Shown: positions 1 through 50,126 of the stretch, one piece after another
Layout of the letters: every line of letters starts with the position of its first letter
Position numbering within the stretch: position 1 is the first letter of the stretch
Sequence record: PZ445405.1
DNA from: a phage
Length of the DNA: 50,126 bases
Reading direction: 5' to 3' (one strand)
Program-made: the position numbers and the translations under genes
The notes under the pieces: model-generated
Database searches by the model: none
What the model was told of the DNA's origin: nothing
Seen by the model: only the letters and a program-made list of their open reading frames with translations

Positions 1-63
1 GCACTTTATGCAAAGAATAAAGCTCACGGATGAGCTAACATAATCAAAACAAGAGTGGGTGTT
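1..63 (+). promoter_or_regulatory. Regulatory cassette upstream of HNH-1; T-rich-centre box truncated by window edge (gcactttatgcaaag), hairpin 21-36, CATAAT 39-44
   Basis: Matches the internal cassettes at 10574 and 36960 except that the first 3 nt (ata) lie outside the window. Confidence 0.4.
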
Positions 64-540
64 ATGAATTGGGCTGAATTTTTTAGATACGAAGATGGAA
101 ATCTGGTAAGGGTTACCACAACCTCAAGTAGAGCTATTGAGGGCATGGTTGCTGGAAGCTTGTCTGGCAATGGCTATCTGCACATAAGAATAGGCGACAG
201 GCGTGTAAAAAACCATCTCATAATTTGGGAGATGCACAATGGAAGGATACCAGAAGGGATGGAGATAGATCATATCAATCACATAAAGACAGATAACAGG
301 ATCGAGAATTTAAGGCTCGTAAGTCACAAACAGAACCTATCAAACGCATCTCTTAGGTCAGACTCGTCAACTGGTGCGAGTGGCGTTAGTTGGAACAGAA
401 ACAGGCAGAAGTGGCACGCTTATATAAAGTCTAACTACAAGAGGATGCACATAGGATTTTTTGATTCCTTTGATGATGCCGTAGCAGCAAGAAAGAAAAA
501 GGAGATTGAATTGGGATTTCATGAGAATCACGGAAAATAG
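64..540 (+). CDS. HNH homing endonuclease (HNH + AP2-like DNA-binding domain), copy 1
   Basis: Motif EIDHINHIKTDNRIENLRLVSHKQN; paralogous to ORFs at 30756-31235 and 37032-37517 (all start MNW..); ATG at 64 preferred over GTG at 55. Confidence 0.8.
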   Translation: MNWAEFFRYEDGNLVRVTTTSSRAIEGMVAGSLSGNGYLHIRIGDRRVKNHLIIWEMHNGRIPEGMEIDHINHIKTDNRIENLRLVSHKQNLSNASLRSDSSTGASGVSWNRNRQKWHAYIKSNYKRMHIGFFDSFDDAVAARKKKEIELGFHENHGK

Positions 541-611
541 CACGAATTGCTAAACGACTAGGCCACGGATGGCGTATAGTTACCTTACCAAAACGAGAGG
601 AGAAAAGATAA
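537..611 (+). promoter_or_regulatory. Conserved promoter cassette: box ATAGCACGAATTGCTAAA, 22-bp spacer with small hairpin, TATAGT (575-580), leader AAACGAGAGGAG
   Basis: Palindrome TAGCA-cgaat-TGCTA overlapping the TAG stop of the upstream gene; same architecture repeated about 20 times. Confidence 0.6.
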
Positions 612-992
612 ATGACAAAAAAATCAAAGGCTGTATATCTTGGCAACACCGAAGGAGAGTATTATGGTTTCACTGTAGGGAATGAATATGATGTTCACAA
701 TTATGAAACTGAAGATAACTTCATTGGTACTTTTGGTGATGATGGTGGTTATCGTCACATCAAGAACGGAGCATTCCACAAGTTCGAACTCCTCGAGGAT
801 TATGATTTCGTAACTGAAAGCGAATGCGCAGTCATGCCCCTTAGTTCCGATAAACAACCAGAGCTTAGATATTTCATAAACGGTCATGAGTTTAATAAGA
901 TTGAGTTCGAAAATGTGCGCTATACTGTAAATCAACTTGATGAGGGCGGCGTAAAATGCGACACAATCAAGTTCGAAGTAAAATTCGAGTAA
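612..992 (+). CDS. Hypothetical small acidic Tyr/Gly-rich protein (cassette-driven)
   Basis: ORF directly behind the cassette with SD GAGAGGAG; motif GEYYGFTVGNEYDV resembles the ORFs at 15739 and 34351. Confidence 0.5.
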   Translation: MTKKSKAVYLGNTEGEYYGFTVGNEYDVHNYETEDNFIGTFGDDGGYRHIKNGAFHKFELLEDYDFVTESECAVMPLSSDKQPELRYFINGHEFNKIEFENVRYTVNQLDEGGVKCDTIKFEVKFE

Positions 993-1013
993 CCACAAAA
1001 GCTATGATAAACT

Positions 1014-1038
1014 AGCCCCCACATGGGGCTTTTTTATT
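1014..1038 (+). terminator. Rho-independent terminator
   Basis: AGCCCC-cacat-GGGGCT followed by TTTTTTATT, then conserved TTATTGGAGAAA RBS junction. Confidence 0.6.
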
Positions 1039-1049
1039 GGAGAAACACA

Positions 1050-2312
1050 ATGGTAAAAACAGACAGCTACGCCAATATCTTTCTCGGCGGCAGTGATGGC
1101 AGTGAGATTTACGGGAGCTTACAGAATCAGGAACCTACTATTCTGGCTTCGCTTTATGCGGATAATGCCCTGGTGCGTCGAATTATTGACACAATCCCGG
1201 AAACAGCATTAGCGGCAGGATTCAACATTGATGGTGTTGATGATGAATCTGCATTCTGGTCGCGCTGGGATGATTTGGAGATGACGCAGAATATTAACGA
1301 CGCTTGGTCATGGGCAAGGTTATTCGGTGGAGCAGCAATTGTCGCTATCGTTAAGGACAATAGAGCGCTAACAAGTCCGGTCAGAGAAGGCGCCGAGCTT
1401 GAAACGGTTCGCGTTTACGACCGCACACAGGTAAAAGTACAAACCCGCGAGGAAAATCCAAGAAACTCGCGATTTGGTAAGCCCCTAACCTATCGCATCA
1501 CCACTAATGAGAGCGATATGTTCTTCGATGTGCACTACAGCCGTATTCACGTCATTGACGGAGAGCGAGTCCCTAACGTAATGCGCAGGCAGAATGATGG
1601 CTGGGGCCGCAGCGTTCTATCTAGTGACATTCTTGACTCGATTAAGGATTACACCAACTGTGAACGACTTGCCACGCAATTACTGAAGCGTAAGCAGCAA
1701 GCGGTGTGGAAAGCAAAAGGTCTGGCTGAGTTATGTGATGATAGCGAAGGATTCGGCGCGGCAAGATTAAGGCTTGCACAGGTAGATAATAACAGTGGCG
1801 TTGGTCAGGCGATTGGCATTGACGCGGAATCGGAAGAGTACAGCGTACTCAACTCTGATATTGGCGGGATTGATGCATTCCTGGATAAGAAGTTCGACAG
1901 AATCGTTGCGCTGAGCGGCATCCATGAAATCATCCTGAAGAACAAGAACGTTGGCGGCGTGTCATCAAGCCAGAATACGGCACTGGAGACATTCCATAAG
2001 CTAGTTGACCGCAAGCGTAATGCTGAGCTACTTCCTATTCTTGAGTTCTTAATCCCGTTCATCGTTAACGTATCGGAATGGTCAGTTGAGTTTAACGCCC
2101 TCGCTCAGGAGTCCAGCAAGGATAAAGCCGAGATTCTTGAGAAGAACGTAAACAGTATCGCAGCACTAATTGCAGCTGGAGCTATGGATACTAACGAAGC
2201 CCGTGATACACTACGAACTATCGCGCCAGAGATTAAGATTGGTGAAGGTGATATTGAGGTTGAAGAACCAACTCAGGAAGTAATCGCGCAGACAGAGGAA
2301 CCTAATGAATGA
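1050..2312 (+). CDS. Portal protein (putative)
   Basis: 420-aa ORF following terminase (wrap-around) and preceding protease/scaffold; acidic C-terminus; start at ATG 1050 with GGAG SD rather than the ATG inside the terminator hairpin. Confidence 0.6.
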   Translation: MVKTDSYANIFLGGSDGSEIYGSLQNQEPTILASLYADNALVRRIIDTIPETALAAGFNIDGVDDESAFWSRWDDLEMTQNINDAWSWARLFGGAAIVAIVKDNRALTSPVREGAELETVRVYDRTQVKVQTREENPRNSRFGKPLTYRITTNESDMFFDVHYSRIHVIDGERVPNVMRRQNDGWGRSVLSSDILDSIKDYTNCERLATQLLKRKQQAVWKAKGLAELCDDSEGFGAARLRLAQVDNNSGVGQAIGIDAESEEYSVLNSDIGGIDAFLDKKFDRIVALSGIHEIILKNKNVGGVSSSQNTALETFHKLVDRKRNAELLPILEFLIPFIVNVSEWSVEFNALAQESSKDKAEILEKNVNSIAALIAAGAMDTNEARDTLRTIAPEIKIGEGDIEVEEPTQEVIAQTEEPNE

Positions 2313-2345
2313 TGAATTTGATGGCTTTTAGTGAGGAGAATTGGG

Positions 2346-3437
2346 ATGTCTAAAATCCGCTATGACAGCGCAAAGGTGAAAGCCCGATTTGATGAAAACG
2401 GTTTTCTGGTTGATACCCCGATTGTTGCTCGCGTCGGGGTGCAAACATACTACCTTCCGGACGGTACAGAACGCAGAGAATTTAGACCAGCCTCAGAGGT
2501 CTTTAAATCTGATTCTCTGGCTAGTTATCAGGGTAAGCCAATTACCTTAGGTCATGTGTTTGTTAACGCAGACAATGCTAAAGAGGTTGTTGTGGGTGCA
2601 GTATCTGGCTCAGCAATGCGCGAAGATTCAAGCGTGATTGTTCCGCTAACCATTTACGATAAGGAGTCAATCGAGAAGGCCAGAAATGGGATCGCTGGTG
2701 AGTTGTCGGTTGGGTACCACACTGTTGATGTTGAGTCCAAAGGCTGGGGTAGCAACGAAACCGGTGAATATAAGCTGGATGGAGAGTATGGCTCACAAGA
2801 TGAGATTCCTTCTGACTGGGTTAGATTTGATGCTCTACAAACCGAAATCAAGGTAAACCACGTCGCTCTTGTTTATAAAGGTCGCGCCGGTGTGGCCAAA
2901 CTTAACTTTGACGCTCATCAGGAAAACCCGTATACTACTGACGTTGATATCAATAAAGAGGATAAACAGGAAATGACAGTTAAAATTAAACTCGACGGCG
3001 CGCAGGAATTTGAAGTCGCACCGGAAATCGCTTCTCACATCGAAGCACTGAACGCAAAGGCTGACACCGCAATCGCTGAACGCGACGCACTGAAAGCTAA
3101 AGTAGATGCAATTCCATCTGAAATCGAAGCTGCCGTTGCCAAAGCGAAAGCTGATGCTGATGCCCTGGCCGCTCTGGTTGCTGTTGCTGCTGAAGCTGGT
3201 GTTAAGGCTGACGGTCTGGATGCTAAAGGCATTAAAGTGGCTTACGTTAAAGAAGTCTCCGGACTTGATGTTTCCGAGAAATCCGACGCGTACATCGACG
3301 CGGCGTTCGACATTGCCAAAGAATCTGATAAAATGGCTGAAGTACGTAAAGCGACTACCGCTTCCGACAAATCTGACAGCGCCGATGAGCCTAAGAAATT
3401 AGACCCGCGTGCTCGTTTAGCTAAAATTAAGAAATAA
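2346..3437 (+). CDS. Prohead protease / scaffold-like protein with Ala-rich coiled-coil C-terminal region
   Basis: Position after portal; C-terminal half AERDALKAKVDAIPSEIEAAVAKAKADADALAAL typical of scaffold domains; SD GAGGAG upstream of ATG 2346. Confidence 0.5.
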   Translation: MSKIRYDSAKVKARFDENGFLVDTPIVARVGVQTYYLPDGTERREFRPASEVFKSDSLASYQGKPITLGHVFVNADNAKEVVVGAVSGSAMREDSSVIVPLTIYDKESIEKARNGIAGELSVGYHTVDVESKGWGSNETGEYKLDGEYGSQDEIPSDWVRFDALQTEIKVNHVALVYKGRAGVAKLNFDAHQENPYTTDVDINKEDKQEMTVKIKLDGAQEFEVAPEIASHIEALNAKADTAIAERDALKAKVDAIPSEIEAAVAKAKADADALAALVAVAAEAGVKADGLDAKGIKVAYVKEVSGLDVSEKSDAYIDAAFDIAKESDKMAEVRKATTASDKSDSADEPKKLDPRARLAKIKK

Positions 3438-3449
3438 GGAGTTATAAAC

Positions 3450-3956
3450 ATGGCAATTCGTTCCGTAGCACTGGCTGGTATGGTTTCTGATACCTCTCTG
3501 TACAACATCGACGGCGCTTGTGTAGTTGGTGGCATTGCTGCAATTCCAGTTGGCACTGCAGTTCGCGTAACAACAGCTCAGCCTATTGATGGGCACAAGG
3601 TTGTAGTTAACACTGGCATCTCAGCAGATGAAACACCGTATGGTGTTGTAATTCGCTCCCATTATGAAACTCCTGATGGAACCGCTAAGGCACAGGAAGC
3701 AGTTAACGTAATGACTCATGGCCGAGTGTGGATGCGCGCAGCGAGCAACGTAACCGCTGAGTCTGTAAAGGTTGGTGCGGCTGTTAGTATTAGCGCATCT
3801 GGTCTCGTTGATACTGGCGGCGTTGGCAAGCCTAACTGGACTTACGCAGGTGGTTTTATTTCTAATGCCGTAACCAACCCTCAAGCCAATGACTTCGATC
3901 AGCAGGATACTAGCGTTGATGGCGCCCTGGTTGAAGTGCAGATTCGTCAGGCATAA
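3450..3956 (+). CDS. Head decoration / accessory structural protein (putative)
   Basis: 168-aa Gly/Val/Ala-rich ORF between scaffold and capsid genes, followed by a strong terminator. Confidence 0.4.
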   Translation: MAIRSVALAGMVSDTSLYNIDGACVVGGIAAIPVGTAVRVTTAQPIDGHKVVVNTGISADETPYGVVIRSHYETPDGTAKAQEAVNVMTHGRVWMRAASNVTAESVKVGAAVSISASGLVDTGGVGKPNWTYAGGFISNAVTNPQANDFDQQDTSVDGALVEVQIRQA

Positions 3957-3989
3957 TCAACTGTTGCAGCTTAATAATTAAGATACATA

Positions 3990-4013
3990 AAGCCTCCTTC
4001 GGGAGGTTTTTTT
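3990..4013 (+). terminator. Rho-independent terminator
   Basis: GCCTCC-ttcg-GGAGG followed by TTTTTTT. Confidence 0.65.
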
Positions 4014-4067
4014 ACGCCTATAATCTGTTAACATGGGGTTCCATAAACGCATAAAGGAAACTTAATA

Positions 4068-5357
4068 ATGAACTTTTTAGATTTAGTCAGAAAGCAATAC
4101 GATAGCGGAAAGGTTAGTCTTTCAGGAGTAAAGGTTAGCACTGACTTCACAACCACTTCATTAATTCAAGCAGCAACGACAATAGCTAACCCAGTCACTC
4201 ACACCCGCAAGGATGAAACTAAATTTAAGTTTACCACTTACGGGCTGGCTGATGTTTCCGGCGGCTCCTATACTGGGCAGTCGCCAAATGGCGTGCAAAT
4301 GAAAATTGAGTTCATGACTGACGCGCTTGTCTTTGAGTTCAAGACTATCGGCTCTATCGGTACGTACTCTGTATTTGTTGATGGAGAGCTAACCAATATT
4401 GATGCAATCTCAACTCCTAACGGTCAAGCCGTTACTTACGTAAGAACCGAAGCCTCAGATGGCGTAATTAAGAGAATGAGACACGTCGAGATTTATGGGG
4501 TGAACACTTCATTCGGCGGGTTGTTTACCGACGCTGCGGATACGGTAACCAGCGAAATCACCATCGATCCAAAACCTTTTATCTACCAGATGGGTGACAG
4601 TTACACGTACGGCACTGGCGCAGGCTACGTAACTCAGGCATACGGCTCATCCCCAGCGATTAACGATTTCTACGTGTTCAGAAATGCGCTAGGCATGGAC
4701 GGCATCGCGGAAGGTATCGGTGGTAGCGGATGGAACAGCACGGGCGGGCAAGTTCCGGCCTCAAGGTTGCAAAACAGACTGCTTAAGATGAATCGCAAGC
4801 CAGATGTTGTTAGTTTCGCTCTCGCATACAATGACGCTGCGGCTATTAACACTGGAACTAACGCAAGCAAACTAGTTACCTCGATGGGTGACGCGCTAAA
4901 GGTTGTCCGAGATGCAATGCCTGGCGTTCCTGTTATTCATGTTAGCTGTGCCACGCCAAAAGGAATCACCACGCAAATTCAGAGAGTCATAGACCTTACT
5001 CATGATTTTTGCGCAAGAAATGACATTCCCGTGATTGGGATTAGTAACTACGTGACTGCGGCGAACAGCATTTCATACACTGGAACGGATAACGTCCACC
5101 CAAACCCTCTGGGGCACGAATTCCGCGGTTTAGCTATGGCAAGGGAGTCATTAATGGCGGCGCTGGAAGGTCGTAGCCTGGTGCCAGAAATCAAACCCAG
5201 CGGTTTCACTGTAACTTACATTGAGCGACTCCGCTTCGCGGTTGATGTTAAGCGTGAGGTTGTTCAAGCTAAAACCGCAGATGAGGCATACTGGATGGTT
5301 AAATCTCGGGAGTACAGCAATCCAGACTTGAGAATCGAAATCATTTCTGTAGCATAA
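4068..5357 (+). CDS. SGNH/GDSL-family hydrolase domain protein (putative esterase) with N-terminal beta-rich domain
   Basis: Catalytic blocks readable in the C-terminal half: GDSYTYG (Ser), GGSGWNS (Gly), AYNDAA (Asn), DNVHPN (Asp-His). Confidence 0.6.
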
Positions 5358-5363
5358 CAACAA

Positions 5364-5386
5364 GCCTCCTTCGGGAGGTTTTTTAT
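5364..5386 (+). terminator. Rho-independent terminator
   Basis: CCTCC-ttcg-GGAGG followed by TTTTTTATT. Confidence 0.65.
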
Positions 5387-5439
5387 TAACCTTAACTCTG
5401 TTAGACTTATTAGGTCTATTAACCAATCAGGAGATTAAG

Positions 5440-6873
5440 ATGGCTAGCGAATTAAGAGCAGTAACCGCTGGGACTGCCCACGCCCTAAAGCAAAAAATCA
5501 TGGAATACATTGCTGATGGTTGGCAGCCTTATGGAAGAATCCTTAACGCTGGAGCGACTAGCGTTGGTATCATCATGGCGAAAGGTACTACAGCAAGCAT
5601 TAATGATGTTGATGTTATTACCGCAGATTCAAGGGCTTCTTTAGTTTCTAAGATTAACTCATCCATCGAAAATGGGTTTGAGATGTTCGGAGAGCAGGAA
5701 GTGAACGCAAGTAGATTTATCGCCTTCATGACTAAGGGTTCTCAAGGTTCATCTGGTGGCGGTGGAGAACCTGGACCAATTGGGCCTAAGGGTGAGAAGG
5801 GTGACAAGGGCGACAAGGGAGATGTTGGTGAGCGCGGACCCGCTGGCCTAGCTGGTGCGGCTGGCGCTACTGGTCCATCTGGCCCTCAAGGTTTAACTGG
5901 CCCCGCCGGCGCTAAAGGTGATACTGGTGAGCAGGGACCAATGGGTCCAACTGGCGCTACTGGACCTAAAGGTGATACTGGCGAAACTGGTCCCGCCGGA
6001 CCGCAGGGCCCAAGAGGATTGCAAGGTGAGCAGGGGGTTCCGGGCGAGGTTGGTCCTGCTGGATTGACATTCCAGGGCGCATGGGATTCTGCTGCGACAT
6101 ATGTGAAGGATGACACTGTAGTTTATGATGGGTCTACTTGGTTTGCTCCAGATGCTGTAGCTGCTGGATTAGTCCCTGGAGTTGCTACTGAGTGGATTCT
6201 TTTAGCTGCGCAAGGCGCAAGGGGCGAGGATGGTCCGCAGGGTCCGGTTGGCCCTCAGGGTTTACAGGGTGCCACTGGCCCAGCGGGTCCTACTGGTGCT
6301 ACTGGTGCTACAGGCCCGCAAGGCCCTAGAGGTATACAAGGTCAAACTGGCCCGGCAGGCCCAGCAGGTCCTCAGGGTGAGGCTGGTCCTCAGGGTATTC
6401 AGGGTCCGCAGGGTGTCGCTGGGCCTCAGGGATTAACTGGTCCTCAGGGTCCAAAAGGTGATAAAGGCGATGCTCCTTACACATTATTTAACTCGCAGAA
6501 CGTTACATCAACATACATTGAAATCCCTATTCCGCAAGTAACCAACACTGTACTTAGGGTTAGGCTTTCAGGTGCCAACTTTGAATATAGCGTTTTAAGC
6601 AAAGGCGGCGCCAATAGATATGTTGACTTTTACACATTCATCCCGTCATTAACTAGCTCAACGGGTAACATCTATACCGGAGGAACTACCTTGACACCAA
6701 CTGGTAGCCTCTTTTTGGGTAACTCCCCCGTGGCTCTTGGATTGAGGGAGTTGACAATAACACTCAAGGAATGGGGCGACAGAACGCTAACTACAATAAA
6801 GGCGATACATCACGGCAGATCAGGTGACACAACAAGACCTTTGCAGATAACTATGTTTAGTAATAAGTATTAA
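5440..6873 (+). CDS. Collagen-like (Gly-X-Y repeat) protein, probable virion fibre
   Basis: Two long uninterrupted G-X-Y tracts ([20 protein letters not shown].. and [22 protein letters not shown]..) flanked by globular N- and C-terminal domains. Confidence 0.8.
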
Positions 6874-6953
6874 CAAAAAGCCCACCATTGCGTGGGCTAA
6901 AAACTCGTGTATAATGAACCCGTAGACACCTAACTGAAAAGGAACAATAAAGA

Positions 6954-7898
6954 ATGGCCATTAAATTTGATGCAGAACAAGCTAAAATCACCGCTCACCT
7001 TGAGCAAATGGGCGTAGAAAAGGCCGATGCCGCTGGTATCTGGACTGTTAAGCAGCTGACCGCTACTCTGAATCGCGCTTACGAAAAAGAATATGCAGAC
7101 AACTCTGTTGTTAACATCTTCCCTGTAACCAATGAAATCCCTGGTCATGCGAAGTATTTCGAATATCCAGAGTTTGATGGTGTTGGCATTGCTCAGATTA
7201 TCGCTGATTACTCTGACGACCTTCCGTTGGTTGACGCCTTCATGACTGAGAAGCAAGGTAAAGTGTTCCGTTTCGGTAACGCATTCCTAATTTCTACTGA
7301 TGAAATCAAAGCAGGCGCCGCAACTGGTCAGTCACTGTCAACTCGCAAACAAGCACTGGCATTCGAAGCGCACGACAATCTGCTTGATAAACTGGTTTGG
7401 TCTGGCTCCGCTCCGCATGGTATCGTAAGCGTATTCGACCAGCCGAACATCAACAACGTTGTCGCAACTCCAGACTGGAGTGAGCCGCTGAACGCAATTA
7501 ATGACGTCACCGCGATGATTGATGCAGTTGAGACTTCAACTCAGGGTTTCCATCACGTGACTGATATTCTGCTTCCGGCATCTGCTCGCCGAGTAATGCA
7601 GCAACTGGTTCCGAATACTACCCTGAGTTACGGTGAACTGTTCACTCGTAACAACCCGGGTCTGACTATTCGCTTTATGCAGTTCCTGGACAACTACGAT
7701 GGCGCAGGTGGCAAGGCTGCTCTGGCGTTTGAGAAGAATCCATTGAATATGTCTATCGAGATTCCGGAAGCTACTAACGTTCTTCCGGCTCAACCTAGAG
7801 ATCTGCATTTCCGCTACCCTGTAACATCAAAAGCGACAGGTTTGATTGTTTATCGTCCTCTGACGATGGCTGTAATCAAAGGCATTACCTTCGCTTAA
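6954..7898 (+). CDS. Major capsid protein (putative)
   Basis: 314-aa ORF at the expected position in the head module with a good SD, followed by a strong terminator; no sequence motif recognised. Confidence 0.55.
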   Translation: MAIKFDAEQAKITAHLEQMGVEKADAAGIWTVKQLTATLNRAYEKEYADNSVVNIFPVTNEIPGHAKYFEYPEFDGVGIAQIIADYSDDLPLVDAFMTEKQGKVFRFGNAFLISTDEIKAGAATGQSLSTRKQALAFEAHDNLLDKLVWSGSAPHGIVSVFDQPNINNVVATPDWSEPLNAINDVTAMIDAVETSTQGFHHVTDILLPASARRVMQQLVPNTTLSYGELFTRNNPGLTIRFMQFLDNYDGAGGKAALAFEKNPLNMSIEIPEATNVLPAQPRDLHFRYPVTSKATGLIVYRPLTMAVIKGITFA

Positions 7899-7904
7899 TA
7901 AATC

Positions 7905-7927
7905 GCCCTCTTCGGAGGGCTTTTTTA
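7905..7927 (+). terminator. Rho-independent terminator
   Basis: GCCCTC-ttcg-GAGGGC followed by TTTTTTA. Confidence 0.7.
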
Positions 7928-7990
7928 CGTCTGTACCAAATGGATTTGTTCGGTTATAATCACTCAATCAGATAAACAAAGGAGAAAAAA

Positions 7991-8236
7991 ATGATTCGTT
8001 TAGAACACACTGGCGCCTGCCTTATCGTTTACAAGGGTGAGAAATATCTGCCTGGTGATGCTTTCGAGGTTGATGTAATTTGCGACGGACTTAAGCGTTT
8101 AATCGCAGAGGGTAAACTCACCATCGAGGGTGATGCCAAAGCAACCAAACAAATCTCGCAGGAAATTGTTAGCAAGAAAAAGCGCAAAGAACCTAAAACC
8201 ATCTCCGAAGCTGAGACTGGTAACGAGTACAAATAA
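7991..8236 (+). CDS. Hypothetical protein (head-tail joining region)
   Basis: 81-aa ORF with SD GGAGAAA. Confidence 0.4.
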   Translation: MIRLEHTGACLIVYKGEKYLPGDAFEVDVICDGLKRLIAEGKLTIEGDAKATKQISQEIVSKKKRKEPKTISEAETGNEYK

Positions 8237-8277
8237 CAAACAGGGCGCTTCGGCGTCCTTTATTGTATGGAGCTAAT

Positions 8278-8679
8278 ATGAATGATGCAATTCTGGCGTT
8301 TATGCGATCGCTTGTTCCTGCGCTCAAAGCAGTGGATGACGAATCAATTAATGTATGGATCGATTTGGCGCGTCTCTACGTATGTGAGAGTAAGTTTGGT
8401 AATGATGCAGATCGCGCTGTGGGCCTATATGCGTTACACCTGATGCTTTCTGATGGCGCATTCAAGGGTGAGAGTGAAGGGCTGGAAACATACAGTCGAA
8501 GAATGGCAAGCTACGCACTGAGCGGTGAGTTCTCTATCACTTATGATAACCAATCAGCAATCCAGGGTGATTTGTCATCTTCCTCTTGGGGTCGTATGTA
8601 CAAAGCACTTCTCCGCAAGAAAGGTGGTGGTTTTGGATTGATTACTTCCGCTCGTGGCGGTGGGTGCGGTTGCCGATGA
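8278..8679 (+). CDS. Head-tail adaptor / connector-like protein (putative)
   Basis: Position between capsid and tail genes; SD GGAG before ATG 8278. Confidence 0.4.
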   Translation: MNDAILAFMRSLVPALKAVDDESINVWIDLARLYVCESKFGNDADRAVGLYALHLMLSDGAFKGESEGLETYSRRMASYALSGEFSITYDNQSAIQGDLSSSSWGRMYKALLRKKGGGFGLITSARGGGCGCR

Positions 8680-9047
8680 ACTACAACGAAATAGAATCAA
8701 TCACTCGCGCTGGAATTAACTTCTTTAGTGATGTCAATGGCGTTTATGAGATGAGCACTGGCGCTGGATATGTTGAAATCGTTAACGGCGTTGAGGTTGA
8801 GGTTCCTTCGCAGACATTCCAGCTAAAAGGCTTGGTGCGAGAAATAAAGACGCGCGATATCGATGGTGAGTTTATCCAGTTTGGCGATAAGCGCGGAATA
8901 TTCACGGCTCAGGTGGAAATTAAGCAGGGCTATCAGATTAAAGTAGATGGTGAGACTTTCGTTGTTGTTGACCCGCGCCCCGTCAAACCAACTGGTACAG
9001 TTGTTGGCTACAGGCCTATTCTTCGTAGGGTGGCTACTTATGGCTAG
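8676..9047 (+). CDS. Head closure / neck protein (putative)
   Basis: ATGA overlap with the upstream gene; position. Confidence 0.4.
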   Translation: MNYNEIESITRAGINFFSDVNGVYEMSTGAGYVEIVNGVEVEVPSQTFQLKGLVREIKTRDIDGEFIQFGDKRGIFTAQVEIKQGYQIKVDGETFVVVDPRPVKPTGTVVGYRPILRRVATYG

Positions 9048-9477
9048 AAATATTGGAAGCGTGGCCACTTTTGAGAAATCTATTGCTGACTGGGCTGATA
9101 GAGCAGATAAGGGGTTTGAGATTGTAGTAGCTAATACGGTTACCAAGACAGCTAACGCTATTGTAGACCTTTCCCCTGTCGACACTGGTAGATTCAAAGC
9201 TAACTGGCAAATAACCGCAAACTCACCAGCCCAACAGTCGCTAAATGAATACGATCAGACGGGTGGGCAAACAAAAACATATCTCGCAAGACAGGCTCGG
9301 GCAGTTGCCAATTCAAAGGCTACTAGTGTTATTTATATAACCAACCGACTTGATTACGCGGCCGATCTTGAATATGGAGCGTCAAACCAAGCTCCGGCTG
9401 GTGTTTTAGGCGTGGTGCAAGCGAGGCTTGGTAGGTATTTTCAGGAAGCAGTAGAGGAGGCTCGTCGTGCAATATGA
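9040..9477 (+). CDS. Tail completion protein (HK97 gp10-like, putative)
   Basis: Start overlaps the upstream stop (ATGGCTAG); position before the tail terminator and major tail genes. Confidence 0.4.
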   Translation: MARNIGSVATFEKSIADWADRADKGFEIVVANTVTKTANAIVDLSPVDTGRFKANWQITANSPAQQSLNEYDQTGGQTKTYLARQARAVANSKATSVIYITNRLDYAADLEYGASNQAPAGVLGVVQARLGRYFQEAVEEARRAI

Positions 9478-9868
9478 ATTATCATTAGCCGCAAGGAAAT
9501 TCGTCGACGATTTGTTGGTAAATGAATTTCCGGTCAGATATCCAGTTGCTTGGGAGAACTGTAAGTTTACTCCTCCTGCCGACGGCTCAATCTGGCTTAA
9601 GTACGACTACACAGAAGTTGATACCGTAACCTACGGATTAAGCAGGAAGTGCAAATACTACGTAGGCATGGTGCAGATTTCAGTATTCTTAAGTCCTGGT
9701 ACTGGAATTGATAAGCCGAGACAGATTGCTAATCAATTGGCAGAATCTATCGTTGATGGTACAATGCTTGACAGCGGGACCATTTATGAGTCTGGAGTTG
9801 TTAACCCGGTTATCAAATCCAAGTCTGGGTGGTTTATCCCGGTTCGTTTTTATGTTCGTCTAGACTAA
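9467..9868 (+). CDS. Tail terminator-like protein (putative)
   Basis: GTG start with SD GAGGAGG; position immediately upstream of the major tail gene. Confidence 0.4.
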   Translation: MQYELSLAARKFVDDLLVNEFPVRYPVAWENCKFTPPADGSIWLKYDYTEVDTVTYGLSRKCKYYVGMVQISVFLSPGTGIDKPRQIANQLAESIVDGTMLDSGTIYESGVVNPVIKSKSGWFIPVRFYVRLD

Positions 9869-9883
9869 CAAAAGGAAAAATAC

Positions 9884-10540
9884 ATGGCCCATCTCAGCAA
9901 TGGCACTCAGGTCTTCGTAGAAGGCTCTAGGGGAGCTACAATTGACGTAACTGCAATTTCCAACGCAGTTACCCCTGTTTTAACTGTATCTGACGCCTCT
10001 GGCTTGGTTGTTGGTGATTACCTGCTTTTCACCTCTTCTGCTTCCACGCTTCTGGCTGACAAGCAAGTTCGAGTTACCGAAATCTCTGGCACGTCAGTAA
10101 CTGTTGAAGGTATTGATACCTCTAGCACTACAAAGTTCCCAGCCGGTTTAACTGGTGAAGTTGTTAAGATTACTTCTTGGTTCGAAGTTCCGTGCGTTCA
10201 GGATGTATCTACTGATGGCGGCGAACAGCAGTTCGTTAACTTCCAGTGCCTGTCAGATGACCGTGAACAGCAGATTCCGACTTATAAATCTGCGGTAACT
10301 AACACCTTTACCTTTGCTCATGAGTACACTAACCCGGTTTATCCGGTTCTGCGTAACTATGATGAGTCTGGTCAGGTTGTTGCGATTCGTCTGTTCGTAC
10401 CTAGAGCCAGCGAAATGCGTTTGCAGTCCGGCACTATCGCTTTCAACGACACCCCGACCATTGGCGTTAACGAAATCGAAACGGTATCCATCGCAGTATC
10501 CATTCGTGGCCGCCTGTCCTCTGTGGCAGCAGAAGTTTAA
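9884..10540 (+). CDS. Major tail protein (putative)
   Basis: 218-aa Ser/Thr/Val-rich ORF upstream of the chaperone and tape measure genes, followed by a strong terminator. Confidence 0.55.
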   Translation: MAHLSNGTQVFVEGSRGATIDVTAISNAVTPVLTVSDASGLVVGDYLLFTSSASTLLADKQVRVTEISGTSVTVEGIDTSSTTKFPAGLTGEVVKITSWFEVPCVQDVSTDGGEQQFVNFQCLSDDREQQIPTYKSAVTNTFTFAHEYTNPVYPVLRNYDESGQVVAIRLFVPRASEMRLQSGTIAFNDTPTIGVNEIETVSIAVSIRGRLSSVAAEV

Positions 10541-10547
10541 AACACCA

Positions 10548-10569
10548 ACCCTCTTCGGAGGGTTTTTTA
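10548..10569 (+). terminator. Rho-independent terminator
   Basis: ACCCTC-ttcg-GAGGGT followed by TTTTTTATT. Confidence 0.7.
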
Positions 10570-10573
10570 TTGC

Positions 10574-10650
10574 ATAGCACTTTTTGCCAAAGATCTTATT
10601 CAACTTTGCTGTATAGTTACCTCATCGAAACGAAATGAGAGATTAAAGAA
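10574..10650 (+). promoter_or_regulatory. Promoter cassette, T-rich-centre variant (ATAGCACTTTTTGCCAAA, 22 bp, TATAGT 10612-10617, leader CATCGAAACG)
   Basis: Same geometry as the canonical cassette; drives the lipoprotein ORF. Confidence 0.55.
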
Positions 10651-11037
10651 ATGAAAGCAATCATCGCAATTATGGCAACCTTGTTACTCGCTGGCTGTAA
10701 CTCAGATAAGGTAAAGACACTTAACGTTGATCTGGCATCAAACGAATGCAAGAACATCGTATACAACGCGACGGTTAACAATGAATCATTTACTCAGCTT
10801 TCATTCAAACACCCAGAGCTCAAAGATGCCGTTATGTACGTGGCGCACATTGAATGCACGAAATCTGTTAACAATTTTACCCGCGGCGTTGTAGTTGAGC
10901 ACAACACAACATTGGCAAAAGTATCAAAGCCTAGTGACGCTTCAATCGCGATGGTTTATACTAATATCTACAATTTAGAAGGTTTCGCTAAGGAAGTTGG
11001 CGAGAAGCTGGCTTACTCACGCGTTGTTATGAAATAA
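10651..11037 (+). CDS. Lipoprotein (moron inside the tail operon)
   Basis: Signal peptide with lipobox LLAGC (MKAIIAIMATLLLAGCNSD); own promoter cassette and flanking terminator. Confidence 0.6.
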   Translation: MKAIIAIMATLLLAGCNSDKVKTLNVDLASNECKNIVYNATVNNESFTQLSFKHPELKDAVMYVAHIECTKSVNNFTRGVVVEHNTTLAKVSKPSDASIAMVYTNIYNLEGFAKEVGEKLAYSRVVMK

Positions 11038-11054
11038 ATAGAGGATAAAACGAG

Positions 11055-11369
11055 ATGGCAAAGTTCAAACTTTCACTGGCGGCACTGCCAGACTTCAAGC
11101 TCCCAGTAAAATTTAAGCTGGCTAACGACCAGGATGTAGAGGTTATCTTTACAGTTAAGCATAAGAAGACTTCTGAGCTTCAGGAATTGCTTAACAAGGA
11201 AGGCTTGAGCACCAAAGAACTCATTATGGCAATTGCTTCTGATTGGGATCTGGAAGAGGAATACAACGAGGATAACGTTAATGAGTTCTCCGACCTGTTC
11301 CCGGCTTCAACTGTTGCGCTGACCACCGCTTATATGCAAGCACTTGCTGGGCAGCGAGTAAAAAACTAA
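11055..11369 (+). CDS. Tail assembly chaperone (lambda gpG-like)
   Basis: Acidic 104-aa ORF immediately upstream of the tape measure gene, ending at a slippery heptamer. Confidence 0.7.
   Translation: MAKFKLSLAALPDFKLPVKFKLANDQDVEVIFTVKHKKTSELQELLNKEGLSTKELIMAIASDWDLEEEYNEDNVNEFSDLFPASTVALTTAYMQALAGQRVKN
11360..11366 (+). other. Programmed -1 ribosomal frameshift slippery site A_AAA_AAC
   Basis: Heptamer sits 1 codon before the G stop (TAA 11367-11369); the -1 frame continues open to 11689. Confidence 0.6.
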
Positions 11370-11377
11370 AACGAGCG

Positions 11378-11689
11378 GTGTATCTACAGTACCAGTCAGA
11401 CCCAACCGATGCCGAACTGGAAGCTATTGGGATGCGCCGCTCTGATTACGAAGATGAAGAGCCTGAGGTTTTACACTTCGACGACAACATGATGAAGGCG
11501 TGGGACATTTATTGTTCAATGGCTACACAATGGAGAGTCGGAGCTAACGGAGCTACAGGCTTAGATTACAACGTGCTAAATTTCCTCTTTAGAGTGTATA
11601 ATGTTTCTGAAGAAGAATTGGTGCTCAGCGATTTACGCATCCTTGAAGCTAAGGCTCTAGAGATGATGGACAACCTGAGAAAAAAATAA
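11378..11689 (+). CDS. Tail assembly chaperone frameshift extension (gpT-like segment, expressed as G-T fusion)
   Basis: -1 frame ORF contiguous with the G gene; conserved G/GT arrangement upstream of tape measure. Confidence 0.6.
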   Translation: MYLQYQSDPTDAELEAIGMRRSDYEDEEPEVLHFDDNMMKAWDIYCSMATQWRVGANGATGLDYNVLNFLFRVYNVSEEELVLSDLRILEAKALEMMDNLRKK

Positions 11690-11712
11690 CCCGCTTCGGC
11701 GGGTTTTCTATT
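11688..11712 (+). terminator. Weak terminator / attenuator hairpin
   Basis: ACCCGC-ttcg-GCGGGT followed by TTTCTATT. Confidence 0.4.
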
Positions 11713-11724
11713 ATGGAGGCTTAG

Positions 11725-14487
11725 ATGGCAACAAATGAATTAGCCGGAATCACCCTAGCCGTAGACGTCTCGCAGGTAGACAGGGGTACGCAATCCCTAC
11801 AGAAGTTCAGGCAAGCTAACCAGCAAGCCGCTTCCGGCATTAGTGAATTCGTCAATGCCGAGCAGGTTGCAAAGACTCAAGCTAGAGAAACGGCTCGCGC
11901 ACTGGCTGAACAGCAAGCATCTTTGGCTAAATTGCAAACAGCGATTGATCCAACTGCGGCAAAGTTCCGTAAACTCCAGGAGGCAGCGGTAGGTCTTGAT
12001 AAAGCGTTCGCTGCTGGCGCAGTTCCTGACGAGGAGTTTTTCCGATTAGGTGAAGCACTTGAAACGCAGAACGCAAAACTTGCTCGTTCACGTGCGGCGC
12101 TAACTGAAGAGGGAAGAGCGGCAGCGCAGGCTGCAAAGGATAAGGCAAAAGCAAAGGCTGAAGCGGATAGATTTATTGCGTCACTACAACGACAGGCTCA
12201 AGCGGCAACATTGACGCGTGAAGAGTACTTGAAGTTGCAGGCGGCCCAACTTGGCGTTTCGGCGCAGGCCACCCCATTAATTAACCAGATTGGCACTGCA
12301 ACCCAGAGAACGGTTGAAAATCTTGGCAGGCAAGCAGCAGCATTCCAGAAATCAGGGTTAAGCGCGGGTCAATACAAAAACGCGATTTCTCAGTTACCAG
12401 CACAGATTACAGATATTGGAACATCATTGGCTGGTGGGATTCCGATTTGGCTTATTGCAATTCAGCAGGGCGGGCAGATTAAGGATGCATTTGGCGGCAT
12501 TGCTAATACTGCGAGATTCCTCCTTTCTTATCTCAACCCGCTCACGGTAGCTGCTGGAGTTCTTGGTGCTGGCTTTGCTTACGCTGCTTTAAGTATTTAT
12601 AAGAGCGAGGCGGCAATTAAGGCAGCAAGAAAGGCTGTTGAGGAAACGCTTGGCGTCACAGATGAGGCAGCTCGACAACTAAGCATTAGCATCGCCAAGA
12701 TTTCTGAGGCTTCAGGTAAGACTGCTGAAGACATTGCGAAGTCATTCGTATCAACACGTGACGGAGCGCAAGAAGCAATCCTGAAGCTGATTGATGTTGG
12801 TGTGAGTTATGATGAAGCCAGGGAGCTGGTCGAGCGTTACAAGAATGCATCAAACTTTACCCAAGTTAACGCACAAATCGAGCAGCACAGGCTTGAGGCT
12901 GCAAAGATTCAGGACAGCTGGTTCGAGAACGCGAAGGCTGTAAGCTACTATAATGATGTTGCTGTGCAAGGTCTTGTTAACTCCCCGCTAACAAACGTGG
13001 CGGCAAGAAACAGCGCGGCAATTCAGGAATTTGCGAGCCTTCTAGAAAAGGATGTGAACCAGGCTCTTATCGATGGTAATAGACACGTCGCTGAGCAAGT
13101 TGATTTAATCGGGAAGGAGTACTTAGCCCTTGATCGCGTGGCTGGTGCTGAGAAGTCACTTGCAGACGCCAGGAAGCAAGCAGCAGCAATTGCGAGAAGC
13201 GGTAACGCTGAAGCTATCGCTCAGGCGAACAGAGTAATTCAGTTGCGTCAGCGAGAACTAGATGAAGCCAAGAAGGCTGAGGCAGAGAGAAACAAGCCAG
13301 CAAAAACGAAAGCACCAAAGGAAGCCAGAGACCTTACCATCAATTATGAGTCAGGAGTCCTTGCTCTGGAGGCTCAGTTAAGGCTACTTCAGAACGTTGG
13401 AAGTCAGACGAAGGCAATCAGCACTGAGCGGAGAAAACTACTTGAGGAAGAAGCTAAGTTTGCAATCCTTGAGGAGCGCCAGGCGGCTGGAACAATAGGC
13501 AGGGAGCAAGCAAGGCTTCTTATTGAGAAGGATAAGGTTCTTCAACTAGCTAGACAGAAGGCAGAATTGGGTGACCAGATTGTTTTGCAGGAGCGAGCTA
13601 ATAAGTTAGCTGAAGATAACAGGAAGAAGATTCTTCAGATTAACAATGAGGCAAGTAACATCAGCCTGGGTGCTGGTCTATCCTCTCGGGAGCAGCAAAG
13701 ACTCAAAGAGATTCAGGCTCTTCAATCCAATCAGGAAAATGCTGGTGGTTCTCTTGAAGACGTAGATTTCCAGCAGTTACTGGAAGCAAGAAGGCAATTC
13801 TACAGGGATGAGGATGCGCTACGTGAAAACTGGCTTGCTGGTGTGAATCAATCCTTTGCCAATTGGGCTGAGAGCGCGACGGATGCCTTCTCAATTGCCG
13901 GAAGTTTAACCACAACCGTATTTGAGGGCATTACAGACCAGATTACCAACCTTGTAACCACTGGCGAAACAAACTTCAGAGAGTTTACTGTTAGCATTCT
14001 TAAGCAGATTGCTAAGATTGCGGCCCAGCTTCTTGTTGTCAAGGCAATCGAGTCCAGCTTAAGTAGCTTCGGTGGTACTGGCGGCGCTATTGGTTCAATT
14101 GCATCTGCTATAGGTTTCGCTGGTGGCGGTTACACTGGTGATGGAGGTAAGTATCAGCCGGCTGGCACAGTGCATCGTGGAGAGTTTGTATTCACAAAAG
14201 AAGCGACAAGCCGAATTGGTGTTAAGAACCTTTACGCACTAATGAAGGGTTACGCAAACGGCGGTGTTGTTGGTGGTCCTTCTGGTTATGCTAATGGAGG
14301 TTTGGTTTCTGGTGGCACTGATGTTAATGTTAGTGGTATCACTGTTAACGTAAACTCCGGGGTGGGTAGCGACCCAGAGCAAGCTAAGGCATTGCAAAGT
14401 GGAGTCAAGGCAATCGTAGCGGAAGAGATTGCTCAATCATTCCAGCAGGGTGGCAGGGCTTATCAGTACCTTCGCGGATTCAACTAA
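11725..14487 (+). CDS. Tail tape measure protein
   Basis: 920 aa, Ala/Gln/Glu-rich coiled coil, Gly-rich C-terminus; position after G/GT. Confidence 0.85.
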
Positions 14488-14517
14488 TTAATGGGGCTTC
14501 GGCCCCTAAGGATTTTT

Positions 14518-14868
14518 ATGGCTATTGAGACTTTTAAATGGTGCACGCAGATTCAGGGCGGGTCCGCATCTTTCAGTAACACGAATAATGTGCGAATCGT
14601 TAGCTTTGGCAACGGTTACGAGCAGCGCGGAACAGGAGGATATCGCAGTAACAAGCGAAGCTACCAGATGACTTACACTAACAAGGACTGGCGCGATGTG
14701 ATGGACTTTTGCTTCAATCACATAATTACCCCGTTCTTCTGGACTACACCTCAGGGTGATACTTCTATGTTTGTGATTCAGCAGGATAGCATTAGCGTTA
14801 CACCACTCAGCAAGGAAGTTCATACTGTAAACATGCAATTCGTGGAAGTATTTAGCTCAATGCGTTAA
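14518..14868 (+). CDS. Minor tail protein (lambda gpM-like)
   Basis: Position after tape measure; start at ATG 14518 with SD AAGGA, downstream of the hairpin. Confidence 0.65.
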   Translation: MAIETFKWCTQIQGGSASFSNTNNVRIVSFGNGYEQRGTGGYRSNKRSYQMTYTNKDWRDVMDFCFNHIITPFFWTTPQGDTSMFVIQQDSISVTPLSKEVHTVNMQFVEVFSSMR

Positions 14869-14872
14869 ACTA

Positions 14873-14896
14873 AGCCCCATTAGGGGCTTTTTTTTA
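14873..14896 (+). terminator. Rho-independent terminator
   Basis: AGCCCC-atta-GGGGCT followed by T8 and TTATTGGAGAAA. Confidence 0.65.
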
Positions 14897-14908
14897 TTGG
14901 AGAAATAT

Positions 14909-15664
14909 ATGTTAAGTCCAAAGTTTGAAAATCAGTTGCAAAGCCTTTTCCCTGGCGAAATTGTGACACTAATCCAGGTTGATGGCACCTCCTTTGGCGG
15001 TCTCGTTTATTCGTTCCATAATGAGAACATTTCATACACGCCAGAGGAAATCATGCTGGCCCAGATGAATGGCGATCCACTACCAGAGAAGACAATCACA
15101 TTTCGCGGAGAGGAATATGGACCTCGCCCATTCGGAATCTCTGGTATCAATATGACCTCTGACGGAAAGGCCAACAAAGTGACGCTAACAGTATCAAACG
15201 TAGACCAGCGAATTAGCGCATTGATTCGAACATACAATGGACTGGTTAGGGCTAAGGTTACTATCTGGATTACTACGCGAGACAACATCAACGAAGATGG
15301 AAGCATTGCTGATGGGGACTATCGCAGGTTCGTTTACTTCATTGAGAGACCAAAGCAGGTTGATTACAAAACGGCATCATTTGAGCTTAGCTCACCTATG
15401 GATATGGATGGAATTTACATTCCTGCGAGACTTGTTCAGTCTGTTTGCTATTTTGCCTCCAGGGGATGGTATCGAAGTGGTAATGGGTGTTCATATGCTG
15501 GTAACAGATACTTTAACAAGGATGATGAGCCGGTGGCAGACCCTTCATTAGACTTCTGTGCGGGAACTGTTAACAGCTGCAAGCTTAGATTCGGTGAGAA
15601 TAATCAGTTGGATTTTGGCGGTTGCGCGGCGGCAAGCCTTCAGGCAAAAGCGAATCAAAGCTAA
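14909..15664 (+). CDS. Minor tail protein (lambda gpL-like) with C-terminal Cys cluster
   Basis: C-terminal cysteines (CYFASRGW..GCSYAG..FCAGTVNSC) as in the lambda L iron-sulfur motif; position. Confidence 0.75.
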   Translation: MLSPKFENQLQSLFPGEIVTLIQVDGTSFGGLVYSFHNENISYTPEEIMLAQMNGDPLPEKTITFRGEEYGPRPFGISGINMTSDGKANKVTLTVSNVDQRISALIRTYNGLVRAKVTIWITTRDNINEDGSIADGDYRRFVYFIERPKQVDYKTASFELSSPMDMDGIYIPARLVQSVCYFASRGWYRSGNGCSYAGNRYFNKDDEPVADPSLDFCAGTVNSCKLRFGENNQLDFGGCAAASLQAKANQS

Positions 15665-15738
15665 ATAGCACGAATTGCTAAACACCAACGCGACGGATGG
15701 CGTATAGTTACTTCATCGAAACGAGAGGAGATAAATAA
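15665..15738 (+). promoter_or_regulatory. Canonical promoter cassette (box 15665-15682, TATAGT 15703-15708, leader CATCGAAACGAGAGGAG)
   Basis: Near-identical to the cassette at 537-611; TTGCTA to TATAGT spacing 22 bp. Confidence 0.6.
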
Positions 15739-16056
15739 ATGAAAGCTAAATTTATTGCAAAATCGGAATGGTACACTGGTGAGTACGAATTTACCACTGG
15801 AGAGGATTACGAACTTAGTCACCAAGGCGGCAACTTCTATTCAACAATAGACAATAACGGTCTTTTGGCTTACTTTGAAAATGGTCGATACTATGAATTT
15901 GAGATCCTCAAAAATGAATCAAAAGAGAAGGAGATGACTTACAGAATGAATGGGGATGTGGTTACTGAATCATTCTTTTATGACAGGCTAATGGAGGCTG
16001 AGGCACTTAAGTCCAGAGGGGTTTCTGTATTTATAGATTTTGAGGTTAGTTTTTAA
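15739..16056 (+). CDS. Hypothetical small acidic Tyr/Gly-rich protein (cassette-driven moron)
   Basis: Motif TGEYEFTTGEDYEL similar to ORFs at 612 and 34351. Confidence 0.45.
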   Translation: MKAKFIAKSEWYTGEYEFTTGEDYELSHQGGNFYSTIDNNGLLAYFENGRYYEFEILKNESKEKEMTYRMNGDVVTESFFYDRLMEAEALKSRGVSVFIDFEVSF

Positions 16057-16079
16057 TAATCGAAATTGGTGTTAAACTA

Positions 16080-16106
16080 GGTCAATCGATAGATTGGCCT
16101 TTTTTA
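16080..16106 (+). terminator. Rho-independent terminator
   Basis: GGTCAATC-gata-GATTGGCC followed by TTTTTTATTGGAGAAAA. Confidence 0.55.
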
Positions 16107-16117
16107 TTGGAGAAAAC

Positions 16118-16876
16118 ATGTTAACACCCAAAGTCAAGCTGCAAATCTTCCAGCACGCAAAAGAAGCCTACCCGCATGAGTGCTGTGGAGTTGTTACGCA
16201 GAAGGGCAGGGCGCAGAAGTATCACAGAATCACAAACTCAAGCAAAGACCCTGAAAACGAGTTCATTCTTGATTCAAATGAGTATGCAAATATCACCTTT
16301 AACCTCGCAGATAATGAGTCGATTGTGTACGTAGCTCACTCTCACACAGGCGACGGCGCCACAACAAGACCTAGCCCAGCGGACATTTGCAGCTGCAATG
16401 AATGCGAGATTCCTTATGTTATCGTAAGCATTCCTGAGGGTGACATGAGAATCCTTGAGCCATCAACCATGCCACTGATTGGTCGCCCGTGGGGTCTGGG
16501 TAGCTTTGACTGCTGGGAGTTGGTGATGGCATTTCACAAGAAATACGGCGTAAAACTGAATGACTACCGCGTCAATTACCCGTGGTGGGAGAAACGGTAC
16601 AATGAAAATATCTATGATGACAACTGGATTAAGGAAGGATTTGAGCTAGTAAAAACTTCAGATATTCCTATTGGCTCCATGATTATGATGCAGGTGCAAA
16701 GCGAGGTGACAAACCACGCCGGAATCTACATTGGCAACAACAGATTTATTCATCACCTTTATGGTAAAATGAGTTCCGTTGATATCTACTCCGATTACTG
16801 GCGAGAGCGCACAGTGCGAATTGTTCGCCATAAGGATTTACCAGAGGATGTAATTTATGACCCAGAAACTGATTGA
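16118..16876 (+). CDS. Tail assembly protein (lambda gpK-like; JAMM metalloprotease + NlpC/P60 domains)
   Basis: JAMM motif HSHTGDGATTRPSPAD and NlpC/P60-type Cys (DCWELV) plus His residues. Confidence 0.8.
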   Translation: MLTPKVKLQIFQHAKEAYPHECCGVVTQKGRAQKYHRITNSSKDPENEFILDSNEYANITFNLADNESIVYVAHSHTGDGATTRPSPADICSCNECEIPYVIVSIPEGDMRILEPSTMPLIGRPWGLGSFDCWELVMAFHKKYGVKLNDYRVNYPWWEKRYNENIYDDNWIKEGFELVKTSDIPIGSMIMMQVQSEVTNHAGIYIGNNRFIHHLYGKMSSVDIYSDYWRERTVRIVRHKDLPEDVIYDPETD

Positions 16877-17429
16877 TATTAAGCTAGGCCTGTCTCTAGG
16901 CCGTAAGTTTGGAAAGATTCACCAGATGGCAGTGAATAGTGTTCCCGAGGCGATGAGAGCGCTATGCTCACAGATTCCAGCATTCAAAGAATTCATGAAC
17001 AGTCATGTTGGTCAGAACACAAGGTACGCAGTGTTCGTTGATGGCAAAAATGTGAACGAGCATCGAATCTCTGATTTTAGTGCCGTTCAGGAGATACGCA
17101 TCTTACCAATCCCACAAGGTCGCAAGTCCGGTGGGTTGTTTCAGACAATTTTAGGTGCTGCGCTTATCACGGTTGGTATCTTTACCGGGCAGATTTATCT
17201 TGTTGGCGCTGGTGTGTCTTTAGCGGCGGGTGGTATTGCTCAGTTACTCTCACCTCAAGCGACTGGATTGAAGACCCAGAACAACCAAACAAGCAACCGA
17301 GCATCATACGCATTCGGCTCAGCAGTAAACACAGTAGCTGCTGGATATCCAGTTTGCTTGCCATACGGCTATAGAACGGTTGGCGGCTCGGTATTTTCGG
17401 CCGGTTCATATGCAGAGGACAATGCTTAA
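16857..17429 (+). CDS. Tail assembly protein (lambda gpI-like)
   Basis: Clear similarity to lambda I (RALCSQIPAFKEF.., ILPIPQGRKSGGLFQTILGAALI). Confidence 0.8.
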   Translation: MTQKLIDIKLGLSLGRKFGKIHQMAVNSVPEAMRALCSQIPAFKEFMNSHVGQNTRYAVFVDGKNVNEHRISDFSAVQEIRILPIPQGRKSGGLFQTILGAALITVGIFTGQIYLVGAGVSLAAGGIAQLLSPQATGLKTQNNQTSNRASYAFGSAVNTVAAGYPVCLPYGYRTVGGSVFSAGSYAEDNA

Positions 17430-17437
17430 ATACCATA

Positions 17438-17459
17438 CCCGCCTAGTGCGGGTTTTTTA
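17438..17459 (+). terminator. Rho-independent terminator
   Basis: CCCGC-ctagt-GCGGG followed by TTTTTTATTT. Confidence 0.65.
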
Positions 17460-17509
17460 TTTAGTGTAGAATGGCACAAATGATCAAAACAAACATGAGG
17501 CTTTGTGAT

Positions 17510-20500
17510 ATGGCTGAAGAGATTAAGATTTATGGTGCCAAGGGTGGTAGCCAGAAGCAGCATCAACCAGTAGAGCAGGAAGATAACCTGATTTCGTTAA
17601 ACAAGGTTAAGGTTCTTTTGGCGGTTGCTGACGGAGAGGTGGATCCAAACTTCTCAATGAAGGATTTATACCTTGCTGACGTTCCAGTACAAAATCAGAA
17701 TGGCACCTACAACTATGAAGGAGTTCGAGCTGAGTTCCGCTCTGGTACGCAGTATCAGGATTACATCGCTGGGCTTGACGGTGCTAACTCAGAGATTCAG
17801 GCTTCACGTGAAATCACGAACGACACCCCGTACATTATTGCGGTTAACAATACTCAGCTATCAGCAATTAGAGTTAAGCTATTTTGGCCTCGGCTGGTTA
17901 AGCAAGAAAGCAACGGAGACCTGAACGGAACTACTTGCGAGTACGCAATTGACCTTTCTGTTAATGGTGGCGCTTATCAGGAATACACTCGCGGAGTTGC
18001 AAACGGGAAGACAACTACGGGTTACGACCGCAGTATTCGTGTAAACCTTCCAGCTGAATTTGATAGCGCACTGGTTCGAATTCGCAAGATTACAGCAGAT
18101 TCAACAAGTAGCACGCTGGTTAATGGAATGCAGATTACAACCTATCAGGAAGTAATTGACGCTAAATTCCGCTACCCGCTTACTGCTCTGGTTTATGTTG
18201 AGTTCGGATCTGACCTGTTCCCTAACGGCATCCCGACAATCTCTATAAAGAAGCGCTGGAAGTTGATTCAAGTCCCGACAAACTACGACCCGGAGACCAG
18301 GACTTACAGCGGCACATGGAATGGCCTGTTCAAAATGGCGTGGTCAAACAACCCGGCCTGGGTTCTCTATGACTTAGTGACAAATCGCCGCTACGGCCTT
18401 GACCAGCGAGAGTTGGGTGTAGAGATTGATAAGTGGGGGCTATATGAAGCTGCGCAATTCTGTGACCAGATGGTGCCGGATGGTAAGGGTGGTATGGAGC
18501 CGCGCTACCTGTGCGATATGGTTGTGCAGAATAAAGTTGAGGCCTACACGCTAATTCGTGACATCTGCTCAATCTTCCGTGGACTGACTTTCTATGATGG
18601 CGAAAAGATTGGTATCGTGGTTGATAAGCCTCGAAATACATCTTACATCTTCACGAATGATAACGTTGTAAACGGATTATTCAGCCGAACTTTTGCCAGT
18701 GATAAGAGCCTTTACACTACGGCAAACGTTCAGTTCGATGATGTGGAAAACAACTATCAGCAAGATGTAGAGCCGGTATTCGAGTTGGAGGCTACTCGCA
18801 GATTTGGATTCAATCCAGTCGACCTTACGGCAATCGGATGTACGCGAAGAAGTGAAGCAAACAGGCGCGGCAGATGGCTCCTGAAAACCAACCTGAGAAG
18901 CGAAACTATCAGCTTCACTACCGGGTTGGAAGGCATGATTCCGATGATTGGCGAGGTGATTGCGGTTAATGATGCCGCATGGTCTAGCAACTATCAGCTG
19001 AACCTTTCCGGTCGTATTGAGTCAGTTCAGGGATTGCAGGTTTTTACACCGTTCAAAGTTGACGCTGCGCCGGGCGACAGAATTCTTCTAAACAAGCCTG
19101 ACGGAAGCCCAGAGGCAAGAACTATTGCCAGCGTTTCGGAAGATGGTAGAACAATCAACCTTAACACTGCTTTCAGCTTTGTGGCTCAACCTGATACTGT
19201 TTTTGCAATTGATAAGGACAATCTAGCGCTTCAGCAATATGTTGTGACAGGGATTCAAAAAGCAGACTCTGACGGTTCGGATTCTTTCCAGTATACGATT
19301 ACCGCAGTAGAGTATGACCCGAACAAGTACGACGAGATTGACTACGGCGTTAACATTGCTGACCGTCCAACTTCAATTGTTGAACCTGACAGATTGTCGC
19401 CGCCTGAGAATTTAACAGTATCAAGCTACAGCAAGATTGTTCAGGGCTTATCAGTTGAGACGATGGTTATCGGATGGGATAAGGCGCCATACGCTAAAAC
19501 TTACAACGTTCAATGGAGGAAAGAAAATGGCAACTGGATTAACGTACCCAGAACAGCAAGCACAGAGGTTGATATCGAGGGTATTTACGCAGGAATCTAC
19601 GACGTTAGGATTCGCAGCGTATCAGATACTGAAAACGTGTCCGCCTGGTCTGGCATTGTAACCAAAAGCCTCACCGGAAAGATTGGTAAGCCACCAAAGC
19701 TGCAGGTTATAACGGCGAGTGATGATGAGGTTTTCGGAATTCGAGTTAAATGGGGGTTTGCTGACGGATCTGGTGATACTGCTTACACTGAGCTTCAGCA
19801 AGTGGCTGATAATGGTGATGGTACATACAACCCAGACAGTGCTAGCCTGTTAACTTTGGTCCCATATCCTCAGTATGAATACTGGCACACGCCGATTCAA
19901 CCCGGCAATGTTATATGGTATCGCGCAAGGATTATAGATAGGATTGGTAATACATCTGATTGGACGGACTTCGTCAGAGGGATGAGTACTGATGACGCTC
20001 AGAAGATCGCTGAATATATCAAGGTTGATATCGAGCAGTCTGAAGGATTTAAATACCTACAGCAGAATGCAATTGATAAAAACCAAGACATTCAGAATCA
20101 AGCTGAGGCAATAATCGAGAACGCACTAGCAAATGACTCAGATGTAAGGCGCCAGTCTGTTAAGAATGGGAAATTTACAGCTTCAATAACCGAAAGTCTT
20201 CAGTTGATTGCTGACGAGCAGCAAGCCAGGGTAACTCAGATATCTCAGCTTGAGGCGGATTTTGACGGAAGGGTTAATTCTTTAAACACTGAACTAAGAG
20301 AGGTAATAACAACTGGTGATAGCGCTCTATCAAGATCAATTGATGATTTAAGGGTTGAGATTGACGAGAACATATCATCACAAATAACAAACATAAACAC
20401 GGCTTTAGTAACAGAAGCAGAAGCAAGAGCCACGGCTGACACAGCTTTGTCTGCAAGGCTTGGTCAGAACGAGGCGGCACTAAACCAGAAGCTGGATGCT

Positions 20501-20980
20501 TTCTCTAATGCCACATCAACTGGCGTACAGTACGGAATTAGTCTTGGCCTGAAATACAACGGGCAGACTTATTCATCCGGTATGAGCATGGAGCTCGTTG
20601 GCACTGGTGGCAATGTTCGCAGTCAATTCATTTTTGACGCAAACAGATTCGCAATCAGTAACGGAATTGGTTCTGGTTCCGGTCAGTGGCAACTCCCCTT
20701 TGTTGTTGAGAATGGAAACGTAATCATCCAAAGCGCAGTAATCGGTGATGGATCAATCAGTAACGCGAAGATTGGTAACTTCATTCAGTCCAATAACTAC
20801 GTGGCAGGAAGCAGAGGTTGGAGGATTGATAAGAGTGGTAATGCTGAGATCCGAGGAAAACTTTACGCCAACAGTGGTGAGTTCGCTTTTAACGGAACAA
20901 ACAATACGGTACAGATTAACGGGAACGGAATTACGGTAAACTTACCTGGAGGTGGTAGGGTTGTTGTAGGCACGTTTTAA
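17510..20980 (+). CDS. Central tail fibre / host-specificity protein (lambda gpJ-like)
   Basis: Extensive collinear similarity to lambda J (VPTNYDPETRTYSGTWNG.., GCTRRSEANRRGRWLLKT); start at ATG 17510 with GAGG SD. Confidence 0.9.
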   Translation: MAEEIKIYGAKGGSQKQHQPVEQEDNLISLNKVKVLLAVADGEVDPNFSMKDLYLADVPVQNQNGTYNYEGVRAEFRSGTQYQDYIAGLDGANSEIQASREITNDTPYIIAVNNTQLSAIRVKLFWPRLVKQESNGDLNGTTCEYAIDLSVNGGAYQEYTRGVANGKTTTGYDRSIRVNLPAEFDSALVRIRKITADSTSSTLVNGMQITTYQEVIDAKFRYPLTALVYVEFGSDLFPNGIPTISIKKRWKLIQVPTNYDPETRTYSGTWNGLFKMAWSNNPAWVLYDLVTNRRYGLDQRELGVEIDKWGLYEAAQFCDQMVPDGKGGMEPRYLCDMVVQNKVEAYTLIRDICSIFRGLTFYDGEKIGIVVDKPRNTSYIFTNDNVVNGLFSRTFASDKSLYTTANVQFDDVENNYQQDVEPVFELEATRRFGFNPVDLTAIGCTRRSEANRRGRWLLKTNLRSETISFTTGLEGMIPMIGEVIAVNDAAWSSNYQLNLSGRIESVQGLQVFTPFKVDAAPGDRILLNKPDGSPEARTIASVSEDGRTINLNTAFSFVAQPDTVFAIDKDNLALQQYVVTGIQKADSDGSDSFQYTITAVEYDPNKYDEIDYGVNIADRPTSIVEPDRLSPPENLTVSSYSKIVQGLSVETMVIGWDKAPYAKTYNVQWRKENGNWINVPRTASTEVDIEGIYAGIYDVRIRSVSDTENVSAWSGIVTKSLTGKIGKPPKLQVITASDDEVFGIRVKWGFADGSGDTAYTELQQVADNGDGTYNPDSASLLTLVPYPQYEYWHTPIQPGNVIWYRARIIDRIGNTSDWTDFVRGMSTDDAQKIAEYIKVDIEQSEGFKYLQQNAIDKNQDIQNQAEAIIENALANDSDVRRQSVKNGKFTASITESLQLIADEQQARVTQISQLEADFDGRVNSLNTELREVITTGDSALSRSIDDLRVEIDENISSQITNINTALVTEAEARATADTALSARLGQNEAALNQKLDAFSNATSTGVQYGISLGLKYNGQTYSSGMSMELVGTGGNVRSQFIFDANRFAISNGIGSGSGQWQLPFVVENGNVIIQSAVIGDGSISNAKIGNFIQSNNYVAGSRGWRIDKSGNAEIRGKLYANSGEFAFNGTNNTVQINGNGITVNLPGGGRVVVGTF

Positions 20981-21010
20981 AACAAAAGCCCCGAAAGGGG
21001 CTTTATCTTT
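20977..21010. terminator. Bidirectional terminator between convergent J (+) and the 311-aa gene (-)
   Basis: AGCCCC-gaaa-GGGGCT flanked by an A-run upstream and T-rich sequence downstream. Confidence 0.6.
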
Positions 21011-21944
21011 AATACATATCAGGAAGGTAAGGAAGAGGAATGCCAAGTGTAACGTCTGGCCTATTTCCAATTTCATATCTAACTATCCTTGTGCCCGTGC
21101 CGCTCCTTACATTACCACCAGACATTACCACACCTTTGTTTCTTAGCTCCTTGTATGCAGGTATTGCTCTTGTGTTAAACCCACACCTAAGTATTGGAAA
21201 GTATGAGTTTCCTATACTCTGGTTTGAGCTCGTCAAGGTCCTGAACCCAGAAACAACAAGAGGCCTTGTTAATGTTGAAAAAGTACACTGATTGTTAGAG
21301 TTGAATATGTTTATGCCAGGCCCTGGGGTTGGAGCAACCTGCTGAAATATTATTAGATCAAGAGTTACGCTACCAGGGGTATCTCCAGTATCTTCTGTAT
21401 TTATATTCGTGCAATATAGAGTTCTGTCACCATCAAACTCAACTGAGACACCTGAGTTATTCCACTTCCCAAAAGGTATTCCAGCTATTGGCATTGTATA
21501 GCTGTTTGTGAATGATACGGTTGCTGAAAATTTGCAAGTAAGAAGCCTATCCCTTGTTGTTATAGAGGCGAAATCAGTACTATCAGCAACGTATATACCT
21601 TGCCCAGTTGACGCTCTCAATACTTCCACTACAGTTCCAGAGAACTGCGTAATACGGTCATTATAAGCATTCTCCCCACCAATAGTTATCGTCCCCTGAG
21701 TATTGGTTGCTGAAAATCCATTTATATAATAAATCTCAACCCCCCTATCAAGTTCAAAGCTATAGGCACCATTTCTTGGTAGTAAGAATTTTGATGAGCC
21801 ATCGCTACCAGTTATTGGGAATGTCTTTGTAAATCCTCCGCTAGAAACGTTGAAGTTACCAGCAAAAGACAACCCCCTCATCCCTGAGGTTATCATCATT
21901 GGGTTTCTACCATCATTCAGATCTATATATATACCTTGGGCCAT
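21009..21944 (-). CDS. Hypothetical 311-aa Gly/Ser/Thr/Asn-rich protein; candidate receptor-binding or tail accessory protein
   Basis: ATG overlaps the TAA of the upstream lipoprotein gene (TAATG); SD AAGGAG; location just downstream of J. Confidence 0.5.
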   Translation of the reverse strand: MAQGIYIDLNDGRNPMMITSGMRGLSFAGNFNVSSGGFTKTFPITGSDGSSKFLLPRNGAYSFELDRGVEIYYINGFSATNTQGTITIGGENAYNDRITQFSGTVVEVLRASTGQGIYVADSTDFASITTRDRLLTCKFSATVSFTNSYTMPIAGIPFGKWNNSGVSVEFDGDRTLYCTNINTEDTGDTPGSVTLDLIIFQQVAPTPGPGINIFNSNNQCTFSTLTRPLVVSGFRTLTSSNQSIGNSYFPILRCGFNTRAIPAYKELRNKGVVMSGGNVRSGTGTRIVRYEIGNRPDVTLGIPLPYLPDMY

Positions 21945-22174
21945 TAATTCCACTCCTTAGAGCCATGATCACGAACAGATCCGCTAGAGCCTTTAATTCC
22001 ATCGTAACGAACATCAACCTCGCCAGCCGGAACAACTACACCACCCTTCCATTTAGCTACGCATACGCCGTTAGCTTGAGTTGCACACCAACCATCCGGG
22101 CGAGGACCCGATGAACAACCTACTGTCATGATTACTACTGCGGCGATGATTGCTGATTTGATTAAGTTAGTCAT
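21944..22174 (-). CDS. Small lipoprotein (76 aa); candidate superinfection-exclusion lipoprotein (Llp/Cor-like role)
   Basis: Signal peptide ending in the lipobox-compatible MTVGC; cassette-driven; translationally coupled to the 311-aa ORF. Confidence 0.5.
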
Positions 22175-22258
22175 TTTGTATTCCTTAGTAAGTTCGTTTC
22201 GTTTCGATGGAGTAATAGTATCGCATCCTTGCGATCAGTGTTTAGCAATTCGTGCTAT
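22175..22258 (-). promoter_or_regulatory. Canonical promoter cassette on the minus strand (box at 22241-22258)
   Basis: Reverse complement reads ATAGCACGAATTGCTAAA, 22 bp, TACTAT, CATCGAAACGAAACG; the box also encodes the C-terminus (NSTNC) and stop of the upstream gene. Confidence 0.55.
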
Positions 22259-22931
22259 TCGCCAAGAATACAGCTCTTGCAAATCCACGAGGTGTAAGGC
22301 TGCGAATTACCTTTGTCTTCTTGCTCTTGCCGCCAAGTTTCTTGTATTGGTCAGAGAAACCACCATCAACCTCCACAGGAATCGCCTCAGGCCATCTAAA
22401 CCCATTACCAGACCAAATACATGTCTTTTTAGGGTATGCATCTCTTGGCTTTATTAGGTCTCTAAAAAACGGGTGTAAATCATCTTCCGGCAAATATCCA
22501 CCGTACTCATATGGATGGAAAGTGTTATCAGGTTTTCGCCAAAGTGATGAAAGTACGCTGATTGGGTTTTCAATCATGTATGGCACCTCGTACTTTTCAG
22601 CCAGGTTGAAAGCAAACTTGCAAGTCTCTGCCGCCTCAATTTGAAAATTAGGATTGGCAAGACGCTTACGCTCGAAGTGTCTTGAGCCGCTCACCGCTAA
22701 ATCCGTACAAGGCGGGAATGCTAAAATGAAATCAGGCTTCACATCGAAATCGAAGTCAGCATCTATCCAGGTGTTAACGTAGGTAATATTCTCATGCTCA
22801 ACTTTTGCGTTTAAGTCACCGTAGCTCCCGTGGTCTGACTCATCAAAGTTGAAGCAGTAGCAAGTGTGACCAGCTTCAGCCCAATCTTTTACCGCCAGAC
22901 CAGAACCATCAAATAAAGACCAGATAACCAT
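22242..22931 (-). CDS. Short DNA C5-cytosine methyltransferase-like protein (229 aa)
   Basis: Motif I-like LFDGSG, catalytic motif IV-like FPPC, motif VI-like ENPIS; too short for a canonical C5-methyltransferase. Confidence 0.4.
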   Translation of the reverse strand: MVIWSLFDGSGLAVKDWAEAGHTCYCFNFDESDHGSYGDLNAKVEHENITYVNTWIDADFDFDVKPDFILAFPPCTDLAVSGSRHFERKRLANPNFQIEAAETCKFAFNLAEKYEVPYMIENPISVLSSLWRKPDNTFHPYEYGGYLPEDDLHPFFRDLIKPRDAYPKKTCIWSGNGFRWPEAIPVEVDGGFSDQYKKLGGKSKKTKVIRSLTPRGFARAVFLANSTNC

Positions 22932-23003
22932 ATTAAAACCCCTCTCGTTAAAGTGCGGCGATTATACCGCGCAAAATTTATTGTTCTTTGGCAATTCGTG
23001 CCA
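22932..23003 (-). promoter_or_regulatory. Promoter cassette variant on the minus strand (box TGGCAcgaatTGCCA, 22 bp, TATAAT, leader AACGAGAGGGG)
   Basis: Perfect palindrome variant of the box; -10 TATAAT (rc of 22961-22966); upstream stop codon abuts the box. Confidence 0.55.
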
Positions 23004-23005
23004 TA

Positions 23006-23212
23006 TCAGATTTTAAATTCTTCATAGTTGTTGTTGATAATCAGGCAGTGATAACGGATCAATTCAATGCGTCTCTCTCCGTGATTTAAAGCATTCTCGG
23101 CGCATCTTTCCTGATACTCAGCCCAAGCCTTATCTCGGTCTATTGTTGGCTCCGTGGCGATTCTGAGGCCCTTTGGTGTGGTGATTACTACCTGATAGAG
23201 TAAGTTGCTCAT
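23006..23212 (-). CDS. Hypothetical protein (68 aa)
   Basis: ORF in a minus-strand operon downstream of the Rha-like gene. Confidence 0.4.
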   Translation of the reverse strand: MSNLLYQVVITTPKGLRIATEPTIDRDKAWAEYQERCAENALNHGERRIELIRYHCLIINNNYEEFKI

Positions 23213-23223
23213 TTCATATCTCC

Positions 23224-23493
23224 TTAATGGATATTTTCGCAGCCAGGTAGGGACTTAACATTGTAATGTCGATAAGCGAATATCAAGTTAAGGGCTTGCT
23301 CGCCTGTGCACTTAAGAGCGCCAGAGATAATCAGTGAAGACTCAGCAATGTGATTCATTAACTCATTTCTGACAGGGTCGTCATCTGCCATTAACTCTGC
23401 GTGCTTAACAAAAAGAGCGTTGTTTACCAGGATGGTCACAACCTTTTCATTGAGTTCTTTCTTCGCTTTCGCAATCTCTTTCTCGTAGTTCAT
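23224..23493 (-). CDS. Hypothetical protein (89 aa)
   Basis: ORF in the minus-strand operon; nearly abuts the upstream gene. Confidence 0.4.
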   Translation of the reverse strand: MNYEKEIAKAKKELNEKVVTILVNNALFVKHAELMADDDPVRNELMNHIAESSLIISGALKCTGEQALNLIFAYRHYNVKSLPGCENIH

Positions 23494-23494
23494 C

Positions 23495-24136
23495 TTATAC
23501 CACCTTATTTTCGATTTGCATTACGTTATTAACTGCCAGCATAACATTTCGATTCTGCTGCTGCGTTGTAACTACAAAAGACTCCATCTTAATCCGATCT
23601 AAATCTTTTTCCGCACCCTCTCGGGTTAATTGCATTACCCGGTCATGGTTATATTTTTCCAATTCCGTCAACCCCACCTTATCTTCAAGCTTCCAGCAGT
23701 ACACCTGCATTTCACTATATATTTTAGAGTTTACAGCCATTTGGCCTTGCATGCTATGAATGTGGTTATCTTTCTCTTTAATGATTTTCTCGTAATGTGC
23801 CACGATGTTTAGATTTCCAACAGCTTCGATCTTTGACTCAAGTTCATGAAGCCTTCGGATTACTTTATGGCGAAGTGCGACGCTGTATCCGGTGATTAGC
23901 GTTTCGGTAAGTTCCTTGTTAAGCAAAATCTCTGATGTATAGCCACGAACGTCAGTAAGTACTTGATAATCATCATGACTCAAATCTGAGTCATCGTTAT
24001 AATGTAACAATTCATCGATCATTTCTTGAGCGTCCCTCACGACGTTGCCATGTCGCTTTCCGGTTAATTCGGCAACTTCCTTTGTGCTCATCATTGCTTT
24101 TGGTTGTTCTTTGTACACTTTAATATTCATTTTCAT
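23495..24136 (-). CDS. Rha-family phage regulatory protein (putative)
   Basis: N-terminal motif STKEVAELTGKRHGNVVRD typical of the Rha domain; start ambiguous (24136, 24130 or 24172). Confidence 0.55.
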   Translation of the reverse strand: MKMNIKVYKEQPKAMMSTKEVAELTGKRHGNVVRDAQEMIDELLHYNDDSDLSHDDYQVLTDVRGYTSEILLNKELTETLITGYSVALRHKVIRRLHELESKIEAVGNLNIVAHYEKIIKEKDNHIHSMQGQMAVNSKIYSEMQVYCWKLEDKVGLTELEKYNHDRVMQLTREGAEKDLDRIKMESFVVTTQQQNRNVMLAVNNVMQIENKVV

Positions 24137-24172
24137 CTCTCTTCTGTTTTTCATGACCCAAATCTGGATCAT

Positions 24173-24276
24173 GATTTGATGTTCGGCCTGAAATTCAGGT
24201 TGGATGACGACACCATTGCCGCCATGCGCCTAAATATAACTAAAGATACCCAGTTGTCTTTAGCAATTAGTGCTAT
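24173..24276 (-). promoter_or_regulatory. Promoter cassette on the minus strand (box at 24259-24276, centre CTAAT; -10 TATATT)
   Basis: Reverse complement ATAGCACTAATTGCTAAA followed 22 bp later by TATATT; long leader with a possible 18-codon upstream ORF. Confidence 0.45.
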
Positions 24277-24299
24277 TTATCGCCAATTCCACCATAAAT

Positions 24300-24640
24300 C
24301 ACAGTTACACGTAACCGATGTAACTCGATGTATACAATCTCGTCCGCGGAAAATGGTATACGCCCTGTTACGCCTGGTTACGCTATAGTTACATTAAAAT
24401 ATCTATATATATCAACCTTTTACTCTTATTATTATTATTATATATATTACTATGTATATCATGTAACTACTTCTATGGAGTGTTCCGGTTGTAATTTTAA
24501 TATCATGTGGATTTATACAGTATCTAACAATCAGCATAGCAACGCACCCTCCTTGAAGAATGGTATACACGATATACACGCTGGTTACATTGAGCTATAG
24601 CTGGTCTGGGGTGCCAAAAAGCGTAACTAGTGGCAGTGCC
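24300..24640. repeat. Iteron plus microsatellite control region A (paralog of region B at 42866-43200)
   Basis: CGATGTA x2 at 10-bp spacing (24316, 24326), GTTACGC x2 at 10-bp spacing (24367, 24377), (TA)n 24394-24402, (TTA)5 24426-24440, palindrome AGCTATAGCT 24593-24602; same motif order as region B. Confidence 0.7.
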
Positions 24641-24714
24641 TACACGGAATTACAAGGATTCACGCGTAAACTTAATAAATTGATAGGCACAAACGATATG
24701 ACTTATCACCTCCT

Positions 24715-24763
24715 AGTGCATATAGTTATCTCATCGAAAGCAAACAACCAGAGAGATAAAGAA
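24715..24763 (+). promoter_or_regulatory. Box-less cassette variant (TATAGT 24721-24726 plus conserved leader CATCGAAAGC)
   Basis: -10-like element and leader match the cassette family but no palindromic box lies 22 bp upstream. Confidence 0.4.
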
Positions 24764-24958
24764 ATGACCTACTACATTATCAAAGAGAAAAACAACGCAC
24801 TGTTCGGTGACTGCTACTTTGGTGGCCCTGCCGGATACACAACGGATAAGAACGAGGCTGACAGATTCGAGACTAAAGAAGAAGCCCGAGATGTGCTGAC
24901 TGGTTACTTCACAGTAGAAGATATGAAATCGGTTAAGGTTGTTGAGGTGAAGGAATAA
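24764..24958 (+). CDS. Hypothetical small protein (64 aa)
   Basis: ATG with SD GAGAG downstream of the leader; motif GDCYFGGPAGYTTD. Confidence 0.4.
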   Translation: MTYYIIKEKNNALFGDCYFGGPAGYTTDKNEADRFETKEEARDVLTGYFTVEDMKSVKVVEVKE

Positions 24959-24961
24959 AAT

Positions 24962-25927
24962 ATGAGCTTTAAAGTTTTTACGCGAGAGGAACTAAGCAAC
25001 GAGGCTTATCATAACGAGACTGAGCATATATCAGGCAGTTCAATTGTCGAGATTATCCAGGGCTCTCCGGCTAAGTGGAAGTTTAAACAGCGTAATAATG
25101 ATAGCAAGGCTCTTAAGTTCGGAACGCTGAGTCACACATACATCCTAGAGGGTGACGTGTTTGATAAAGAATACCTGAGAGCAACTGACCTTGACTCAAT
25201 TGAAGGATTGATTACCAGCCAAACCGGTTTGGCTGCGGCACTTAAGAAAGTTGGTGTGGCTGGCACGTCAGGGAAGGGGTATGGCGAGCTTGTAGAGATG
25301 ATGTATCGCTCTGGTGAGGATTGGCCTGTTAAATGGCTAATTGAGCAGAAGGAGAGCGCTCAGGCGCTTGTGGAGGGTAAGGAGTTAGTTAGCGCAGCGG
25401 ACTACGACAAAGTGGTGGCGATGCGTGAGGTTCTTTGCAATATTCCGGCATACGATAAGATTGTTAATAGTGAGACGGCGCAGAAGGAGTTATCAATCTT
25501 CGGTGAGATTCTAGGCGTTGGCGTTAAGATTCGAATCGACCATGTTGACGTTATTGATGGAGTCGTTCGGATCACAGACTATAAAACGACAGCGGACGCA
25601 AGCCCTGAGGGATTTGGCAAATCGGCATTCTCGCACGGGTACCTTGCAAAAATGTCGCTTCAGCGCGATCTGTTTGTGAAGGCATTCAACGAGAAGCGAA
25701 AGGTTGTTGTGGGATTGTTAGCACAGGAGAAGGTAGAGCCATACTTACCAATGCTTTACACCTTGACGGACGAGCAGTTACGAATTGGTAGGTTGCAGTA
25801 TCTTGAGGCGTTGGCCACTTATAAGAAGTGCAAGGAGCTAGATATCTGGCCGGGGTACTCGAATGGGATTACAGAGCAAGAGCTACTAGTTCCTGAGTGG
25901 GCACTGAAACAATACAAAGAAATATAA
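24962..25927 (+). CDS. PD-(D/E)XK-family nuclease, putative recombination exonuclease
   Basis: Motifs IDHVDVIDG and ITDYKT (D..D.K core); genomic context with Erf and SSB. Confidence 0.5.
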   Translation: MSFKVFTREELSNEAYHNETEHISGSSIVEIIQGSPAKWKFKQRNNDSKALKFGTLSHTYILEGDVFDKEYLRATDLDSIEGLITSQTGLAAALKKVGVAGTSGKGYGELVEMMYRSGEDWPVKWLIEQKESAQALVEGKELVSAADYDKVVAMREVLCNIPAYDKIVNSETAQKELSIFGEILGVGVKIRIDHVDVIDGVVRITDYKTTADASPEGFGKSAFSHGYLAKMSLQRDLFVKAFNEKRKVVVGLLAQEKVEPYLPMLYTLTDEQLRIGRLQYLEALATYKKCKELDIWPGYSNGITEQELLVPEWALKQYKEI

Positions 25928-26002
25928 ATAGCACGAATTGCTAAAGACAAAATTAACGAGTGGGGTATGATTGCCCCATCAACAACGAACGAGGTTAAAA
26001 TT
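25928..26002 (+). promoter_or_regulatory. Canonical promoter cassette (box 25928-25945, TATGAT 25966-25971, leader CATCAACAACGAACGAGG)
   Basis: Box overlaps the stop of the upstream gene; 22-bp spacing conserved. Confidence 0.55.
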
Positions 26003-26077
26003 ATGAATCTTCACCCATTTACATATATCCACATTACTGCTTGGATCGGTTTGTTCATTTACTTATTCAATCGATAA
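26003..26077 (+). CDS. Possible 24-codon hydrophobic leader peptide (MNLHPFTYIHITAWIGLFIYLFNR)
   Basis: Short ORF between the cassette and the Erf gene; its stop overlaps the Erf SD. Confidence 0.2.
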   Translation: MNLHPFTYIHITAWIGLFIYLFNR

Positions 26078-26088
26078 GGATTTTAAAG

Positions 26089-26739
26089 ATGCAAATTTCA
26101 GAATCATTTAAGTCAATTTTAAGCGCTCTTCACACTGCTAAGTCGATGTTTGCTAAAGCAGAGAGGTCACAGCAAAACACACACCTTAAGAACAGGTACG
26201 CTAAATTAGAAGATGTTTTAGCTGCTGTTGAGCCAGGACTTGATGAGTGCGGATTAGTTATGTTCCAAAGCGTAATTGACGATGAGTCAACTAACAGATT
26301 AAAGGTTGAGACAAAAATATTCCATGCCGAATCTGGAGAGTGGGTTAGCTTCTTAATGATCGTCCCAATCAGTAAGAATGATGCGCAGGGTTACGGCTCA
26401 GCTTTAACATACGCTCGACGTTACGGAATAACGGCAGCTTTAGGCCTTAGCCAGGCAGATGATGATGGTAATCTCGCAGCGAAAGGCGTTAAAGACTTTA
26501 AGCGTGAACTTGAGAAGTGCAATACTCTTGATGAACTACGTAACGTCTGGAAAGAAGCAAAGCAGTCACTTGACGCGGCAGGTTGGAAGGTTTTCGAACC
26601 TCACATTATCGAACGCAAGGCAGAGATTGAGGCAAACGCGATGACTGGCTTCAACCCAGCAACACCAAAGAAAGTCGCAGAAAAAAGTAGTCATGAAGAA
26701 AAGATTGAAGTAGAATCACAACAAATCGAAACATTCTAA
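26089..26739 (+). CDS. Erf-family single-strand annealing protein
   Basis: Motifs LKNRYAKLEDVL and GYGSALTYARRYGITAALGL characteristic of the ERF superfamily. Confidence 0.75.
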   Translation: MQISESFKSILSALHTAKSMFAKAERSQQNTHLKNRYAKLEDVLAAVEPGLDECGLVMFQSVIDDESTNRLKVETKIFHAESGEWVSFLMIVPISKNDAQGYGSALTYARRYGITAALGLSQADDDGNLAAKGVKDFKRELEKCNTLDELRNVWKEAKQSLDAAGWKVFEPHIIERKAEIEANAMTGFNPATPKKVAEKSSHEEKIEVESQQIETF

Positions 26740-26780
26740 TTTAAGAGGGGCTTCGGCCCCAGACAACAGAGGAATAAGGT

Positions 26781-27188
26781 ATGCACGTAATTACTGGTAA
26801 GATTAGTCGCGCTCCGTTCACTAAAGAAGGCGCTAACGCTAACGGTAACTGGAAAATGTTCGCAGTTGATTTGAGTGAGCGATACAAGGATAAAGATGGG
26901 AAAACTCAGTACACCAACTACCGCGCTGTGCTTTTCGCTAAAGAGTCGATGCTAGATTGGTACAATGAGGCATTTCAAGAGGGTAAAGTTGTTAGCATTA
27001 GCGCAGAAAGCCTGGCTGTTGATGTTCGGGATAAAGATGGCAAGACTTACGTTACTGTCAATATGAATAATCCTAGGCTTGAGTTTAGTCAGCGTGGCGA
27101 TTCACAACCACAGAAAAATAATAGACAGCAGCAACAGCAGCATCCTCAGCAACAGCAGCAACAGTTCAATGACGACATTCCATTCTGA
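26781..27188 (+). CDS. ssb: Single-stranded DNA-binding protein
   Basis: OB-fold-like N-terminal domain, Gln-rich linker and canonical acidic C-terminal tail DDIPF. Confidence 0.85.
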   Translation: MHVITGKISRAPFTKEGANANGNWKMFAVDLSERYKDKDGKTQYTNYRAVLFAKESMLDWYNEAFQEGKVVSISAESLAVDVRDKDGKTYVTVNMNNPRLEFSQRGDSQPQKNNRQQQQQHPQQQQQQFNDDIPF

Positions 27189-27191
27189 TAA

Positions 27192-27222
27192 TAAAAAACC
27201 CCGCTTCGGCGGGGTTAGTTTT
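27192..27222. terminator. Bidirectional terminator between SSB (+) and the tail fibre gene (-)
   Basis: ACCCCGC-ttcg-GCGGGGT flanked by A- and T-rich runs. Confidence 0.6.
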
Positions 27223-27228
27223 AGATGA

Positions 27229-29748
27229 TTACCCAGTTGCTCCAGTAACTATATTTTTCCATCCAGTCCCTGTCGCAAAAGCAATTAATCCAGTACCCGT
27301 ACCAAACGATGCATTATTGTTAGTGCATGATTGATTTCCGGTGCGCTGGAGATTTGCAGCATCTACAGTTAAACCAAATCCATAGGCACGATAGTTGAAG
27401 CCACTTTTTGCATTTGATGGGATGAGCGAGTTACCATAGTTTATTGCACCGTAGATATCAACAATCCCTGCTGCGGTCGTTTCAATTGGATTTCCCGAAG
27501 TGGAAATAAGCGTTACGTTACTTGCCGTTACCATTCCTCCAGAATAAAACAGGGCAAGTTTTCCACTGTTCGCACCTGTAACATTACTCAGTATCACTCT
27601 TGGTGATGAGGCGTCTGCATTGGCAGCGAATTGCCTGAACAGATGGCCGTTAGAATAAACCATATCAGAAATGTTTATATTTTTTAACGTTCCTCCACGA
27701 ATTTGGCAGAGTGTTGCCTCTGTTTTATGATCTACCGACCCTTTTATAGTTACGTTGTCAACAACACCTCTCGTAACCAGGCACAATGAACTGTACTGGT
27801 CACCACTTAACAAAGTATTTTTTGACTTGATATTAACGTTAAGGATTCTTGACTTATCATTTCCAGATCCTTCACCACATGCGAATCCAAACTTAGAATT
27901 TCTTGGCGCATCCATGTCTAAGTTATAGACTGTGACACCAACAGACCCCCTAACGTCAACAACAGGAGTTGATATATTAGTTAAGTTAGTGGATACGCCT
28001 TCCACTACCACTTGATCAGCAAACACCTCGCCCAGGCCACGGTCGTAAATTTCACACAGTGCATGGCCCGCTCCAGGAATAGCGGATATATCATCAAATA
28101 TTGCATATTTAACCGTTGTTTTTGTTAGGTTATGATCAGCCCAAATTCTTACCGGAGCATGTTGGCAGGTGCCATGTATTCCCCGTACAGATACATGCTT
28201 AAACTCAACACCATCGTTACCTGCAAGCTTTACAGCACACAGAGTTGTGTCATTAAATAACCCTTCAACATCGATAAATGTGAAATTTCCTCGAGTCCCT
28301 AAGTCATATGATGCGTAATCTCCACCGGTCATTGCGAATAAGTCGTCTCCGGTATGACCACGTAGATTCCTTACATACGCATGGTAGATGGGTGGTTGCA
28401 AGTGAAGACCATCAGAGTGATTGTCAAACTCAAGACCCTGAGCATCAAGGTAATCAATATTCGCTACAAGATAGGCATACTTGAACGCCCCACCAACTTT
28501 AAGTCCACCACCAAGTTTTAGCCTTTTAACACCAGCTATACAGATGGCATGGGTATTAAGCCCTCCTGGAGCAGTACCGGATTTGTTATAATTTATAATT
28601 CCACCACCACGAATTCCAAGATAATCAGATTTTTTAGTCAGGTCCGAAGGGTTTGATATGGTATCAAACCAATACTCACTAATAAATAAAGGCATGTTTG
28701 TGCCTTCTACGTTTCTAATCTCTGTTCCTGCGTGAATCAATACATCCATATTGTTTTTTAGCAGTAAAGAACCATTTACCAACACAACTCCTTTGCAGTC
28801 AAAAACAAATTGAGAAATGAAAGATTGTCCTCCTAGCGACGAAAATACCGAGTTAATCCTTGCAGTATTCTCTTCTGCCGTAGAAGATGGGGATACACCA
28901 TAATCAGACATAAAATAAGTTTGCCCAACGCGCACATCCAAAGGCATAGGAACCCCAGGGCCATTTGGATTTGTGTATGTGACTAGTGACGAACCAGATC
29001 CAGAAGCTAAGTTAGCTCTTAATGATGTATCACTAGCTCTAACCCATGCACCAGGACCAATACCACCAGATGATTCAGGAGTTGATCCAGCTGGAACAAC
29101 CTTAGGTAACGTTCCTGACCAAAGGAACTGTACGGCATAACCATCAATGAATTGAATTATCACTTGGTTTTTTGACTGAAGAGTTACTCCATCATCAAAG
29201 TTACCAACCAGGGCTCCGGATACTGATTCAGCGGCACTCTGAGCGACGATTGCAGAATTGCTTGCAGATGACGCGGAACTAGAAGCTGAATCCTTGTCTG
29301 CTGATACCTGAGATGCATCAGATGATACCTGAGAAGCAATAGTAACAATTTCTCCAAACTGTGTGTTAACTTGGTTTACATCAGTTGAGAATTTATCATG
29401 ATCAAAATCCTTGAAAACATCAACCGCCTCTGCAATCGCAGTTTCACGCGACTGATAGTGACGAAGTGTTTCCGCAACATCTTGAGCTAAACCCTGAACG
29501 GTAATTCCATCATGCGCAAGGATTGCGTAACCAGTACCAGCAGGAACGGTTTCAGAATTAGGGTTGTAAACATTAATCTGCGTATCGCTGATAATTTCTG
29601 AGATGGTGTAAATTTTTACTGGTTCAGTTTTGAAAACAATGGTAGCACCTACGCGAATCAGTGTAAGCGGTGCTTTCCATGTAGTTCCCACGCCGGTCAC
29701 CTCGCCATTTGCGGATAACGACGCCGTTCCTAAGTCATAAATTGCCAT
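27229..29748 (-). CDS. Side tail fibre / tailspike-like protein (839 aa)
   Basis: Large Gly/Ser/Asn/Thr-rich protein with Ser-rich linker (SSDASQVSADKDSASSSASSASNS); start at ATG 29748 with SD GGAG. Confidence 0.6.
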   Translation of the reverse strand: MAIYDLGTASLSANGEVTGVGTTWKAPLTLIRVGATIVFKTEPVKIYTISEIISDTQINVYNPNSETVPAGTGYAILAHDGITVQGLAQDVAETLRHYQSRETAIAEAVDVFKDFDHDKFSTDVNQVNTQFGEIVTIASQVSSDASQVSADKDSASSSASSASNSAIVAQSAAESVSGALVGNFDDGVTLQSKNQVIIQFIDGYAVQFLWSGTLPKVVPAGSTPESSGGIGPGAWVRASDTSLRANLASGSGSSLVTYTNPNGPGVPMPLDVRVGQTYFMSDYGVSPSSTAEENTARINSVFSSLGGQSFISQFVFDCKGVVLVNGSLLLKNNMDVLIHAGTEIRNVEGTNMPLFISEYWFDTISNPSDLTKKSDYLGIRGGGIINYNKSGTAPGGLNTHAICIAGVKRLKLGGGLKVGGAFKYAYLVANIDYLDAQGLEFDNHSDGLHLQPPIYHAYVRNLRGHTGDDLFAMTGGDYASYDLGTRGNFTFIDVEGLFNDTTLCAVKLAGNDGVEFKHVSVRGIHGTCQHAPVRIWADHNLTKTTVKYAIFDDISAIPGAGHALCEIYDRGLGEVFADQVVVEGVSTNLTNISTPVVDVRGSVGVTVYNLDMDAPRNSKFGFACGEGSGNDKSRILNVNIKSKNTLLSGDQYSSLCLVTRGVVDNVTIKGSVDHKTEATLCQIRGGTLKNINISDMVYSNGHLFRQFAANADASSPRVILSNVTGANSGKLALFYSGGMVTASNVTLISTSGNPIETTAAGIVDIYGAINYGNSLIPSNAKSGFNYRAYGFGLTVDAANLQRTGNQSCTNNNASFGTGTGLIAFATGTGWKNIVTGATG

Positions 29749-29771
29749 AATTTCAACTCCTATTTTTATTG

Positions 29772-29789
29772 ATAGCACGAATTGCTAAA
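29772..29789 (+). promoter_or_regulatory. Orphan palindromic box ATAGCACGAATTGCTAAA without downstream -10 or leader
   Basis: Perfect box lying between two minus-strand genes, 24 nt from the tail-fibre start codon. Confidence 0.4.
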
Positions 29790-29811
29790 GTGGATTGTAT
29801 CATCTTTAGGG

Positions 29812-29842
29812 CATAAAAAAACCTCCCGAAGGAGGTTAGTTT
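29812..29842. terminator. Bidirectional terminator overlapping the primase stop codon
   Basis: CCTCC-cgaa-GGAGG flanked by A7 and TTAGTTT. Confidence 0.55.
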
Positions 29843-30759
29843 AGTAGTTCGCTTGCCTTATAGATTCTCTTTCTTATTCCTGACTTGAAAAAATTATCAT
29901 CATTTGGCATTACCACATCAATATTGCGATCGTCAGCAACGGCGAGTAAATCAAGATCGTGGCGAGTACAAGCGATGCGTAACTTGTATTTTCTAAGCGC
30001 GTAAGCAACCATTTCCATGTTGTAGATGGAGTAGCAAACAAGCACGCAGCGGTTGCCAGTAGCAATGTGAACACGATAGCCGTCAATGAGATTATCGACC
30101 AGATAAGCGTAATCATCATCCTTAAAGGAACCAATAACAGAAACAGATTGGCGAGTATAATCTTTTGCAGCATAACTAACACCTCCATATTCATTGATAA
30201 ACATTACATTACACATTTCTTCTGATATGCCGTCACTATAAGCCATAAAGCACGGCACTGCGTGTATTAGTTCGCCTGATTTTGTTCTGCCAACATCAAA
30301 GCCAAACTCGCTATAGATTCCCTCGTATGTACTGAGCGGAGTTGATTCTACTCTTTCAGTCCTTTCCATTATCTCTAAGCATCTTTCGTGGTCAATCTGA
30401 GCGCCCATTTTGTAGATCTGGGTTCTTGATGCTTGCTTGTTTGCTTTAACTATAACCTCAATTGGTGTTAAGTTCAGCCAGTCACCAAGCAAATTTACTG
30501 AATCGGCGAAGGACGATCCAGTGCACTTCATGACCCATCCTATACCGGAGTCACTCCCGCATTTCGAACAAACTGCCGCGCCATTTCCTTTTTCACTGCC
30601 TATTTCGTCGGTAAATCTGAATCTGTCAGTGCCAAAGCAGTATGGGCATGGTCCGTGCTTCTTACTTAGGTGTCTATCATTCCAACCAAGTTCCTTTGCA
30701 TAAAATGATTTCCACAATCCGGCCATCTTAGGTATAACTTCATTCTTATCGTAATTCAT
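29836..30759 (-). CDS. DNA primase-like protein with zinc-ribbon
   Basis: Cys motifs CPYCFG..CSKCGSD in the N-terminal region; ATGA coupling with the upstream HNH gene; replication gene context. Confidence 0.5.
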   Translation of the reverse strand: MNYDKNEVIPKMAGLWKSFYAKELGWNDRHLSKKHGPCPYCFGTDRFRFTDEIGSEKGNGAAVCSKCGSDSGIGWVMKCTGSSFADSVNLLGDWLNLTPIEVIVKANKQASRTQIYKMGAQIDHERCLEIMERTERVESTPLSTYEGIYSEFGFDVGRTKSGELIHAVPCFMAYSDGISEEMCNVMFINEYGGVSYAAKDYTRQSVSVIGSFKDDDYAYLVDNLIDGYRVHIATGNRCVLVCYSIYNMEMVAYALRKYKLRIACTRHDLDLLAVADDRNIDVVMPNDDNFFKSGIRKRIYKASELLN

Positions 30760-31235
30760 TTGCTTAACCCGTGATTTTCGTGAAAGTTGTATTTTCTCTC
30801 TGCTTCAATTCTTACTTTATACGCCTGCTCTGGAGTATCGAAGTTCCCAAGGTGTAACTGCTTACCGTCAACCTTGATGTGAGCCTTAAATTTTCCGTGA
30901 TTTAGCTTTGCCACTCCACAATAACCAGTTGTTGATAAAACGCTAAGCCTGCAATTTCTTGAGTTACCTTGATTTGTTGTTACTCTTAGGTTTTCTATTC
31001 TGTTATCTAATTTGTTATGGTTTATATGATCAATGTAGTCGCCATTTTGAAGTTCTCCATTAAACATCTCCCACACAACTCTATGTACGTAAGTCCTAAA
31101 GCCATTAACAGACACTTTGTAATAGCCAGATGTAGATAGTGAGTTGCACTCATCGCCAACCTTAACACGTCTTGCAGTGCTAATCTTCCAATGCAATTTG
31201 CCATCTACATAGTAAAAATAATCATGCCAGTTCAT
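30756..31235 (-). CDS. HNH homing endonuclease (HNH + AP2-like), copy 2
   Basis: Motifs DHINHNKLDNRIENLRVTT and paralogy to the other two copies. Confidence 0.8.
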   Translation of the reverse strand: MNWHDYFYYVDGKLHWKISTARRVKVGDECNSLSTSGYYKVSVNGFRTYVHRVVWEMFNGELQNGDYIDHINHNKLDNRIENLRVTTNQGNSRNCRLSVLSTTGYCGVAKLNHGKFKAHIKVDGKQLHLGNFDTPEQAYKVRIEAERKYNFHENHGLSK

Positions 31236-31308
31236 TTTCTTCTCTCCAATAAAAAAGGATGTACCGATTATGGCACATCCAATCCTTTAATCTTTAGCTT
31301 TTCGTGCT
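31236..31308 (-). promoter_or_regulatory. Cassette variant upstream of HNH-2 (box AGCACGAAAAGCTAAAG, terminator hairpin, CATAAT, TTTTTTATTGGAGA RBS junction)
   Basis: Box overlaps the C-terminus and stop of the upstream gene; hairpin GGATGT..ACATCC. Confidence 0.45.
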
Positions 31309-31760
31309 GCTTCGTTAGCTGCCTTAATCTTGCGCCACGATCGACACTCTGGCTTGGTGGCCAGTTCAGCCTCAGTTACCACACGCAGCATGTGACGTTT
31401 TTTGCAGCGTAGAGTTAGTGGTTTTCCGTTACCGTCGAATTGCAGGTCTGGTCTACAGAATGTGGCGCGAAAACCTTCTCCGGTTCGTTTGTAGTAGTTG
31501 TGCGACAGTTGAGCGCCACGTGCAGAAATCATACCACGCTTAAACCACTCTTCTACAGCCTGCGGCGTTACCTTTAACTGCTTTGCGATATTCGCCTTTG
31601 TGCCGAAGAAATCAAGAATCATCTCTAACCTTGCGCGTAACCCAGCCCTTACCTCATCTTTCAAAACGTAGTAACCTGAAGGTCGCTTTCGCTGCTTTTT
31701 ATCTTCAGTGCGGATGGTTCCGTTATTGCCGTTAATGGTTCGCTTGTCAATTGTACTCAT
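31287..31760 (-). CDS. Putative HTH DNA-binding protein (157 aa)
   Basis: HTH-like segment ANIAKQLKVTPQAVEEWFKRGMIS; basic; first gene of an early minus-strand operon. Confidence 0.45.
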   Translation of the reverse strand: MSTIDKRTINGNNGTIRTEDKKQRKRPSGYYVLKDEVRAGLRARLEMILDFFGTKANIAKQLKVTPQAVEEWFKRGMISARGAQLSHNYYKRTGEGFRATFCRPDLQFDGNGKPLTLRCKKRHMLRVVTEAELATKPECRSWRKIKAANEAARKAKD

Positions 31761-31772
31761 TTCATTACCTCG

Positions 31773-31861
31773 ATAGCATTTTTTGTTAAAAGTCATTCTG
31801 ATTTGATGGTAGTATTGTACTCAATTAAACGCTACAAGACAATTTTTATAGGAATTTAGAT
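31773..31861 (+). promoter_or_regulatory. T-rich-centre cassette upstream of the helicase gene (ATAGCATTTTTTGTTAAAAG)
   Basis: Box-like sequence followed at about 21 bp by TAGTAT; ATG at 31862. Confidence 0.4.
31814..31842 (-). promoter_or_regulatory. Sigma70-like promoter on the minus strand (TTGTCT, 17 bp, TACAAT)
   Basis: Canonical 17-bp spacing, divergent from the helicase cassette; would drive the HTH, HNH-2, primase operon. Confidence 0.4.
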
Positions 31862-33856
31862 ATGTTGCCTATCGAGAAACTGGTTGCCAACTTTGATAAA
31901 GAAAGAATTAAACAGATTCAGAAAGACTATCAGTTTGGCGAGATAACCCCTTACGAGTTCCAGTGCGTCACATTTGATGCAATCGGAAAGGCCATTGGAA
32001 AGTACGAGGCACCATTTATCGCGGACCTTTCCGTGTCTGCTGGTAAGACAATCATTCTGGCTATGATTGGTAAGCGCATGGAGCAGCTTGGGCTTCCTTA
32101 TATGGTTCTCTCTCGCCAGTCAGAAATTATCAGTCAGAACTCAGAAGAGCTTCGTAATTTCGGTATCCGTAACAGCGTCTATTGCGCCGGCCTCAACGTT
32201 AAATCGGTTTACTACCCAACCATAGTTGCTAGCGAGGGTACGGCAGCTAACGGCTTGTTTAAGGGTCTTGGTGACTACGTTCCTGCTGTTATAGCTATTG
32301 ATGAGTGTCATATGGTGGACCATATGGATATCGTGGAAGCTGAAGAGAACGAAGAAACATTTGAGCAAATGAGCACAAAGAAAGGCGAGATGGTTTTCAA
32401 GGATGGTGTTAACACTGGATTGATAGGCACAGGGCGAGCGCAGTACACACTAATTATCACTGAGATGAAACGTCGCTGCCGCGAGAAGTACGGTCGTGAG
32501 CTTCGTATATTCGGTCTAACTGGCAGCCCGTATCGTAACAACGATCATATCGTCGTTAGCAACCCAAACATCCGTGGATTTTGGCGCAAGACGGTTATTC
32601 AGGTTCCAACCAATTACCTGGTTGATTTAGGTTTCGTTGTTCCCACAGTTTACGGTGAAGTTGGCGATCTGGGATATGACCTTGCGGAGTTTGCGCCGGA
32701 TGGCAGTGATGGCGTGAAAGACTTTAGCAAGAAAGAAATGGAAGCGATGCAGGAAAAAATTCATCAAAACCAGTCCATGACTCAAAAGATTATGGGTTTT
32801 GTTGTAAAAATACTAGAGACTCGTAACGCCGCATTGGTAACGTGTGCTGGTAAACTTCACTGCGAAGAAGCTGCTGCAGCGCTACCAGATGGATACCCTT
32901 ACGCCATCATCACAGACTCTACTGGTGAGAGGAAGCGCAGAGAGATTCTTGACGATTGCCAGACAGGGAAGTATAAAATAATATTCCAGATTGGTTGTCT
33001 AACTACGGGGGTGTCGGTTCCACCGTGGGATACAAGCGTTATACTTAGAAAGATCGGCAGCCTTACACTACTGATCCAGCTACTTGGTAGGGGTATGCGA
33101 ATACTCAAGAAGAAACATAAAGAACTTGGAATGGTTAAGGACGATCATTTGGTTCTTGATTTCGCTGGTGCGCTTGATGACATGGCGGAGCTTTACTTTG
33201 ACCCAATTATTGAAGAGATTCAGGCTGAGAAGTTTAAATCATCAAGAAAAGGTGGCGATGAGGTTCGCCAGTGTCCGCAATGTGGTTATGAGAACTCTCC
33301 GTTCGCTCGCAGGTGTGGTAACAAGATTGATGGAAAGCGTTGTGAGCACTTTTTCAGCTTTACGGTTTGTGAAGATATTACTGACCCGCAAACAAAGGCT
33401 GTTATAAAGAAAGGCTGCGGTACTCGCAATGACATAGCAGCAAAGGTTTGCAGGGAATGCGGAGAGATGCTTAAAGACCCAAATGCTAACCTGACTGGCA
33501 AGATGTATCGTCGTGGTGATTACCTTCGTGTTTATGATTTTCAAGTTGGGTTAAGTAAGAATCAGACAGGCATTGTAGTTAAGTACAACATCATGGCGCA
33601 TAACGGAGAGAGGTTTAATGCTTGGGAGTTCTTTAATCCAGAATCAGACCATAGAGTTTGCAGTGTGCTTTGGAAGAACTTCTGCCTTGCTCATATTGAG
33701 AATCGAACTGAGGCCGCGCGAATTGGAAGACTGAAGAATGCCAGAATGATTATGACTAACTTGGATAAGTTCCGTGCGCCAGTTCAGGTTACACACCGAA
33801 GGAATGGCAAAGGAAAGGACGTGATCGCTTTTAAGAATTTTGGAGAATTGCTATGA
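31862..33856 (+). CDS. ATP-dependent DNA helicase (SF2-like) with C-terminal zinc-ribbons
   Basis: Walker A-like SAGKT, DECH box (IAIDECHMVD), C-terminal CPQCGYEN..CGNK and CRECGEM Cys clusters. Confidence 0.7.
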   Translation: MLPIEKLVANFDKERIKQIQKDYQFGEITPYEFQCVTFDAIGKAIGKYEAPFIADLSVSAGKTIILAMIGKRMEQLGLPYMVLSRQSEIISQNSEELRNFGIRNSVYCAGLNVKSVYYPTIVASEGTAANGLFKGLGDYVPAVIAIDECHMVDHMDIVEAEENEETFEQMSTKKGEMVFKDGVNTGLIGTGRAQYTLIITEMKRRCREKYGRELRIFGLTGSPYRNNDHIVVSNPNIRGFWRKTVIQVPTNYLVDLGFVVPTVYGEVGDLGYDLAEFAPDGSDGVKDFSKKEMEAMQEKIHQNQSMTQKIMGFVVKILETRNAALVTCAGKLHCEEAAAALPDGYPYAIITDSTGERKRREILDDCQTGKYKIIFQIGCLTTGVSVPPWDTSVILRKIGSLTLLIQLLGRGMRILKKKHKELGMVKDDHLVLDFAGALDDMAELYFDPIIEEIQAEKFKSSRKGGDEVRQCPQCGYENSPFARRCGNKIDGKRCEHFFSFTVCEDITDPQTKAVIKKGCGTRNDIAAKVCRECGEMLKDPNANLTGKMYRRGDYLRVYDFQVGLSKNQTGIVVKYNIMAHNGERFNAWEFFNPESDHRVCSVLWKNFCLAHIENRTEAARIGRLKNARMIMTNLDKFRAPVQVTHRRNGKGKDVIAFKNFGELL

Positions 33857-34272
33857 ACATAACAGATAAAGAAGATTACATTGAGTTTTACCCGGGCCCG
33901 GTTAAGTATTGCCCTAAAGAGGATGACGAGCAAATCTTTTGCTCTGATTGGGTTAAGTATCATTACCCTCAGATTGTTTACTGGCACACGGTTAATGAAT
34001 CGATGAAGACCATTGGACAGGCAAGAAAAGACCAGGCCAAAGGTTTGCTTAAGGGGGTTTCGGACTGCTTATTCCTGATACCTGAATCACTTCGTGGTAA
34101 ATACCCTTTTGGAGCCATAGAGCTAAAAAGGGCCGGGAAGACGCAGGCGAGTCCAGTCAGCGACGAACAGAAGTCCTTCCTTAAGAGCGTCAGAGAATCG
34201 GGCGGCTTCGGGGCTGTAGCTTACGGACGTGAGGGTTTTCTTGCGGCATTCAAAGAAATGATTTCAAAATAG
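33853..34272 (+). CDS. VRR-NUC domain nuclease (putative)
   Basis: Motif GVSDCLFLIPESLRGKYPFGAIELKR (D..E.K core); ATGA coupling to the helicase gene. Confidence 0.55.
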   Translation: MNITDKEDYIEFYPGPVKYCPKEDDEQIFCSDWVKYHYPQIVYWHTVNESMKTIGQARKDQAKGLLKGVSDCLFLIPESLRGKYPFGAIELKRAGKTQASPVSDEQKSFLKSVRESGGFGAVAYGREGFLAAFKEMISK

Positions 34273-34350
34273 CACGAATTGCTAAAGACGTTTCGGTGAG
34301 TTGGTGTATTATCTATTCATCGAAACGAAACGCACAAAGAGAGAAACAAA
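34269..34350 (+). promoter_or_regulatory. Canonical promoter cassette (box 34269-34286, TATTAT 34307-34312, leader CATCGAAACGAAACG)
   Basis: Box contains the TAG stop of the upstream gene; 22-bp spacing. Confidence 0.55.
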
Positions 34351-34641
34351 ATGGCTACTATCTATACTGGTAAATTCTACGAATCACGCAAAACTGGTTA
34401 TGAGTATGAATTAGTAATAACCCCAGAAGGTTATGTACTTGATGATGGTGAAGGGTACGCATTCGAAGTTAGCCCGACTTACAAAGATGATTTAGAAACT
34501 GTTAAAAACGCATTTGGCGAAAAATTTGATGTTATTGATGATGGTGATGGCTACGCATTCGAAGTTAGCCCAACCTACAAAGATGATTTAGAAACTGTTA
34601 AAAACGCATTTGGCGAAAAAATTGATGAGGTATCAGAGTAA
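34351..34641 (+). CDS. Hypothetical acidic protein with internal 32-aa tandem duplication
   Basis: Two 96-bp direct repeats (34441-34536 and 34537-34632) encoding DDGEGYAFEVSPTYKDDLETVKNAFGEK twice. Confidence 0.5.
   Translation: MATIYTGKFYESRKTGYEYELVITPEGYVLDDGEGYAFEVSPTYKDDLETVKNAFGEKFDVIDDGDGYAFEVSPTYKDDLETVKNAFGEKIDEVSE
34441..34632 (+). repeat. Tandem 96-bp in-frame duplication (2 units, about 93% identical)
   Basis: Direct comparison of the two units shows only about 7 substitutions. Confidence 0.8.
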
Positions 34642-34862
34642 TGGCAATTTTTACACTTGAAAAACAATGGGAAGTTTTCCAGTCGATGGTGGATCAGGAG
34701 TTGCATAAAGCTGGGTATAAACATGAAGGCTGGGATATGGCTTGGTGCCTGGATATGAGCTTTGAAGAAGACTACCTGAATACTGATATCGAAACGTGGC
34801 GCGACCGCATGGTTGCAGACATTGAAGAAATGAAGAAAGATTGCCCGGAGGATTTCTTATGA
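34641..34862 (+). CDS. Hypothetical protein (73 aa)
   Basis: TAATG overlap with the upstream gene. Confidence 0.4.
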   Translation: MAIFTLEKQWEVFQSMVDQELHKAGYKHEGWDMAWCLDMSFEEDYLNTDIETWRDRMVADIEEMKKDCPEDFL

Positions 34863-35050
34863 TTGGAATCTGCGTAAAAACAAATGGACGCTTTACACTG
34901 CTCGAGGATTACGAAATCAACTTTGATTCAGGCGGCGCAATAACAGTAAAAGGAGAAGATGAATTACATTGGTTCCTTAGTTATCAAGGTGATGGCTACT
35001 ACGGTTGCACGGATTGCTACGGAAAAGAAGTTAGCTTCTTAGTAGAATAG
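34859..35050 (+). CDS. Hypothetical protein (63 aa)
   Basis: ATGA overlap with the upstream gene; SD GGAG. Confidence 0.35.
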   Translation: MIGICVKTNGRFTLLEDYEINFDSGGAITVKGEDELHWFLSYQGDGYYGCTDCYGKEVSFLVE

Positions 35051-35120
35051 CACTTTTTGTTAAAACTCAAATCCAGGGATGGATTATATTAAGCACATAA
35101 ACAACGAAGAGGGTTAAGAG
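35047..35120 (+). promoter_or_regulatory. T-rich-centre cassette (ATAGCACTTTTTGTTAAAAC, 22 bp, TATATT 35085-35090)
   Basis: Box overlaps the TAG stop of the upstream gene; leader with SD AAGAGGG. Confidence 0.5.
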
Positions 35121-35246
35121 ATGAAAATTGTAGACAAAGAGATGTTCGAGATCGCACAAGCATACGCAAATGACGCAGTTAAAACTGGTTCGGAATACTG
35201 CTGGATGTGCGCTAAAGAATACCTGAAAATGGCTTACGGGTTATGA
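35121..35246 (+). CDS. Hypothetical small protein (41 aa, CWMC motif)
   Basis: First ORF after the cassette; ATGA-coupled to the next ORF. Confidence 0.3.
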   Translation: MKIVDKEMFEIAQAYANDAVKTGSEYCWMCAKEYLKMAYGL

Positions 35247-35491
35247 TAGTTGAAACCGGTCGCGCCGCAGTTTGGGCGCACTGTGGAGAGGCTGGTTTGC
35301 AAGATGACATTAAGCAGATATCCCGCTTCTTTGACATAAAAGATATCAGTGTCGTGTTCAATGGTAAATTCTCTTACATGGATGAGCGCCCAAGAAAATA
35401 CGTAAGAGTTAAGCCAGGTGTCAGGATTGATGTTAATGAGTTCCTTAAATCTGAGGGATTCAAGTTTAAGATAACGAAGCCTAAGGATTGA
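35243..35491 (+). CDS. Hypothetical protein (82 aa)
   Basis: ORF from the six-frame track, coupled to flanking genes. Confidence 0.4.
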   Translation: MIVETGRAAVWAHCGEAGLQDDIKQISRFFDIKDISVVFNGKFSYMDERPRKYVRVKPGVRIDVNEFLKSEGFKFKITKPKD

Positions 35492-35493
35492 GT

Positions 35494-35745
35494 ATGTTGG
35501 GTTTAGATTTCCAGCCAGAGCATTACGATTTAGTGCACGGGAAAAGTGGTGCAAAGTTTAGGTCGATACCTATCTCTGACTGGTTCCCTCCTGATTATGT
35601 GGATGTGAACGCAAAAACTAAAGGCGGGAAGTGGGTGCAGATTTACTACTCCCCAGCATGCGGAAACCTTTGCATGACTGACCTTGACAAAAAATTAGCA
35701 ATTAGTGCGGAAGTGATCGACTACTGGTTGAAAGAAGTTGAATGA
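35494..35745 (+). CDS. Hypothetical protein (83 aa)
   Basis: ATG with SD AAGGA; ORF from the six-frame track. Confidence 0.4.
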   Translation: MLGLDFQPEHYDLVHGKSGAKFRSIPISDWFPPDYVDVNAKTKGGKWVQIYYSPACGNLCMTDLDKKLAISAEVIDYWLKEVE

Positions 35746-35828
35746 CTAGCCTAATACTAGTAGCATCGTTACCACTGTTTAGCTTTACTATCTTATACTT
35801 TATCGTAATGAATTAAGGAACTTATATA

Positions 35829-36959
35829 ATGGCAACTGCAAAAATCACCAACGAACAATTGCGCGAAGAGCTAGCAAATGGCATGACCAACAAGGCAATC
35901 GCAGAGAAGTACGGAATGAACATTCGCAACGTTGAATTGCGTCGCAGTAAATTAGCGAAGAGTGGAGAATTGCACGGAAACCCGGGAATCAAGAAGTTAG
36001 TTCCTGACGGCTATTTGGTCAAAGGGACGTCAACGATGATTGACGCTGAGGGCAACGAAAAGATTCGCTGGGTTAAGACCTCTGTAGATAATGAGCGCCT
36101 TGAGGTTTTGATGGAACAGGCTCGAGAGGCATTCTGCTCTGAGTTGCCAAAGGCAGATTCGGTCACCCACTCAGGCAATGAGGTCAACTCTGAATTAATG
36201 ACTCTTTACCCTATTTTCGATATCCATATCGGCATGATGGCTCATCGACATGAGTCTGGTGAAAATTATGACACCAATACCGCAGAGAAATTAATGGAAT
36301 CATATTTCGATCATGCAATTTCTGTATCGCCATCCTCAGAGAAAGCTGTGATTTTAGTTGGCGGCGACTTCCTTCACTCTGACGGATTGGAAGCTGTAAC
36401 CCCAGCAAGCGGACACTGCCTTGATCAGGATAGTAGGTATGCTAAGTTAGTTTATGTTGCGATTCGCTCAATTCGTGGTGCCGTAGAGAAGATGCTTAAG
36501 AAGCATAAGAATGTCGAGATTCAGATTATAGAGGGAAATCATGACCAGAGTGGTATGATTTGGCTCCGTGCGGCAATGGCTGCATTTTATGAAAACGAGA
36601 GTCGCGTCTTTGTTGATACCAGTCCGGCAATCATGCACAAAACTAGATTTGGCTCAACATTACTTGGTTACACACACGGCCACACAATGAAGAAGGCAGA
36701 AGGCAGGCTTGCAGCTATGGCAACTGATTACAGGAAAGATTTTGGTGAGTGTGAATTTGTTTATTGCCATTCCGGGCATTTTCACCACGCAACTGTTACA
36801 GAGTGCACACTTGGGATTGATGAGGTTCACCCAGCCCTGGCTAGCAAGGATGCATATGCCGCTCGCGGAGGGTGGCGATCATATCGCCAAGCGGCTGCAA
36901 TTGTTTACCACAAGAATTTTGGCGAGGTTGGTCGACACATTTATCGCCCCGGTATGTAA
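35829..36959 (+). CDS. Calcineurin-like metallophosphoesterase with N-terminal HTH-like domain
   Basis: Phosphoesterase motifs DIHIG, GGDFLH, GNHD, GHTH, GHFH in canonical order. Confidence 0.6.
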   Translation: MATAKITNEQLREELANGMTNKAIAEKYGMNIRNVELRRSKLAKSGELHGNPGIKKLVPDGYLVKGTSTMIDAEGNEKIRWVKTSVDNERLEVLMEQAREAFCSELPKADSVTHSGNEVNSELMTLYPIFDIHIGMMAHRHESGENYDTNTAEKLMESYFDHAISVSPSSEKAVILVGGDFLHSDGLEAVTPASGHCLDQDSRYAKLVYVAIRSIRGAVEKMLKKHKNVEIQIIEGNHDQSGMIWLRAAMAAFYENESRVFVDTSPAIMHKTRFGSTLLGYTHGHTMKKAEGRLAAMATDYRKDFGECEFVYCHSGHFHHATVTECTLGIDEVHPALASKDAYAARGGWRSYRQAAAIVYHKNFGEVGRHIYRPGM

Positions 36960-37031
36960 ATAGCACCTTTTGTTAAAACAGTAGCCGCGAAAGCGGCTAT
37001 TATTGTTTTATACAAACGATAGGAGATTGAA
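36960..37031 (+). promoter_or_regulatory. T-rich-centre cassette upstream of HNH-3 (ATAGCACCTTTTGTTAAAAC, hairpin, TATTAT 36998-37003)
   Basis: 22-bp spacing; hairpin AGCCGCG-aaa-GCGGCT in the spacer; SD AGGAG. Confidence 0.5.
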
Positions 37032-37517
37032 ATGAATTGGCATGATATTTTTGAATACAACGATGGCATTCTTTATCATAAAGTTAAGTTATGTATAAGA
37101 AATGATGTTAACGTTGGTGATATTGCTGGGGGGGGCGTTAGGCAAAACGGCTATCACTACGTGAATTACAAAAATAAGTTTTACAAAAGGTCAAGGGTTG
37201 TATGGGAGATGTTTAATGGAGATATACCTGAGGGATTTGTCATTGATCACGTCAACCATGACGCGACAGATGACAGGATAGAAAACCTAGAGTGCAAGGA
37301 GCGCAGGGATAACATGGTTAATGTAAAGCTAAGGATTGATAGCTCCTCTGGTGTAACTGGTGTAGCAAGAAAGAGCGGTAATAAGTGGAGGGCATACATA
37401 ACAATCATGGGTAAGCAGAAGTCCAAGAGCTTTAACACGTTTGAGGATGCTTGCGCACAGAGGATTGAATGGTCGGTAACTCATGATTTTCACCCAAATC
37501 ACGGTGGAAAATACTAA
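37032..37517 (+). CDS. HNH homing endonuclease (HNH + AP2-like), copy 3
   Basis: Motif VIDHVNHDATDDRIENLE and paralogy to copies 1 and 2. Confidence 0.8.
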   Translation: MNWHDIFEYNDGILYHKVKLCIRNDVNVGDIAGGGVRQNGYHYVNYKNKFYKRSRVVWEMFNGDIPEGFVIDHVNHDATDDRIENLECKERRDNMVNVKLRIDSSSGVTGVARKSGNKWRAYITIMGKQKSKSFNTFEDACAQRIEWSVTHDFHPNHGGKY

Positions 37518-37602
37518 ATAGCACTTTTTGCCTAACCCATGCCGTAGAAATGCGGCATAATCACCACATCGAAACGAGATTAACTAAACGAGGAAACGCA
37601 AG
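37518..37602 (+). promoter_or_regulatory. T-rich-centre cassette (ATAGCACTTTTTGCCTAAC, hairpin, CATAAT 37556-37561, leader CATCGAAACGAG)
   Basis: 22-bp spacing; hairpin ATGCCG-tagaa-ATGCGGCAT. Confidence 0.5.
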
Positions 37603-37779
37603 ATGACTAAAATGATTTATTGCACCAAGAACAACTCCAAGACTCTGCCATTTACAGTCAACAATCCGTATAACGCAGAGTACCAGGGTGATGGATATTA
37701 CAAGATTTATGGCGACGATATGACGCACATCTTAGCACCGATTGATGGTTCGCTGGTTGAATTTATTATCGCAGACTAG
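37603..37779 (+). CDS. Hypothetical small Tyr/Gly/Asp-rich protein (58 aa)
   Basis: ORF below the track cutoff found by reading downstream of the cassette; SD GAGG; motif YQGDGYYKIYGDD. Confidence 0.35.
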   Translation: MTKMIYCTKNNSKTLPFTVNNPYNAEYQGDGYYKIYGDDMTHILAPIDGSLVEFIIAD

Positions 37780-37805
37780 CACAGAAAAAACATAGCGTTA
37801 AGCAA

Positions 37806-37831
37806 GGGGGGCCTTTTGGCTCCCCTTTTTT
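37806..37831 (+). terminator. Rho-independent terminator
   Basis: GGGGGGCC-tttt-GGCTCCCC followed by TTTTTTA. Confidence 0.6.
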
Positions 37832-37909
37832 ATGCTTCTTTTCCGAGAGGCGCTAATGTATGATTATTTTACTAACTTAAACATTGACAAATAGATAAAG
37901 GTGGGTCAC

Positions 37910-38125
37910 ATGAGGGAAGTAATTAACGCCGCTACGGCATCAACTGGCGGTGCCGCAGTAACTGGCGCAGCAACTGGTCAGATGACCATAGCAATAATCA
38001 GCCTTATCGCTTTAATTATTTTTGGTGCCTGGGGCGCTTACTGGAAGTTCAAAGATAGCCAGGCGATTCGCAGGGCGCTTGAGTCGGGAGACTTAAAAAC
38101 AGCAATCAAGATAAGGAGCAAGTAA
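37910..38125 (+). CDS. Holin (putative, single-TMD)
   Basis: 71 aa, one hydrophobic helix (MTIAIISLIALIIFGAWGAYW), charged C-terminus; immediately upstream of the lysozyme gene. Confidence 0.55.
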   Translation: MREVINAATASTGGAAVTGAATGQMTIAIISLIALIIFGAWGAYWKFKDSQAIRRALESGDLKTAIKIRSK

Positions 38126-38611
38126 ATGAAGCAGAAGCTGGTAGTTGGTGCCGCGACCGCTGCAGCGATATACATCGCAGCGCCTCTTATTGAGCTTGTG
38201 GAGGGTGTCGAATACAATCCATACATGGATATTGCTGGAATCCCTACAGTCTGTTCTGGCATTACTGGTCCTGACGTTGTTTGGGGTAAAAAATACAGCA
38301 AGAGGGAATGCCGAAACCTGCTTGAGAAACACATTCAGATTCATGGAAAGCATGTTCATGATGCAGTTACCTACCCAATTTCACCGCAGACAAGGGCAGC
38401 GTTAATCAGCTTTAGCTACAACGTTGGTGGTCATGCCATGAAGAACTCAACGGCAATTCGCCTTATCAACCAGGGTAAGATTGAGCAGGGTTGTAAGGCT
38501 CTCGGGATGTGGACGAAGGCCACCGTTAATGGCAAGAAGGTTGTCGTTAAGGGGTTAGTGAATCGCAGGAATGAGGAGATTAAGTTATGCTTAAGTGGAT
38601 TGCAGCGTTAG
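38126..38611 (+). CDS. Endolysin (phage lysozyme / GH24-like)
   Basis: N-terminal anchor-like helix and lysozyme-type motifs (ELVEGVEYNPYMD, GIPTVCSGIT); start overlaps the holin stop. Confidence 0.7.
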   Translation: MKQKLVVGAATAAAIYIAAPLIELVEGVEYNPYMDIAGIPTVCSGITGPDVVWGKKYSKRECRNLLEKHIQIHGKHVHDAVTYPISPQTRAALISFSYNVGGHAMKNSTAIRLINQGKIEQGCKALGMWTKATVNGKKVVVKGLVNRRNEEIKLCLSGLQR

Positions 38612-38985
38612 TGATGTGCGCGGCTTTATCTGGATGTTCAGCAACAGATGCACTGACCGGATTGATTGGCAGTAAGCCAGAGATTAGTGCACAGGCTGGC
38701 GCCGAGAACAACAAGGTTGGGGTTGGGTTAACAAATAAGGTTGATTCCAGTAACTCCAGTGAAGCCACGGTTAAAGACTCTAAGGTTGGGTCACTAGATA
38801 GCTCGAGCGGTAAAAAGACTGCCGACAACTCGATTAGGGCCTCTACAATCACCGCGGAAAGGATTGAGATTACCAATAATGACTCATTCAGCATTTATGA
38901 AATACTGGCATTGATTGGATTTCCTCTGCTCATTATTTTTAATGGCTGCTATGTGCTTTACAGGGCAAACAAAAAAGCCTCCTAA
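38587..38985 (+). CDS. Unimolecular spanin (lipoprotein signal plus C-terminal TMD)
   Basis: Lipobox LSGC at the N-terminus (MLKWIAALVMCAALSGCSA) and C-terminal hydrophobic helix (ILALIGFPLLIIFNGCYVLY); overlaps the endolysin 3' end. Confidence 0.6.
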   Translation: MLKWIAALVMCAALSGCSATDALTGLIGSKPEISAQAGAENNKVGVGLTNKVDSSNSSEATVKDSKVGSLDSSSGKKTADNSIRASTITAERIEITNNDSFSIYEILALIGFPLLIIFNGCYVLYRANKKAS

Positions 38986-39001
38986 TGGAGGCTATATTTT
39001 T
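38970..39001. terminator. Bidirectional terminator between the lysis cassette (+) and the replication operon (-)
   Basis: AGCCTCC-taat-GGAGGCT flanked by A7 and ATATTTTT. Confidence 0.6.
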
Positions 39002-39335
39002 AGCTAAATAACTCGTCGTCAGTCATTCTTCCTATGTTCATCATCTCTTTTATGTATTTGCTTTCATACCCGTTAAGTGCCTCGAAGTTAAACCCAAATG
39101 GCCTCTTCAAGCTACCCTTGCTAACGAACTCTCCGCACTTACCATCAATGTACCCCATGCTAAGCATCTTCGCGCAAAACTCCTTTGAAGCAGCGCTGCA
39201 AAACTCTCTATGCGACAATCCCGCCGCCTTGCTGAATCTCTGAGAGTCCTTATGTTGGTAGATGAATCGCGCCAAATGCTGGCGCGTGAAAAAGCTATAG
39301 GATTCGCAGAACTTAAATATATCGAGCAGGAACAT
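39000..39335 (-). CDS. Hypothetical protein (111 aa)
   Basis: ORF downstream of the primase-helicase gene on the minus strand. Confidence 0.4.
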   Translation of the reverse strand: MFLLDIFKFCESYSFFTRQHLARFIYQHKDSQRFSKAAGLSHREFCSAASKEFCAKMLSMGYIDGKCGEFVSKGSLKRPFGFNFEALNGYESKYIKEMMNIGRMTDDELFS

Positions 39336-39338
39336 TCA

Positions 39339-40922
39339 TCACCCCAGCAGTCGTGGATTAATGTAAACTTTATCACCAATCAGGCATGTATAGTTTTTCT
39401 CATCTAACATCGGCAGCAAGTGGTCTTTAATCTTTGTCATCACTCCAGCCTGAGACTCGAACGGCTTAACCTTGCGCGCAGCCTCATACAATGAACGAAT
39501 GCCAACTACGCCTTTCCCGTTCTTTCCTTGCTTGATAAGGATATCAATCAGCTTATTCATCTCGGCATTGTCGCCAGCGTGACCAGCGGCGTTAGCAGAT
39601 GACAGATAAGTCTTGCTAAGCTCCTGGAACATGATTACAGCCTCTTGCATTGTGTCCAGTCCAATCTCTCTGGACTTCTGCGGGCTTCCGCCATTTGGGT
39701 TAAACCAGTTACGGACAGTGTGAATAACTGCGGCAATCCTGATAGCCTGCTTATCGAACTTGCCCAGCGCGCCGCGCAACATAGTATGTGAATACTTACC
39801 GCCATCAGCAAGATGGGGCTCCATTTCCTGACGTGCACGGTTGAGATATTTCATCGCTGAGTTACTCACTGTCAGCTTTACTTCCTGCTCGCTCATGATT
39901 TCGTGAACCAAGCGGAAGTAGTCAGCCTTCAGTCCGCTGTCAATTGGCTCGTATGTTGACTCTCCATTCTCATCAACGAATACACGTTCGCCCAGGAAGG
40001 ACTTTTCACGCACAAGCAGAAAACGCTCCGACACACCGATACCACGCGCACCAGCATTCATAATGGCGTTGATTGTTTCGTCCTGCGCAATTACCGAGAT
40101 GCAACCCATAGCAACGAAACTCATGTTGTTCTCTGCGTTCGCACGCGCGATAGATACGTTACCAGCATCCCATGCTTTAAGCACGAGTTCACTGTTTGTT
40201 TTCTTTGAGCCATCTCCATAGGTCATGCCCAGAAGTGAGTTCACGCTCGTCGCCTCATCCGAGATTACTGCGAAGTTTCCCTGGCGGTTGTTTATTCGCG
40301 CAAGTCCCTCAGGCGTGGTGTCGGATACGGGGAAAACGATATCGCATAGCTTCTCGAGTTTCTCCTCCAACTCCTCTTTCTCTTCAAAAAGTGAAGCCAT
40401 CTCTGAAGGAGATTTTTCCTGCTTCATCTCTTTGGATAATGCAGATAGTTTGGCCATAATCTTTTTGCGCTCGCGTTTTCGCAATTCATTTAGTCGCTCA
40501 GTCTCGGCAATCATCGGGGCAATAGAAAGTGAGTTAATCGCTGATTTACCGGTCGATGGAGGTTGACTTGTAACTACGTAAAGAGATGTTGGCTGCTGCG
40601 TTCCGTGATACTCAACAGTAAAGCGGCCCAGCATAGCAGCGGAAATGCAACCCAAAAAGTGCATATAAGCTGAAGACTCCGGGAACTGAACAGAACGAGC
40701 AATGTTGGCTGACAGTCTACCAACAACGTCAACATCATTTCCGAGCGAGATTACAGGATACTTGTCATTGGCCGCATCAATCTCGACCGGTGCTTTCCAG
40801 AATGACTGAGACTGGCGATAGCCATTAGCATTGATAGCCACGCGCAGGGGTGGGAGGTTTTCTGCGGCAGCTATTGCCATAACTTGTTCAACAGATAGTT
40901 TATCTTCGTTGAAATCAAACAT
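39339..40922 (-). CDS. Replicative P-loop NTPase (primase-helicase / SF3 helicase-like)
   Basis: Walker A PSTGKS and Walker B-like AVISDEAT; N- and C-terminal regions shared with the paralog at 43766-44293. Confidence 0.6.
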   Translation of the reverse strand: MFDFNEDKLSVEQVMAIAAAENLPPLRVAINANGYRQSQSFWKAPVEIDAANDKYPVISLGNDVDVVGRLSANIARSVQFPESSAYMHFLGCISAAMLGRFTVEYHGTQQPTSLYVVTSQPPSTGKSAINSLSIAPMIAETERLNELRKRERKKIMAKLSALSKEMKQEKSPSEMASLFEEKEELEEKLEKLCDIVFPVSDTTPEGLARINNRQGNFAVISDEATSVNSLLGMTYGDGSKKTNSELVLKAWDAGNVSIARANAENNMSFVAMGCISVIAQDETINAIMNAGARGIGVSERFLLVREKSFLGERVFVDENGESTYEPIDSGLKADYFRLVHEIMSEQEVKLTVSNSAMKYLNRARQEMEPHLADGGKYSHTMLRGALGKFDKQAIRIAAVIHTVRNWFNPNGGSPQKSREIGLDTMQEAVIMFQELSKTYLSSANAAGHAGDNAEMNKLIDILIKQGKNGKGVVGIRSLYEAARKVKPFESQAGVMTKIKDHLLPMLDEKNYTCLIGDKVYINPRLLG

Positions 40923-40996
40923 TATTTCTCTCCGTGCTGATTCTGAGCGGTCATTATATCAACGACCGCTTATAATTCATTATCAATTTTTGCTAT

Positions 40997-41347
40997 TTAC
41001 AGGTATTTCGCTTCAAATAGGTAAGTCTGACACAGGGTGTAAAAACCAACATCTTCACTGCGGTAAAGCTGCCAAGCATTGCCATCCTCATCGTAAATGT
41101 AACCGGCAGATTGACCAAGACCCGCGTGAAGATTTACCTGGTAACGTTTATTTTCTTTAAAGTCTTTTTTAACTCCTGACTTGTGGTTAACCTTTGTGCA
41201 GTAAAGCGTTTTGGTCTTAATGTATTTGCCACGCTCTTCGAGGTTAATCCATTTGCCATCTTTCTTGATTTGCTCTGCACCATCCTTAACGCGAGCTTTG
41301 TACAATACGTTTTCGTTGCTAATCCAGTTTTTAGTTGTTGTTGTCAT
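40997..41347 (-). CDS. Hypothetical protein (116 aa)
   Basis: Cassette-driven ORF on the minus strand. Confidence 0.4.
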   Translation of the reverse strand: MTTTTKNWISNENVLYKARVKDGAEQIKKDGKWINLEERGKYIKTKTLYCTKVNHKSGVKKDFKENKRYQVNLHAGLGQSAGYIYDEDGNAWQLYRSEDVGFYTLCQTYLFEAKYL

Positions 41348-41428
41348 TTTATTTACCTTTCGTTATTTCGTTTCGATGAGATGAATATACAGGAAAAGCC
41401 CCCGAAGGGCTTTATCAATTAGTGCTAT
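41348..41428 (-). promoter_or_regulatory. Promoter cassette on the minus strand (box rc of 41411-41428, terminator-like hairpin in spacer, TATATT, leader CATCGAAACGAAA)
   Basis: Box ATAGCACTAATTGATAAA; spacer 23 bp contains GCCC-ttcg-GGGGC; the box encodes the C-terminal NSTN-stop of the upstream small ORF. Confidence 0.5.
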
Positions 41429-41576
41429 TTCGAGCCTTTTCTATCGCCTTGAGCATAATCTCATGGCTCTCAAGCAAGTCCTCGCGGAACCAGTCCCCAC
41501 AAGGCCAGCCCTTTCCGCTGTAGGCGCTTATTATTTCAAGATCGAAATAATTTATCTCAGATGGTAATAGCATCAT
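41415..41576 (-). CDS. Hypothetical small protein (53 aa)
   Basis: ATGA-coupled to the upstream gene; ends inside the cassette box. Confidence 0.3.
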   Translation of the reverse strand: MMLLPSEINYFDLEIISAYSGKGWPCGDWFREDLLESHEIMLKAIEKARNSTN

Positions 41577-41812
41577 TTCACCTCATCAAAAGTTGCGATA
41601 CCAGGAATAAACATCCCAAACTTCCAGCCAGCAATGGCAATCCATCCAGAATCGTGCTTGTGTGGTCGCTCAGCGCCATTAATTAACCATTCGTTCGGGA
41701 TTGTCTTGCCGTTAATGATTAGCGGCTCAGCGTCGTATACAGAGCCTTTGACGAATGGTGTTAGAATCTTCTTGTCAGTGCTTGTAATGCAGTTAGTGCA
41801 GCGAATTTTCAT
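41573..41812 (-). CDS. Hypothetical protein (79 aa)
   Basis: ORF in a chain of translationally coupled early genes. Confidence 0.4.
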   Translation of the reverse strand: MKIRCTNCITSTDKKILTPFVKGSVYDAEPLIINGKTIPNEWLINGAERPHKHDSGWIAIAGWKFGMFIPGIATFDEVK

Positions 41813-42003
41813 AACTGAATCTCCACCTCATCCTCGAATAAGTTAATTGGTTCCCGTATTGAGTTGATAACGGTAAATGTTCTAATCCCCATCGCAATAT
41901 CTCTGTCAACCACATCGTAGACATTGCCAATGAAAAGGCCATAATCAGTTTCATTTGACCCGTCCATGTCAATATCTTTAAACTTAACTAACTTAATTTT
42001 CAT
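41809..42003 (-). CDS. Hypothetical protein (64 aa)
   Basis: ATGA-coupled ORF. Confidence 0.4.
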   Translation of the reverse strand: MKIKLVKFKDIDMDGSNETDYGLFIGNVYDVVDRDIAMGIRTFTVINSIREPINLFEDEVEIQL

Positions 42004-42013
42004 ATCTCAATCC

Positions 42014-42187
42014 TCACCAGGGTAAACATTCTTCGCAGCCAAGCCCATCGCAGCACAGGAATTCATCTTCTGACTGGAATTGCTTCGCCAGGTCAATATC
42101 GATTCGTCCGCGCAAAACCATGTCTGTATACATCTCATTTAATCCAATCAGTGCAGATTCGTGGCGTAATTCATCTTTCTTATTCAT
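42014..42187 (-). CDS. Hypothetical small Cys-rich protein (57 aa, C-terminal CCDGLGCEEC)
   Basis: ATGA-coupled to the upstream gene; possible zinc-binding tail. Confidence 0.3.
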   Translation of the reverse strand: MNKKDELRHESALIGLNEMYTDMVLRGRIDIDLAKQFQSEDEFLCCDGLGCEECLPW

Positions 42188-42441
42188 ACCTTTTCCATCT
42201 CCGCAATAAAGCAGTTGACAACAATCAACTTATCTTCGGTGTCCAGCTTCGATGCCTTAAGTGCCTCGACAAGGTTTTTAATGTCGATGCCGTCATGGAA
42301 CAACTCGGCGCCAATGTTGCACAACTGAACGCTATTGATCGTCGGCGTGCTAACACTAACTTTAATCGTGTCCGCCTTAGCAAATCCAATACCAGATGCC
42401 AGGACTGCCGCGATGTATCCAATGGTGATTAACTTTTTCAC
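42184..42441 (-). CDS. Putative secreted/periplasmic small protein (85 aa)
   Basis: N-terminal signal peptide-like segment MKKLITIGYIAAVLASGIGFAKA. Confidence 0.45.
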   Translation of the reverse strand: MKKLITIGYIAAVLASGIGFAKADTIKVSVSTPTINSVQLCNIGAELFHDGIDIKNLVEALKASKLDTEDKLIVVNCFIAEMEKV

Positions 42442-42620
42442 AAATCATTACCCTTTAAGCTGTCATATCTGATGGCGTCTCTGTTGCACTTTCTGGTCTT
42501 GCCATGAAGCACCTGCTTAAACTCAATTGTACCTTGCTGCCTTAGCTTTTTATATCTTCCTTGCGACTTACTTATTTCTTCAATCTTTTGTTGCGCTTTC
42601 AATTCCGGTCTCTGCTTCAT
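42438..42620 (-). CDS. Hypothetical basic protein (60 aa)
   Basis: First ORF behind the minus-strand cassette at 42621-42692. Confidence 0.4.
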   Translation of the reverse strand: MKQRPELKAQQKIEEISKSQGRYKKLRQQGTIEFKQVLHGKTRKCNRDAIRYDSLKGNDL

Positions 42621-42692
42621 ATCTATACCCTCGTTGTTGATGAGCTAACTATACCCTCAACAGCCGCGCTTGTCTTTAGCAAAAAGTGCTAT
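42621..42692 (-). promoter_or_regulatory. T-rich-centre cassette on the minus strand (box rc of 42675-42692, TATAGT, leader CATCAACAACGAGGG)
   Basis: Reverse complement ATAGCACTTTTTGCTAAA; spacing 22-23 bp. Confidence 0.5.
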
Positions 42693-42699
42693 TCGTTAG

Positions 42700-42800
42700 A
42701 TTTATGGATTGTTGCGGATATTGCAATGATTCCCATGATTATTGCACATATAGCAATATTGCTTCAGATGCAATGATGTTTTTGATTGTTGCGAAATGAG
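42700..42800. repeat. Cluster of short direct repeats (GATTGTTGCG x2, TGCAATGAT x2, ATTGC motifs) in ORF-free DNA
   Basis: Repeated 9-10-mers read directly; no credible ORF. Confidence 0.5.
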
Positions 42801-42865
42801 CAATAAAGTAGTGAGTGAGTGAATGAAAGATGGATGGACTACCATACAAGTTGATTTTGATTCTG

Positions 42866-43200
42866 CTAATCCATTTTCACGCTTACACGTAACGCCCGTA
42901 GCGCGATGTAAGCCAACGCCTATCGTTACGCGAGTTACGCGCAGCTACGCCTAGACTTACACTATAAGTGCCTAATATATATATATATCTTCTTTCTATT
43001 ATTATTATTATTATTATTATTATTGTATGTAAGTCATGTAACGGGGTTTCCGGCGATATCTATATGTTTTTTCCTATCAGTTATAGCCTTGGCTATAATT
43101 TAAGGTATGGAGTGGGTGTTTTGGGGCCATTTGCCTCGTTACACGCACGACACGCCACTTACATTAAGCTATAGCTGGGCTAGCATACCATTTCGCGTAA
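42866..43200. repeat. Iteron plus microsatellite control region B (paralog of region A)
   Basis: ACGTAAC 42887, CGATGTA 42904, G(T/C)TACGC x3 at 42925/42934/42944, (AT)7 42975-42988, (TAT)9 42997-43023, palindrome AGCTATAGCT 43167-43176. Confidence 0.7.
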
Positions 43201-43229
43201 CGACCCCCAAAAGTTACCAAAAATTACAC

Positions 43230-43258
43230 TTGACTACATGTGTAAGTCGGGATATGAT
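43230..43258 (+). promoter_or_regulatory. Strong sigma70-type promoter (TTGACT, 17 bp, TATGAT) with conserved leader
   Basis: Near-consensus hexamers at canonical spacing; leader AAACGAGAGGAG precedes ATG 43290. Confidence 0.6.
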
Positions 43259-43289
43259 GGACTCAACTTAAACGAGAGGAGTGATAGAG

Positions 43290-43769
43290 ATGAACGAGAA
43301 AGTAACATTGGGCCAAGTGATTCGTGAGATGGTGAAAGCAGCGCTTAAGTCTGAGGACAAGCAGATCAGCGTGACACTCAACAAGATTGAGAGCCTTATC
43401 GGCGCCGAGGAGGGTGGTCTAAATAAGCTTAAGAGCTCATACATCTACAATACAACGGCTCGCATGCCTGAGTTGAGAGATGCCGGACTGAAGGCGACTC
43501 ACCACTATGATGAAGAAAGGGGTGTTAATGAATATACTGGGAGTGAGATACTTGGAGACAAAAAGCTTGTTATTAAACTAATTCCAGGCTCGGCAAACAT
43601 TGGAATCAGGAAGAAGACCAACGACGCGATCAAGGATGAGGCAATCACTGAGTTCAAAGCCAGGATTTCTAAGGTGATGCCAGACCTTTCTGCGTATGAA
43701 GGTGAGGCCCTTGCAGCCGCTATGAAGGCCATTAAGGATTACCGTTTGATTATTGAGGAGATTAAGTGA
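43290..43769 (+). CDS. Hypothetical protein (159 aa), likely immediate-early
   Basis: First gene behind the sigma70 promoter; SD GAGGAG. Confidence 0.45.
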   Translation: MNEKVTLGQVIREMVKAALKSEDKQISVTLNKIESLIGAEEGGLNKLKSSYIYNTTARMPELRDAGLKATHHYDEERGVNEYTGSEILGDKKLVIKLIPGSANIGIRKKTNDAIKDEAITEFKARISKVMPDLSAYEGEALAAAMKAIKDYRLIIEEIK

Positions 43770-44293
43770 TGTTTGACTTTAACGAGGATAAACTGACAGA
43801 AGAGCAGGTAATTGAGATAGCCAAGCAAGATGGGCTGCCGCCGCTGCGAATTGCAATCAATGCTAACGGGTATCGACAGTCAACGGCGTTTTGGGGCTCG
43901 ATTGATACCTCAGGGGTGTATAGTGGTGATGAGCTTGGTGTAATGATTAAAATCATCAGGAAAATGGGAGTTAACGGCAAAGGAGTTGTTGGCGTCAGGT
44001 CTCTATATGAAGGTGCTCGCAAGCTGAAACCATTTGCGGGGCGCGATGGGATGATGCTACTGATTAAGGATAAGCTAATTCCAGAGCTCGACAAGATGAA
44101 TATCACGTGCCTCATTGGCGATAAGATTTACGTCAACCCTGCCTTGACGGATTTAAGCTGGCATCCTAACTTCAAAACTTACGAAGGTGAGCACGCTAGT
44201 AGACTACCATACCACTTGCGGTACACTGAGGAAGAGGTGGAGAAGGCTATTGAGTTCTATCGGAAAGCTAAATCACTAATTATCGCCAAATAG
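43766..44293 (+). CDS. Truncated paralog of the primase-helicase (N- and C-terminal domains only, no ATPase core)
   Basis: N-terminus MFDFNEDKL..LPPLRIAINANGYRQS and segment NGKGVVGVRSLYEGARKLKPF..CLIGDKIYVNP match the two ends of the 527-aa protein. Confidence 0.55.
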   Translation: MMFDFNEDKLTEEQVIEIAKQDGLPPLRIAINANGYRQSTAFWGSIDTSGVYSGDELGVMIKIIRKMGVNGKGVVGVRSLYEGARKLKPFAGRDGMMLLIKDKLIPELDKMNITCLIGDKIYVNPALTDLSWHPNFKTYEGEHASRLPYHLRYTEEEVEKAIEFYRKAKSLIIAK

Positions 44294-44363
44294 CACGAAT
44301 TGCTAAACAATGGATCGGGTAGTCAGCTATGATTACTTCATCGACAACAAAGAGGAAATGAAG
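44290..44363 (+). promoter_or_regulatory. Canonical promoter cassette (box 44290-44307, TATGAT 44328-44333, leader CATCGACAACAAAGAGG)
   Basis: Box contains the TAG stop of the upstream gene; 22-bp spacing. Confidence 0.55.
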
Positions 44364-44570
44364 ATGAAAAACGTTATTATTGAAGATATTCACTTTGACC
44401 AAGCTGAGGTAGGAATCGCAAAAAGCGTTCGCGGAAACGTTGTATATCTGAACTTCGATCCAGATAACTACGGGGACGGCCAGACACTGATGCAGTACAG
44501 TCCTGAGCAAGCACGCAAACTGGCGGCGGCGTTAATCATGGCAGCGGACGAGGCGGAGAAGCAGCGATAG
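44364..44570 (+). CDS. Hypothetical protein (68 aa)
   Basis: ATG 44364 at good distance from SD AAGAGG; start ambiguous with 44358. Confidence 0.4.
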   Translation: MKNVIIEDIHFDQAEVGIAKSVRGNVVYLNFDPDNYGDGQTLMQYSPEQARKLAAALIMAADEAEKQR

Positions 44571-44640
44571 CACGAATTGTTAAAAAGGGATTCATCCTGA
44601 CTGGTATAATCCCCACATCAACAACGAGACACTACTTATC
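44567..44640 (+). promoter_or_regulatory. Promoter cassette (box ATAGCACGAATTGTTAAA, 22 bp, extended -10 TGGTATAAT 44602-44610)
   Basis: Leader CATCAACAACGAGAC but no substantial ORF until 44826. Confidence 0.5.
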
Positions 44641-44825
44641 AGGTATGTGACTATGGCGATAAAGTCCATGCCGGACTAGGTTCGCACGGCGTCGATAATA
44701 AGTGACAATATACGAACATAAATTCAGCAGCAGGGGTATTGATATGCTCCTGCACTATTTAGACGAAAAATACGCAAATCTCATGCTTAAGACGCATGGT
44801 GGCAAAATAACGAGGATTAACATAA

Positions 44826-45440
44826 ATGGCTAAAATCATCATTCTTAATGGACCAGCTGGAGTGGGCAAAGACACTATCGGAAACGCGTTACACTATGAT
44901 TACCGATGTATACAAACAAGCTTTAAGCGTCCAATGTTTGAAATTGCCGAGTCAATCCTGGGGGCCGGGGCGTTCAGTAAGTTCATCACGGCTTATGATG
45001 ACCGAGATCAGAAAGAGATGCCTCAGAGCTTCCTTGGTGGCAAGACGTGCCGCGAGTTCATGATCTGGATTAGCGAGTCGGTAGTCAAGCCGCTATTTGG
45101 CAATCAGCAGTTCGGTAAGCTAATGAGCGAACATATCAAGCTGTGTGACGAAGGATTAACGTTCGTTTGCACTGATGGCGGTTTCGCTGATGAAGTTATC
45201 CAGCTTGTTGAAGATGGTCACGATGTTACGCTGGTGCGACTTTTTATGGAAGGCAAGACCTTCGCAGGCGATAGCCGTAATTACATCCGAATCAAGGAAT
45301 CGCACTTCCCTGATTATAAAAAGTATCAGGAGCATAGCGTTCGCCTGGTTAATGGTGACATTGGTGGCGGCGTATTGGCGGTGGCTGAGGCTTGCGGACT
45401 AACCTCAGATTACGAATGGGTAGACGATATTCCCTGGTAA
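44826..45440 (+). CDS. P-loop nucleotide kinase (dNMP kinase-like, putative)
   Basis: Walker A GPAGVGKDT at the N-terminus; overall architecture reminiscent of phage deoxynucleotide kinases. Confidence 0.5.
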   Translation: MAKIIILNGPAGVGKDTIGNALHYDYRCIQTSFKRPMFEIAESILGAGAFSKFITAYDDRDQKEMPQSFLGGKTCREFMIWISESVVKPLFGNQQFGKLMSEHIKLCDEGLTFVCTDGGFADEVIQLVEDGHDVTLVRLFMEGKTFAGDSRNYIRIKESHFPDYKKYQEHSVRLVNGDIGGGVLAVAEACGLTSDYEWVDDIPW

Positions 45441-45513
45441 ATAGCACGAATTGCTAAACCCGCTCCGGCGGGTTTTGTTATAGTTAGTTCACACCAAACG
45501 AGAGGTAAGAGAA
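45441..45513 (+). promoter_or_regulatory. Canonical cassette with terminator hairpin in the spacer (TATAGT 45479-45484)
   Basis: Box 45441-45458, hairpin ACCCGC-tccg-GCGGGT plus T-run inside the 22-bp spacer, leader CACCAAACGAGAGG. Confidence 0.55.
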
Positions 45514-45732
45514 ATGATTACGATTAACCTGTCAGACAAGCAAGCCGCCGAACTCAAGTCCATGTTGTCAATATTTGAGAAGCCAAATGACCGAGCAATT
45601 GCAAAAGAGGTCATGACTCAAATCAATAATCAGCAGTTCGACGTAAGTGACTTCGAGTCATCACGGCAGTACGAGGCGCTTAGTGTTAATGCGGCATACC
45701 TGACCAACTGGGATAAGGCGACTAAGAAATGA
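45514..45732 (+). CDS. Hypothetical protein (72 aa)
   Basis: ORF from the six-frame track immediately after the cassette. Confidence 0.4.
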   Translation: MITINLSDKQAAELKSMLSIFEKPNDRAIAKEVMTQINNQQFDVSDFESSRQYEALSVNAAYLTNWDKATKK

Positions 45733-45866
45733 TTTACATCCACACGTACTACACTGGCAAGTTTAACAGTGTTAAGCACATTAGTGTTCACGATACGTAC
45801 GATAGCGCAAAGGCTCAGTGGTTGGTTCTTGGCGGCGATATTAATTCATATAGAGTTGCTGAATAG
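45729..45866 (+). CDS. Hypothetical small protein (45 aa)
   Basis: ATGA-coupled; its TAG stop lies in the next cassette box. Confidence 0.25.
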   Translation: MIYIHTYYTGKFNSVKHISVHDTYDSAKAQWLVLGGDINSYRVAE

Positions 45867-45936
45867 CACTAATTGATAAAACAGCATTGGGGTAATTTGC
45901 TATAGTTACCCCATCGAAACGAGCGAGGTCAAAGAG
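45863..45936 (+). promoter_or_regulatory. Promoter cassette (box ATAGCACTAATTGATAAA, 22 bp, TATAGT 45901-45906, leader CATCGAAACGAGCGAGG)
   Basis: Exact 22-bp spacing. Confidence 0.55.
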
Positions 45937-46116
45937 ATGAGATTCACCCAATCAGAGCCAAAGCTACAGGCCAACCACTTCGATGGCTACGCAACATTCA
46001 TCATTGCCCAAGCCTGCGGAATGCGAGACGAGCCTCAGGTTCACACCATTCACTTGACCGAAGAGCAGGCTCGAGAGTTGTCTTACGAAATTCTAGAGCA
46101 ATTGAATAGAATTTAA
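45937..46116 (+). CDS. Hypothetical small protein (59 aa)
   Basis: ORF below the track cutoff found by reading downstream of the cassette. Confidence 0.3.
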   Translation: MRFTQSEPKLQANHFDGYATFIIAQACGMRDEPQVHTIHLTEEQARELSYEILEQLNRI

Positions 46117-46167
46117 CGCGTCTAAAACGCATTCTAACGAACAATAATTTAAGCGAGGTGATTCATC

Positions 46168-46293
46168 ATGGGAGCACAAGAAAGCCCCGTAGAGTGGTGC
46201 AAGCGAATGCAGGACGAAGCTAAAACTGGCGAAGAGGCGATGGCCTACTACGAGCTGGCGCAAATGTGGATGCAACGGGAGAAGAAACAATGA
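46168..46293 (+). CDS. Hypothetical small protein (41 aa)
   Basis: SD GAGGTG; ATGA-coupled to the next ORF. Confidence 0.3.
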   Translation: MGAQESPVEWCKRMQDEAKTGEEAMAYYELAQMWMQREKKQ

Positions 46294-46433
46294 GCTTCAC
46301 TGAATATGTTATAGCATGTGAACGACTGGTCTTTGATATGAAAACTTTCCACTGGTTCATAATTAAAGACTTAATAAAGCCTTACAAGCAGGGCGTTACC
46401 CCAGAGGCGTTTGTTAAGTCATTCTACAAATAG
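46290..46433 (+). CDS. Hypothetical small protein (47 aa)
   Basis: Stop TAG lies inside the next cassette box. Confidence 0.3.
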   Translation: MSFTEYVIACERLVFDMKTFHWFIIKDLIKPYKQGVTPEAFVKSFYK

Positions 46434-46505
46434 CACGAATTGCTAAACGAAGTCGCCACGGATGGCATATAATTACCCTATCAATACAAAGAGAGAGATT
46501 GAGAA
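46430..46505 (+). promoter_or_regulatory. Canonical promoter cassette (box 46430-46447, TATAAT 46468-46473)
   Basis: Hairpin GCCA-cgga-TGGC in the 22-bp spacer, as in the cassette at 537. Confidence 0.55.
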
Positions 46506-46745
46506 ATGTTCGGACTAGAGGATTCATACTTCAACGCAGTAAAGCGACAGGCTGACAAGCTTAACGATGAGTACAGCAAGCTGACACCAAAGCAGCGAAA
46601 AGACAACCATGTTGTTGCCGCACTAATCACGCAAGTCTGGGGTCCTGTATCGACGCTAATTAGTCGAGATAAATTTACCTGGATAGCAGGGTACAGGCGC
46701 GGTCGTGTTGGTCATGACGAGAATGGGAATAGCCTTTATGAGTGA
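46506..46745 (+). CDS. Hypothetical protein (79 aa)
   Basis: ORF from the six-frame track after the cassette. Confidence 0.4.
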   Translation: MFGLEDSYFNAVKRQADKLNDEYSKLTPKQRKDNHVVAALITQVWGPVSTLISRDKFTWIAGYRRGRVGHDENGNSLYE

Positions 46746-46802
46746 GTTAACAATCTGGTTTATCTCAGGTCTGATTACTTGGGCTTACTTTATGGTGGCG
46801 GC

Positions 46803-47039
46803 ATGAGAACATTGAGACAGATTTTACACGGCTGCAAGAAGCATCATTACACCTACTTTCGTGATATTAAATGGTTCGAGGATGCTTGTTGTATAGATGG
46901 TTGCAAAACGAAGCTAGTATGCAAGAAATGCCATCATGTTGAGAATAGCAAGGTAGATATGATGATTTGCCGCAGCGCACTTGATTACATTGCGTATGAA
47001 AAGCTCAAGACGCTCAAAAAACTAACAACTAAACCGTAA
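46803..47039 (+). CDS. Cys/His-rich small protein (putative zinc-binding)
   Basis: Cluster HGCKKHH..CCIDGCKTKLVCKKCHH; start at ATG 46803. Confidence 0.4.
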   Translation: MRTLRQILHGCKKHHYTYFRDIKWFEDACCIDGCKTKLVCKKCHHVENSKVDMMICRSALDYIAYEKLKTLKKLTTKP

Positions 47040-47381
47040 TTGTTAAAAAGAGCTTGCATCACTGACCGGAATTATCTAATATTAACCACGTAGACAAAAG
47101 AGGCCACCGAGTGGCAACGGCGCGCGGAGCGCACTACACGGCAAGTCCGCTGCTCATTAAGTAGCGTATGCGGCGCATCTGGTCCATGAGGATAAGGCGT
47201 AAACCTCAATCAACTTCCCAGTATGGGCTTTATTCCCTTAGGGACTTGTAAGACCTAGCGCAAATAGGCCGACATGGTCCAAGTCGAAAAAACTGACCAG
47301 ACCTGAGCATGTCACTAAACGAGCTTTCTGTAAATCGGTCGTTTCAGGCGACCCCGGAGCCGTAACCGGGACTCATTCTAA

Positions 47382-47459
47382 GCTCTGCTAGCTCAATTGG
47401 ACAGCAGCAACGACCTTCTAAGTCGTAGGTTACTGGTTCGAATCCAGTGCGGAGCGCCA
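47382..47459 (+). tRNA. tRNA-Arg (anticodon TCT)
   Basis: Cloverleaf readable by eye: acceptor GCTCTGC/GCGGAGC (one G-U pair), anticodon stem ACGAC/GTCGT with loop CTTCTAA, T-arm ACTGG-TTCGAAT-CCAGT, encoded CCA; D-stem has one mismatch. Confidence 0.7.
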
Positions 47460-47486
47460 AATTAAACCAATGATCCTGGGGGATTT

Positions 47487-47669
47487 ATGAAAACTGTAAC
47501 ATTCATCGTAAAAGATTGCGGGACTGGCACCGTTCAGAAGTTTAACGCGAAATTAACCTACAACAAAGGCGACAGCAAAGAAGTTAAAGGCTCTCTGGGC
47601 GGAGTAATGGTTGAGGCTCGACTCCCAATTATCTACCCTGATGACGAGCGCCGCAATGTGGGACGTTAA
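47487..47669 (+). CDS. Hypothetical protein (60 aa)
   Basis: ORF immediately downstream of the tRNA. Confidence 0.3.
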   Translation: MKTVTFIVKDCGTGTVQKFNAKLTYNKGDSKEVKGSLGGVMVEARLPIIYPDDERRNVGR

Positions 47670-47838
47670 ACTTTCAATTAGATTAATGGGGCGCAGTTGC
47701 AAGAATTGCACTCAAGATTATATCGCGTCAGTTGCCGCAATCAGCGCTGAGGATGCGGTAGCGAAAGTAAAAGAGTTGTCAGGCGCTGACCCTGATACTC
47801 ACAAATTCCTGGTAGCTTACGTTCGTGAGCGAAAGTAA
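47611..47838 (+). CDS. Hypothetical protein (start ambiguous: 47611, 47656 or 47686)
   Basis: ORF overlapping the previous one in another frame. Confidence 0.3.
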   Translation: MRLDSQLSTLMTSAAMWDVKLSIRLMGRSCKNCTQDYIASVAAISAEDAVAKVKELSGADPDTHKFLVAYVRERK

Positions 47839-47882
47839 AAAGTGTTATACCCTCGTTAAGTTTCGTTTCTCTCGTTGTTTTT

Positions 47883-47907
47883 AGCCCTCGCTTGAGGGCT
47901 TTTTTTC
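47883..47907 (+). terminator. Rho-independent terminator
   Basis: AGCCCTC-gctt-GAGGGCT followed by TTTTTTT. Confidence 0.65.
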
Positions 47908-47917
47908 GTCTGTAATA

Positions 47918-47926
47918 TGGTATAAT
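47918..47926 (+). promoter_or_regulatory. Extended -10 promoter element TGGTATAAT upstream of the small terminase gene
   Basis: TG motif one base upstream of TATAAT; no clear -35. Confidence 0.35.
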
Positions 47927-47950
47927 CTTGCTTCAACAAAGGAGGATAAC

Positions 47951-48457
47951 ATGAGCAAAGCAGCATTAAAGATGGGCGAGGGAAATTTCAAGGCGCTCTA
48001 CAACAAGAAGTATGGCGACATTGCTATGGTGGCAATCAACCGCAAGTACACGCCTGAGGAGGTATTTGACTTTGCCGTTCGATACTTCTCATGGGCCGAG
48101 AGTGAGGCAATAAAAGCAATTGAGACGGCAGCATTTCAAGGCGTGGTTAGTGAAAGCCTGGTACATAAACCTCGAGTGTTCACATTAACCGGGCTGGCGC
48201 TCTTCATGGGTGTTAATATCAATAGATTCGCTCGCTGGCGTACTGAGGCTGGATACTCTGATGTGATGGAATTTATTGATAACGTAATTTACGAGCAGAA
48301 ATACCAACTTGGCGTTGCGGGTATCATCAACTCTACCATTGTCGGTAAAGAGCTAGGCATTGATAAGCCGCAGGAAATCACTATTAGCAACAACTCCACC
48401 GCTAACGACGTTGATAGCATGAAGGAAGCGCTGGAGTCTGTGATTAGTAAGCTGTAA
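47951..48457 (+). CDS. Terminase small subunit (putative)
   Basis: 168-aa ORF immediately upstream of the large terminase gene; SD AGGAGG. Confidence 0.55.
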   Translation: MSKAALKMGEGNFKALYNKKYGDIAMVAINRKYTPEEVFDFAVRYFSWAESEAIKAIETAAFQGVVSESLVHKPRVFTLTGLALFMGVNINRFARWRTEAGYSDVMEFIDNVIYEQKYQLGVAGIINSTIVGKELGIDKPQEITISNNSTANDVDSMKEALESVISKL

Positions 48458-48558
48458 AAATATGAGGGTATAACAATGAAAGGCTTTATTAAATTATTCA
48501 TTTGGTATTATTTATTAACGAGCATATCTCTTTGTGTCTTTATGTTGGTGGTTAAGCT

Positions 48559-50126
48559 ATGGCTAATTTAATCTGGGAAGAAATGACAAGTCAGGAGAAA
48601 TTAGCCGTTAAAGCTATCTCAGAGCATAGTTTTGAGGGCTTTTTAAGGTGTTGGTTTTCAATAACACAAGGCGAGCGATACATACCTAACTGGCATCACA
48701 AGTACCTGTGTAGAATCATTGACGAGATTATCGCAGGGGAACGTAAGGACACCATCATCAACATAGCGCCGGGCAGCGGAAAGACAGAAATCGCTTCAAT
48801 CCACTTCCCTGCCTACTCTATGGTTAAGCTGAAGAAGGTGCGGAACCTTAACATCTCCTTTGCTGACTCACTGGTTAAGCGTAACTCGAAGCGCGTACGT
48901 GACCTTATCAAATCTCAAGAATTTCAATCACTCTGGCCATGCAAGTTTGGAACGTGCAAAGACGATGAACTTCAGGTTCTTGATGAGAATGGCAGGGTTA
49001 GATTTGAGTCAATATCAAAGGCGGCGGGAGGTCAGATTACAGGCGCTCGAGGTGGCTATATAACAGAAACATACAGCGGGGCCGTTCTATTGGATGATTT
49101 CGACAAGCCGGCTGACATGCTTTCTCAGGTTTATCGAACGAATAATCACGTAATGCTCAAGAACACAATTCGCTCACGTCGAGCTAGCTCTGTGAAAGGC
49201 AAGGCAACGCCAATAATTTCTATACAGCAGCGACTCCATGTGAATGATAGCACTTGGTTCATGATGGAAGGTGGTATGGGTATTGACTTCGACTTGATTA
49301 AGATACCGGCATTGGTTACTGAGGATTACATTGATTCACTTCCTGACTGGATTAAAGAGCAGTTTGCTGATGACGTACTAAGTAGCGAATATATTGAGCG
49401 AGATGGCGTAAAATACTACAGTTATTTCCCTAAAAAGGAATCTGTAAACGACCTAGTGGCAATGTGGGATAGTGACCCGTACACATTCCTTAGCCAGTAT
49501 CAGCAGGAACCTGTAGCGCTCGGCGGCAATCTGATTAACGTGGATTGGTTCCAGAGAATCAGCGATACGTTCAGACCTCCAGCTAAATATGACTATCGAT
49601 TCATAACTTGCGACACTGCGATGACTACAAAGAGTTATAGTGACTTCTCTGTACTTCAATTGTGGGGCTATAAAGATGCCAAGATTTACCTGATAGACCA
49701 GCGTAGAGGTAAGTGGGAGGCGCCGGAGTTGGAATCTGAACTACTGGATTTCGAGAGGAAATCAAGAGCAACCAGTCAGACGGATGGTATCCTTAGAAAG
49801 ATTATCATCGAGAAGAAGGCTTCCGGAATTGGCCTAATTCAATCCGCAGGTAGAGTTATGCGAACACCGATAGAGCCATATGTTCCGGATAACGACAAGC
49901 TAACCAGGATAATGAGCGCCCTGCCGCAGATTAAGGCTGGTAACGTCGTTCTTCCAGAATCAGCACCGTGGCTAAATGGATTGCTTACGGAGGTTGCGGC
50001 TTTCACCGCGGATGACTCTCATAAGCACGACGACCAAATTGACTGTCTAACAATGGCGGTAAACCTTGTTCTCAATATAGCAGATGATCCAAAATCAAGA
50101 ATGCTTCGCCTTGCCGGAATAAAATA
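48559..50126 (+). CDS. Terminase large subunit (3' end truncated by window edge, about 522 codons present)
   Basis: Open frame to the window end (absent from the ORF track because no stop is reached); Walker A APGSGKT, Walker B-like LLDDFD, C-terminal nuclease motif DDSHKHDDQIDC. Confidence 0.85.
   Translation, partial: MANLIWEEMTSQEKLAVKAISEHSFEGFLRCWFSITQGERYIPNWHHKYLCRIIDEIIAGERKDTIINIAPGSGKTEIASIHFPAYSMVKLKKVRNLNISFADSLVKRNSKRVRDLIKSQEFQSLWPCKFGTCKDDELQVLDENGRVRFESISKAAGGQITGARGGYITETYSGAVLLDDFDKPADMLSQVYRTNNHVMLKNTIRSRRASSVKGKATPIISIQQRLHVNDSTWFMMEGGMGIDFDLIKIPALVTEDYIDSLPDWIKEQFADDVLSSEYIERDGVKYYSYFPKKESVNDLVAMWDSDPYTFLSQYQQEPVALGGNLINVDWFQRISDTFRPPAKYDYRFITCDTAMTTKSYSDFSVLQLWGYKDAKIYLIDQRRGKWEAPELESELLDFERKSRATSQTDGILRKIIIEKKASGIGLIQSAGRVMRTPIEPYVPDNDKLTRIMSALPQIKAGNVVLPESAPWLNGLLTEVAAFTADDSHKHDDQIDCLTMAVNLVLNIADDPKSRMLRLAGIK

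Follow-up and report, generated by a model that had tools for sequence, protein, structure and literature searches.

A repeated promoter cassette of an Rtp-like coliphage carries a marbox-like site at the class II activator position

The genome of an Rtp-like coliphage (T1-like) carries about 23 copies of a compact promoter cassette, in which a box resembling the marbox of the host activators MarA, SoxS, and Rob takes the place of the −35. Judging from sequence comparison, we give about even chances to the reading that the cassettes are class II promoters activated by a host MarA/SoxS/Rob-type factor. Each cassette begins with a 20-bp box (ATAGCACnnnTTGyTAAAnn), which is separated by 18 bp (in rare cases 17 or 19) from a strong −10; a short leader and the start codon follow. 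The window, i.e., the whole stretch of 50,126 nucleotides that was analyzed, is a complete, circularly permuted Rtp-like (T1-family) coliphage genome, since one box is split across its ends: the initial three bases, ATA, lie at 50124..50126 (+), and the box resumes at window position 1, where positions 1-17 (GCACTTTATGCAAAGAA) represent box positions 4-20. The cassette thus divided (1..63, +) has the −10 TAACAT at 36-41, overlapped by CATAAT at 39-44, and leads to ATG 64 of an HNH endonuclease gene.

The original prediction of a genome-wide repeated unit was borne out for all of its 21 sites, which were found at their given coordinates and on their given strands. At up to three mismatches, TAGCACGAATTGCTA yielded 20 matches versus 1.9 expected, a number reached in 0 of 100 shuffles. 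Two further copies came to light, an orphan box at 29772-29791 (+) and a degenerate box at 40977-40996 (−). The 22 bp previously noted between TTGCTA and the −10 were correct and equal 18 bp counted from the end of the 20-bp box. This gap measures 18 bp at 17-18 sites of the window, 19 bp at two, and 17 bp at one; in five T1-like genomes, 76 TAGCA-seeded sites with a good −10 have a gap of 18 bp, versus 5-15 sites for each other gap tested. The −10 hexamers (TATAGT, TATAAT, TATGAT, TATTAT, TATATT, CATAAT, and TACTAT) agree with TATAAT at four to six of six positions, a G is found at −14 in 54 of the 70 logo sites taken from five genomes, and on average only 1.1 of 6 bases at the −35 agree with TTGACA. 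These three features support promoters whose −35 gives way to an upstream site at the classic class II activator position, as had been proposed. Counted from the predicted start, a conserved C-A located 7 nt after the −10, the dyad center near −42 is likewise correct. Such starts are predicted at, among others, 587, 10624, 15715, 25978, 34319, 44340, 45491, and 46480 (+) and 22208, 22954, 24225, and 42641 (−). For the leader, CATCGAAACGAGAGGAG holds as a consensus but not as an invariant string, as many variants occur. Every box with a −10 points the same way as its downstream gene. The boxes precede early small genes as well as genes for replication, recombination, lysis, head, and tail, which gives no support to the suggested single temporal gene class. 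Canonical sigma-70 promoters showed no enrichment over shuffles in the window. The sole intergenic promoter without a box (43230..43289, +) offers a natural contrast: it combines a real −35 (TTGACT), 17 bp, and TATGAT with the same −10 and leader module as the cassettes (leader ...AAACGAGAGGAG; ATG 43290).

On the plus strand, the cassette at 537..611 comprises the box at 537-556 (ATAGCACGAATTGCTAAACG; no mismatches to either published marbox consensus form), an 18-bp spacer, the −10 TATAGT at 575-580, and a predicted start at ~587, followed by ATG 612; the genes behind it encode a virion protein and then the portal. The cassette at 10574..10650 (box 10574-10593, TATAGT 10612-10617, ATG 10651) is immediately preceded by a terminator (10547-10564), and the one at 15665..15738 (box 15665-15684, TATAGT 15703-15708, ATG 15739) lies in the tail region. 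Next come the cassette at 25928..26002 (box 25928-25947, TATGAT 25966-25971, ATG 26003), which precedes a 24-codon ORF and then erf, and the helicase cassette at 31773..31861 (box 31773-31792, 17-bp gap, TAGTAT 31810-31815, ATG 31862), whose box lies inside the 5' leader of the divergent Rtp52-like gene. They are followed by the cassettes at 34269..34350 (box 34269-34288, TATTAT 34307-34312, ATG 34351) and 35047..35120 (box 35047-35066, TATATT 35085-35090, ATG 35121), the latter driving a gp17-like gene at 35243-35491. The cassette at 36960..37031 (box 36960-36979, TATTAT 36998-37003, ATG 37032 of an HNH gene) holds a terminator hairpin (36980-37001) within its spacer, and lysis genes lie downstream of that at 37518..37602 (box 37518-37537, CATAAT 37556-37561, ATG 37603). 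The early region contributes five plus-strand cassettes, at 44290..44357 (box 44290-44309, TATGAT 44328-44333, ATG 44358), 44567..44610 (box 44567-44586, TATAAT 44605-44610; start codon uncertain), 45441..45513 (box 45441-45460, TATAGT 45479-45484, ATG 45514; terminator hairpin 45456-45475 within the spacer), 45863..45936 (box 45863-45882, TATAGT 45901-45906, ATG 45937), and 46430..46505 (box 46430-46449, TATAAT 46468-46473, ATG 46506).

Minus-strand cassettes are located at 22175..22258 (box 22239-22258, TACTAT 22215-22220, start codon 22174), at 22932..23004 (box 22985-23004, ATGGCACGAATTGCCAAAGA; TATAAT 22961-22966, start codon 22931) ahead of a DNA methyltransferase gene, and at 24173..24276 (box 24257-24276, TATATT 24233-24238, start codon 24172) ahead of a Rha-like ORF. 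Two cassettes of this strand are degenerate: the one at 31236..31310 (box 31291-31310, GCAGCACGAAAAGCTAAAGA; CATAAT 31267-31272, start codon 31235) precedes genes for an HNH endonuclease and then primase, and the one at 40923..40996 (box 40977-40996, ATAGCAAAAATTGATAATGA; 18-bp gap, TATAAT 40953-40958, start codon 40922) precedes a helicase/DUF3987 gene. The remaining two have a 19-bp gap, which applies to those at 41348..41428 (box 41409-41428, hairpin in the gap, TATATT 41384-41389, start codon 41347) and 42621..42692 (box 42673-42692, TATAGT 42648-42653, start codon 42620). The orphan box (29772..29791, +) has no −10 at 17-19 bp and is conserved at the corresponding position of Rtp and T1; it is oriented opposite to both neighboring minus-strand genes (primase and tail fiber).

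Two consensus forms have been published for the marbox of MarA/SoxS/Rob, AYnGCACnnWnnRYYAAAY and gcannwwntgnnaaa. The window contains 19 exact matches to gcannwwntgnnaaa versus 1.0 expected (maximum of 6 in 200 shuffles) and, at up to one mismatch, 20 matches to AYnGCACnnWnnRYYAAAY versus 1.2 expected; a chance match to the Martin consensus has a probability of ~2.4e-7 per 19-mer. The 70-site logo is conserved at A1, T2, G4 C5 A6 C7, W10, G13, Y14, Y15, and A16-18, and all specified marbox positions are conserved in it except Y19, which is mostly A, as in micF. Conservation also covers positions at which the marbox consensus leaves freedom (A3, T11, and A at −1 and 0), and the phage boxes are far less degenerate than host marboxes. 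In class II promoters described in the literature, a forward marbox lies over the −35, sites cluster near −41, and a canonical −10 is accompanied by no recognizable −35 (mean of 1.9 at the −35 versus the 1.1 of 6 in the phage cassettes). The phage box is forward as well and occupies −50 to −31, centered at −40.5 from a predicted, unmapped start. The marbox-to-−10 gap measured in E. coli K-12 was 18 bp for micF and lpxC P2 and 17 bp for fumC; the micF box was forward like the phage boxes, and that of the class I promoter mar was reversed, as expected. The calibration promoters nfo and inaA gave no marbox at the thresholds used in the stretches examined. The exact box was not found in the E. coli core genome (chromosomes), and near-copies on ~316 large plasmids come without the −10 arrangement.

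The box had been described as a palindrome for a dimer, a view at odds with its asymmetric conservation. Position 4 holds 1.70 bits and position 14, its mirror, 0.48; the left arm TAGCA is present in ~68 sites and the exact right arm in ~30 (about twofold); and C7/T11 and A1/A17 are conserved yet non-complementary. Such asymmetric conservation is what is expected for a two-headed monomer.

Under the marbox reading, each cassette would be an activator-dependent sigma-70 promoter of class II with a near-consensus −10, often a G at −14, and no −35, for which the asymmetric 20-bp site (~−50 to −31, reading with transcription) would stand in as a marbox. The candidate readers, MarA, SoxS, and Rob (with RamA in Klebsiella and Salmonella), are monomeric activators of the AraC family with two HTHs. 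Such a host activator would already be in the cell at DNA entry, Rob being the constitutively made member. On the box, one HTH would be placed at GCAC and the other at the AAA element, and RNA polymerase would be recruited, as at E. coli micF, via sigma-70 region 4 and an alpha C-terminal domain. For most transcription units, the phage could thus do without a −35 and without an activator of its own. We infer the start sites, the binding, the acting paralog, and an essential versus stimulatory role of the box from these features. As the earliest genes also lie behind boxes, the reader should exist before infection. A profile and phmmer search over all six-frame ORFs of eight box-bearing genomes returned no MarA/SoxS/Rob homolog (best below 10 bits, controls above 200) and ruled out a hidden MarA-type phage protein. 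Unstressed cells, however, contain little MarA and SoxS and keep most of their Rob sequestered, and the fast growth of T1-like phages in ordinary broth counts against a host activator.

The box is also present in the Murrayvirus podoviruses IME_EC2 and Lumpael, which hold 5-6 exact boxes versus 0.14 expected, at a spacing of 18-19 bp. Their virion genes are unrelated to those of the T1-likes, their G+C content is 59%, their leader is different, and they have no Rtp52 homolog. Enterobacter phage vB_Ecl_MII_001, considered as a distant relative, proved to be lambdoid with only the portal in common; used as a negative control, it gave 1 marbox match versus 0.74 expected. Stutzerimonas phage STP9 was dropped as a test outside Enterobacterales, its record being flagged UNVERIFIED_ORG and its host not trustworthy. 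We propose, tentatively and at somewhat less than even probability, that in at least two virion types (T1-like siphoviruses and Murrayvirus podoviruses), virulent phages of enterobacteria have tied almost all of their transcription to the host activators of antibiotic, oxidative, and bile stress (MarA/SoxS/Rob/RamA). All box-bearing lineages have in common a replication module and two small uncharacterized proteins, so that shared ancestry and a shared phage factor are both conceivable.

The main rival reading is that a phage-encoded reader, not yet recognized as DNA-binding, activates the cassettes, with the marbox likeness being coincidence or mimicry; we consider this possible but doubtful. 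The leading candidate is the gp17-like protein of 82 aa (35243..35491, +), as reader or cofactor and possibly together with a 73-aa protein (34641-34862). At the profile level, the gp17-like protein occurs in all five T1-like genomes and in IME_EC2, Lumpael, and STP9, and it is the only uncharacterized protein in every box-bearing genome examined; the 73-aa protein occurs in four of the five T1-like genomes and in the same three others. Both genes belong to the shared replication module, however, so that linkage alone may explain why they occur together. No Pfam or annotated PHROG function is attached to either protein, and the AlphaFold model of the gp17-like protein is uninformative and was discarded as evidence (pLDDT 49.9). 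Since its gene lies behind a box promoter in both lineages, the gp17-like protein could not start the programme, and 82 aa is small for a monomer reading an asymmetric site of 18-20 bp. The tighter conservation of the box compared with host marboxes could be the mark of a dedicated reader of higher stringency. A screen of Keio single knockouts with LL5, a phage >90% identical to the box-carrying TLS, points in the same direction: it returned only LPS genes, tolC, secB, and ppiB, and not rob, marA, or soxS, and so speaks indirectly against these three being strictly required. Its cut-off was ~20-fold in plating efficiency, and its authors call it noisy; MarA, SoxS, and Rob are redundant paralogs, a caveat on the single-knockout result. 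Coincidence is very unlikely, since it would have to cover 14-15 specified marbox positions as well as the orientation and the spacing.

An arrangement of both kinds would make the box a marbox and an operator at once: activation would come from a host MarA/SoxS/Rob-type factor, and some units would later be modulated or shut down by a phage protein (the Rtp52-like one in T1-likes) bound to the overlapping partial dyad. The box does unite full marbox features with a partial dyad, and reverse-oriented boxes lie over the tail-fiber transcript start and in the Rtp52-like leader, where a bound protein would repress. This composite is purely inferential, and Murrayvirus manages without Rtp52, which leaves it unlikely.

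We regard it as quite unlikely that the cassettes work with no activator, the box being an UP-like element or displaced −35 that boosts extended −10 promoters, or a stoperator-type or repressor site. Basal activity is plausible given the strong −10s and the common G at −14, and an A-rich flank at −52 to −50 coincides with the expected place of an alpha C-terminal domain. UP elements, however, consist almost wholly of A/T, whereas G4, C5, C7, and G13 of the box are near-invariant, and the box is not the A/T-rich tract at −40 to −60 that defines them. As a −35, TTGCTA would be separated from the −10 by 22 bp, a span beyond sigma-70. The TLS paper lists both the UP-element and the stoperator idea for the repeats (PMC11447400). 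Stoperators are part of temperate repressor systems and keep no set distance to a −10; the fixed 18-bp spacing of the box and the virulent T1-like organization of the phage, without a lysogeny module (no integrase or repressor module), rule against the L5 type.

For the Rtp52-like (T1 gp23-like) protein with its Cro-type HTH (31287..31760, −), the idea is that it recognizes the partial dyad TAGCA-N5-TGCTA as a dimer and serves either as an activator at −42, in the manner of lambda cI at PRM, or as a repressor. It is very unlikely to account for the cassettes, and the protein is unlikely to be a universal box reader. In the 2006 Rtp paper (Wietzorrek et al.), Rtp52 was reportedly proposed as a regulator of the repeats, and the original prediction also named ORF 31287-31760 as a candidate. 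The Murrayvirus genomes share the box and its spacing but lack this protein (best E 0.33 and 0.46), which removes it as a candidate there, although it is encoded by a core gene of T1-like phages, the box contains a 5-bp inverted repeat, and a box in the gene's own 5' leader would allow autoregulation. Its fold is confidently Cro-like (pLDDT 85.7), with Xfaso-1, N15, and P22 Cro as best matches, but the structural matches are weak (E ≥ 0.05); AlphaFold and Foldseek give a single Cro-like HTH and not a double HTH. The recognition helix differs between this phage (TPQAVEEWFKRG) and Vc1 (CVRLTNAYRLRG) while the Vc1 box is identical, and the asymmetric conservation runs past the dyad at non-complementary positions. 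The two-fold symmetric half-site conservation of Cro/cI-type operators, the co-occurrence with the regulator, and the co-variation of its helix with the site were thus not observed. Among the core genes, no recognized regulator other than this Cro-like protein was found. The other suggested regulators, DUF7174 (43281-43769) and the Rha-like ORF, do not belong to the family core, and as immediate-early activators behind the box-free promoter, DUF7174 fails for its lack of conservation across the family and ORF 43766-44293 as a truncated paralog of the phage helicase. A sigma-54 promoter (TGGCAC-N5-TTGCW) is ruled out by the box (TAGCAC-N3-TTGC), which has AG for GG in all but one site, is 2 bp too short, and is closely coupled to a −10 at 22 bp, an element that sigma-54 promoters do not have, and a T4 MotA-dependent middle promoter by the same 22 bp from TTGCTA to the −10 versus 11-13 bp for a MotA box.

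The box is the same element as the repeats published for Rtp, TLS, T1, and Rogue1. Those of Rtp were reportedly described as 'inverted repeats' by Wietzorrek et al. in 2006. For TLS, T1, and Rogue1, '21-nt direct repeats' with the consensus aaATAGCACnnnTTGnTAAAA were reported ~76 nt before start codons and along transcription, and the 2024 TLS paper names their function in T1-like phages as an open question (PMC11447400). Earlier papers offered an Rtp52 operator, a stoperator, an enhancer, or an UP element and left the function open. The fixed 18-bp link to the −10, the marbox match, and the presence in Murrayvirus are new here and absent from the earlier repeat papers. The marbox reading provides a testable answer to this question and, if true, would explain the scarcity of detectable sigma-70 promoters in a large, industrially troublesome phage family. 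In that case, this would also be a clear example of a virulent phage that has made a host stress regulon the principal switch of its transcription. Phage expression would then rise in a stressed host (gut bile salts, salicylate, or redox drugs), and replicating phage DNA, at ~20 high-affinity marboxes per copy, would soak up these regulators like a sponge. Phage productivity would be tied to regulators of intrinsic antibiotic resistance, with a bearing on phage-antibiotic combination and on phage behavior in the bile-rich gut.

Several known systems share parts of this design. The PeSL cassettes of T4-type phages are also repeated compact promoters before many small genes, often right behind a terminator; unlike the cassettes described here, they are ordinary sigma-70 early promoters with a −35 and no activator site. 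T4 middle promoters (MotA box plus AsiA) likewise form a phage-wide class with an activator-read box in place of the −35, and T4 TGCTT bears a slight superficial likeness to TTGCTA; the MotA box, however, is centered at −30 and needs phage MotA and AsiA, for which no genes were found here. At lambda PRM, where cI binds OR2 at −42, and at CRP class II promoters, a site at about −41/−42 replaces or overlaps the −35 and the activator contacts sigma region 4 and alpha, but those sites are symmetric and dimer-bound, whereas the phage box is asymmetric. The comparison with Mu Mor/C made in the original prediction stands as a loose analogy only, the MarA/SoxS/Rob marbox fitting the element far more precisely. 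With the class II mar/sox/rob promoters of E. coli and Salmonella (micF, fumC, lpxC P2, lpxL P1, and rfaY P1), the cassettes share the same asymmetric 20-bp consensus, the forward orientation, the overlap with the −35, a center near −41, 17-18 bp to the −10, the lack of a −35, and a canonical −10. Unlike in the host regulon, the sites lie in a virulent phage at ~20 per 50 kb, some 50-fold above the density expected by chance, and are joined to a leader and ribosome-binding site of standard form.

Escherichia phages RobRod40 and Rtp (T1 family, Drexlerviridae) share approximately 88% identity with the window. Since both window ends meet within a single copy of the 20-bp box, the window represents a complete, circularly permuted genome. 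With up to three mismatches, TAGCACGAATTGCTA occurs 20 times in the window (1.9 expected). Every box coordinate of the original prediction proved real when the window was re-checked, and an orphan box (29772-29791) and a degenerate copy (40977-40996) were added. In the window, 18 bp separate the box from the -10 hexamer (19 bp in two cassettes, 17 bp in one). The hexamers agree with TATAAT at four to six of the six positions and are followed by a conserved C-A about 6 nt downstream and a short, A/C-rich leader ending in GAGG or GGAG; the box begins approximately 75 nt upstream of the start codon.

When five T1-like genomes were pooled, 76 sites had a good -10 at a gap of 18 bp, compared to 5-15 at every other gap. 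All phage boxes lie in forward orientation and cover positions -50 to -31 relative to the predicted start, agreement with TTGACA at the -35 position averages 1.1 of 6 bases, and a G is found at -14 in 54 of 70 sites. The core idea of class II activator-dependent promoters is supported, and we consider it highly probable that the cassettes are -35-less promoters whose function depends on asymmetric binding of a protein at -50 to -31. Across the whole window, canonical sigma-70 promoters were not enriched over shuffles. The sole intergenic exception (43230-43258) has a true -35, TTGACT, in place of the box, joined to the same -10 and leader module, and is a natural control. It lies in the only long non-coding region without a box (42700-43290), which is equivalent to the Rtp genome-end region and includes (ATT)n and (TA)n microsatellites at about 42975-43025. 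Terminator-like hairpins of the upstream gene were observed inside the 18-bp spacer at 45456-45475, 36980-37001, and ~41398-41410, a very compact packing that would be impossible if a -35 sequence were required at this place.

The box had been read as a palindrome bound by a dimer. Sites were seeded on one arm of the putative dyad, and conservation was scored in the opposite arm. The information content is 1.70 bits at position 4 (G) but only 0.48 at its mirror position 14, and sites with TAGCA are about twice as frequent as sites with exact TGCTA. Furthermore, A1, C7, A17, and A18, which lie outside the 5-bp arms, are conserved as strongly as the arms, and none is complementary to its mirror position. 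A monomer reading the site with two dissimilar heads fits this asymmetry better than a symmetric dimer would. The predicted restriction to a single temporal class of genes was not supported either. The same 21-nt repeat, aaATAGCACnnnTTGnTAAAA, was described in 2024 at 21 places in phage TLS, with strongest conservation in ATAGCAC and TAAAA; stoperators, enhancer sites, or UP elements were proposed, and its function was listed among the open questions on T1-like phages (PMC11447400). Hence, the box itself was already known, described as a repeat without assigned function. Our literature search found no paper tying marboxes, the binding sites of the host activators MarA/SoxS/Rob, to box-bearing phages, and no binding data or mapped 5' ends.

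The marbox consensus AYnGCACnnWnnRYYAAAY, termed "degenerate and asymmetrical" in the literature, matches the window 20 times with at most one mismatch (1.2 expected). A second published form, gcannwwntgnnaaa, yields 19 exact matches (about 1 expected; maximum of 6 in 200 shuffles). All specified marbox positions are conserved in the logo (70 sites, five genomes) except position 19, where the micF marbox likewise deviates, carrying an A. Phage boxes are much less variable than host marboxes. The asymmetric ATAGCAC/TAAAA pattern matches the MarA/SoxS/Rob binding site. As our best explanation, we give about an even chance to the cassettes being class II marbox promoters that would be served by host MarA/SoxS/Rob-type activators. 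In a Keio screen with LL5, a TLS-like phage, none of rob, marA, and soxS emerged as required, which argues against strict dependence on any single paralog.

An exact-box scan of viral contigs identified a second lineage, represented by Enterobacteria phage IME_EC2 (genus Murrayvirus), a podovirus with 59% G+C and P22-type virion genes that has only the replication and recombination module in common with T1-like phages. In IME_EC2 and in Salmonella phage Lumpael, 5-6 exact boxes were found (0.14 expected), in forward orientation and 18-19 bp from TATAGT-type hexamers (cassettes at 59, 28267, 36230, and 37538 in IME_EC2; 3035, 4800, and 8693 in Lumpael). The A/T-rich box is kept exactly despite the 59% G+C genome, whereas the T1-type leader CATCGAAACGA is replaced by a conserved G+C-rich 5' hairpin, e.g., GGCGGGAAATGGTCCCGCC, before the ribosome-binding site. 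Common to both lineages is exactly the cassette part that would touch the transcription machinery, which, together with boxes ahead of the earliest genes, favours a reader already in the cell. Seven exact boxes, mostly 18 bp from a -10, were also found in the partial genome "Stutzerimonas phage STP9" (OR754315.1, UNVERIFIED_ORG; 55.8% G+C), whose stated non-enterobacterial host is unverified and which has the same replication module as the other box-bearing lineages. Plasmid pEC187_1 has a near-perfect box, ATAGCACTAATTGCTAAAAC, with a partial second copy ahead of it (1480-1521), in the interval separating ccdA from a hypothetical gene of 162 aa, as do many large F-type plasmids (about 316 plasmids of E. 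coli). No -10 lies 18 bp from this box, and the 162-aa gene and the phage DUF7174 protein are unrelated.

Alternatively, the phages could encode a dedicated reader, which we regard as rather unlikely. A MarA/SoxS/Rob profile scored below 10 bits against all six-frame ORFs of eight box-bearing genomes (positive controls above 200 bits). The leading candidate is the gp17-like protein (82 aa; 35243-35491, plus strand), possibly with a 73-aa protein: profile searches found both in all box-bearing lineages, but both map to the common replication module, and the gp17-like gene is itself driven by a box cassette. No recognisable domain was found in either protein, and the gp17-like structure model was unusable.

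The phage regulators named in the original prediction gained no support. The Rtp52-like protein (31287-31760, minus strand) is a well-conserved core gene product with a confidently modelled fold of one Cro-type HTH and an extra domain, and rtp52 is listed in RefSeq as a transcriptional regulator resembling T1 gp23. The 2006 Rtp paper reportedly tied "10 conserved inverted repeats" to this putative regulator. The Rtp52-like protein is unlikely to be the universal box reader, since its recognition helix varies and is very different in Vc1, which retains an identical box; it has no homolog in the box-bearing Murrayvirus lineage (IME_EC2, Lumpael), whose XRE regulator has no counterpart among T1-like phages. 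At 31760-31862, where the Rtp52-like and helicase genes diverge, the helicase promoter has its box within the 5' leader of the former. Their -10s overlap (TAGTAT, 31810-31815, for the helicase; TACAAT, 31814-31819, minus strand), so box occupancy could switch RNA polymerase between the two genes. The orphan box (region 29746-29840), conserved at the equivalent location in both Rtp (33762) and T1 (34888), is reverse to the two neighbouring minus-strand genes, primase and tail fibre. Read along the minus strand, it lies just past a terminator (29837-29820) and the extended -10-like TGATACAAT, over the tail-fibre transcript start; a protein bound there would repress rather than activate.

Regarding neighbouring genes, three HNH homing-endonuclease genes (64-540, 30756-31235, and 37032-37517) each directly follow their own cassette; two of these cassettes are degenerate copies. 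The arrangement points to mobile genes that either move together with the cassette or insert beside it. Cassette 25928 leads into a hydrophobic ORF of 24 codons (26003-26077; MNLHPFTYIHITAWIGLFIYLFNR) whose reading frame differs from that of the erf ORF (26041-26739), whereas the same cassette runs straight into erf in Rtp. The ORF may reflect a frameshift, or encode a small leader or membrane peptide. A 175-aa ORF (43766-44293) is a truncated paralog, comprising N- and C-terminal parts, of the phage DUF3987-type helicase (39339-40922).

For the reading as host-served marbox promoters, known class II promoters offer a direct comparison. In the literature, these have a forward box over the -35, with sites clustered near -41, an unrecognisable -35 (mean of 1.9 matches), and a canonical -10. 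In micF complexes, the activator occupies about -35 to -45 and touches sigma region 4, with an alpha C-terminal domain immediately upstream. Direct measurement in E. coli K-12 showed that, at micF, the marbox ACAGCACTGAATGTCAAAAC is followed by 18 bp, TAGAAT, and a further 7 nt before the annotated 5' end; the gap is 18 bp in lpxC P2 and 17 bp in fumC. The class II marbox of fumC lies directly behind the fumA terminator in E. coli, and the phage cassettes have the same terminator-then-marbox layout.

Follow-up and report, generated by a model that had tools for sequence, protein, structure and literature searches.

The presence of an esterase gene among the head genes of a phage raises the question where its product acts and how it might be held there. 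The window analyzed here, the whole stretch of 50,126 nucleotides in record PZ445405.1, belongs to a coliphage of the Drexlerviridae (T1-like), a virulent family. The gene in question (4068-5357, plus strand) starts with an ATG, 9 nt downstream of AAGGA (4054-4058, plus strand), which reads like a Shine-Dalgarno element, and encodes 429 amino acids followed by a stop codon. The initial annotation had put it between the scaffold and capsid genes, and while the head module is indeed its place, the adjoining genes are others. Upstream it is preceded by a gene for a capsid cement or decoration protein (3450-3956, plus strand; Pfam PF22758 Phage_cement, E=6.7e-23), with the protease/scaffold gene (2331-3437) one gene further out, and downstream it is followed by a gene for a collagen-like protein (5440-6873, plus strand) and then by that for the major capsid protein, MCP (6954-7898, plus strand; Pfam PF09950, E=4.7e-36; PHROG 264). 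The cement and MCP genes form the left and right borders of an insertion hotspot.

By sequence and predicted fold the product is an SGNH esterase, with all catalytic residues in place. Pfam assigned residues 173-352 to Lipase_GDSL_2 (PF13472; E=4.2e-13, 50.6 bits, with the cutoff at 32.9) and to Lipase_GDSL (E=1.8e-8), and the 429-residue protein matched PHROG 9703 with E=4.8e-111. The blocks characteristic of the SGNH/GDSL superfamily, I (GDS), II (Gly), III (GxND) and V (DxxH), are all present, and their conservation was followed in an alignment of 39 homologous sequences with identities down to 27%. Block I, G176-D177-S178 with the nucleophile Ser178 (4593-4601), is invariant, as are G216 and G218 of block II, G216-I217-G218, which provides the oxyanion-hole glycine (4713-4721), and block III, N255-D256, with the oxyanion-hole asparagine (4830-4835). 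In block V, D341-N-V-H344 (5088-5099), which holds the aspartate and histidine of the triad, H344 is invariant and D341 is retained in at least 90% of the sequences; all four blocks lie on the plus strand. The SGNH identity proposed earlier, with four catalytic blocks in one protein, is thus borne out by Pfam, the alignment, AF2 and Foldseek, and neither the catalytic Ser178 nor His344 is replaced upon proper alignment. The invariance of the full catalytic set across such deep divergence argues for selection on catalysis. The protein is a new member of a family that is annotated in databases but uncharacterised.

The AF2 model (pLDDT 89.7, pTM 0.85) divides the chain into four parts, all given here on the plus strand. 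Residues 1-25 (4068-4142) form an N-terminal helix segment (helix 3-12, pLDDT ~95) whose conservation in the 39-sequence alignment is confined to the Drexlerviridae group. The N-terminal domain proper, for which structure prediction had been suggested at the outset, emerged in this confident model as a beta-sandwich resembling CE2_N (residues 26-165, 4143-4562; AF2 strands 27-155, Foldseek). It is followed by the SGNH catalytic domain (residues 166-361, 4563-5150; Pfam, AF2 and Foldseek), with strands and helices alternating over residues 171-367 as in the three-layer alpha/beta/alpha fold of the superfamily, and by a family-specific beta-beta-alpha-beta domain of ~65 residues (362-429, 5151-5354; AF2).

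Foldseek retrieved dozens of SGNH structures. The best PDB match was SsfX3 (E=3.8e-15, both domains covered), and the CE2 esterases 2wab, 2waa, 4xvh and Est2A scored between 1e-12 and 5e-11, with TM values of up to 0.68. The alignments with 2wab, 2waa and 4xvh extend over ~350-370 columns across both domains at TM 0.50-0.68, and acetyl-xylan esterases and the peptidoglycan O-acetylesterase Ape1 were among the other top matches. The protein thus shares with CE2 enzymes (CtCE2, 2wab/2wao; CjCE2, 2waa/2w9x; Est2A, 3u37) and with SsfX3 (3skv) the succession of a beta-sandwich and an SGNH domain, but at only 11-15% sequence identity, and the Pfam match to CE2_N (PF17996) stays below the cutoff, at 17.0 bits against 27.9 (E=0.006). 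Unlike these enzymes it carries the additional N-terminal helix and the C-terminal domain of ~65 residues, is encoded by a phage and is probably associated with the virion. It is CE2-like in architecture and we do not file it as CE2. As the top structural match is an acyltransferase, hydrolase chemistry is a prediction, with Ser178, His344 and Asp341 as the putative triad and Gly218 and Asn255 in the putative oxyanion hole. The protein might instead be an acyltransferase of the SsfX3 type, a lipase or phospholipase (a neighbour in BFVD bears the name phospholipase A1), or a glycan-binding decoration for which catalysis is irrelevant, and the substrate is indeed not readable from the sequence. 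Yet the full hydrolase catalytic set is invariant over deep divergence, which favors selection on catalysis, the top matches other than SsfX3 are carbohydrate acetyl-esterases (CE2, acetyl-xylan, Ape1), and an extracellular virion enzyme would presumably find no acyl-CoA or acyl-carrier donor, so that we regard this possibility as very remote.

Comparison with related phages shows that the gene sits on a swappable, terminator-bounded cassette in the hotspot between the cement and MCP genes. Compared with relatives whose hotspot is empty, the window contains an insertion of ~2.87 kb (4013-6884, plus strand) made up of two cassettes, one with the esterase and one with the collagen-like fibre. 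In vB_EcoS-12210I (L016) the site is empty, and the hairpin behind the cement gene joins directly to the equivalent of window positions 6885-6953. The same is true of most close relatives, where the insertion site is empty. When the region 3400-7000 was used as a query, 81 of the 90 phage records matched at only 80-90% identity; among the matches listed, 25 records of the Veterinaerplatzvirus type had a query cover of ~15%, and in these ~700 bp separated the cement end from the MCP end. RobRod40 has a different ORF of 181 residues where the esterase would be, and a hybrid junction. This junction, the empty site in L016 and the hairpin on either side mark the block as a discrete insertion with a terminator of its own, as in a moron. 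Across close relatives the hotspot is found empty, with the fibre and no esterase (as in RobRod40), with the esterase alone (as in IME542), or with both.

The esterase cassette is framed by two hairpins that are identical over 23 nt (chance expectation 0). The upstream copy with its T-run, AAGCCTCCTTCGGGAGGTTTTTT (3990-4012, plus strand), forms the left boundary of the inserted block, and the downstream copy (5362-5384, plus strand), picked up in the terminator scan and as a repeat, has an 8-bp stem followed by a T-run and resembles an intrinsic terminator. The gene therefore does have the terminator of its own that the initial annotation ascribed to it, together with an identical copy upstream. 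Of 11 related loci, 10 have the hairpin core CCTCCTTCGGGAGG where cassettes begin or end. No sigma-70-like promoter was called in 3957-4067 by a scan that does not cover T1-type late promoters. A lone TATAAT can be read at 4019-4024.

The position of the esterase gene is constant. In each of the 11 Drexlerviridae loci examined that encode a homologue, it follows the cement gene and precedes the fibre or MCP gene. The setting had been called unusual, and this stands in the sense of atypical, since the phage SGNH proteins most similar in structure mostly carry a tail, minor-tail or neck annotation; it is not unique, as Sd1, IME542 and Opt-719, among the loci examined, have a homologue at the same place, and Sf12 and three further isolates of the Opt type gave full-length matches. 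The neighbouring cassettes in the hotspot all start with DUF1737, and in one relative the neighbouring gene encodes the phi29 head-fibre domain PF11133. In the window itself, the collagen-like protein (Pfam Collagen, E=2e-29) has a tandem N-terminal DUF1737 (two stretches; 32.6 bits, above the cutoff of 24) and is a probable head fibre. A database search with the DUF1737 N-terminus, meant to deepen the profile, returned one fragment only.

Homologues in other phages suggest how such an enzyme may be mounted. The Karamvirus proteins of CC31, PG7 and Pet-CM3-4, annotated as 'Hoc / head decoration' and grouped in PHROG 9703, contain a homologous module of beta-sandwich and SGNH domain with the same invariant catalytic residues (tblastn E ~1e-41, with 35% identity across residues 27-354). 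Their N-terminus is formed by the domain with which T4 Hoc binds the capsid (residues 294-361 of Hoc; E=2.9e-10 in the homologue P0026). They differ from the window esterase in having this Hoc domain and a GGxGY linker domain and in having no counterpart of the C-terminal domain, and their genes lie in the early hyperplastic region near rIIA and topoisomerase rather than in a head operon. The window esterase covers only profile positions 167-496 of PHROG 9703. A second precedent is gp84 of phi24B, grouped with the NanS-p esterases of Stx phages and described as a capsid-decorating esterase with a jelly-roll domain and anchored by a DUF1737 that, according to a cryo-EM preprint, binds at the hexon centre (bioRxiv 10.64898/2026.04.10.717836). 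It is likewise a phage-encoded carbohydrate esterase, and its type of anchor is present next door in the window, but its esterase domain is related to NanS, the order of domains is different with DUF1737 at the N-terminus, and it is processed proteolytically, whereas in the window esterase no DUF1737 was detected and nothing points to processing. In lambdoid prophages, finally, the same module either forms one protein with the N-terminal domain of side tail fibres, PF08400, or comes after it.

This last arrangement, and the annotation of the closest viral proteins in BFVD as mostly tail fibre, minor tail and neck-passage proteins, would also fit a virion protein of the tail, the neck or the lateral fibres whose gene just happens to lie among the head genes. 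Most phage SGNH esterases are of the tail-associated kind, among them the 'tail fibre' gp053 of phiPsa374, an SGNH protein confirmed in the virion (PMC9796965), the deacetylating tail fibre of Possum (PMC9569702) and the tailspikes of Moo19 and B2 (PMC11654681). The window esterase shares with them the SGNH catalytic domain, which in their case sits on a virion protein and acts on surface polysaccharide, and they are among its structural neighbours in BFVD. Their genes, however, belong to the tail module and encode tail-fibre or tailspike attachment domains, while the gene in the window stands between those for cement and capsid proteins. As gene order in siphophages usually mirrors the site of assembly, as the neighbouring cassettes encode a capsid-binding domain, and as the esterase resembles no tail protein, nor the anchor at the N-terminus of the lateral tail fibre encoded by this phage (27229-29778, minus strand), a position on the tail seems improbable to us.

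The module fusions to virion anchors, the DUF1737 next door and the conserved position together make it likely that the esterase is exposed on the virion surface, and plausible that it is on the head. These grades go no higher because a recognizable anchor is absent from the esterase itself: Pfam and PDB sequence searches found no Hoc domain, DUF1737 or PF08400 in it. With respect to Hoc, the PHROG match begins only at profile position 167 and the PDB sequence search was equally free of it; DUF1737 was not found by Pfam in the C-terminal 63 or the N-terminal 169 residues, even at E<=10; and BLASTP comparisons with the collagen-like protein and with the lateral tail fibre gave nothing significant that might indicate a shared anchor.

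The C-terminal domain is the candidate attachment or oligomerisation module. Modelled alone, it folds as a separate unit, at an AF2 pLDDT of 89. A fold search with this domain gave no significant match, the best being ribosomal eL20/LX-like domains (E>=0.07), and no capsid-binding fold. We also considered a diverged or permuted DUF1737, as an alignment by eye had looked suggestive, but hhalign returned a probability of 0.6% (E=0.1) and Pfam nothing. In a profile search of 1.84 billion representatives, the domain was confined to this esterase family and was found on no other cargo, so that its role as an anchor stays that of a candidate; four giant repetitive proteins in that search, with scattered sub-threshold Pfam matches, were judged to be compositional artefacts.

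Pairwise comparisons indicate that the C-terminal domain has been exchanged independently of the enzyme body. One homologue (P0017) is 91-95% identical to the window in this domain and 40-44% in the enzyme body, and in another (P0005) the relation is reversed, with 29-39% and 74-78%. Across the relatives, identity in the C-terminal domain did not co-vary with that of the MCP, cement, portal or protease; in IME542, for instance, the MCP is 95% identical to that of the window and the C-terminal domain 46%. A sliding identity analysis against two distant relatives (L005, L007) further delimited an island of 88-97% nucleotide identity at 5170-5450 (plus strand), a probable recombination linker, with flanks that are 55-65% identical. 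It spans the C-terminal domain, the hairpin, intergenic DNA and the start of the fibre gene, and since it thus includes non-coding DNA, the conservation of the domain in some relatives may stem from recent recombination and not from a binding interface under selection. An ORF of 91 residues on the minus strand (5151-5426) was considered as a cause of the island; as 5 of 10 relatives do not keep it intact, it was dismissed as a chance ORF.

The missing anchor and the lack of co-variation with capsid proteins are what would be expected of a soluble, non-structural late enzyme that is freed at lysis and deacetylates surface glycans on neighbouring cells or debris, where it might unmask receptors for the progeny or destroy them, with the C-terminal domain serving for oligomerisation or substrate binding. 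The cassette is moreover optional and missing from most close relatives, as a dispensable accessory gene would be, and the flanking terminators suggest that its expression level is not tied to the level of the stoichiometric head proteins. That homologues elsewhere are fused to the virion-attachment domains Hoc D4 and Stf N-terminus, that the place among capsid-surface genes is kept in 11 of 11 loci, and that the Drexlerviridae versions have additional segments of their own at both termini, in place of the anchors of other versions, is harder to reconcile with a soluble enzyme, which we hold to be rather unlikely, though a good deal less so than a tail protein.

The explanation we favor, and to which we would give an even chance, is a CE2-like O-acetylesterase on a horizontally exchanged cassette of the head hotspot, carried on the outside of the virion and most probably on the capsid. 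The two-domain carbohydrate O-acetylesterase would be made late, alongside the head proteins. No N-terminal hydrophobic signal sequence was seen when the esterase was inspected by eye, which implies that extracellular glycans can be reached only on the virion or via lysis. Attachment to the virion exterior would be mediated by the C-terminal domain, possibly together with the N-terminal helix. The enzyme might then remove O-acetyl groups from O-antigen, capsule, ECA, colanic acid or acetylated host mucin glycans, and deacetylation could help the particle to move through glycan layers or to bind them transiently. Of the roles contemplated in the initial annotation, display on the capsid accordingly keeps the support of the Karamvirus Hoc fusion and the adjacent DUF1737 and loses that of a known anchor or of C-terminal co-variation with capsid and cement proteins. 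Co-packaging inside the head found no evidence, and the homologues are fused to external anchors; a moron product acting on the host envelope from within the cell is unlikely given the lack of a signal peptide and the virulent phage family. A peptidoglycan O-acetylesterase with a role in lysis was likewise rejected; the gene lies away from the lysis genes, and E. coli peptidoglycan is not known to be O-acetylated.

The literature held no virion proteomics, cryo-EM or structure for Drexlerviridae phages carrying the esterase gene, and nothing on Drexlerviridae SGNH proteins, Hoc-SGNH fusions, or the proteomics of Sd1, Sf12 and IME542. A proteomics paper on a T1-like phage covers only seven major proteins. 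The cryo-EM paper on Sf11 was set aside as a parallel; it deals with a gpD/TW1-like beta-tulip decoration protein and with neither Drexlerviridae nor Sf12, and thus with a different capsid system.

Enzymes on phage heads are only starting to be recognized; so far the examples are gp84 of phi24B and the Hoc-esterase fusions, which are uncharacterised. If the esterase is borne on the capsid, the idea of phage adherence to mucus and glycans would grow from passive Ig-like binders to catalytic decorations, and the coliphage would be a small and genetically tractable system in which the differing hotspot contents of its relatives serve as natural controls, allowing a direct test of what a head-displayed deacetylase does for host range, for adsorption and for the way particles diffuse through mucus or biofilm. 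The hotspot with its conserved hairpin linkers also offers a natural insertion site for the engineering of capsid display in T1-like phages. In a wider and more tentative proposal, to which we would give slightly less than even odds, T1-like phages possess a plug-and-play locus for head accessories in which hairpin-bounded cassettes arm the capsid surface, here with an esterase held by a new capsid-binding domain of ~65 residues and with a collagen head fibre whose tandem DUF1737 would supply six anchors per trimer, enough for a hexon centre, so that the capsid would become an enzymatic organ for glycan layers. The DUF1737-collagen proteins annotated as 'tail fibers' are likely head fibres, and their naming is a probable systematic mis-annotation.

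Comparisons at the DNA and protein levels assign the window to the Drexlerviridae, the T1-like virulent coliphages, with RobRod40 (Braunvirinae) as the nearest record, followed by e4/1c and Veterinaerplatzvirus. The genes for an HNH endonuclease (55-540), a small virion protein (612-992), the portal (1023-2312), a DUF2213 protease/scaffold (2331-3437) and a capsid cement protein (3450-3956, PF22758) are followed by the SGNH/GDSL esterase gene (4068-5357, plus strand), a gene for a collagen-like protein with an N-terminal DUF1737 (5440-6873, plus strand) and that for the major capsid protein (6954-7898, PF09950). The initial annotation had proposed an SGNH enzyme in the head module, between the scaffold and capsid genes; identity and module were borne out, while the immediate neighbors proved to be the cement and collagen-like proteins. 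Note that a small terminase gene lies at 47951-48457, that no complete large-terminase ORF is listed from there to the window end (50126), and that the HNH endonuclease gene comes after the terminase region if both ends are joined; this may mean that the window is an entire genome, circularly permuted and opened within terL.

The esterase ORF starts with an ATG, 9 nt ahead of which an AAGGA motif is read in the sequence, and encodes 429 amino acids. Residues 173-352 match the Pfam families Lipase_GDSL_2 (E=4.2e-13, 50.6 bits, cutoff 32.9) and Lipase_GDSL, and the protein matches PHROG 9703 (E=4.8e-111). Among 5.8 billion clustered proteins searched, 53 were homologs, three of them 96% identical and of metagenome origin. 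In an alignment of 39 sequences with a lowest identity of 27%, residues G176, D177 and S178 of block I, G216 and G218 of block II, N255 and D256 of block III and H344 of block V are invariant, and D341 is at least 90% conserved. The four blocks had thus been read correctly from the sequence, neither the serine nor the histidine is replaced upon proper alignment, and by this measure the catalytic residues are strongly conserved.

An AlphaFold2 model built with the same 39-sequence alignment is confident (mean pLDDT 89.7, pTM 0.85) and comprises a short N-terminal helix (residues 3-12), a beta-sandwich (approximately 26-165), an alpha/beta SGNH domain (approximately 166-361) and a compact beta-beta-alpha-beta domain (378-428). 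The top PDB match over both main domains in Foldseek is the acyltransferase SsfX3 (3.8e-15), and a non-hydrolase chemistry is accordingly named here, as a very improbable reading; carbohydrate esterase family 2 (CE2) enzymes and acetyl-xylan esterases also align over both domains (1e-12 to 5e-11, TM up to 0.68), followed by the peptidoglycan O-acetylesterase Ape1. As Pfam CE2_N scores below threshold (17 bits), the protein is CE2-like in its architecture of beta-sandwich plus SGNH domain, but not a CE2 member by sequence. An active enzyme of this type would remove O-acetyl groups from glycans, either bacterial surface polysaccharides or acetylated mucin glycans.

The terminator initially ascribed to the gene was found as a terminator-like hairpin at 5362-5384. 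This 23-nt element, AAGCCTCCTTCGGGAGGTTTTTT, has an identical copy at 3990-4012, just 3' of the cement gene, where chance predicts 0 copies. In the relative vB_EcoS-12210I the spacer from cement to capsid gene is merely 112 bp and consists of the same hairpin abutting the equivalent of window positions 6885-6953; the window therefore holds a two-cassette insertion of approximately 2.87 kb (4013-6884). With 3400-7000 as a query, 81 of 90 matching phage records reached only 80-90% identity, and among those listed at least 25 of Veterinaerplatzvirus type matched solely at the two ends, approximately 700 bp apart, so that their site is empty. In RobRod40 an unrelated 181-aa ORF takes the position of the esterase, and the junction 5' of the fiber gene is a hybrid of the two intergenic regions on either side of the window's esterase gene. 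Of 11 related loci, 10 have the hairpin core CCTCCTTCGGGAGG at the edges of their cassettes. An island of approximately 280 nt (window ~5170-5450), which takes in the C-terminal domain, hairpin and intergenic DNA as well as the opening codons of the fiber gene, is 88-97% identical to loci L005 and L007, against only 55-65% DNA identity for the esterase bodies, and probably serves as a recombination linker for cassette shuffling. A minus-strand ORF spanning it (5151-5426) is unconserved and was rejected as a chance ORF.

In every examined Drexlerviridae locus that carries an esterase homolog (Opt-719, IME542, Sd1, seven metagenomic contigs and the window) the gene occupies the same slot, 3' of the cement gene and 5' of the fiber or capsid gene. 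The remaining slot cassettes all start with DUF1737-like units, mostly two in tandem, the first being truncated in locus L009, and the cassette of one relative carries the phi29 head-fiber domain PF11133. In a 2026 cryo-EM preprint on the Stx phage phi24B, hexameric DUF1737 is reported to bind the center of the capsid hexon, and the NanS-type esterase gp84 to be a capsid decoration anchored by it (bioRxiv 10.64898/2026.04.10.717836). Taken together, these neighbors indicate that the slot encodes capsid-surface accessories. The collagen-like protein, a 'tail fiber' according to PHROG 5073 and GenBank relatives, has two tandem DUF1737-like units (residues ~1-48 and 55-100), so that a collagen trimer would present six, matching the reported hexamer; by this analogy it is probably a mis-annotated head fiber.

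Homologs in Karamvirus, a T4-like group, share 35% identity with the esterase across residues 27-354, and begin with the domain by which T4 Hoc binds the capsid (Hoc 294-361, E=2.9e-10); it is C-terminal in Hoc itself and accounts for the 'head decoration' label of PHROG 9703. This 511-aa fusion (locus L014 of Cronobacter phage Pet-CM3-4, 3434-4969; also P0026), for which we found no publication, is encoded close to rIIA/topoisomerase rather than at a head-gene locus. In lambdoid prophages (L012, 7187-9353; L013, 5747-7336) the module has the lysis cassette on one side and the terminase genes on the other, in the late region near the lysis genes, and either follows the side-tail-fiber N-terminal domain PF08400 or is fused to it. 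The beta-sandwich and SGNH module has thus repeatedly been placed on virion anchors, head or tail depending on the anchor, and attachment of the window's esterase to tail or neck is an unlikely option.

Unlike these proteins and phi24B gp84, the Drexlerviridae esterases lack a Hoc domain, PF08400 or DUF1737 and instead have a conserved N-terminal helix and a 65-aa C-terminal domain. The latter is exchanged independently of the enzyme body (91-95% versus 40-44% identity in homolog P0017, 29-39% versus 74-78% in P0005), which fits a separate module. A search of 1.84 billion representative proteins met it on no other cargo; it has no significant structural neighbors in a fold search and no detectable relationship to DUF1737, and shares nothing with the lateral tail fiber (27229-29778, minus strand) or the collagen-like protein. 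No hydrophobic signal sequence is seen by eye at the N-terminus, and an esterase acting on envelope or extracellular glycans could therefore leave the cell only via the virion or lysis. A soluble enzyme freed at lysis is a possible, if rather doubtful, alternative. Similarity of the C-terminal domain to that of the window does not track similarity of capsid or cement protein, and the literature yielded neither proteomics nor a structure for any phage that has the gene. We infer, with good motivation, a place on the virion and consider the head plausible. An active CE2-like glycan O-acetylesterase that travels on an exchangeable cassette of a head-accessory hotspot and is displayed on the virion, most probably on the capsid, is our best explanation, held with as much belief as doubt. 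Since automatic annotation already labels the deposited versions in Sd1, Sf12, IME542 and Opt-719 'SGNH/GDSL hydrolase' or 'head decoration', the protein joins a known, uncharacterized family; of more interest than the gene itself are the hairpin-bounded hotspot, the link to the Hoc-esterase fusion and the likely head-fiber nature of the DUF1737-collagen gene next door.

A third cassette type of the hotspot, not present in the window, consists of ORFs of approximately 180 aa directly 3' of the cement gene (L001, 4611-5156; L005, 5386-5919; L007, 1131-1694); they have no Pfam match, and the RobRod40 and L005 versions share the C-terminal tail ...KKSGWALVKYEEVDSPE. Just 5' of the major capsid gene, the stretch 6880-6953, kept in the empty-site relative, contains a hairpin that lacks a T-run on the plus strand and, after it, an extended -10-like TGTATAAT (~6908-6915); this suggests a separate promoter for the capsid gene, located past the terminators of the cassettes. 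A third hairpin copy with two mismatches (29816-29838, minus strand) is located between the primase gene (29836-30759, minus) and the hypervariable lateral tail-fiber/tailspike gene, and thus adjoins the other exchangeable surface-protein gene of the window.

Follow-up and report, generated by a model that had tools for sequence, protein, structure and literature searches.

A predicted promoter cassette precedes the lipoprotein gene

The stretch from 10574 to 10650 begins with an 18-bp box whose centre is rich in T and ends directly before the ATG of a lipoprotein gene. Other boxes in the same genome have the centre CGAAT or CTAAT. An earlier note had divided the boxes into two sub-families, which may differ in affinity for one regulator or mark two temporal classes. 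We asked whether these classes are real and what the difference between them may mean.

The window, which is the whole analyzed stretch of 50,126 nucleotides (PZ445405.1), is the complete, circularly permuted genome of an Rtp-like (Drexlerviridae) phage, a T1/Rtp-like coliphage. It carries 22 copies of a promoter cassette with the order 18-bp box, 20-nt spacer, -10 hexamer without a -35, start region with CATCGAAACGA, SD and ATG. The box follows the consensus ATAGCAC-NNN-TTG-N-TAAA. Its arms form the dyad TAGCA-N5-TGCTA with arm centres 10 bp apart, which places the half-sites one helical turn from each other. The boxes are intergenic and point along transcription, and most units have their ATG 72-85 nt after the first base of the box; one orphan box sits at 29772. 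Among the 10-mer classes of T1 and Webervirus, that of the ATAGCAC word ranks first in frequency.

The stretch 10574-10650 is one complete copy of this standard Drexlerviridae cassette, as predicted from its elements. An intrinsic terminator (10547-10570, +; stem AACCCTC/GAGGGTT plus T-run) ends the major tail protein unit directly upstream of the box. The T-class box ATAGCACTTTTTGCCAAA (10574-10591, +) has its dyad at about -42 from the presumed start and is followed after 20 nt by the -10 hexamer TATAGT (10612-10617, +). No -35 was found 16-18 nt upstream of this hexamer, and a consensus scan of 10300-10800 returned no sigma-70 -35/-10 pair. The start/leader motif CATCGAAACGA (10623-10633, +), with a putative start at A10624, the SD and the ATG at 10651 complete the unit. 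The gene behind it (10651-11037, +; MKAIIAIMATLLLAGC...) encodes a 128-aa lipoprotein with the lipobox LLAGC and is the orthologue of rtp34; within the tail operon it forms a moron-like insert. In Rtp, RobRod40, A110b, T145P1 and 2004V, the orthologous box is T-class as well.

For comparison, 10 genomes from three subfamilies (Rtp-like, T1, Webervirus) were analyzed. The spacing between box and -10, described earlier as conserved in both classes, was confirmed: the hexamer starts 20 nt (+/-1) after the box in the window, and the same holds for 141 of the 174 A- and T-class boxes of the 10 genomes. At this fixed distance, 184 of 191 box-like sites (96%) match TATAAT in at least 4/6 positions. 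The mean -10 match was 4.8-5.0 of 6, and the best -35 match never exceeded 4/6 (mean 2.7-3.0). The CATCGAAACGA motif accompanies 81 of the 174 boxes. An extended-10 TG is found with about 30% of them, and these might fire without any activator. The box dyad lies 30 nt upstream of the first -10 base; with the A of the conserved CAT as start site, this would put it at -42. A reading of the box as a misplaced -35 was rejected: between TTGCTA and the -10 there are 22 nt, more than sigma-70 can span, and no other hexamer would suit as -10.

Two box classes in the window

By their centres, the 22 boxes comprise 15 with N-AAT (A class) and seven that are T-rich (T class). Eleven A-class centres read CGAAT, three CTAAT and one AAAAT. 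The boxes named canonical earlier had been called perfect palindromes. Perfect TAGCA/TGCTA arms were found in 10 of the 15 and not in the rest, and the 5-nt centre is never palindromic. At 22987-23004 (-), upstream of a C5-methylase-like gene, the box ATGGCACGAATTGCCAAA is palindromic through a symmetric double change to TGGCA/TGCCA.

CGAAT centres were located at 537-554 and 15665-15682 (both + and with perfect arms), at 22241-22258 (-) upstream of a Cor-type lipoprotein, at 25928-25945 (+) upstream of erf, and on the plus strand at 34269-34286, 44290-44307, 44567-44584, 45441-45458 and 46430-46447. The box at 44567 has a TGTTA arm, and its orthologous promoter has GTTT, CTTT or TTTT in other phages; the 2004V orthologue of the box at 45441 is T-class. 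CTAAT centres were found at 24259-24276 (-) upstream of a Rha/Ant-like gene and, with a TGATA arm, at 41411-41428 (-) and 45863-45880 (+). The A-class box ATAGCAAAAATTGATAAT (40979-40996, -) precedes the gene of a 527-aa ATPase (rtp67 orthologue). The orphan palindromic A-class box (29772-29789, +) is without a good -10 and adjoins the primase terminator. It lies 23 nt before the ATG of the tail-fibre gene on the opposite strand and is conserved in T1 (34902).

The T-class pattern of the earlier note matched the window seven times at no more than two mismatches, compared to 0.02 matches expected from shuffles. Six matches are T-rich (10574+, 31773+, 35047+, 36960+, 37518+ and 42692-), and the remaining one, 24276-, is centred on CTAAT. 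The ends of the window cut through one more T-type box, ATAGCACTTTATGCAAAG, the seventh of its class (50124-50126 joined to 1-15, +). As had been claimed, T-type boxes stand ahead of the lipoprotein, the helicase (Pfam Helicase_C) and small ORFs. The helicase box ATAGCATTTTTTGTTAAA (31773-31790, +) is 12 nt from the ATG of a divergent regulator gene. ATAGCACTTTTTGTTAAA (35047-35064, +) precedes small ORFs of the rtp58-60 region, ATAGCACTTTTTGCCTAA (37518-37535, +) a 58-aa ORF behind which holin, endolysin and spanin are encoded. ATAGCACTTTTTGCTAAA (42675-42692, -) opens the leftward early arm as its first promoter. Its right arm is a perfect TGCTA, as it is in 14 of 33 T-class loci family-wide, so that a degenerate right half is a tendency of the T class and does not define it.

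A T-type box had further been assigned to all three HNH endonuclease genes, which proved correct for two. The box ATAGCACCTTTTGTTAAA (36960-36977, +) is the predicted promoter of the cassette with the HNH_3 gene 37032-37517 (+) and is nearly identical to the T1 orf15 cassette. Rtp and RobRod40 lack the unit 36960-37517, a box-to-box insertion. The junction-spanning box, identical to RobRod40 1569, would serve the HNH_3 (+AP2) gene 65-540 (+), whose TAG stop lies inside the next box (537). The third HNH_3 gene (30756-31235, -) is without a T-rich box. Upstream of it, a degenerate A-rich box-like sequence GCAGCACGAAAAGCTAAA (31293-31310, -) was found inside the 3' end of the regulator gene, 20 nt before CATAAT (31272-31267).

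Both classes are kept among related phages

Across the 10 genomes the central dinucleotide was bimodal (AA 98, TT 76, AT 4, TA 1), which bears out the proposed division into sub-families. The A type reads ATAGCAC-N-AATTG-C/A-TAAA and the T type ATAGCAC-TTTTTG-T/C-TAAA. At positions 7-10 the centres were GAAT in 63, TAAT in 24, AAAT in 10 and TTTT in 68 boxes. The A class leaves position 7 free (G62, T25, A10, C1), but 69 of the 76 T-class boxes have a T there. Conservation is much higher in the left arm than in the right. A TGTTA right arm was present at 16 of 33 T loci versus 1 of 45 A loci (p ~9e-7). The class positions diverged by 0.10-0.12 between orthologous promoters, position 7 by 0.30 and the spacer by 0.11-0.39.

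Thus the two classes are real and seem to be maintained by selection, because the class positions diverge about three times more slowly than their free neighbour, both classes are present in 10/10 genomes and the helicase box is T-class in 10/10, T1 and Webervirus included. The class was also unchanged at rtp55 (7/7), and the pre-lysis box at the 37518 locus was T-class in 7/8 genomes. Such retention fits a functional difference, which may be a differential affinity for one regulator.

A separate possibility is that the classes are lineages of one cassette without functional difference. In this case any TpA-free A/T tract would be tolerated at the centre, and cassettes would be copied or exchanged by recombination between boxes and mobile HNH/moron units. 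Several observations agree with such a history. The class was mixed in 11 of 38 orthologous groups, some of them with an identical spacer, which shows that class changes are tolerated at a promoter without evident harm. The spacers of mtp3 2544 (CGAAT) and BHUENT1 38628 (TTTTT) are identical, and 2004V 2963 combines an rtp62-type box with a 45441-type spacer; whole boxes have thus been swapped. The HNH cassettes are box-to-box units with their own T-like box. A and T boxes are interleaved within the same gene arrays, and no difference between the classes was seen in -10 match, -10 position, -35 match, extended-10 TG, leader motif or spacer hairpin stability in the 10 genomes. However, intermediates are nearly absent (5/184), and the slow divergence of the class positions, the persistence of both classes in all three subfamilies and the loci that kept their class speak against this reading. 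The class also correlates with a second position, the TGTTA of the right arm. We regard lineages without a functional difference as rather unlikely.

The proposal of two temporal classes is weakly disfavoured. Small early ORFs are found behind both classes, and the same is true for replication and recombination genes (helicase T, erf A) and for late functions (lysis cassette T, virion protein after TerL A). This overlap, the interleaved arrays, the 11/38 switched groups and the similarity of the cassettes all argue against separate timing.

A candidate regulator of the boxes

The 157-aa regulator encoded at 31287-31760 (-) is our candidate for the box-binding protein. It is the orthologue of Rtp52 and T1 gp23 and probably has a Cro-like HTH. 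It matched P22_Cro with E = 4e-6, below the Pfam cut-off, and phrog_2856 ('transcriptional regulator') with E = 3e-84. Its best solved relative is P22 Cro (PDB 1rzs, E = 0.0016 over 27 residues), and the T1 record notes an HHpred match to P22 C2. Homologues were found in 826 phage records. The link between regulator and box draws on their co-occurrence and on a proposal of 2006: Wietzorrek et al. (J Bacteriol) reportedly proposed the conserved inverted repeats of Rtp as Rtp52 sites. They are said to have counted only about 10 of these repeats, the palindromic A-type ones. In our scan, Rtp has 20 box sites, including 8 of the T class. Rtp52 itself is annotated as a putative regulator with HTH (AM156909).

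Between T1 and Rtp the regulator is only 53% identical, while the box is nearly unchanged. Within Drexlerviridae the box is constant, and a test for covariation of regulator and box is therefore without power. The weakest tblastn match, in Pseudoalteromonas phage H40/1, was rejected as a distant orthologue, since it is only a 79-aa Cro-like protein. The Rha/Ant-like protein (23495-24172) was likewise discarded as a box binder, because it is absent from Rtp and RobRod40, which both carry boxes.

A sigma-70-like promoter TTGTCT-17-TACAAT (31814-31842, -) is a putative promoter for the regulator; its 9/12 match is weak, as the scanned region should hold about one of this quality by chance. It overlaps the helicase -10 on the opposite strand, which would place the T-class box at 31773 inside the 5' leader of the regulator. 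The rightward early arm begins with another box-less sigma-70-like promoter, TTGACT-17-TATGAT.

Two different phage DNA-binding proteins could also read the two classes, or the regulator alone could bind one class and the regulator plus a partner the other, giving two regulons that perhaps differ in timing. The T class is marked at several positions (7 T, 8-9 TT, 13 T), a signature that resembles a distinct specificity, and further HTH-type proteins are at hand, namely gp07 and gp10 of the T1 record (Rtp homologues rtp69 and rtp66) and the Rha/Ant-like protein of the window. Against this, the two classes share an invariant left arm and have the same geometry and spacing, early, replication and late genes lie behind both, and class swaps at orthologous promoters are frequent. 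Moreover, Rtp and RobRod40 carry both classes and lack the Rha-like gene. Two binding proteins are thus very unlikely.

Proposed mechanism

Our preferred reading, to which we give a probability of roughly 45%, is that one Cro-like phage regulator may act at about -42 at both box types, with the centre and the right arm tuning binding or output. The regulator gene would be expressed from its own box-independent sigma-70-like promoter. Transcription from the box promoters would start at the A of CAT, with the box dyad at about -42. A and T boxes would be operators for the same phage-encoded Cro-like dimer, the Rtp52/T1 gp23 orthologue, which at -42 could recruit or stabilize host sigma-70 RNA polymerase at promoters without a -35, in an arrangement like that of lambda cI at OR2 activating PRM. 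The centre would sit between two contacted half-sites, where AATT and TTTTT would both form narrow-minor-groove tracts without a TpA step. The T-tract and the frequent TGTTA arm would most likely alter affinity or activation strength. Box class would then grade promoter output or the regulator concentration needed, and would not specify a separate temporal programme. Binding to the T-type box in the regulator leader, within the helicase/regulator intergenic region, might feed back on regulator synthesis. The 10-bp distance of the arm centres and the symmetric double change at box 23004- would fit a dimer site, whereas the lower conservation of the right arm speaks against a purely symmetric site.

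A site covering -50 to -33 could equally serve a repressor, and the box may not be an activator site at all. It could be a cis element for RNA polymerase, with the T-tract at about -43 to -39 as an UP-like contact for alpha-CTD, or an orientation-dependent repressor site ('stoperator'). In the T class only, a T-tract overlaps the proximal UP subsite. The repeats are oriented along transcription, the regulator resembles phage repressor and Cro proteins, and the boxes just before the opposite-strand start codons of the regulator and tail-fibre genes resemble roadblock or operator positions. Stoperator, enhancer and UP-element ideas are also listed in the study of phage TLS (PMC11447400). However, the invariant ATAGCAC and TTG-N-TAAA give the box a much higher sequence specificity than that of UP elements, promoters without a -35 should be weak alone and call for an activator rather than a repressor, and the phages are virulent. 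An UP element as such was rejected: it covers -59 to -38 and has no specific G/C, in contrast to the conserved G/C in ATAGCAC and TTG of a box that spans about -50 to -33. The L5-type stoperator was rejected as well, as 96% of the sites have a -10-like hexamer at the fixed distance of 20 nt +/-1. Hence we judge a non-activator role to be quite unlikely.

Going beyond the single-regulator reading, the boxes could form a two-tier operator code of the whole family. One Cro-like activator at about -42 would act on the classes with differing affinity or DNA-shape dependence, and would set the order or level of some 20 promoters in every T1-like phage. The T-type leader box would provide feedback, and the boxes would also serve as recombination joints for HNH and moron cassettes. 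As a whole, this extended version is doubtful. A literature search found no usable transcriptome or start-site data on T1-like phages.

Relation to known systems

The box and its A/T/G subgroups are already published for phage TLS (2024; PMC11447400). The 21-nt direct repeats of TLS, aaATAGCACnnnTTGnTAAAA, were grouped there as A, T and G by the centres AAA, TTT and GAA, and the authors reported the repeat also in T1, Rtp and Rogue1 and left its function open (PMC11447400). It is the same element as the box, with the same orientation, the same distance to the start codon (~76 nt) and the same subdivision by centre. Our finding is thus a published repeat with published subgroups, observed again in a new genome. 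Beyond the TLS paper (PMC11447400), we add the fixed 20-nt spacing to the -10, the predicted geometry around -42, the link between T-centre and TGTTA, and the conservation of class at orthologous promoters. A text search of the literature with the box sequence returned only unrelated primer matches, and no mention of Rtp52 was found in the searched texts. T1 ranks among the classical phages, and its family, the Drexlerviridae, is very large, as the 826 records with a regulator homologue illustrate. If the box is the activator site of nearly all promoters and its variants grade the response, few experiments would define a family-wide transcription programme.

In Mu (Mor/C) and at T4 MotA middle promoters, a phage factor replaces the -35 contact. 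The Mor site is an imperfect dyad near -43, similar to the predicted position of the box. A MotA box has its centre at -30, leaves 11-13 bp to the -10 and needs AsiA; a MotA-dependent middle promoter was rejected here, since the box ends 20 nt before the -10. With the stoperators of mycobacteriophage L5 the boxes share many asymmetric, orientation-dependent copies between genes. In contrast, stoperators are without a fixed distance to promoter elements and belong to a temperate phage, acting through its repressor.

Koudelka, Harrison and Ptashne are said to have found in 1987 that non-contacted central bases set repressor and Cro affinity at the 434 and P22 operators. These operators resemble the boxes in their conserved, contacted outer half-sites and a varying A/T-rich centre, and the regulator here probably has a P22-Cro-like HTH. 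They differ in their even spacing and their role in a lysis/lysogeny switch; the box has a 5-bp spacer and only two discrete centre types. At lambda PRM, cI bound to OR2 activates transcription, and class II activator-dependent promoters in general have their site near -42 and a weak or absent -35, and rely on an activator that touches sigma region 4 or alpha. The box promoters have a usable -10 like PRM and would share with it an HTH dimer site near -42, with start site and protein contact both predicted here. Unlike PRM, about 20 promoters per genome share this site, and the phage is virulent.

Two classes of a conserved promoter box

The 18-bp promoter box with arms TAGCA/TGCTA is a real feature, well above chance and conserved throughout a phage family. 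The box at 10574-10591 (+) reads ATAGCACTTTTTGCCAAA. An earlier note had described a degenerate pattern for boxes of this type, and the pattern is real: at up to two mismatches it occurs seven times in the window, compared with 0.02 matches expected from dinucleotide-preserving shuffles. ATAGCAC alone is present in 19 copies against 6.5 expected. Boxes were listed by collecting every ATAGCA with its flanks and by a mismatch scan of the circularised genome. Together these gave 22 boxes of promoter type, fifteen with an N-AAT centre (A class; CGAAT 11, CTAAT 3, AAAAT 1) and seven with a T-rich centre (T class; 10574+, 31773+, 35047+, 36960+, 37518+, 42692- and the junction box at 50124). Canonical boxes had been called perfect palindromes, which applies to the 5-nt arms only, in 10 of 15 cases. 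The box at 22987-23004 (-), ATGGCACGAATTGCCAAA, upstream of a C5-cytosine-methylase-like gene (22242-22931), keeps its palindrome by a symmetric double change to TGGCA/TGCCA. An orphan, perfectly palindromic box without a usable -10 lies at 29772-29789. It adjoins a bidirectional terminator downstream of the primase gene, 23 nt ahead of the opposite-strand ATG of an 849-aa tail-fibre gene, and the arrangement is also kept in Rtp, RobRod40 and T1 (34902).

The window has about 86-89% nucleotide identity to Escherichia phage Rtp, RobRod40 and other Braunvirinae (Drexlerviridae), and its gene order is that of Rtp and RobRod40. When the 3' end (ATA, 50124-50126) is joined to the first fifteen bases, GCACTTTATGCAAAG, the sequence ATAGCACTTTATGCAAAG results, which together with the following 26 nt is identical to RobRod40 1569. 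Thus the record covers the complete genome in circularly permuted form, with its ends inside a box, and this junction box is the promoter of the HNH gene 65-540. A non-coding region between the two divergent early arms (42700-43230) contains (TA)n and (TTA)n runs, several short ACG/TTAC-type word repeats and a canonical sigma-70 promoter (43230-43258, see below); a role as pac or origin is possible.

For comparison we used six Rtp-like genomes (Rtp, RobRod40, Msk, A110b, T145P1 and vB_EcoS-2004V), two Webervirus-type genomes and T1. The cassette and both box types were present in each of them, and ATAGCACTTTTTG and AATTGCTAAA rank among the most frequent 10-mers in the T1 and Webervirus genomes. 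The classes are discrete. The two central positions of all promoter boxes are AA in 98 cases and TT in 76, with AT in four, TA in one and five others. The A class shows no fixed base at the preceding position (G62, T25, A10, C1), where 69 of 76 T-class boxes have T. With one count per orthologous locus, the right arm TGCTA was found at 35/45 A loci but 14/33 T loci (p = 0.002), and TGTTA at 1/45 A loci compared with 16/33 T loci (p ~9e-7). In the window alone, the difference in perfect arms (1/7 T, 10/15 A, p = 0.06) is suggestive only. The degenerate right half ascribed to T boxes is a tendency but not a rule. Taken together, these differences define the T class as a multi-position variant, ATAGCAC-TTTTTG-T/C-TAAA.

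Architecture of the promoter cassette

Every unit in the window has the same layout, an 18-nt box, a 20-nt spacer and a -10 (TATAGT, TATAAT, TATTAT or CATAAT). About 5 nt further on follows CATCGAAACGA or a near variant and then a Shine-Dalgarno sequence, and in most units the box starts 72-85 nt before the ATG. In the 10574 unit, a terminator (10547-10570) precedes the box, the -10 is at 10612-10617, CATCGAAACGA at 10623-10633 and the ATG at 10651. The product of this gene (10651-11037) has the lipobox LLAGC and is a lipoprotein as described before.

The cassette has no -35. A consensus scan of the 10574 promoter gave no -35/-10 pair. In ten genomes, a TATAAT match of at least 4/6 was found at the fixed distance in 184 of 191 box-like sites, and the best -35 match at 16-18 nt reached at most 4/6, with a mean of 2.7-3.0. 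The right-arm TTGCTA resembles a -35, but at 22 nt it is too far from the -10. Judged from the conserved CAT, transcription would start at its A, 7 nt past the -10, which would place the box at -50 to -33 and its dyad at -42. An element read by the polymerase itself, or a repressor site, is an improbable account of the box.

The first ~10 transcribed bases (CATCGAAACGA, variants CATCAACAACGA) are conserved at most box promoters of the Rtp-like phages, T1 and Webervirus. That about 20 different mRNAs share a conserved 5' end suggests that this sequence itself has a function, such as in promoter escape, RNA stability or translation.

Other differences between the classes were sought in the -10, spacing, -35, leader and hairpin of 98 A and 76 T boxes, and none was found. 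Mean -10 matches (of 6) were 5.0 for A and 4.8 for T, best -35 matches (of 6) 3.0 and 2.7, and the leader motif was present in 45/98 and 36/76. The -10 spacing is alike in both classes, as had been stated, starting exactly 20 nt past the box in 82/98 A and 59/76 T boxes. Hairpins in the spacer/-10 region are far stabler than shuffled controls in both classes (mean MFE -7.7 for A and -7.0 for T, compared with -3.6 and -3.4 kcal/mol). Examples are 45459-45480, 41390-41410 (-), 25946-25975, 45881-45912 and 40950-40978 (-). Some consist of a GC stem and a T-run and would be terminators of the upstream unit lying within the next promoter; in others the stem arms flank the -10 hexamer.

Class conservation, switching and mobile units

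Gene content did not separate the A from the T class. The T class precedes the helicase, lysis cassette, HNH genes, moron and small early ORFs, and the A class erf, the Cor lipoprotein, an ATPase, the virion protein after TerL and again small early ORFs. In the early arrays both classes adjoin. This speaks against two clean temporal classes, to the extent that timing can be predicted from module. That each class is served by a different binding protein is very improbable in our estimation.

Promoters were then grouped by the protein encoded downstream. The helicase promoter is T class in 10/10 genomes, T1 and Webervirus included, and its gene (31862-33856) carries a helicase C-terminal domain, in agreement with the earlier assignment. 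The promoter of the small ORF before holin, endolysin and spanin is T class in 7/8. The moron promoter between the major tail protein and the tape-measure chaperone (10574 locus) is T class in all six Rtp-like genomes having it, and the gene downstream varies among genomes. The rtp55 promoter is A class in 7/7. Among 164 orthologous promoter pairs of Rtp-like phages, divergence per position was 0.30 at position 7, which is free, but 0.10-0.12 at the two positions that define the class; it was 0.17 at position 13, at most 0.10 at the remaining box positions and 0.11-0.39 in the spacer. Class is therefore constrained, though not absolutely, with 27 orthologous groups uniform and 11 mixed. Orthologous promoters can carry boxes of opposite class on the same or nearly the same spacer, such as mtp3 2544 (CGAAT) and BHUENT1 38628 (TTTTTT), or, with the spacer intact, 2004V 2963 and window 45441. 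Such switches point to recombination between boxes, which would replace a box as a whole, rather than to stepwise mutation.

The HNH gene 37032-37517, including the box and promoter that belong to it, makes up a unit of 558 bp that reaches from box to box (36960 to 37518). The unit 36960-37517 is not in Rtp or RobRod40, and in RobRod40 the exonuclease stop codon directly abuts the resident box. T1 has this cassette at the equivalent place with an almost identical promoter. The HNH gene 65-540 lies in a unit of 539 bp (50124-536) between the junction box and box 537. HNH genes move in such cassettes, each made up of box, promoter, leader and ORF and inserted exactly at a resident box. The T-type box had been placed upstream of all three HNH genes. 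Three HNH_3 genes do exist, but only two have it; the third, 30756-31235 (-), has only a degenerate A-rich look-alike, GCAGCACGAAAAGCTAAA, within the 3' end of the regulator gene and 20 nt before CATAAT. Every box-preceded HNH paralogue (MNW...) of the window, Rtp, RobRod40 and T1 has a T-like centre (CTTTT, CCTTT, CTTTA or CTTAT); in this subset the simplest view is that the T-rich centre came along with the mobile cassette. A general account in which both classes are functionally neutral cassette lineages, is unlikely, and among the alternatives considered the least so.

Further features were observed. A promoter and 105-aa gene at 15665-16056, between tail genes L and K where Rtp has the HNH gene rtp40, are a diverged paralogue of unit 537-992 (27% identity, near-identical promoter spacer). 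A Rha/anti-repressor-like gene (Pfam Phage_pRha; 23495-24276 (-)) has its own A-class box without the usual leader motif; it is missing from Rtp and RobRod40 and hence belongs to the accessory genes, here of a virulent phage. In T1, two T-class late-operon boxes (15069-15086 and 18833-18850) are oriented against the genes, and one occupies the site of the Rtp-like lipoprotein moron, where the T-class box faces forward.

A Cro-like candidate regulator

A conserved Cro-like protein is encoded beside the invariant T-class helicase box, in a gene divergent from the helicase gene (31287-31760 (-)). It is the orthologue of Rtp52, annotated as a putative transcriptional regulator with an HTH and similar to T1 gp23. 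It matches PHROG 2856 'transcriptional regulator' (E = 3e-84) and, below the gathering score, Pfam P22_Cro (E = 4e-6). Its best solved relative is P22 Cro (1rzs; E = 0.0016, in a search with a small profile), and the T1 record notes an HHpred match to P22 C2. Homologues were found in 826 phage records. From Rtp to T1, with 53% overall identity, the N-terminal DKRxxNGNNGT...KKxRxR, the HTH and the C-terminal GFRA...DLxFDxNGK...RVV are conserved. A sigma-70-like TTGTCT-17-TACAAT at 31842-31814 (-) overlaps the helicase -10; it is weak evidence, with about one chance match expected in the scanned region. As the regulator promoter, it would place the always-T-class helicase box, which lies 12 nt before the regulator ATG, within the regulator leader. 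A box-free canonical sigma-70 promoter, TTGACT-17-TATGAT (10/12), is located at the head of the rightward early arm (43230-43258). A coherent order would therefore be that the regulator is made box-independently and then turns on ~20 box promoters.

In their description of the Rtp genome, Wietzorrek et al. 2006 reportedly put forward ten conserved inverted repeats, located ahead of genes, as sites for Rtp52. The 2024 re-annotation of phage TLS lists a 21-nt direct repeat, aaATAGCACnnnTTGnTAAAA, at 21 places, following the direction of transcription ~76 nt ahead of start codons and present in T1, Rtp and Rogue1 too (PMC11447400). Its supplementary table includes both box types, and its authors left the function undecided between stoperator, enhancer-binding site and UP element (PMC11447400). 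Both the box and its subgroups had thus been published before, and the earlier note was a correct rediscovery. The comparison adds four points, namely the fixed spacing, the geometry at -42, the association of the T centre with the TGTTA arm, and conservation that is specific to the locus and interrupted by occasional swaps of whole boxes, which reduces the question to a small set of decisive experiments.

Our preferred reading, tentative and with a probability of roughly 0.45, is that the Cro-like regulator would bind the box as a dimer and activate from -42, and that the box centre, between the contacted half-sites, would tune affinity. Both AATT and TTTTT lack TpA and, as A/T tracts, should narrow the minor groove. 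This would fit the rarity of TA-containing intermediates, but would only partly explain the rare ATTT (4 cases). Lambda cI at OR2 activates PRM, and the proposed box position and activation would resemble this arrangement. In 434 and P22 operators, non-contacted central bases tune affinity, and the variable box centre may be likened to these bases.

Follow-up and report, generated by a model that had tools for sequence, protein, structure and literature searches.

What is a gene for a small lipoprotein doing in the tail operon of a siphophage, between the gene for the tail tube and those for the tail assembly chaperones, and how is it expressed there? The DNA analysed here (sequence record PZ445405.1, 50,126 nucleotides, referred to throughout as the window) is the genome of a T1-like siphophage that belongs to the Rtp group (Drexlerviridae, Braunvirinae). 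It represents a new Rtp-like coliphage, and its closest relatives in GenBank are RobRod40 (88% identity across 75% of the first 25 kb) and Rtp. The original prediction had placed a 128-aa lipoprotein with a lipobox between the major tail gene and a chaperone gene and had put a terminator in front of it. This arrangement was recovered in full: PF08813 is encoded upstream, PF08748 and DUF1799 downstream, a hairpin with a T6 run lies at 10547-10570, and the ORF at 10651..11037 (+) contains the lipobox L-A-G-C16. The features of the locus are as follows.

9884..10540, upstream of the lipoprotein gene: major tail (tube) protein gene (PF08813 Phage_tail_3, 7.5e-68)
10547..10570, plus strand: intrinsic terminator 3' of the major tail protein gene (AACCCTCTTCGGAGGGTT; 7-bp stem, TTCG loop, T6 run)
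10574..10591, plus strand: T-type copy of the Drexlerviridae direct-repeat element (ATAGCACTTTTTGCCAAA; imperfect inverted repeat TAGCA-N5-TGCCA)
10610..10617, plus strand: TG followed by TATAGT, a -10-like hexamer, 20 nt 3' of the repeat element
10618..10650, plus strand: stereotyped leader starting tacctCATCGAAACGAaatGAGAG, with a Shine-Dalgarno-like GAGAG at 10637-10641, 9 nt before the ATG
10651..11037, plus strand: rtp34-family lipoprotein gene (ATG start, 128 aa; the protein starts MKAIIAIMATLLLAG, followed by CNSDK...)
10651-10695, plus strand: signal peptide of the lipoprotein, codons 1-15
10687-10698, plus strand: lipobox LAGC (L13-A14-G15-C16)
10696-10698, plus strand: predicted lipidated Cys16
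11055..11369, plus strand: tail assembly chaperone gene (PF08748 Phage_TAC_4)
11378..11689, plus strand: second chaperone gene (PF08809 DUF1799)
11688..11709, plus strand: next intrinsic terminator (pattern scan; -11.8 kcal/mol), the likely end of a lipoprotein-TAC-TAC' unit

The stretch 10651-11037 is a real gene under selection, and its product is an exported lipoprotein from a small family that we name after rtp34 of phage Rtp. The N-terminus of the protein has a short, Lys-containing basic n-region and a hydrophobic h-region followed by the canonical lipobox L-A-G-C16, and the end of the signal peptide matches the lipobox pattern [LVI][ASTVI][GAS]C; the Pfam match to LPAM_1 is weak (14.3 bits, under the 20-bit cut-off). 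The residue at position +2 is Asn, and because an Asp Lol-avoidance signal is absent, the established +2 rule leads us to expect that the lipoprotein is sorted to the outer membrane. The mature protein has 113 aa, a mass of 12.6 kDa, a pI of 7.9, and two conserved cysteines, Cys33 and Cys69. An AlphaFold2 model built from a 14-sequence alignment (pLDDT 83.9, pTM 0.75) comprises a disordered signal peptide and a compact domain of five helices and two short strands, in which Cys33 and Cys69 sit on neighbouring helices.

A search of 5.8 billion proteins returned 14 relatives. The nearest are orthologues in the same slot between the major tail protein and chaperone genes, with the same leader, the same length (128 aa) and the same lipobox: rtp34 of Escherichia phage Rtp (CAJ42238.1, 87% identity) and MM01_00027 of phage MM01 (89% identity). 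Neither differs substantively from the gene described here, and both are annotated only as "hypothetical protein" ("Lipoprotein" in UniRef), a label that the rtp34-family gene has carried ever since the Rtp genome was deposited. A literature search for the string "rtp34" gave no phage-related match. An exhaustive profile search of 1.84 billion cluster representatives resolved the family into five clusters, four of them distant. The distant clusters consist entirely of lipoproteins and share the two cysteines (Cys33 and Cys69 here), which lie in NxCxN and ExC motifs. The lipobox is kept in 13 of the 14 close and in all five distant homologues. Two homologues depart from the predicted anchor: in P0014 (L018:1848-2243), encoded beside a tube protein enlarged to 315 aa, the lipidated Cys is replaced by His, and P0017 carries the inner-membrane retention signal, an Asp at +2. 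The predicted type of anchor thus differs within the family, and these two members weaken a strict requirement for outer-membrane anchoring.

No Pfam family was found for the 128-aa lipoprotein, and similarity to defence or anti-defence families was not detected with PADLOC. The candidates LPAM_1, Imm2, TrbK, LpoB, phrog_902, and phrog_6360, which surfaced across Pfam, PHROGs, NCBIfam, and PADLOC, were signal-peptide-level or sub-threshold matches and were rejected as noise. A Foldseek search of the PDB with the model gave no informative fold relative (best E 1.3), a search of BFVD retrieved the MM01 orthologue only, and a sequence profile search of the PDB produced nothing under E 0.09. The rtp34 family is therefore uncharacterised and has no known fold relatives, while the kind of protein, a phage accessory envelope protein, is familiar.

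Pairwise Nei-Gojobori estimates from six phages gave a dN/dS of 0.155 for the lipoprotein gene, 0.053 for the tube gene, and 0.039 for the chaperone gene. The value of 0.155 indicates clear purifying selection; relative to the structural genes on either side, constraint is relaxed about threefold, and the same six-phage comparison detected no diversifying selection. Base composition was considered as a signal of horizontal transfer and set aside as not distinctive: GC is 41.3% in the gene and 44.8% in the genome, which is the 16th percentile among equal-sized windows, and GC3 (46.5%) is close to that of the neighbouring genes.

The terminator that separates the lipoprotein gene from the tube gene matches in a pattern scan, folds with -10.6 kcal/mol in RNAfold, and is identical in 13 related phages. 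The 17-nt gap between the lipoprotein stop codon and the chaperone ATG holds no terminator or hairpin, and the next terminator starts at 11688. Since no terminator follows the lipoprotein gene, it is probably co-transcribed with both chaperone genes.

Between the upstream terminator and the ATG lies a composite signal, and the interval given in the original prediction began on its first base, position 10574, the start of the repeat element. Across 13 phages, conservation at this site is 96% in the repeat, 63% in the spacer, 94% in the -10 hexamer, and 80% in the leader, and the TG is invariant, a footprint that suggests a promoter module. A scan with the sigma-70 consensus called no promoter between the terminator and the lipoprotein ATG; TATAGT was passed over because there is no -35 element at 16-18 nt. 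A canonical sigma-70 promoter was accordingly rejected for this gene, the TTGCCA of the repeat being 22 nt from TATAGT. Even where the cargo gene differs between phages, the leader is conserved as far as the ATG, and its motif CATCGAAACGA is common to many other repeat modules in the window.

The same element recurs throughout the genome. The repeat motif has 21 matches in the window, where 2.65 are expected, and 20 oriented copies lie upstream of ORFs, 19 of them with a TAnnnT hexamer 20-21 nt downstream. The T1-family repeat ATAGCACnnnTTGnTAAA, followed by N20 and a -10 box, accounts for about 20 copies. The distance from repeat to start codon is 66-87 nt for 15 of the 20 and up to 133 nt for the others. 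The 20 module sites are:

539+, 10576+, 15667+, 22256-, 23002-, 24274-, 25930+, 29774+, 31775+, 34271+
35049+, 36962+, 37520+, 41426-, 42690-, 44292+, 44569+, 45443+, 45865+, 46432+

The general layout is (aaAT)AGCACnnnTTGyTAAA, 20-21 nt, the TAnnnT hexamer, often the leader CATCGAAACGAgAGGAG, and the ATG. The -35-like TTGCTA of the modules lies 22 nt from the -10 box, a spacing that is non-canonical for sigma-70. Taken together, the arrangement suggests that the modules are promoters driven by an activator or by the -10 box. Subtypes GAA, TTT, and TAA exist and might mark temporal classes. The modules at 41426(-) and 45443(+) carry a GC-rich, terminator-like hairpin and a T-run inside the 20-nt spacer between repeat and -10 box, and thus fuse stop and restart signals in one compact unit. 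These two units resemble the promoter-stem-loop cassettes that Arbiol et al. reportedly described in 2010 for T4-type phages, to which the module of the lipoprotein gene can likewise be compared. The 2006 paper on the Rtp genome is said to have described inverted repeats for a regulator, Rtp52.

A restart signal at this junction is not peculiar to phages that have the lipoprotein gene. In every examined Drexlerviridae locus whose slot is empty, a terminator stands ahead of the chaperone gene, with a -10 or extended -10 element immediately behind it. It follows that this signal is a property of the junction and did not arrive solely with the lipoprotein gene. Loci of the Tempevirinae type also have a T-type repeat between the tube and chaperone genes, in inverted orientation. 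In loci L039-L052 and in phage BEK12A (L024:10978-11082) this inverted repeat, TTTTAACAAAAAGTGCTAT, is part of the leader and lies between the extended -10 element and the chaperone ribosome-binding site; its opposite strand has a -10-like TAGAGT at the usual distance, pointing back at a bidirectional terminator. Possible roles for the inverted repeat are those of an operator, a roadblock, or an antisense promoter.

How variable the slot is was assessed by collecting 42 Drexlerviridae loci via the chaperone protein and measuring from the stop codon of the tube gene to the start of the chaperone gene. No gene occupies the slot in 34 loci, where the gap is 72-152 nt. Seven loci, all from Braunvirinae, encode an unrelated 82-aa protein from the same start codon, and a single locus, that of Rtp itself, has the 128-aa lipoprotein, which is thus absent or replaced in 41 of the 42. 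The 82-aa protein has an N-terminal hydrophobic segment and two conserved cysteines and belongs to phrog_22925 (unknown function); it is the cargo of the slot in most Braunvirinae (L002:2268-2516, L004-L010, and bas02_0014 of JeanPiccard, L057:968-1216). Homology between the two alleles was rejected (hhalign probability 0.2%); both are exported or membrane proteins. When the window is aligned with Rtp, MM01, and EC3a, near-identity runs through terminator and leader and ends five bases into the ORF, the whole cargo diverges, and identity resumes about 20 nt before the chaperone ATG. At the level of the alignment, one cassette has replaced another, with sharp breakpoints, one at the ATG and the other at the ribosome-binding site of the chaperone gene.

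Other members of the rtp34 family are found both inside and outside this slot. P0014 (55-56% identity) and P0015 (40%) are closer relatives that keep the position in the tail operon. Distant homologues (29-32% identity) follow helicase and VRR_NUC genes in the replication region of BEK12A (Tempevirinae) and of metagenomic phages, and the BEK12A member lies upstream of Dam. The homologues at the helicase/VRR_NUC position are preceded by a T-type repeat module, and one of them (L021) has its own terminator; elsewhere, therefore, the gene travels as a module-led cassette.

The structural region has further variable points. Genes for a 429-aa protein with a GDSL/SGNH hydrolase domain (4068..5357 (+), phrog_9703 "head decoration") and for a fibre-like 477-aa protein with collagen repeats (5440..6873 (+), phrog_5073) are inserted between the cement/decoration and major capsid genes, a variable slot of the head module: relative L026 has these inserts, L025 lacks them, and L028 has different ones. 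Inside the tail operon, a 105-aa ORF at 15739..16056 (+) with a low GC content (37%) and its own G-type module is flanked by the L-like and K-like genes for minor tail proteins. Because this ORF matches phrog_14592 "virion structural protein", a leading module does not by itself mark an insert in the structural block as non-structural. HNH endonuclease genes occupy differing points of the tail operon in relatives (L025:13904-14392 and 16906-17385; L028:11040-11525 (-)) and are further evidence of its plasticity.

Is the lipoprotein gene then a moron? Morons have been defined as added DNA with deviating GC, an own promoter, and an own terminator (PMC3594210). Measured against this definition, the gene is only partly a classical one. 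The presence/absence comparison at the same locus that the original prediction had proposed came out with 34 loci empty, seven with the 82-aa protein, and one with the gene, and the DNA is thus clearly extra relative to syntenic relatives with a gap of only 72-152 nt. The term "typical moron" holds as far as this added DNA is concerned, but the 17 nt downstream contain no hairpin that could serve as an own terminator, and a GC of 41.3% against 44.8% does not deviate. The description as an "own cassette" fares similarly: the gene is extra, exchangeable DNA led by a repeat module, yet no terminator intervenes before the chaperone gene and the composition is unremarkable. As to an "own promoter", a conserved repeat module with a -10 box does precede the gene, but the sigma-70 scan was negative and gene-less relatives restart at the same junction with a -10 element. 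A restart signal that belongs to the junction and the lack of a separating terminator therefore make the lipoprotein gene the putative first cistron of the chaperone unit and not an autonomous promoter-gene-terminator moron.

The window encodes other lipoproteins, one of which is tied to the receptor-binding protein (RBP). A lipobox scan of all ORFs gave two matches only, the ORF at 10651 and a spanin-like ORF at 38587; the pattern used missed the T-V-G-C box of the lipoprotein at 21944..22174(-).

21009..21953, minus strand: DUF6453 receptor-binding protein (Rtp44-type, predicted LptD-specific)
21944..22174, minus strand: Rtp45-type lipoprotein (76 aa, lipobox TVGC, PF24052 Phage_lipoprotein, 1.2e-36)
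38587..38985, plus strand: Rz-like spanin (132 aa, lipobox LSGC, phrog_1804)

Presumably, 38587..38985 supplies the lysis cassette with its unimolecular spanin of the T1 type. The gene had been called a second lipoprotein gene, and it is indeed the second of two that are unrelated to lysis, the PF24052 protein at 21944..22174(-) being the product of the first. That first gene lies directly upstream of the DUF6453 RBP gene and would be driven by the G-type module at 22256(-). Rtp45 and Llp are exclusion lipoproteins, and for the Rtp45/Rtp44 pair the exclusion mechanism on LptDE has been solved (PMC12685063). The 128-aa lipoprotein has no PF24052 match in Pfam, and its gene is about 10 kb from the RBP gene at 21009..21953(-), not adjacent to it. 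In BEK12A, a member of the rtp34 family occurs alongside an unrelated RBP locus with its own lipoprotein, and JeanPiccard, which is LptD-dependent (PMC8594841), carries the 82-aa allele in the slot and not an rtp34-family gene. A link between the rtp34-family gene and LptD-type RBPs was rejected on these two grounds.

What the lipoprotein might do can be sketched from its predicted route. Transcription would restart at the repeat module and yield one mRNA for the lipoprotein and both chaperones. The pre-protein would be exported by Sec, lipidated at Cys16, and cleaved by signal peptidase II, and with Asn at +2 its destination via Lol would be the inner leaflet of the outer membrane, where a Cys33-Cys69 disulfide may form in the periplasm within the compact helical domain. 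From there, by analogy with the precedents discussed below, it may act on the envelope as a superinfection-exclusion factor working from the periplasm, a reading to which, taken overall, we give a probability of roughly 0.4. An exclusion or immunity-type factor that acts on a step common to many phages fits best with a periplasm-facing, apparently non-enzymatic helical protein, because the phage is virulent, the slot is exchangeable, and the alternative cargo is also an exported or membrane protein. Within this reading, the lipoprotein would most probably hinder the delivery of the genomes of incoming siphophages after adsorption and would not mask the terminal receptor of its own phage, a job that would fall to the Rtp45-type lipoprotein beside the receptor-binding gene; as a claim in its own right, exclusion by post-adsorption interference is tentative.

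Receptor masking of the Llp/Cor/Rtp45 kind, in which a lipoprotein binds an outer-membrane protein from its periplasmic face and phage binding is lost allosterically, is a rival reading, and we consider it improbable here. The target would be a competitor's receptor, such as FhuA or BtuB, or the lipoprotein would form a second layer on LptD. The predicted sorting to the outer membrane agrees with such a role, and the mechanism is established for phage lipoproteins of this phage group (PMC12685063; see also PMC9586334). Against it, the 128-aa lipoprotein lacks the similarity to PF24052 that the 76-aa lipoprotein of the same window shows at 1.2e-36, its mature form has 12.6 kDa compared with about 6 kDa for Rtp45, and its gene is not next to the RBP gene. 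The family moreover occurs together with unrelated RBP loci, is absent from other LptD phages, and has lost the lipid anchor or the outer-membrane sorting in some homologues.

A role on behalf of the producing phage, with no exclusion of others, is about equally improbable: the protein might modulate the integrity of the peptidoglycan or outer membrane, lysis timing, or progeny release, or might shield the infected cell from toxins that act in the periplasm. A periplasmic lipoprotein would suit such an accessory function, co-transcription with late tail genes would mean late expression, and the homologue of one metagenomic phage is a direct neighbour of the lysis cassette, in convergent orientation and with its own terminator. 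This linkage is inconsistent, however, since the gene belongs to the tail operon in this phage and precedes Dam in BEK12A; a holin region and a spanin-type lipoprotein (phrog_1804) are already encoded in the window, and neither an enzymatic motif nor a family match was found in Pfam and NCBIfam.

Variable slots of phage genomes often hold accessory genes that serve in counter-defence. The lipoprotein could by this analogy be a counter-defence or host-takeover factor directed at an envelope-associated host function, e.g., a periplasmic protease or an envelope-linked sensor of abortive infection or stress, and the narrow distribution of the family and non-synonymous sites that evolve about three times faster than in the neighbouring genes would be in keeping with this. 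The idea is purely speculative and we hold it to be more doubtful still, given that PADLOC revealed no similarity to known defence or anti-defence families and that selection is purifying overall and gives no hint of an arms race.

A tail assembly or virion component, which the position between the tube and chaperone genes and the probable co-transcription with the latter might suggest, is very unlikely because, of 42 syntenic loci, 34 have nothing in the slot and seven have an unrelated gene there, homologues lie outside the tail operon in other phages, and the Sec/lipoprotein signal would remove the product from the cytoplasm, where tails assemble; with no match to a tail family in Pfam and PHROGs either, the view of the original prediction that this is not a tail component agrees with sequence, distribution, and predicted export alike.

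Superinfection exclusion from the periplasm remains our preferred reading, and it can be extended, as a possibility that we put forward with reserve. The rtp34 family may be a new class of periplasmic exclusion or immunity lipoproteins that have a helical fold not seen before, do not depend on the receptor, and target a conserved envelope machine or some conserved step by which siphophages deliver their genomes. The MTP-TAC slot of Braunvirinae may then be a hotspot at which recombination, with the stereotyped repeat-module leader on one side and the start of the chaperone gene on the other, exchanges alternative exported "immunity" genes.

Virulent T1/Rtp-like phages are of interest as therapeutic candidates and notorious as laboratory contaminants, and phage genes that alter the envelope decide which phages can co-infect and hence how phage cocktails behave. 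The lipoprotein gene is a small, testable candidate for a second exclusion or envelope factor without known relatives, and the two unrelated alleles in one slot provide a natural comparison; should the gene prove to have no phenotype, it would be one more orphan accessory gene. The T1-family repeat, behaving like a promoter module with a fixed -10 box, turns a long-open annotation problem into one that is directly testable.

The kind of phage add-on gene at this locus and the T1-family repeat are already known. One of the two closest precedents is gp15 of HK97, a moron product that prevents genome entry; its gene is flanked by the chaperone and tape-measure genes (PMC3594210). It is likewise an extra gene beside the chaperone genes in a siphophage tail operon and likewise specifies a small, non-virion envelope protein (PMC3594210). 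In contrast to the gene described here, which encodes a lipoprotein of a virulent phage, lies upstream and not downstream of the chaperone genes, and has no own terminator, gp15 is a YebO-like inner-membrane protein with its own promoter and terminator and is expressed from the prophage. [quoted passage not shown] Searches for sequence or fold similarity between the 128-aa lipoprotein and these injection-blocking Sie proteins (HK97 gp15/YebO and TP-J34 Ltp) were negative.

Llp of T5, Cor of T1/phi80, and Rtp45 are also phage lipoproteins sorted to the E. coli outer membrane, and the Rtp45-type gene of the window is also preceded by a repeat module. The 128-aa lipoprotein differs from all three in having no sequence or family match to them, in its predicted helical fold, and in a gene that is unlinked to the RBP gene and uncorrelated with the type of receptor, and its mature form is about twice as large as Rtp45 (12.6 kDa versus about 6 kDa).

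The repeat element has its counterpart in the direct repeats ("DR" elements) of phage TLS, whose re-annotation listed 21 copies of the consensus aaATAGCACnnnTTGnTAAAA about 76 nt upstream of start codons, in the subtypes A, T, and G, reported the repeat from T1 and Rtp as well, and left open whether it serves as a stoperator, an enhancer site, or a UP element (PMC11447400). The copy in front of the lipoprotein gene fits this consensus, lies about 76 nt before the start codon, and is of subtype "T"; relative to the published work, the fixed -10 box and the footprint across 13 phages would argue for a promoter module.

Follow-up and report, generated by a model that had tools for sequence, protein, structure and literature searches.

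A pair of putative morons encoding predicted SH3-like proteins behind a general promoter-like cassette in the coliphage AugustePiccard (Bas01)

The window analyzed here, 50,126 nucleotides in length (sequence record PZ445405.1), comes from the coliphage AugustePiccard (Bas01, Drexlerviridae), which is T1-like and virulent. An earlier note on this DNA had singled out five small open reading frames, here ORF1 to ORF5, as one paralogous moron family whose members each follow a cassette and in several cases interrupt structural operons. All five ORFs were confirmed at the coordinates in Table 1, and their products are small and acidic (Asp plus Glu, 12 to 23%; net charge, -3 to -12). Conserved relatives of all five occur in other phages, and ORF1 to ORF5 were therefore considered real genes. 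Only two of them interrupt structural operons, ORF1 at the large terminase/portal junction and ORF2 at the junction of tail genes L and K; ORF3, ORF4, and ORF5 are located in the early, replication, and lysis regions.

Table 1. Small ORFs of the window, with their neighbors and the associated cassettes and terminators
Feature	Position	Strand	Description
HNH homing endonuclease gene	55-540	+	Directly 5' of ORF1; own cassette
ORF1 cassette	537-580	+	Marbox-like box ATAGCACGAATTGCTAAAC (537-555), 20-nt variable spacer, -10 TATAGT (575-580)
ORF1 (bas01_0005)	612-992	+	126 aa; PHROG 14592; between HNH gene (after large terminase) and portal gene
ORF1 intrinsic terminator	1014-1037	+	AGCCCCCACATGGGGCT plus T-run (1014-1030), then portal ribosome-binding site
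Tail-tip gene L	14897-15664		Flanks ORF2
ORF2 cassette	15665-15708	+	Box ATAGCACGAATTGCTAAAC (15665-15683), -10 TATAGT (15703-15708)
ORF2 (bas01_0024)	15739-16056	+	105 aa; PHROG 14592; inserted between tail-tip genes L and K
ORF2 intrinsic terminator	16079-16106	+	9-bp stem then TTTTTATTGG (16079-16100), then gene K ribosome-binding site
Tail-tip gene K	16094-16876		Flanks ORF2
ORF5	24764-24958	+	64 aa; phrog_5247; directly 5' of exonuclease VIII-like gene
HNH paralogue	30756-31235	-	Own cassette
ORF3	34351-34641	+	96 aa; phrog_6031; cassette box 34269-34287
HNH paralogue	37032-37517		Directly 5' of ORF4; own cassette
ORF4 variant cassette	37518-37561	+	Box ATAGCACTTTTTGCCTAAC, -10 CATAAT
ORF4	37603-37779	+	58 aa; DUF7244 stand-alone SH3-like protein; phrog_4788
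Hairpin after ORF4	37804-37832	+	G+C-rich, followed by T-run; terminator-like, by eye

In an all-versus-all BLASTP comparison of the 305 ORFs of the window, ORF1 and ORF2 were the only matching pair among the five. They align end to end with 27% identity (E=1e-6), and the Smith-Waterman score (z=10.4) was reached by none of 2,000 composition-preserving shuffles. Both match the phrog_14592 profile, ORF1 with E=9.5e-35 (residues 5 to 126 against positions 2 to 116 of 116) and ORF2 with E=4e-23 (residues 2 to 105 against positions 3 to 115), and no match to this profile was obtained with ORF3, ORF4, or ORF5. ORF1 and ORF2 are true paralogues, encoding diverged, small cytoplasmic two-domain proteins.

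For ORF3 and ORF5, alignment, the check that the earlier note had named, pointed to similarity in composition only. Seven pairwise comparisons with composition-matched shuffles gave z-scores of -0.33 to 2.75, indicating nothing beyond composition, and hhalign probabilities did not exceed 1.7%. The two thus appear to be conserved small genes of other families, without detectable relationship to ORF1 and ORF2. ORF3, which carries a 96-nt tandem duplication (34439 to 34627) specific to the window, ORF4, and ORF5 did not behave as variable morons either, with 77 to 97% identity in the majority of the recovered sister genomes. It is very improbable that all five descend from one common ancestor, as first proposed: all are small, acidic, and Tyr/Gly/Glu-rich with beta-hairpin-like motifs, and a cassette precedes each of ORF1 to ORF4, but the members split over four PHROG families by profile matches, ORF3 and ORF5 reach neither hhalign probabilities above 1.7% against anything nor z-scores above 2.75 (ten pairs tested), and the shared motif is nonspecific, the family profile also picking up, with weak scores, the individual repeats of FN3-like and Big_2 repeat proteins. 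At the sequence level, the five-member family is largely refuted; what stands is a family of two, ORF1 and ORF2, with ORF4 as a relative in one domain.

The PHROG 14592 family is small. An exhaustive profile search of 1.84 billion proteins yielded 41 family representatives in all; two repeat proteins that it returned, P0104 (judged by eye to have FN3-like repeats) and P0107 (assigned to Big_2 by Pfam), were rejected as homologues, their scores being sums of weak motif matches. In the phage records searched, the family was almost restricted to Rtp-like coliphages (Braunvirinae and Rogunavirinae), with Rtp22, Jk06 JK_35P, phiEB49 gp37 and gp57 (the latter frameshifted), and ACG-M12 gp45 as named members; the ACG-M12 record cites similarity to phiEB49 gp37. 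In sister phages, these relatives are found in the two genomic slots that hold ORF1 and ORF2 in the window. Twelve columns of the family alignment are invariant and are spread over both domains, and the proteins P0047 to P0050 join an N-domain of the ORF1 type to a C-domain of the ORF2 type, a case of domain shuffling. ORF2 diverges faster than its flanking genes: its closest relative is 75% identical while the flanking M, L, K, and I proteins are 84 to 95% identical, and its top match in the phage records shares 42% identity, with flanks of 86 to 88% at the DNA level. Pfam, PHROGs, NCBIfam, and PADLOC provided no functional annotation for ORF1, ORF2, ORF3, or ORF5, with no matches to PADLOC models and only subthreshold noise in NCBIfam. 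A weak match of ORF2 to DUF3471 fell below the threshold, and this assignment was rejected.

The AlphaFold2 model of ORF2 (mean pLDDT, 87.6) contains six strands, a disordered linker at residues 60 to 63, and then a beta-beta-alpha-beta unit. The family is accordingly predicted to comprise an N-terminal SH3-like six-stranded beta-barrel (approximately 58 aa), a variable acidic linker, and a C-terminal beta-beta-alpha-beta domain (approximately 42 aa). ORF4, assigned to phrog_4788, matches the Pfam family DUF7244 (PF23896, SH3 clan) with 101 bits against a gathering cutoff of 27 (E=3.8e-29), and the strands of its predicted model (pLDDT, 91.8) follow the pattern seen in the N-domain of ORF2. 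Similarity of ORF4 to the N-terminal halves of ORF1 and ORF2 was weak but reproducible (z=4.4 and 3.1, respectively). In hhalign, the N-domain of PHROG 14592 matched the ORF4 family with a probability of 72.7% (E=3.2e-5, 52 columns), a score reached by none of 200 column shuffles, and the ORF2 model matched a DUF7244 protein in BFVD (target-normalized TM score of 0.70, root mean square deviation of 2.9 A, 30% identity). In direct Pfam scans, neither ORF1 nor ORF2 reached DUF7244. Matches to the family profile (E=3.7e-9), to DUF7244 (30.1 bits; cutoff, 27), and to DUF6501 were all obtained with the repeat protein P0116, and a weak, below-threshold Pfam match of ORF2 to DUF6501 may therefore reflect a shared SH3-like superfamily. 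Together, the models and profile comparisons support ORF4 as a probable remote homologue of the N-domain of ORF1 and ORF2 only, a relationship at the level of the superfamily rather than family membership.

As reported in 2026, a DUF7244 "stand-alone SH3" gene lies beside the lysis genes of Drexlerviridae such as KanT1 and T1 ST14 (PMC13164509). ORF4 is a genuine DUF7244 gene, and its setting is exactly the one reported, with a neighborhood running from a DNA repair exonuclease gene through HNH, ORF4, and holin to endolysin and spanin. ORF1 and ORF2 share with DUF7244 the predicted barrel of the N-domain and a significant profile-profile match, but they have an additional linker and C-terminal domain, are located in structural operons, and are variable rather than conserved.

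In Hendrix's term, a moron is an inserted unit of promoter, ORF, and terminator that separates two genes found side by side in related phages. In both paralogues, the cassette begins directly behind the stop codon of the preceding gene and is followed by a leader that contains a ribosome-binding site and by the ORF itself; an intrinsic terminator comes next, ahead of the ribosome-binding site that serves the following gene. The box of the ORF1 cassette is a perfect match to AYNGCACNNWNNRYYAAAY, and the leader and ribosome-binding site extend to position 611. The box of ORF2 starts immediately 3' of the stop codon of tail gene L, and the leader after its -10 hexamer is CATCGAAACGAGAGGAG.

The two insertion slots were compared in sister phages. 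At the L/K junction, 8 of 16 distinct sister loci were empty, with a gap of 3 to 16 nt, while 4 carried an HNH gene, 1 a Rha-like gene, and 3 a family member. At the large terminase/portal junction (55 loci), most had a gap of 24 to 101 nt, HNH was present in 4, and a family member was present in 5 (one frameshifted). HNH and family inserts alike begin with the same cassette box, which directly follows the upstream gene and overlaps its stop codon; in the three empty slots examined, the box was absent even with one mismatch allowed. With their own promoter-like cassettes, their own intrinsic terminators, and flanks that are directly adjacent in sister phages, ORF1 and ORF2 show all three sequence hallmarks of the morons of lambdoid and other tailed phages. 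For these two genes, the moron reading of the earlier note is upheld, and their identification as self-contained morons is well supported by the gene layout. However, the classical morons of lambdoid and other tailed phages are expressed from prophages, whereas the phage studied here is virulent and the portable promoter would be the phage's own early promoter of the marbox type.

The cassette itself is not a mark of the small-protein family. There are approximately 22 copies in the window, with a fixed 37-nt offset from box to -10, and many precede other genes, including those for an Erf-like annealase, a helicase, an anti-repressor-like protein, a DNA methyltransferase, and three HNH proteins, as well as small early ORFs. 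Within 1 to 21 kb, copies were found only before ORF1, ORF2, and a lipoprotein moron, and a further copy spans the window's end, before the first HNH gene of Table 1. The description of each ORF as the first gene after a cassette holds for ORF1 to ORF4; ORF5 has a -10 and leader only, with no box at the right spacing.

The marbox consensus occurs in the window 6 times perfectly and 20 times with at most one mismatch (shuffles, 0 and approximately 1). The -10 hexamer follows the 15-mer at a distance of exactly 20 nt in 16 of 21 sites, and information is concentrated in the box (1.63 bits per position) and the -10 hexamer (1.54) compared with the spacer (0.30). An ordinary sigma-70 promoter with TTGCTA as the -35 hexamer was rejected because its spacer would be a fixed 22 nt, and the sole -35 candidate in a sigma-70 scan was a weak TAAACA. 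The match of the cassette to a marbox, with class II promoter geometry, holds for three subfamilies of the Drexlerviridae and not for lambda. As in class II MarA/SoxS/Rob promoters such as micF, the box matches GCAHWWWWTGYYAAA and AYNGCACNNWNNRYYAAAY (PMC6900184, PMC10268841), and a forward box is centered approximately 40 to 41 bp 5' of the likely start, with a good -10 and no -35. Unlike host marboxes, approximately 20 copies are present in a virulent phage genome of 50 kb, and they are much more uniform than the sites in PMC10268841; in addition, a conserved leader, CATCGAAACGAG, which is predicted to be transcribed, follows the -10 hexamer.

A MarA/SoxS homologue was not found in the window with MarA and SoxS query sequences or with Pfam on ten candidate ORFs, and the annotations of the two sister genomes inspected list no RNA polymerase gene. 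In the literature searched, we found no prior report of the box sequence or of a marbox in phages. For the phage Bas11, the same cassette has been reported to drive expression of Gp54 from a plasmid in uninfected Escherichia coli (PMC11578894, Extended Data Fig. 1d). On sequence and geometry, the cassette looks like the phage's general non-late promoter, built as a class II MarA/SoxS/Rob promoter to which such an activator would bind. We consider it an even bet that Drexlerviridae place their early, DNA-metabolism, and homing-endonuclease genes and morons on approximately 15 to 20 marbox promoters per genome, using host Rob (constitutive) or MarA/SoxS (stress induced). In that case, the box would form the left boundary of mobile units, and ORF1, ORF2, ORF4, and Bas11 Gp54 would be early proteins dependent on the Rob family.

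As a whole, these observations are best explained (probability, roughly 60%) by ORF1 and ORF2 being paralogous SH3-like morons with a general-promoter cassette and a dispensable role in host or defense interaction. If the cassette is a general non-late promoter, ORF1 and ORF2 would be expressed apart from their structural neighbors, transcribed by host RNA polymerase together with early and DNA-metabolism genes; it is the promoter type that suggests this early timing. The product would be a dispensable, fast-evolving protein-binding factor active in the infected cell. Our best guess is a role in host or defense interaction rather than that of an obligatory virion component, and the putative function in host takeover or anti-defense proposed for the small proteins is plausible.

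The label "virion structural protein," which the family carries in RefSeq and in PHROGs (category "head and packaging"), and the position of the genes inside head and tail gene clusters would instead suggest accessory virion proteins, for example, head or tail-tip decoration. However, the genes are missing from approximately half of the close relatives while the flanking structural genes are otherwise near identical, which argues against an essential structural role, and the same slots are otherwise occupied by HNH or Rha-like genes. One family is found at both head-gene and tail-gene junctions, and position therefore says little about function. Each gene also has its own terminator and a non-late type of promoter, and neither a signal peptide nor similarity to known virion folds (fold search) was detected. 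Thus, a virion role is unlikely.

It is likewise improbable that ORF1 and ORF2 are selfish passengers whose products bring no specific benefit, kept because they destroy the HNH target site at the junction or hitchhike on homing-driven recombination. The ORFs are intact, with 12 residues that stay invariant in both domains over wide divergence, which argues for selection on the protein; the frameshifted gp57 of phiEB49 illustrates that decay is seen when it happens. The idea draws on the alternation of both junctions among empty, HNH, and family-member states, on the common box with which HNH and family inserts begin right after the upstream gene, and on the location of ORF1 and ORF4, each directly after an HNH gene in the window.

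A third possibility, which we rate as quite unlikely, extends the DUF7244 proposal to all of these SH3-like proteins as auxiliary lysis or cell-wall-binding factors. ORF4, whose domain is probably common to ORF1 and ORF2, is immediately 5' of the holin, endolysin, and spanin genes, and a lysis role has been proposed from the co-localization of DUF7244 with lysis genes in 188 of 522 Drexlerviridae (PMC13164509). That role is itself a hypothesis, however, and ORF4 and the holin gene have a terminator-like hairpin between them. ORF1 and ORF2 are distant from the lysis genes, and access to the periplasm is in doubt because no signal or SAR sequence is evident by eye in ORF1, ORF2, or ORF4.

A related case is Gp54 of phage Bas11 (PDB 9AXB), a small, nonessential protein that directly activates the defense protein CapRelSJ46 (PMC11578894). 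Gp54 comes from the same phage family, its gene is located behind the same promoter cassette, and, like the barrel predicted for ORF1 and ORF2, it is a small SH3-like barrel of six strands in which the beta1-beta2 loop is long. However, hhalign probabilities for Gp54 did not exceed 1.8%, and blastp against the ORFs of the window gave E values of 0.11 or worse. When ORF3, ORF4, and the profiles of both families were searched against PDB sequences, only noise was returned, and 9AXB was not among the results. Homology to Gp54 was therefore rejected at the sequence level, and the likeness is one of fold only.

Here, a supposed family of five is reduced to a two-member moron family and one domain relative. 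A link is drawn from the family of ORF1 and ORF2 to the small SH3-like proteins of Drexlerviridae, among them Bas11 Gp54, which is directly sensed by a bacterial immunity protein. bas01_0005 and bas01_0024 are concrete candidates to be screened for counter-defense or trigger activity in the BASEL collection, which is widely used, and the database label "virion structural protein" is flagged as doubtful. If the marbox reading is true, it would explain the early transcription program of T1-like phages and would couple phage expression to the antibiotic- and oxidative-stress regulators of the host.

All five of the small acidic ORFs that the earlier note had joined into one paralogous moron family (promoter, ORF and terminator units placed between genes adjacent in relatives) proved to be real, small and acidic genes, spread over four PHROG families. 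When each of the 305 window ORFs was compared with all the others by BLASTP, the sole link among the five was ORF1-ORF2. Against 2,000 composition-preserving shuffles, the ORF1-ORF2 score (z = 10.4) was reached by none, ORF1-ORF4 (z = 4.4) by 3, ORF2-ORF4 (z = 3.1) by 20, and those of the seven pairs with ORF3 or ORF5 (z ≤ 2.75) by at least 29. Profile-profile comparison of family alignments matched the ORF1/ORF2 family, in its N-terminal domain, to DUF7244, the family of ORF4 (72.7% probability, E = 3.2e-5, 52 aligned columns). The score of 26.7 was reached by 0 of 200 column shuffles (mean 9.5, SD 2.2), and the remaining family pairs gave probabilities of at most 1.7%. Judged by sequence comparison, the proposed family comes down to ORF1 and ORF2 as paralogues and ORF4 as a probable domain-level relative; ORF3 and ORF5 have no detectable relationship. 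The motif on which it was proposed is a generic beta-strand pattern; the ORF1/ORF2 family profile also gathered summed weak matches to FN3-like and Big_2 repeat proteins.

Positions of the features discussed (window coordinates unless another genome is named)
Feature	Position	Strand	Remark
ORF1	612-992	+	phrog_14592
ORF2	15739-16056	+	phrog_14592
ORF3	34351-34641	+	phrog_6031
Tandem duplication in ORF3	34439-34627		96 nt, 2.0 copies, 94% identical
ORF4	37603-37779	+	phrog_4788 (Pfam DUF7244)
ORF5	24764-24958	+	phrog_5247
HNH gene, first	55-540	+	HNH_3 + AP2-like
HNH gene, second	30756-31235	-	HNH_3 + AP2-like
HNH gene, third	37032-37517	+	HNH_3 + AP2-like
218-aa ORF	9884-10540		
Lipoprotein gene	10651-11037	+	128 aa
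Cassette of lipoprotein gene	10574-10617		
Example cassettes	537-580, 15665-15708, 25928-25971, 44290-44333, 46430-46473	+	
Example cassettes	22258, 23004, 24276, 42692	-	
Orphan box	29772-29790	+	ATAGCACGAATTGCTAAAG
Intrinsic terminators in late operons	14872-14889, 1014-1030, 16079-16100		
175-aa ORF	43766-44293	+	phrog_7327
527-aa DNA helicase gene	39339-40922	-	phrog_2373
Bas11 gene 54 and its upstream region	L025:39780-40060		

The products of ORF1 and ORF2 are identical (100%) to bas01_0005 and bas01_0024 of Escherichia phage AugustePiccard (Bas01, BASEL collection). An alignment of 23 family members showed a conserved N-terminal block, an acidic-residue-rich linker of highly variable length and a conserved C-terminal block (Y-x-[MI]-N-G...I-x-F-E-V-x-F) of two subtypes. 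In proteins P0047-P0050, an N-domain of the ORF1 type is joined to a C-domain of the ORF2 type, a sign of recombination between the domains. HMMER, run exhaustively against 1.84 billion proteins, returned only 41 representatives; one of them, P0121, has two N-domains and a single C-domain, and another, P0116, has at least six tandem N-domain-like repeats. P0116 exceeds the Pfam thresholds of both DUF7244 and DUF6501, and this intermediate supports a putative common SH3-like superfamily. No signal peptide was evident by eye in ORF1, ORF2 or ORF4.

ORF2 sits between lambda L-like and K-like tail-tip genes. Upstream of ORF1 lie the large terminase gene and then an HNH gene, and downstream lies the portal gene. 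Among 16 distinct sister L/K loci (phiEB49 counted once), eight were empty (gap, 3 to 16 nt), four held an HNH gene, one a Rha-like gene and three a family member. The 55 sister large terminase/portal loci were mostly empty (gaps mostly <100 nt), with four HNH genes, no Rha-like gene and five family members, one of them frameshifted (phiEB49 gp57). HNH and family inserts alike start with the cassette box, which directly follows the stop codon of the preceding gene; none of the three empty junctions inspected had a box within one mismatch. ORF1 and ORF2 each end in a hairpin and T-run terminator followed by ATTGGAGAAA, the source of the next gene's ribosome-binding site. By these features, ORF1 and ORF2 qualify as morons. 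The DNA surrounding ORF2 is 86 to 88% identical to that of Rtp-like Drexlerviridae (e.g., BEK6, SU57 and ACG-M12). The closest relative of ORF2 (75% identity) lies in the same context on a metagenomic contig, whose flanking M, L, K and I proteins are 84 to 95% identical. In the ACG-M12 RefSeq record, the label "virion structural protein" is linked to a resemblance to phiEB49 gp37. Optional slots, an own box and terminator, and faster divergence than the flanks argue against an obligatory structural role. This anatomical and evolutionary description of ORF1 and ORF2 is very likely correct.

The three HNH_3 and AP2-like homing endonuclease genes are paralogues (39 to 42% identity), each preceded by a cassette of its own; the junctions that ORF1 and ORF2 fill here hold HNH genes in sister phages. 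A third moron lies inside the tail operon, flanked on one side by the 218-aa ORF, which synteny with Bas11 and T1 places at the major tail protein, and on the other by the ORFs that precede the tape measure gene. Its product, a predicted lipoprotein (MKAIIAIMATLLLAGC...), had no match in PHROG, Pfam or NCBIfam and may act in superinfection exclusion or envelope modification. The same TTTTTATTGGAG ribosome-binding-site context follows each intrinsic terminator of the late operons; thus, the structural genes appear terminator-separated, as annotated in T1, which implies read-through or antitermination in late transcription.

The cassette box, TAGCAC-N4-TGNTAA, occurs in about 22 copies on both strands. 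In 17 of 22, the starts of the box and of a downstream -10-like hexamer (TATAGT, TATAAT or TATGAT) are exactly 37 nt apart; after the hexamer come a leader of conserved sequence (CATCGAAACGAG), then a ribosome-binding site and ATG. The box carries 1.63 bits of information per position and the -10 hexamer 1.54, against 0.30 for the 20-nt spacer. TTGCTA was ruled out as a -35 hexamer because 22 nt separate it from the -10 hexamer, and a sigma-70 scan found only a weak alternative. Cassettes precede genes for an Erf-like annealase, a helicase, an anti-repressor-like protein, a DNA methyltransferase, the three HNH proteins and many small ORFs. The 21-kb structural region yielded copies only ahead of ORF1, ORF2 and the lipoprotein gene; a fourth, spanning the window end, precedes the first HNH gene. 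As this further cassette forms across the joined end and start, the window is a permuted whole genome. From the range of downstream genes and this distribution, the cassette is probably a general non-late promoter, and inside late operons it is the mark of inserted genes. One orphan box lacks both a correctly spaced -10 hexamer and a gene downstream on its strand. This box overlaps the start of an 849-aa minus-strand ORF, which synteny with Bas11 and T1 places at the lateral tail fibre, and a terminator-like hairpin follows the box. Elsewhere, a 175-aa ORF resembles the 527-aa helicase without its core (74% identity over the first 42 residues, 54% over the last 90).

By sequence match, the box fits the site recognised by three E. 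coli activators, MarA, SoxS and Rob. The marbox consensus was used in two forms, AYNGCACNNWNNRYYAAAY, reportedly that of Martin et al. 1999, and GCAHWWWWTGYYAAA. The latter is printed in PMC6900184, and ChIP-derived sites such as GCACTTTTTGCAAAA resemble the box (PMC10268841). The 19-mer consensus had 6 perfect matches in the window and 20 with at most one mismatch (0 and about 1 in shuffled sequence). The box lies in forward orientation, its centre about 40 to 41 bp upstream of the likely start, and lacks a -35 hexamer; in all three respects it is like class II marbox promoters, of which these are hallmarks (PMC10268841). Counting the 15-mer with at most one mismatch, and requiring a -10 hexamer exactly 20 nt downstream, gave 21 matches (16 with the hexamer) in Bas01 (Braunvirinae), 21 (14) in Bas11 (Tempevirinae), 22 (15) in T1 (Tunavirinae; L100) and 2 (0) in lambda, i.e., 21 to 22 sites in each of three Drexlerviridae subfamilies. 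No MarA or SoxS homologue was detectable in the window, and the searchable literature yielded no report of marbox-type promoters in phages. We infer that the box may be bound by Rob, MarA or SoxS.

No library searched gave a functional match for ORF1 or ORF2. SH3-like domains commonly mediate protein binding, and known counter-defence proteins and defence triggers are, as a class, dispensable early intracellular protein-binding factors. We favour such a dispensable factor, expressed with early genes, for ORF1 and ORF2, at a probability no better than about 0.3. This tentative reading draws on the optional genes, each with its own non-late promoter and terminator, the occurrence at head-gene and tail-gene junctions alike, the quick divergence and domain shuffling, and the acidic protein with an N-domain of SH3-like fold. 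Among proteins studied by experiment, the closest analogue is Bas11 Gp54, which shares the cassette type and the fold but not the sequence. Gp54 is a non-essential SH3-like protein that is bound directly by CapRelSJ46 and triggers it (PMC11578894), and its crystal structure was the best PDB match of the ORF4 model, without sequence similarity. A perfect marbox-type cassette (GCACTTTTTGTTAAA, 20 nt, TATCAT) immediately precedes gene 54. Gp54 was made from a plasmid under its "native promoter" in uninfected E. coli, so promoter activity needs no phage proteins; escape mutations just upstream of the gene reduced expression (PMC11578894).

Unlike ORF1 and ORF2, ORF3, ORF4 and ORF5 are 77 to 97% identical in most recovered sister genomes; they adjoin helicase and VRR-NUC genes, lysis genes, and exonuclease VIII and Erf genes, respectively. 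The duplication in ORF3 repeats a 32-aa segment, present once in its 64- to 66-aa relatives. ORF4 corresponds exactly to a gene already described, the "stand-alone SH3" gene, which a 2026 study located in 188 of 522 Drexlerviridae between holin and a DNA repair exonuclease gene (in some cases with HNH), proposing a lysis role without experiments (PMC13164509). The ORF1/ORF2 family was likewise already catalogued, but unstudied. New here are the domain-level link, the alternation of HNH genes with family members in the slots, and the finding that the five proposed members are not one family. The family result is modest; the marbox identity of the cassette is the more surprising one.
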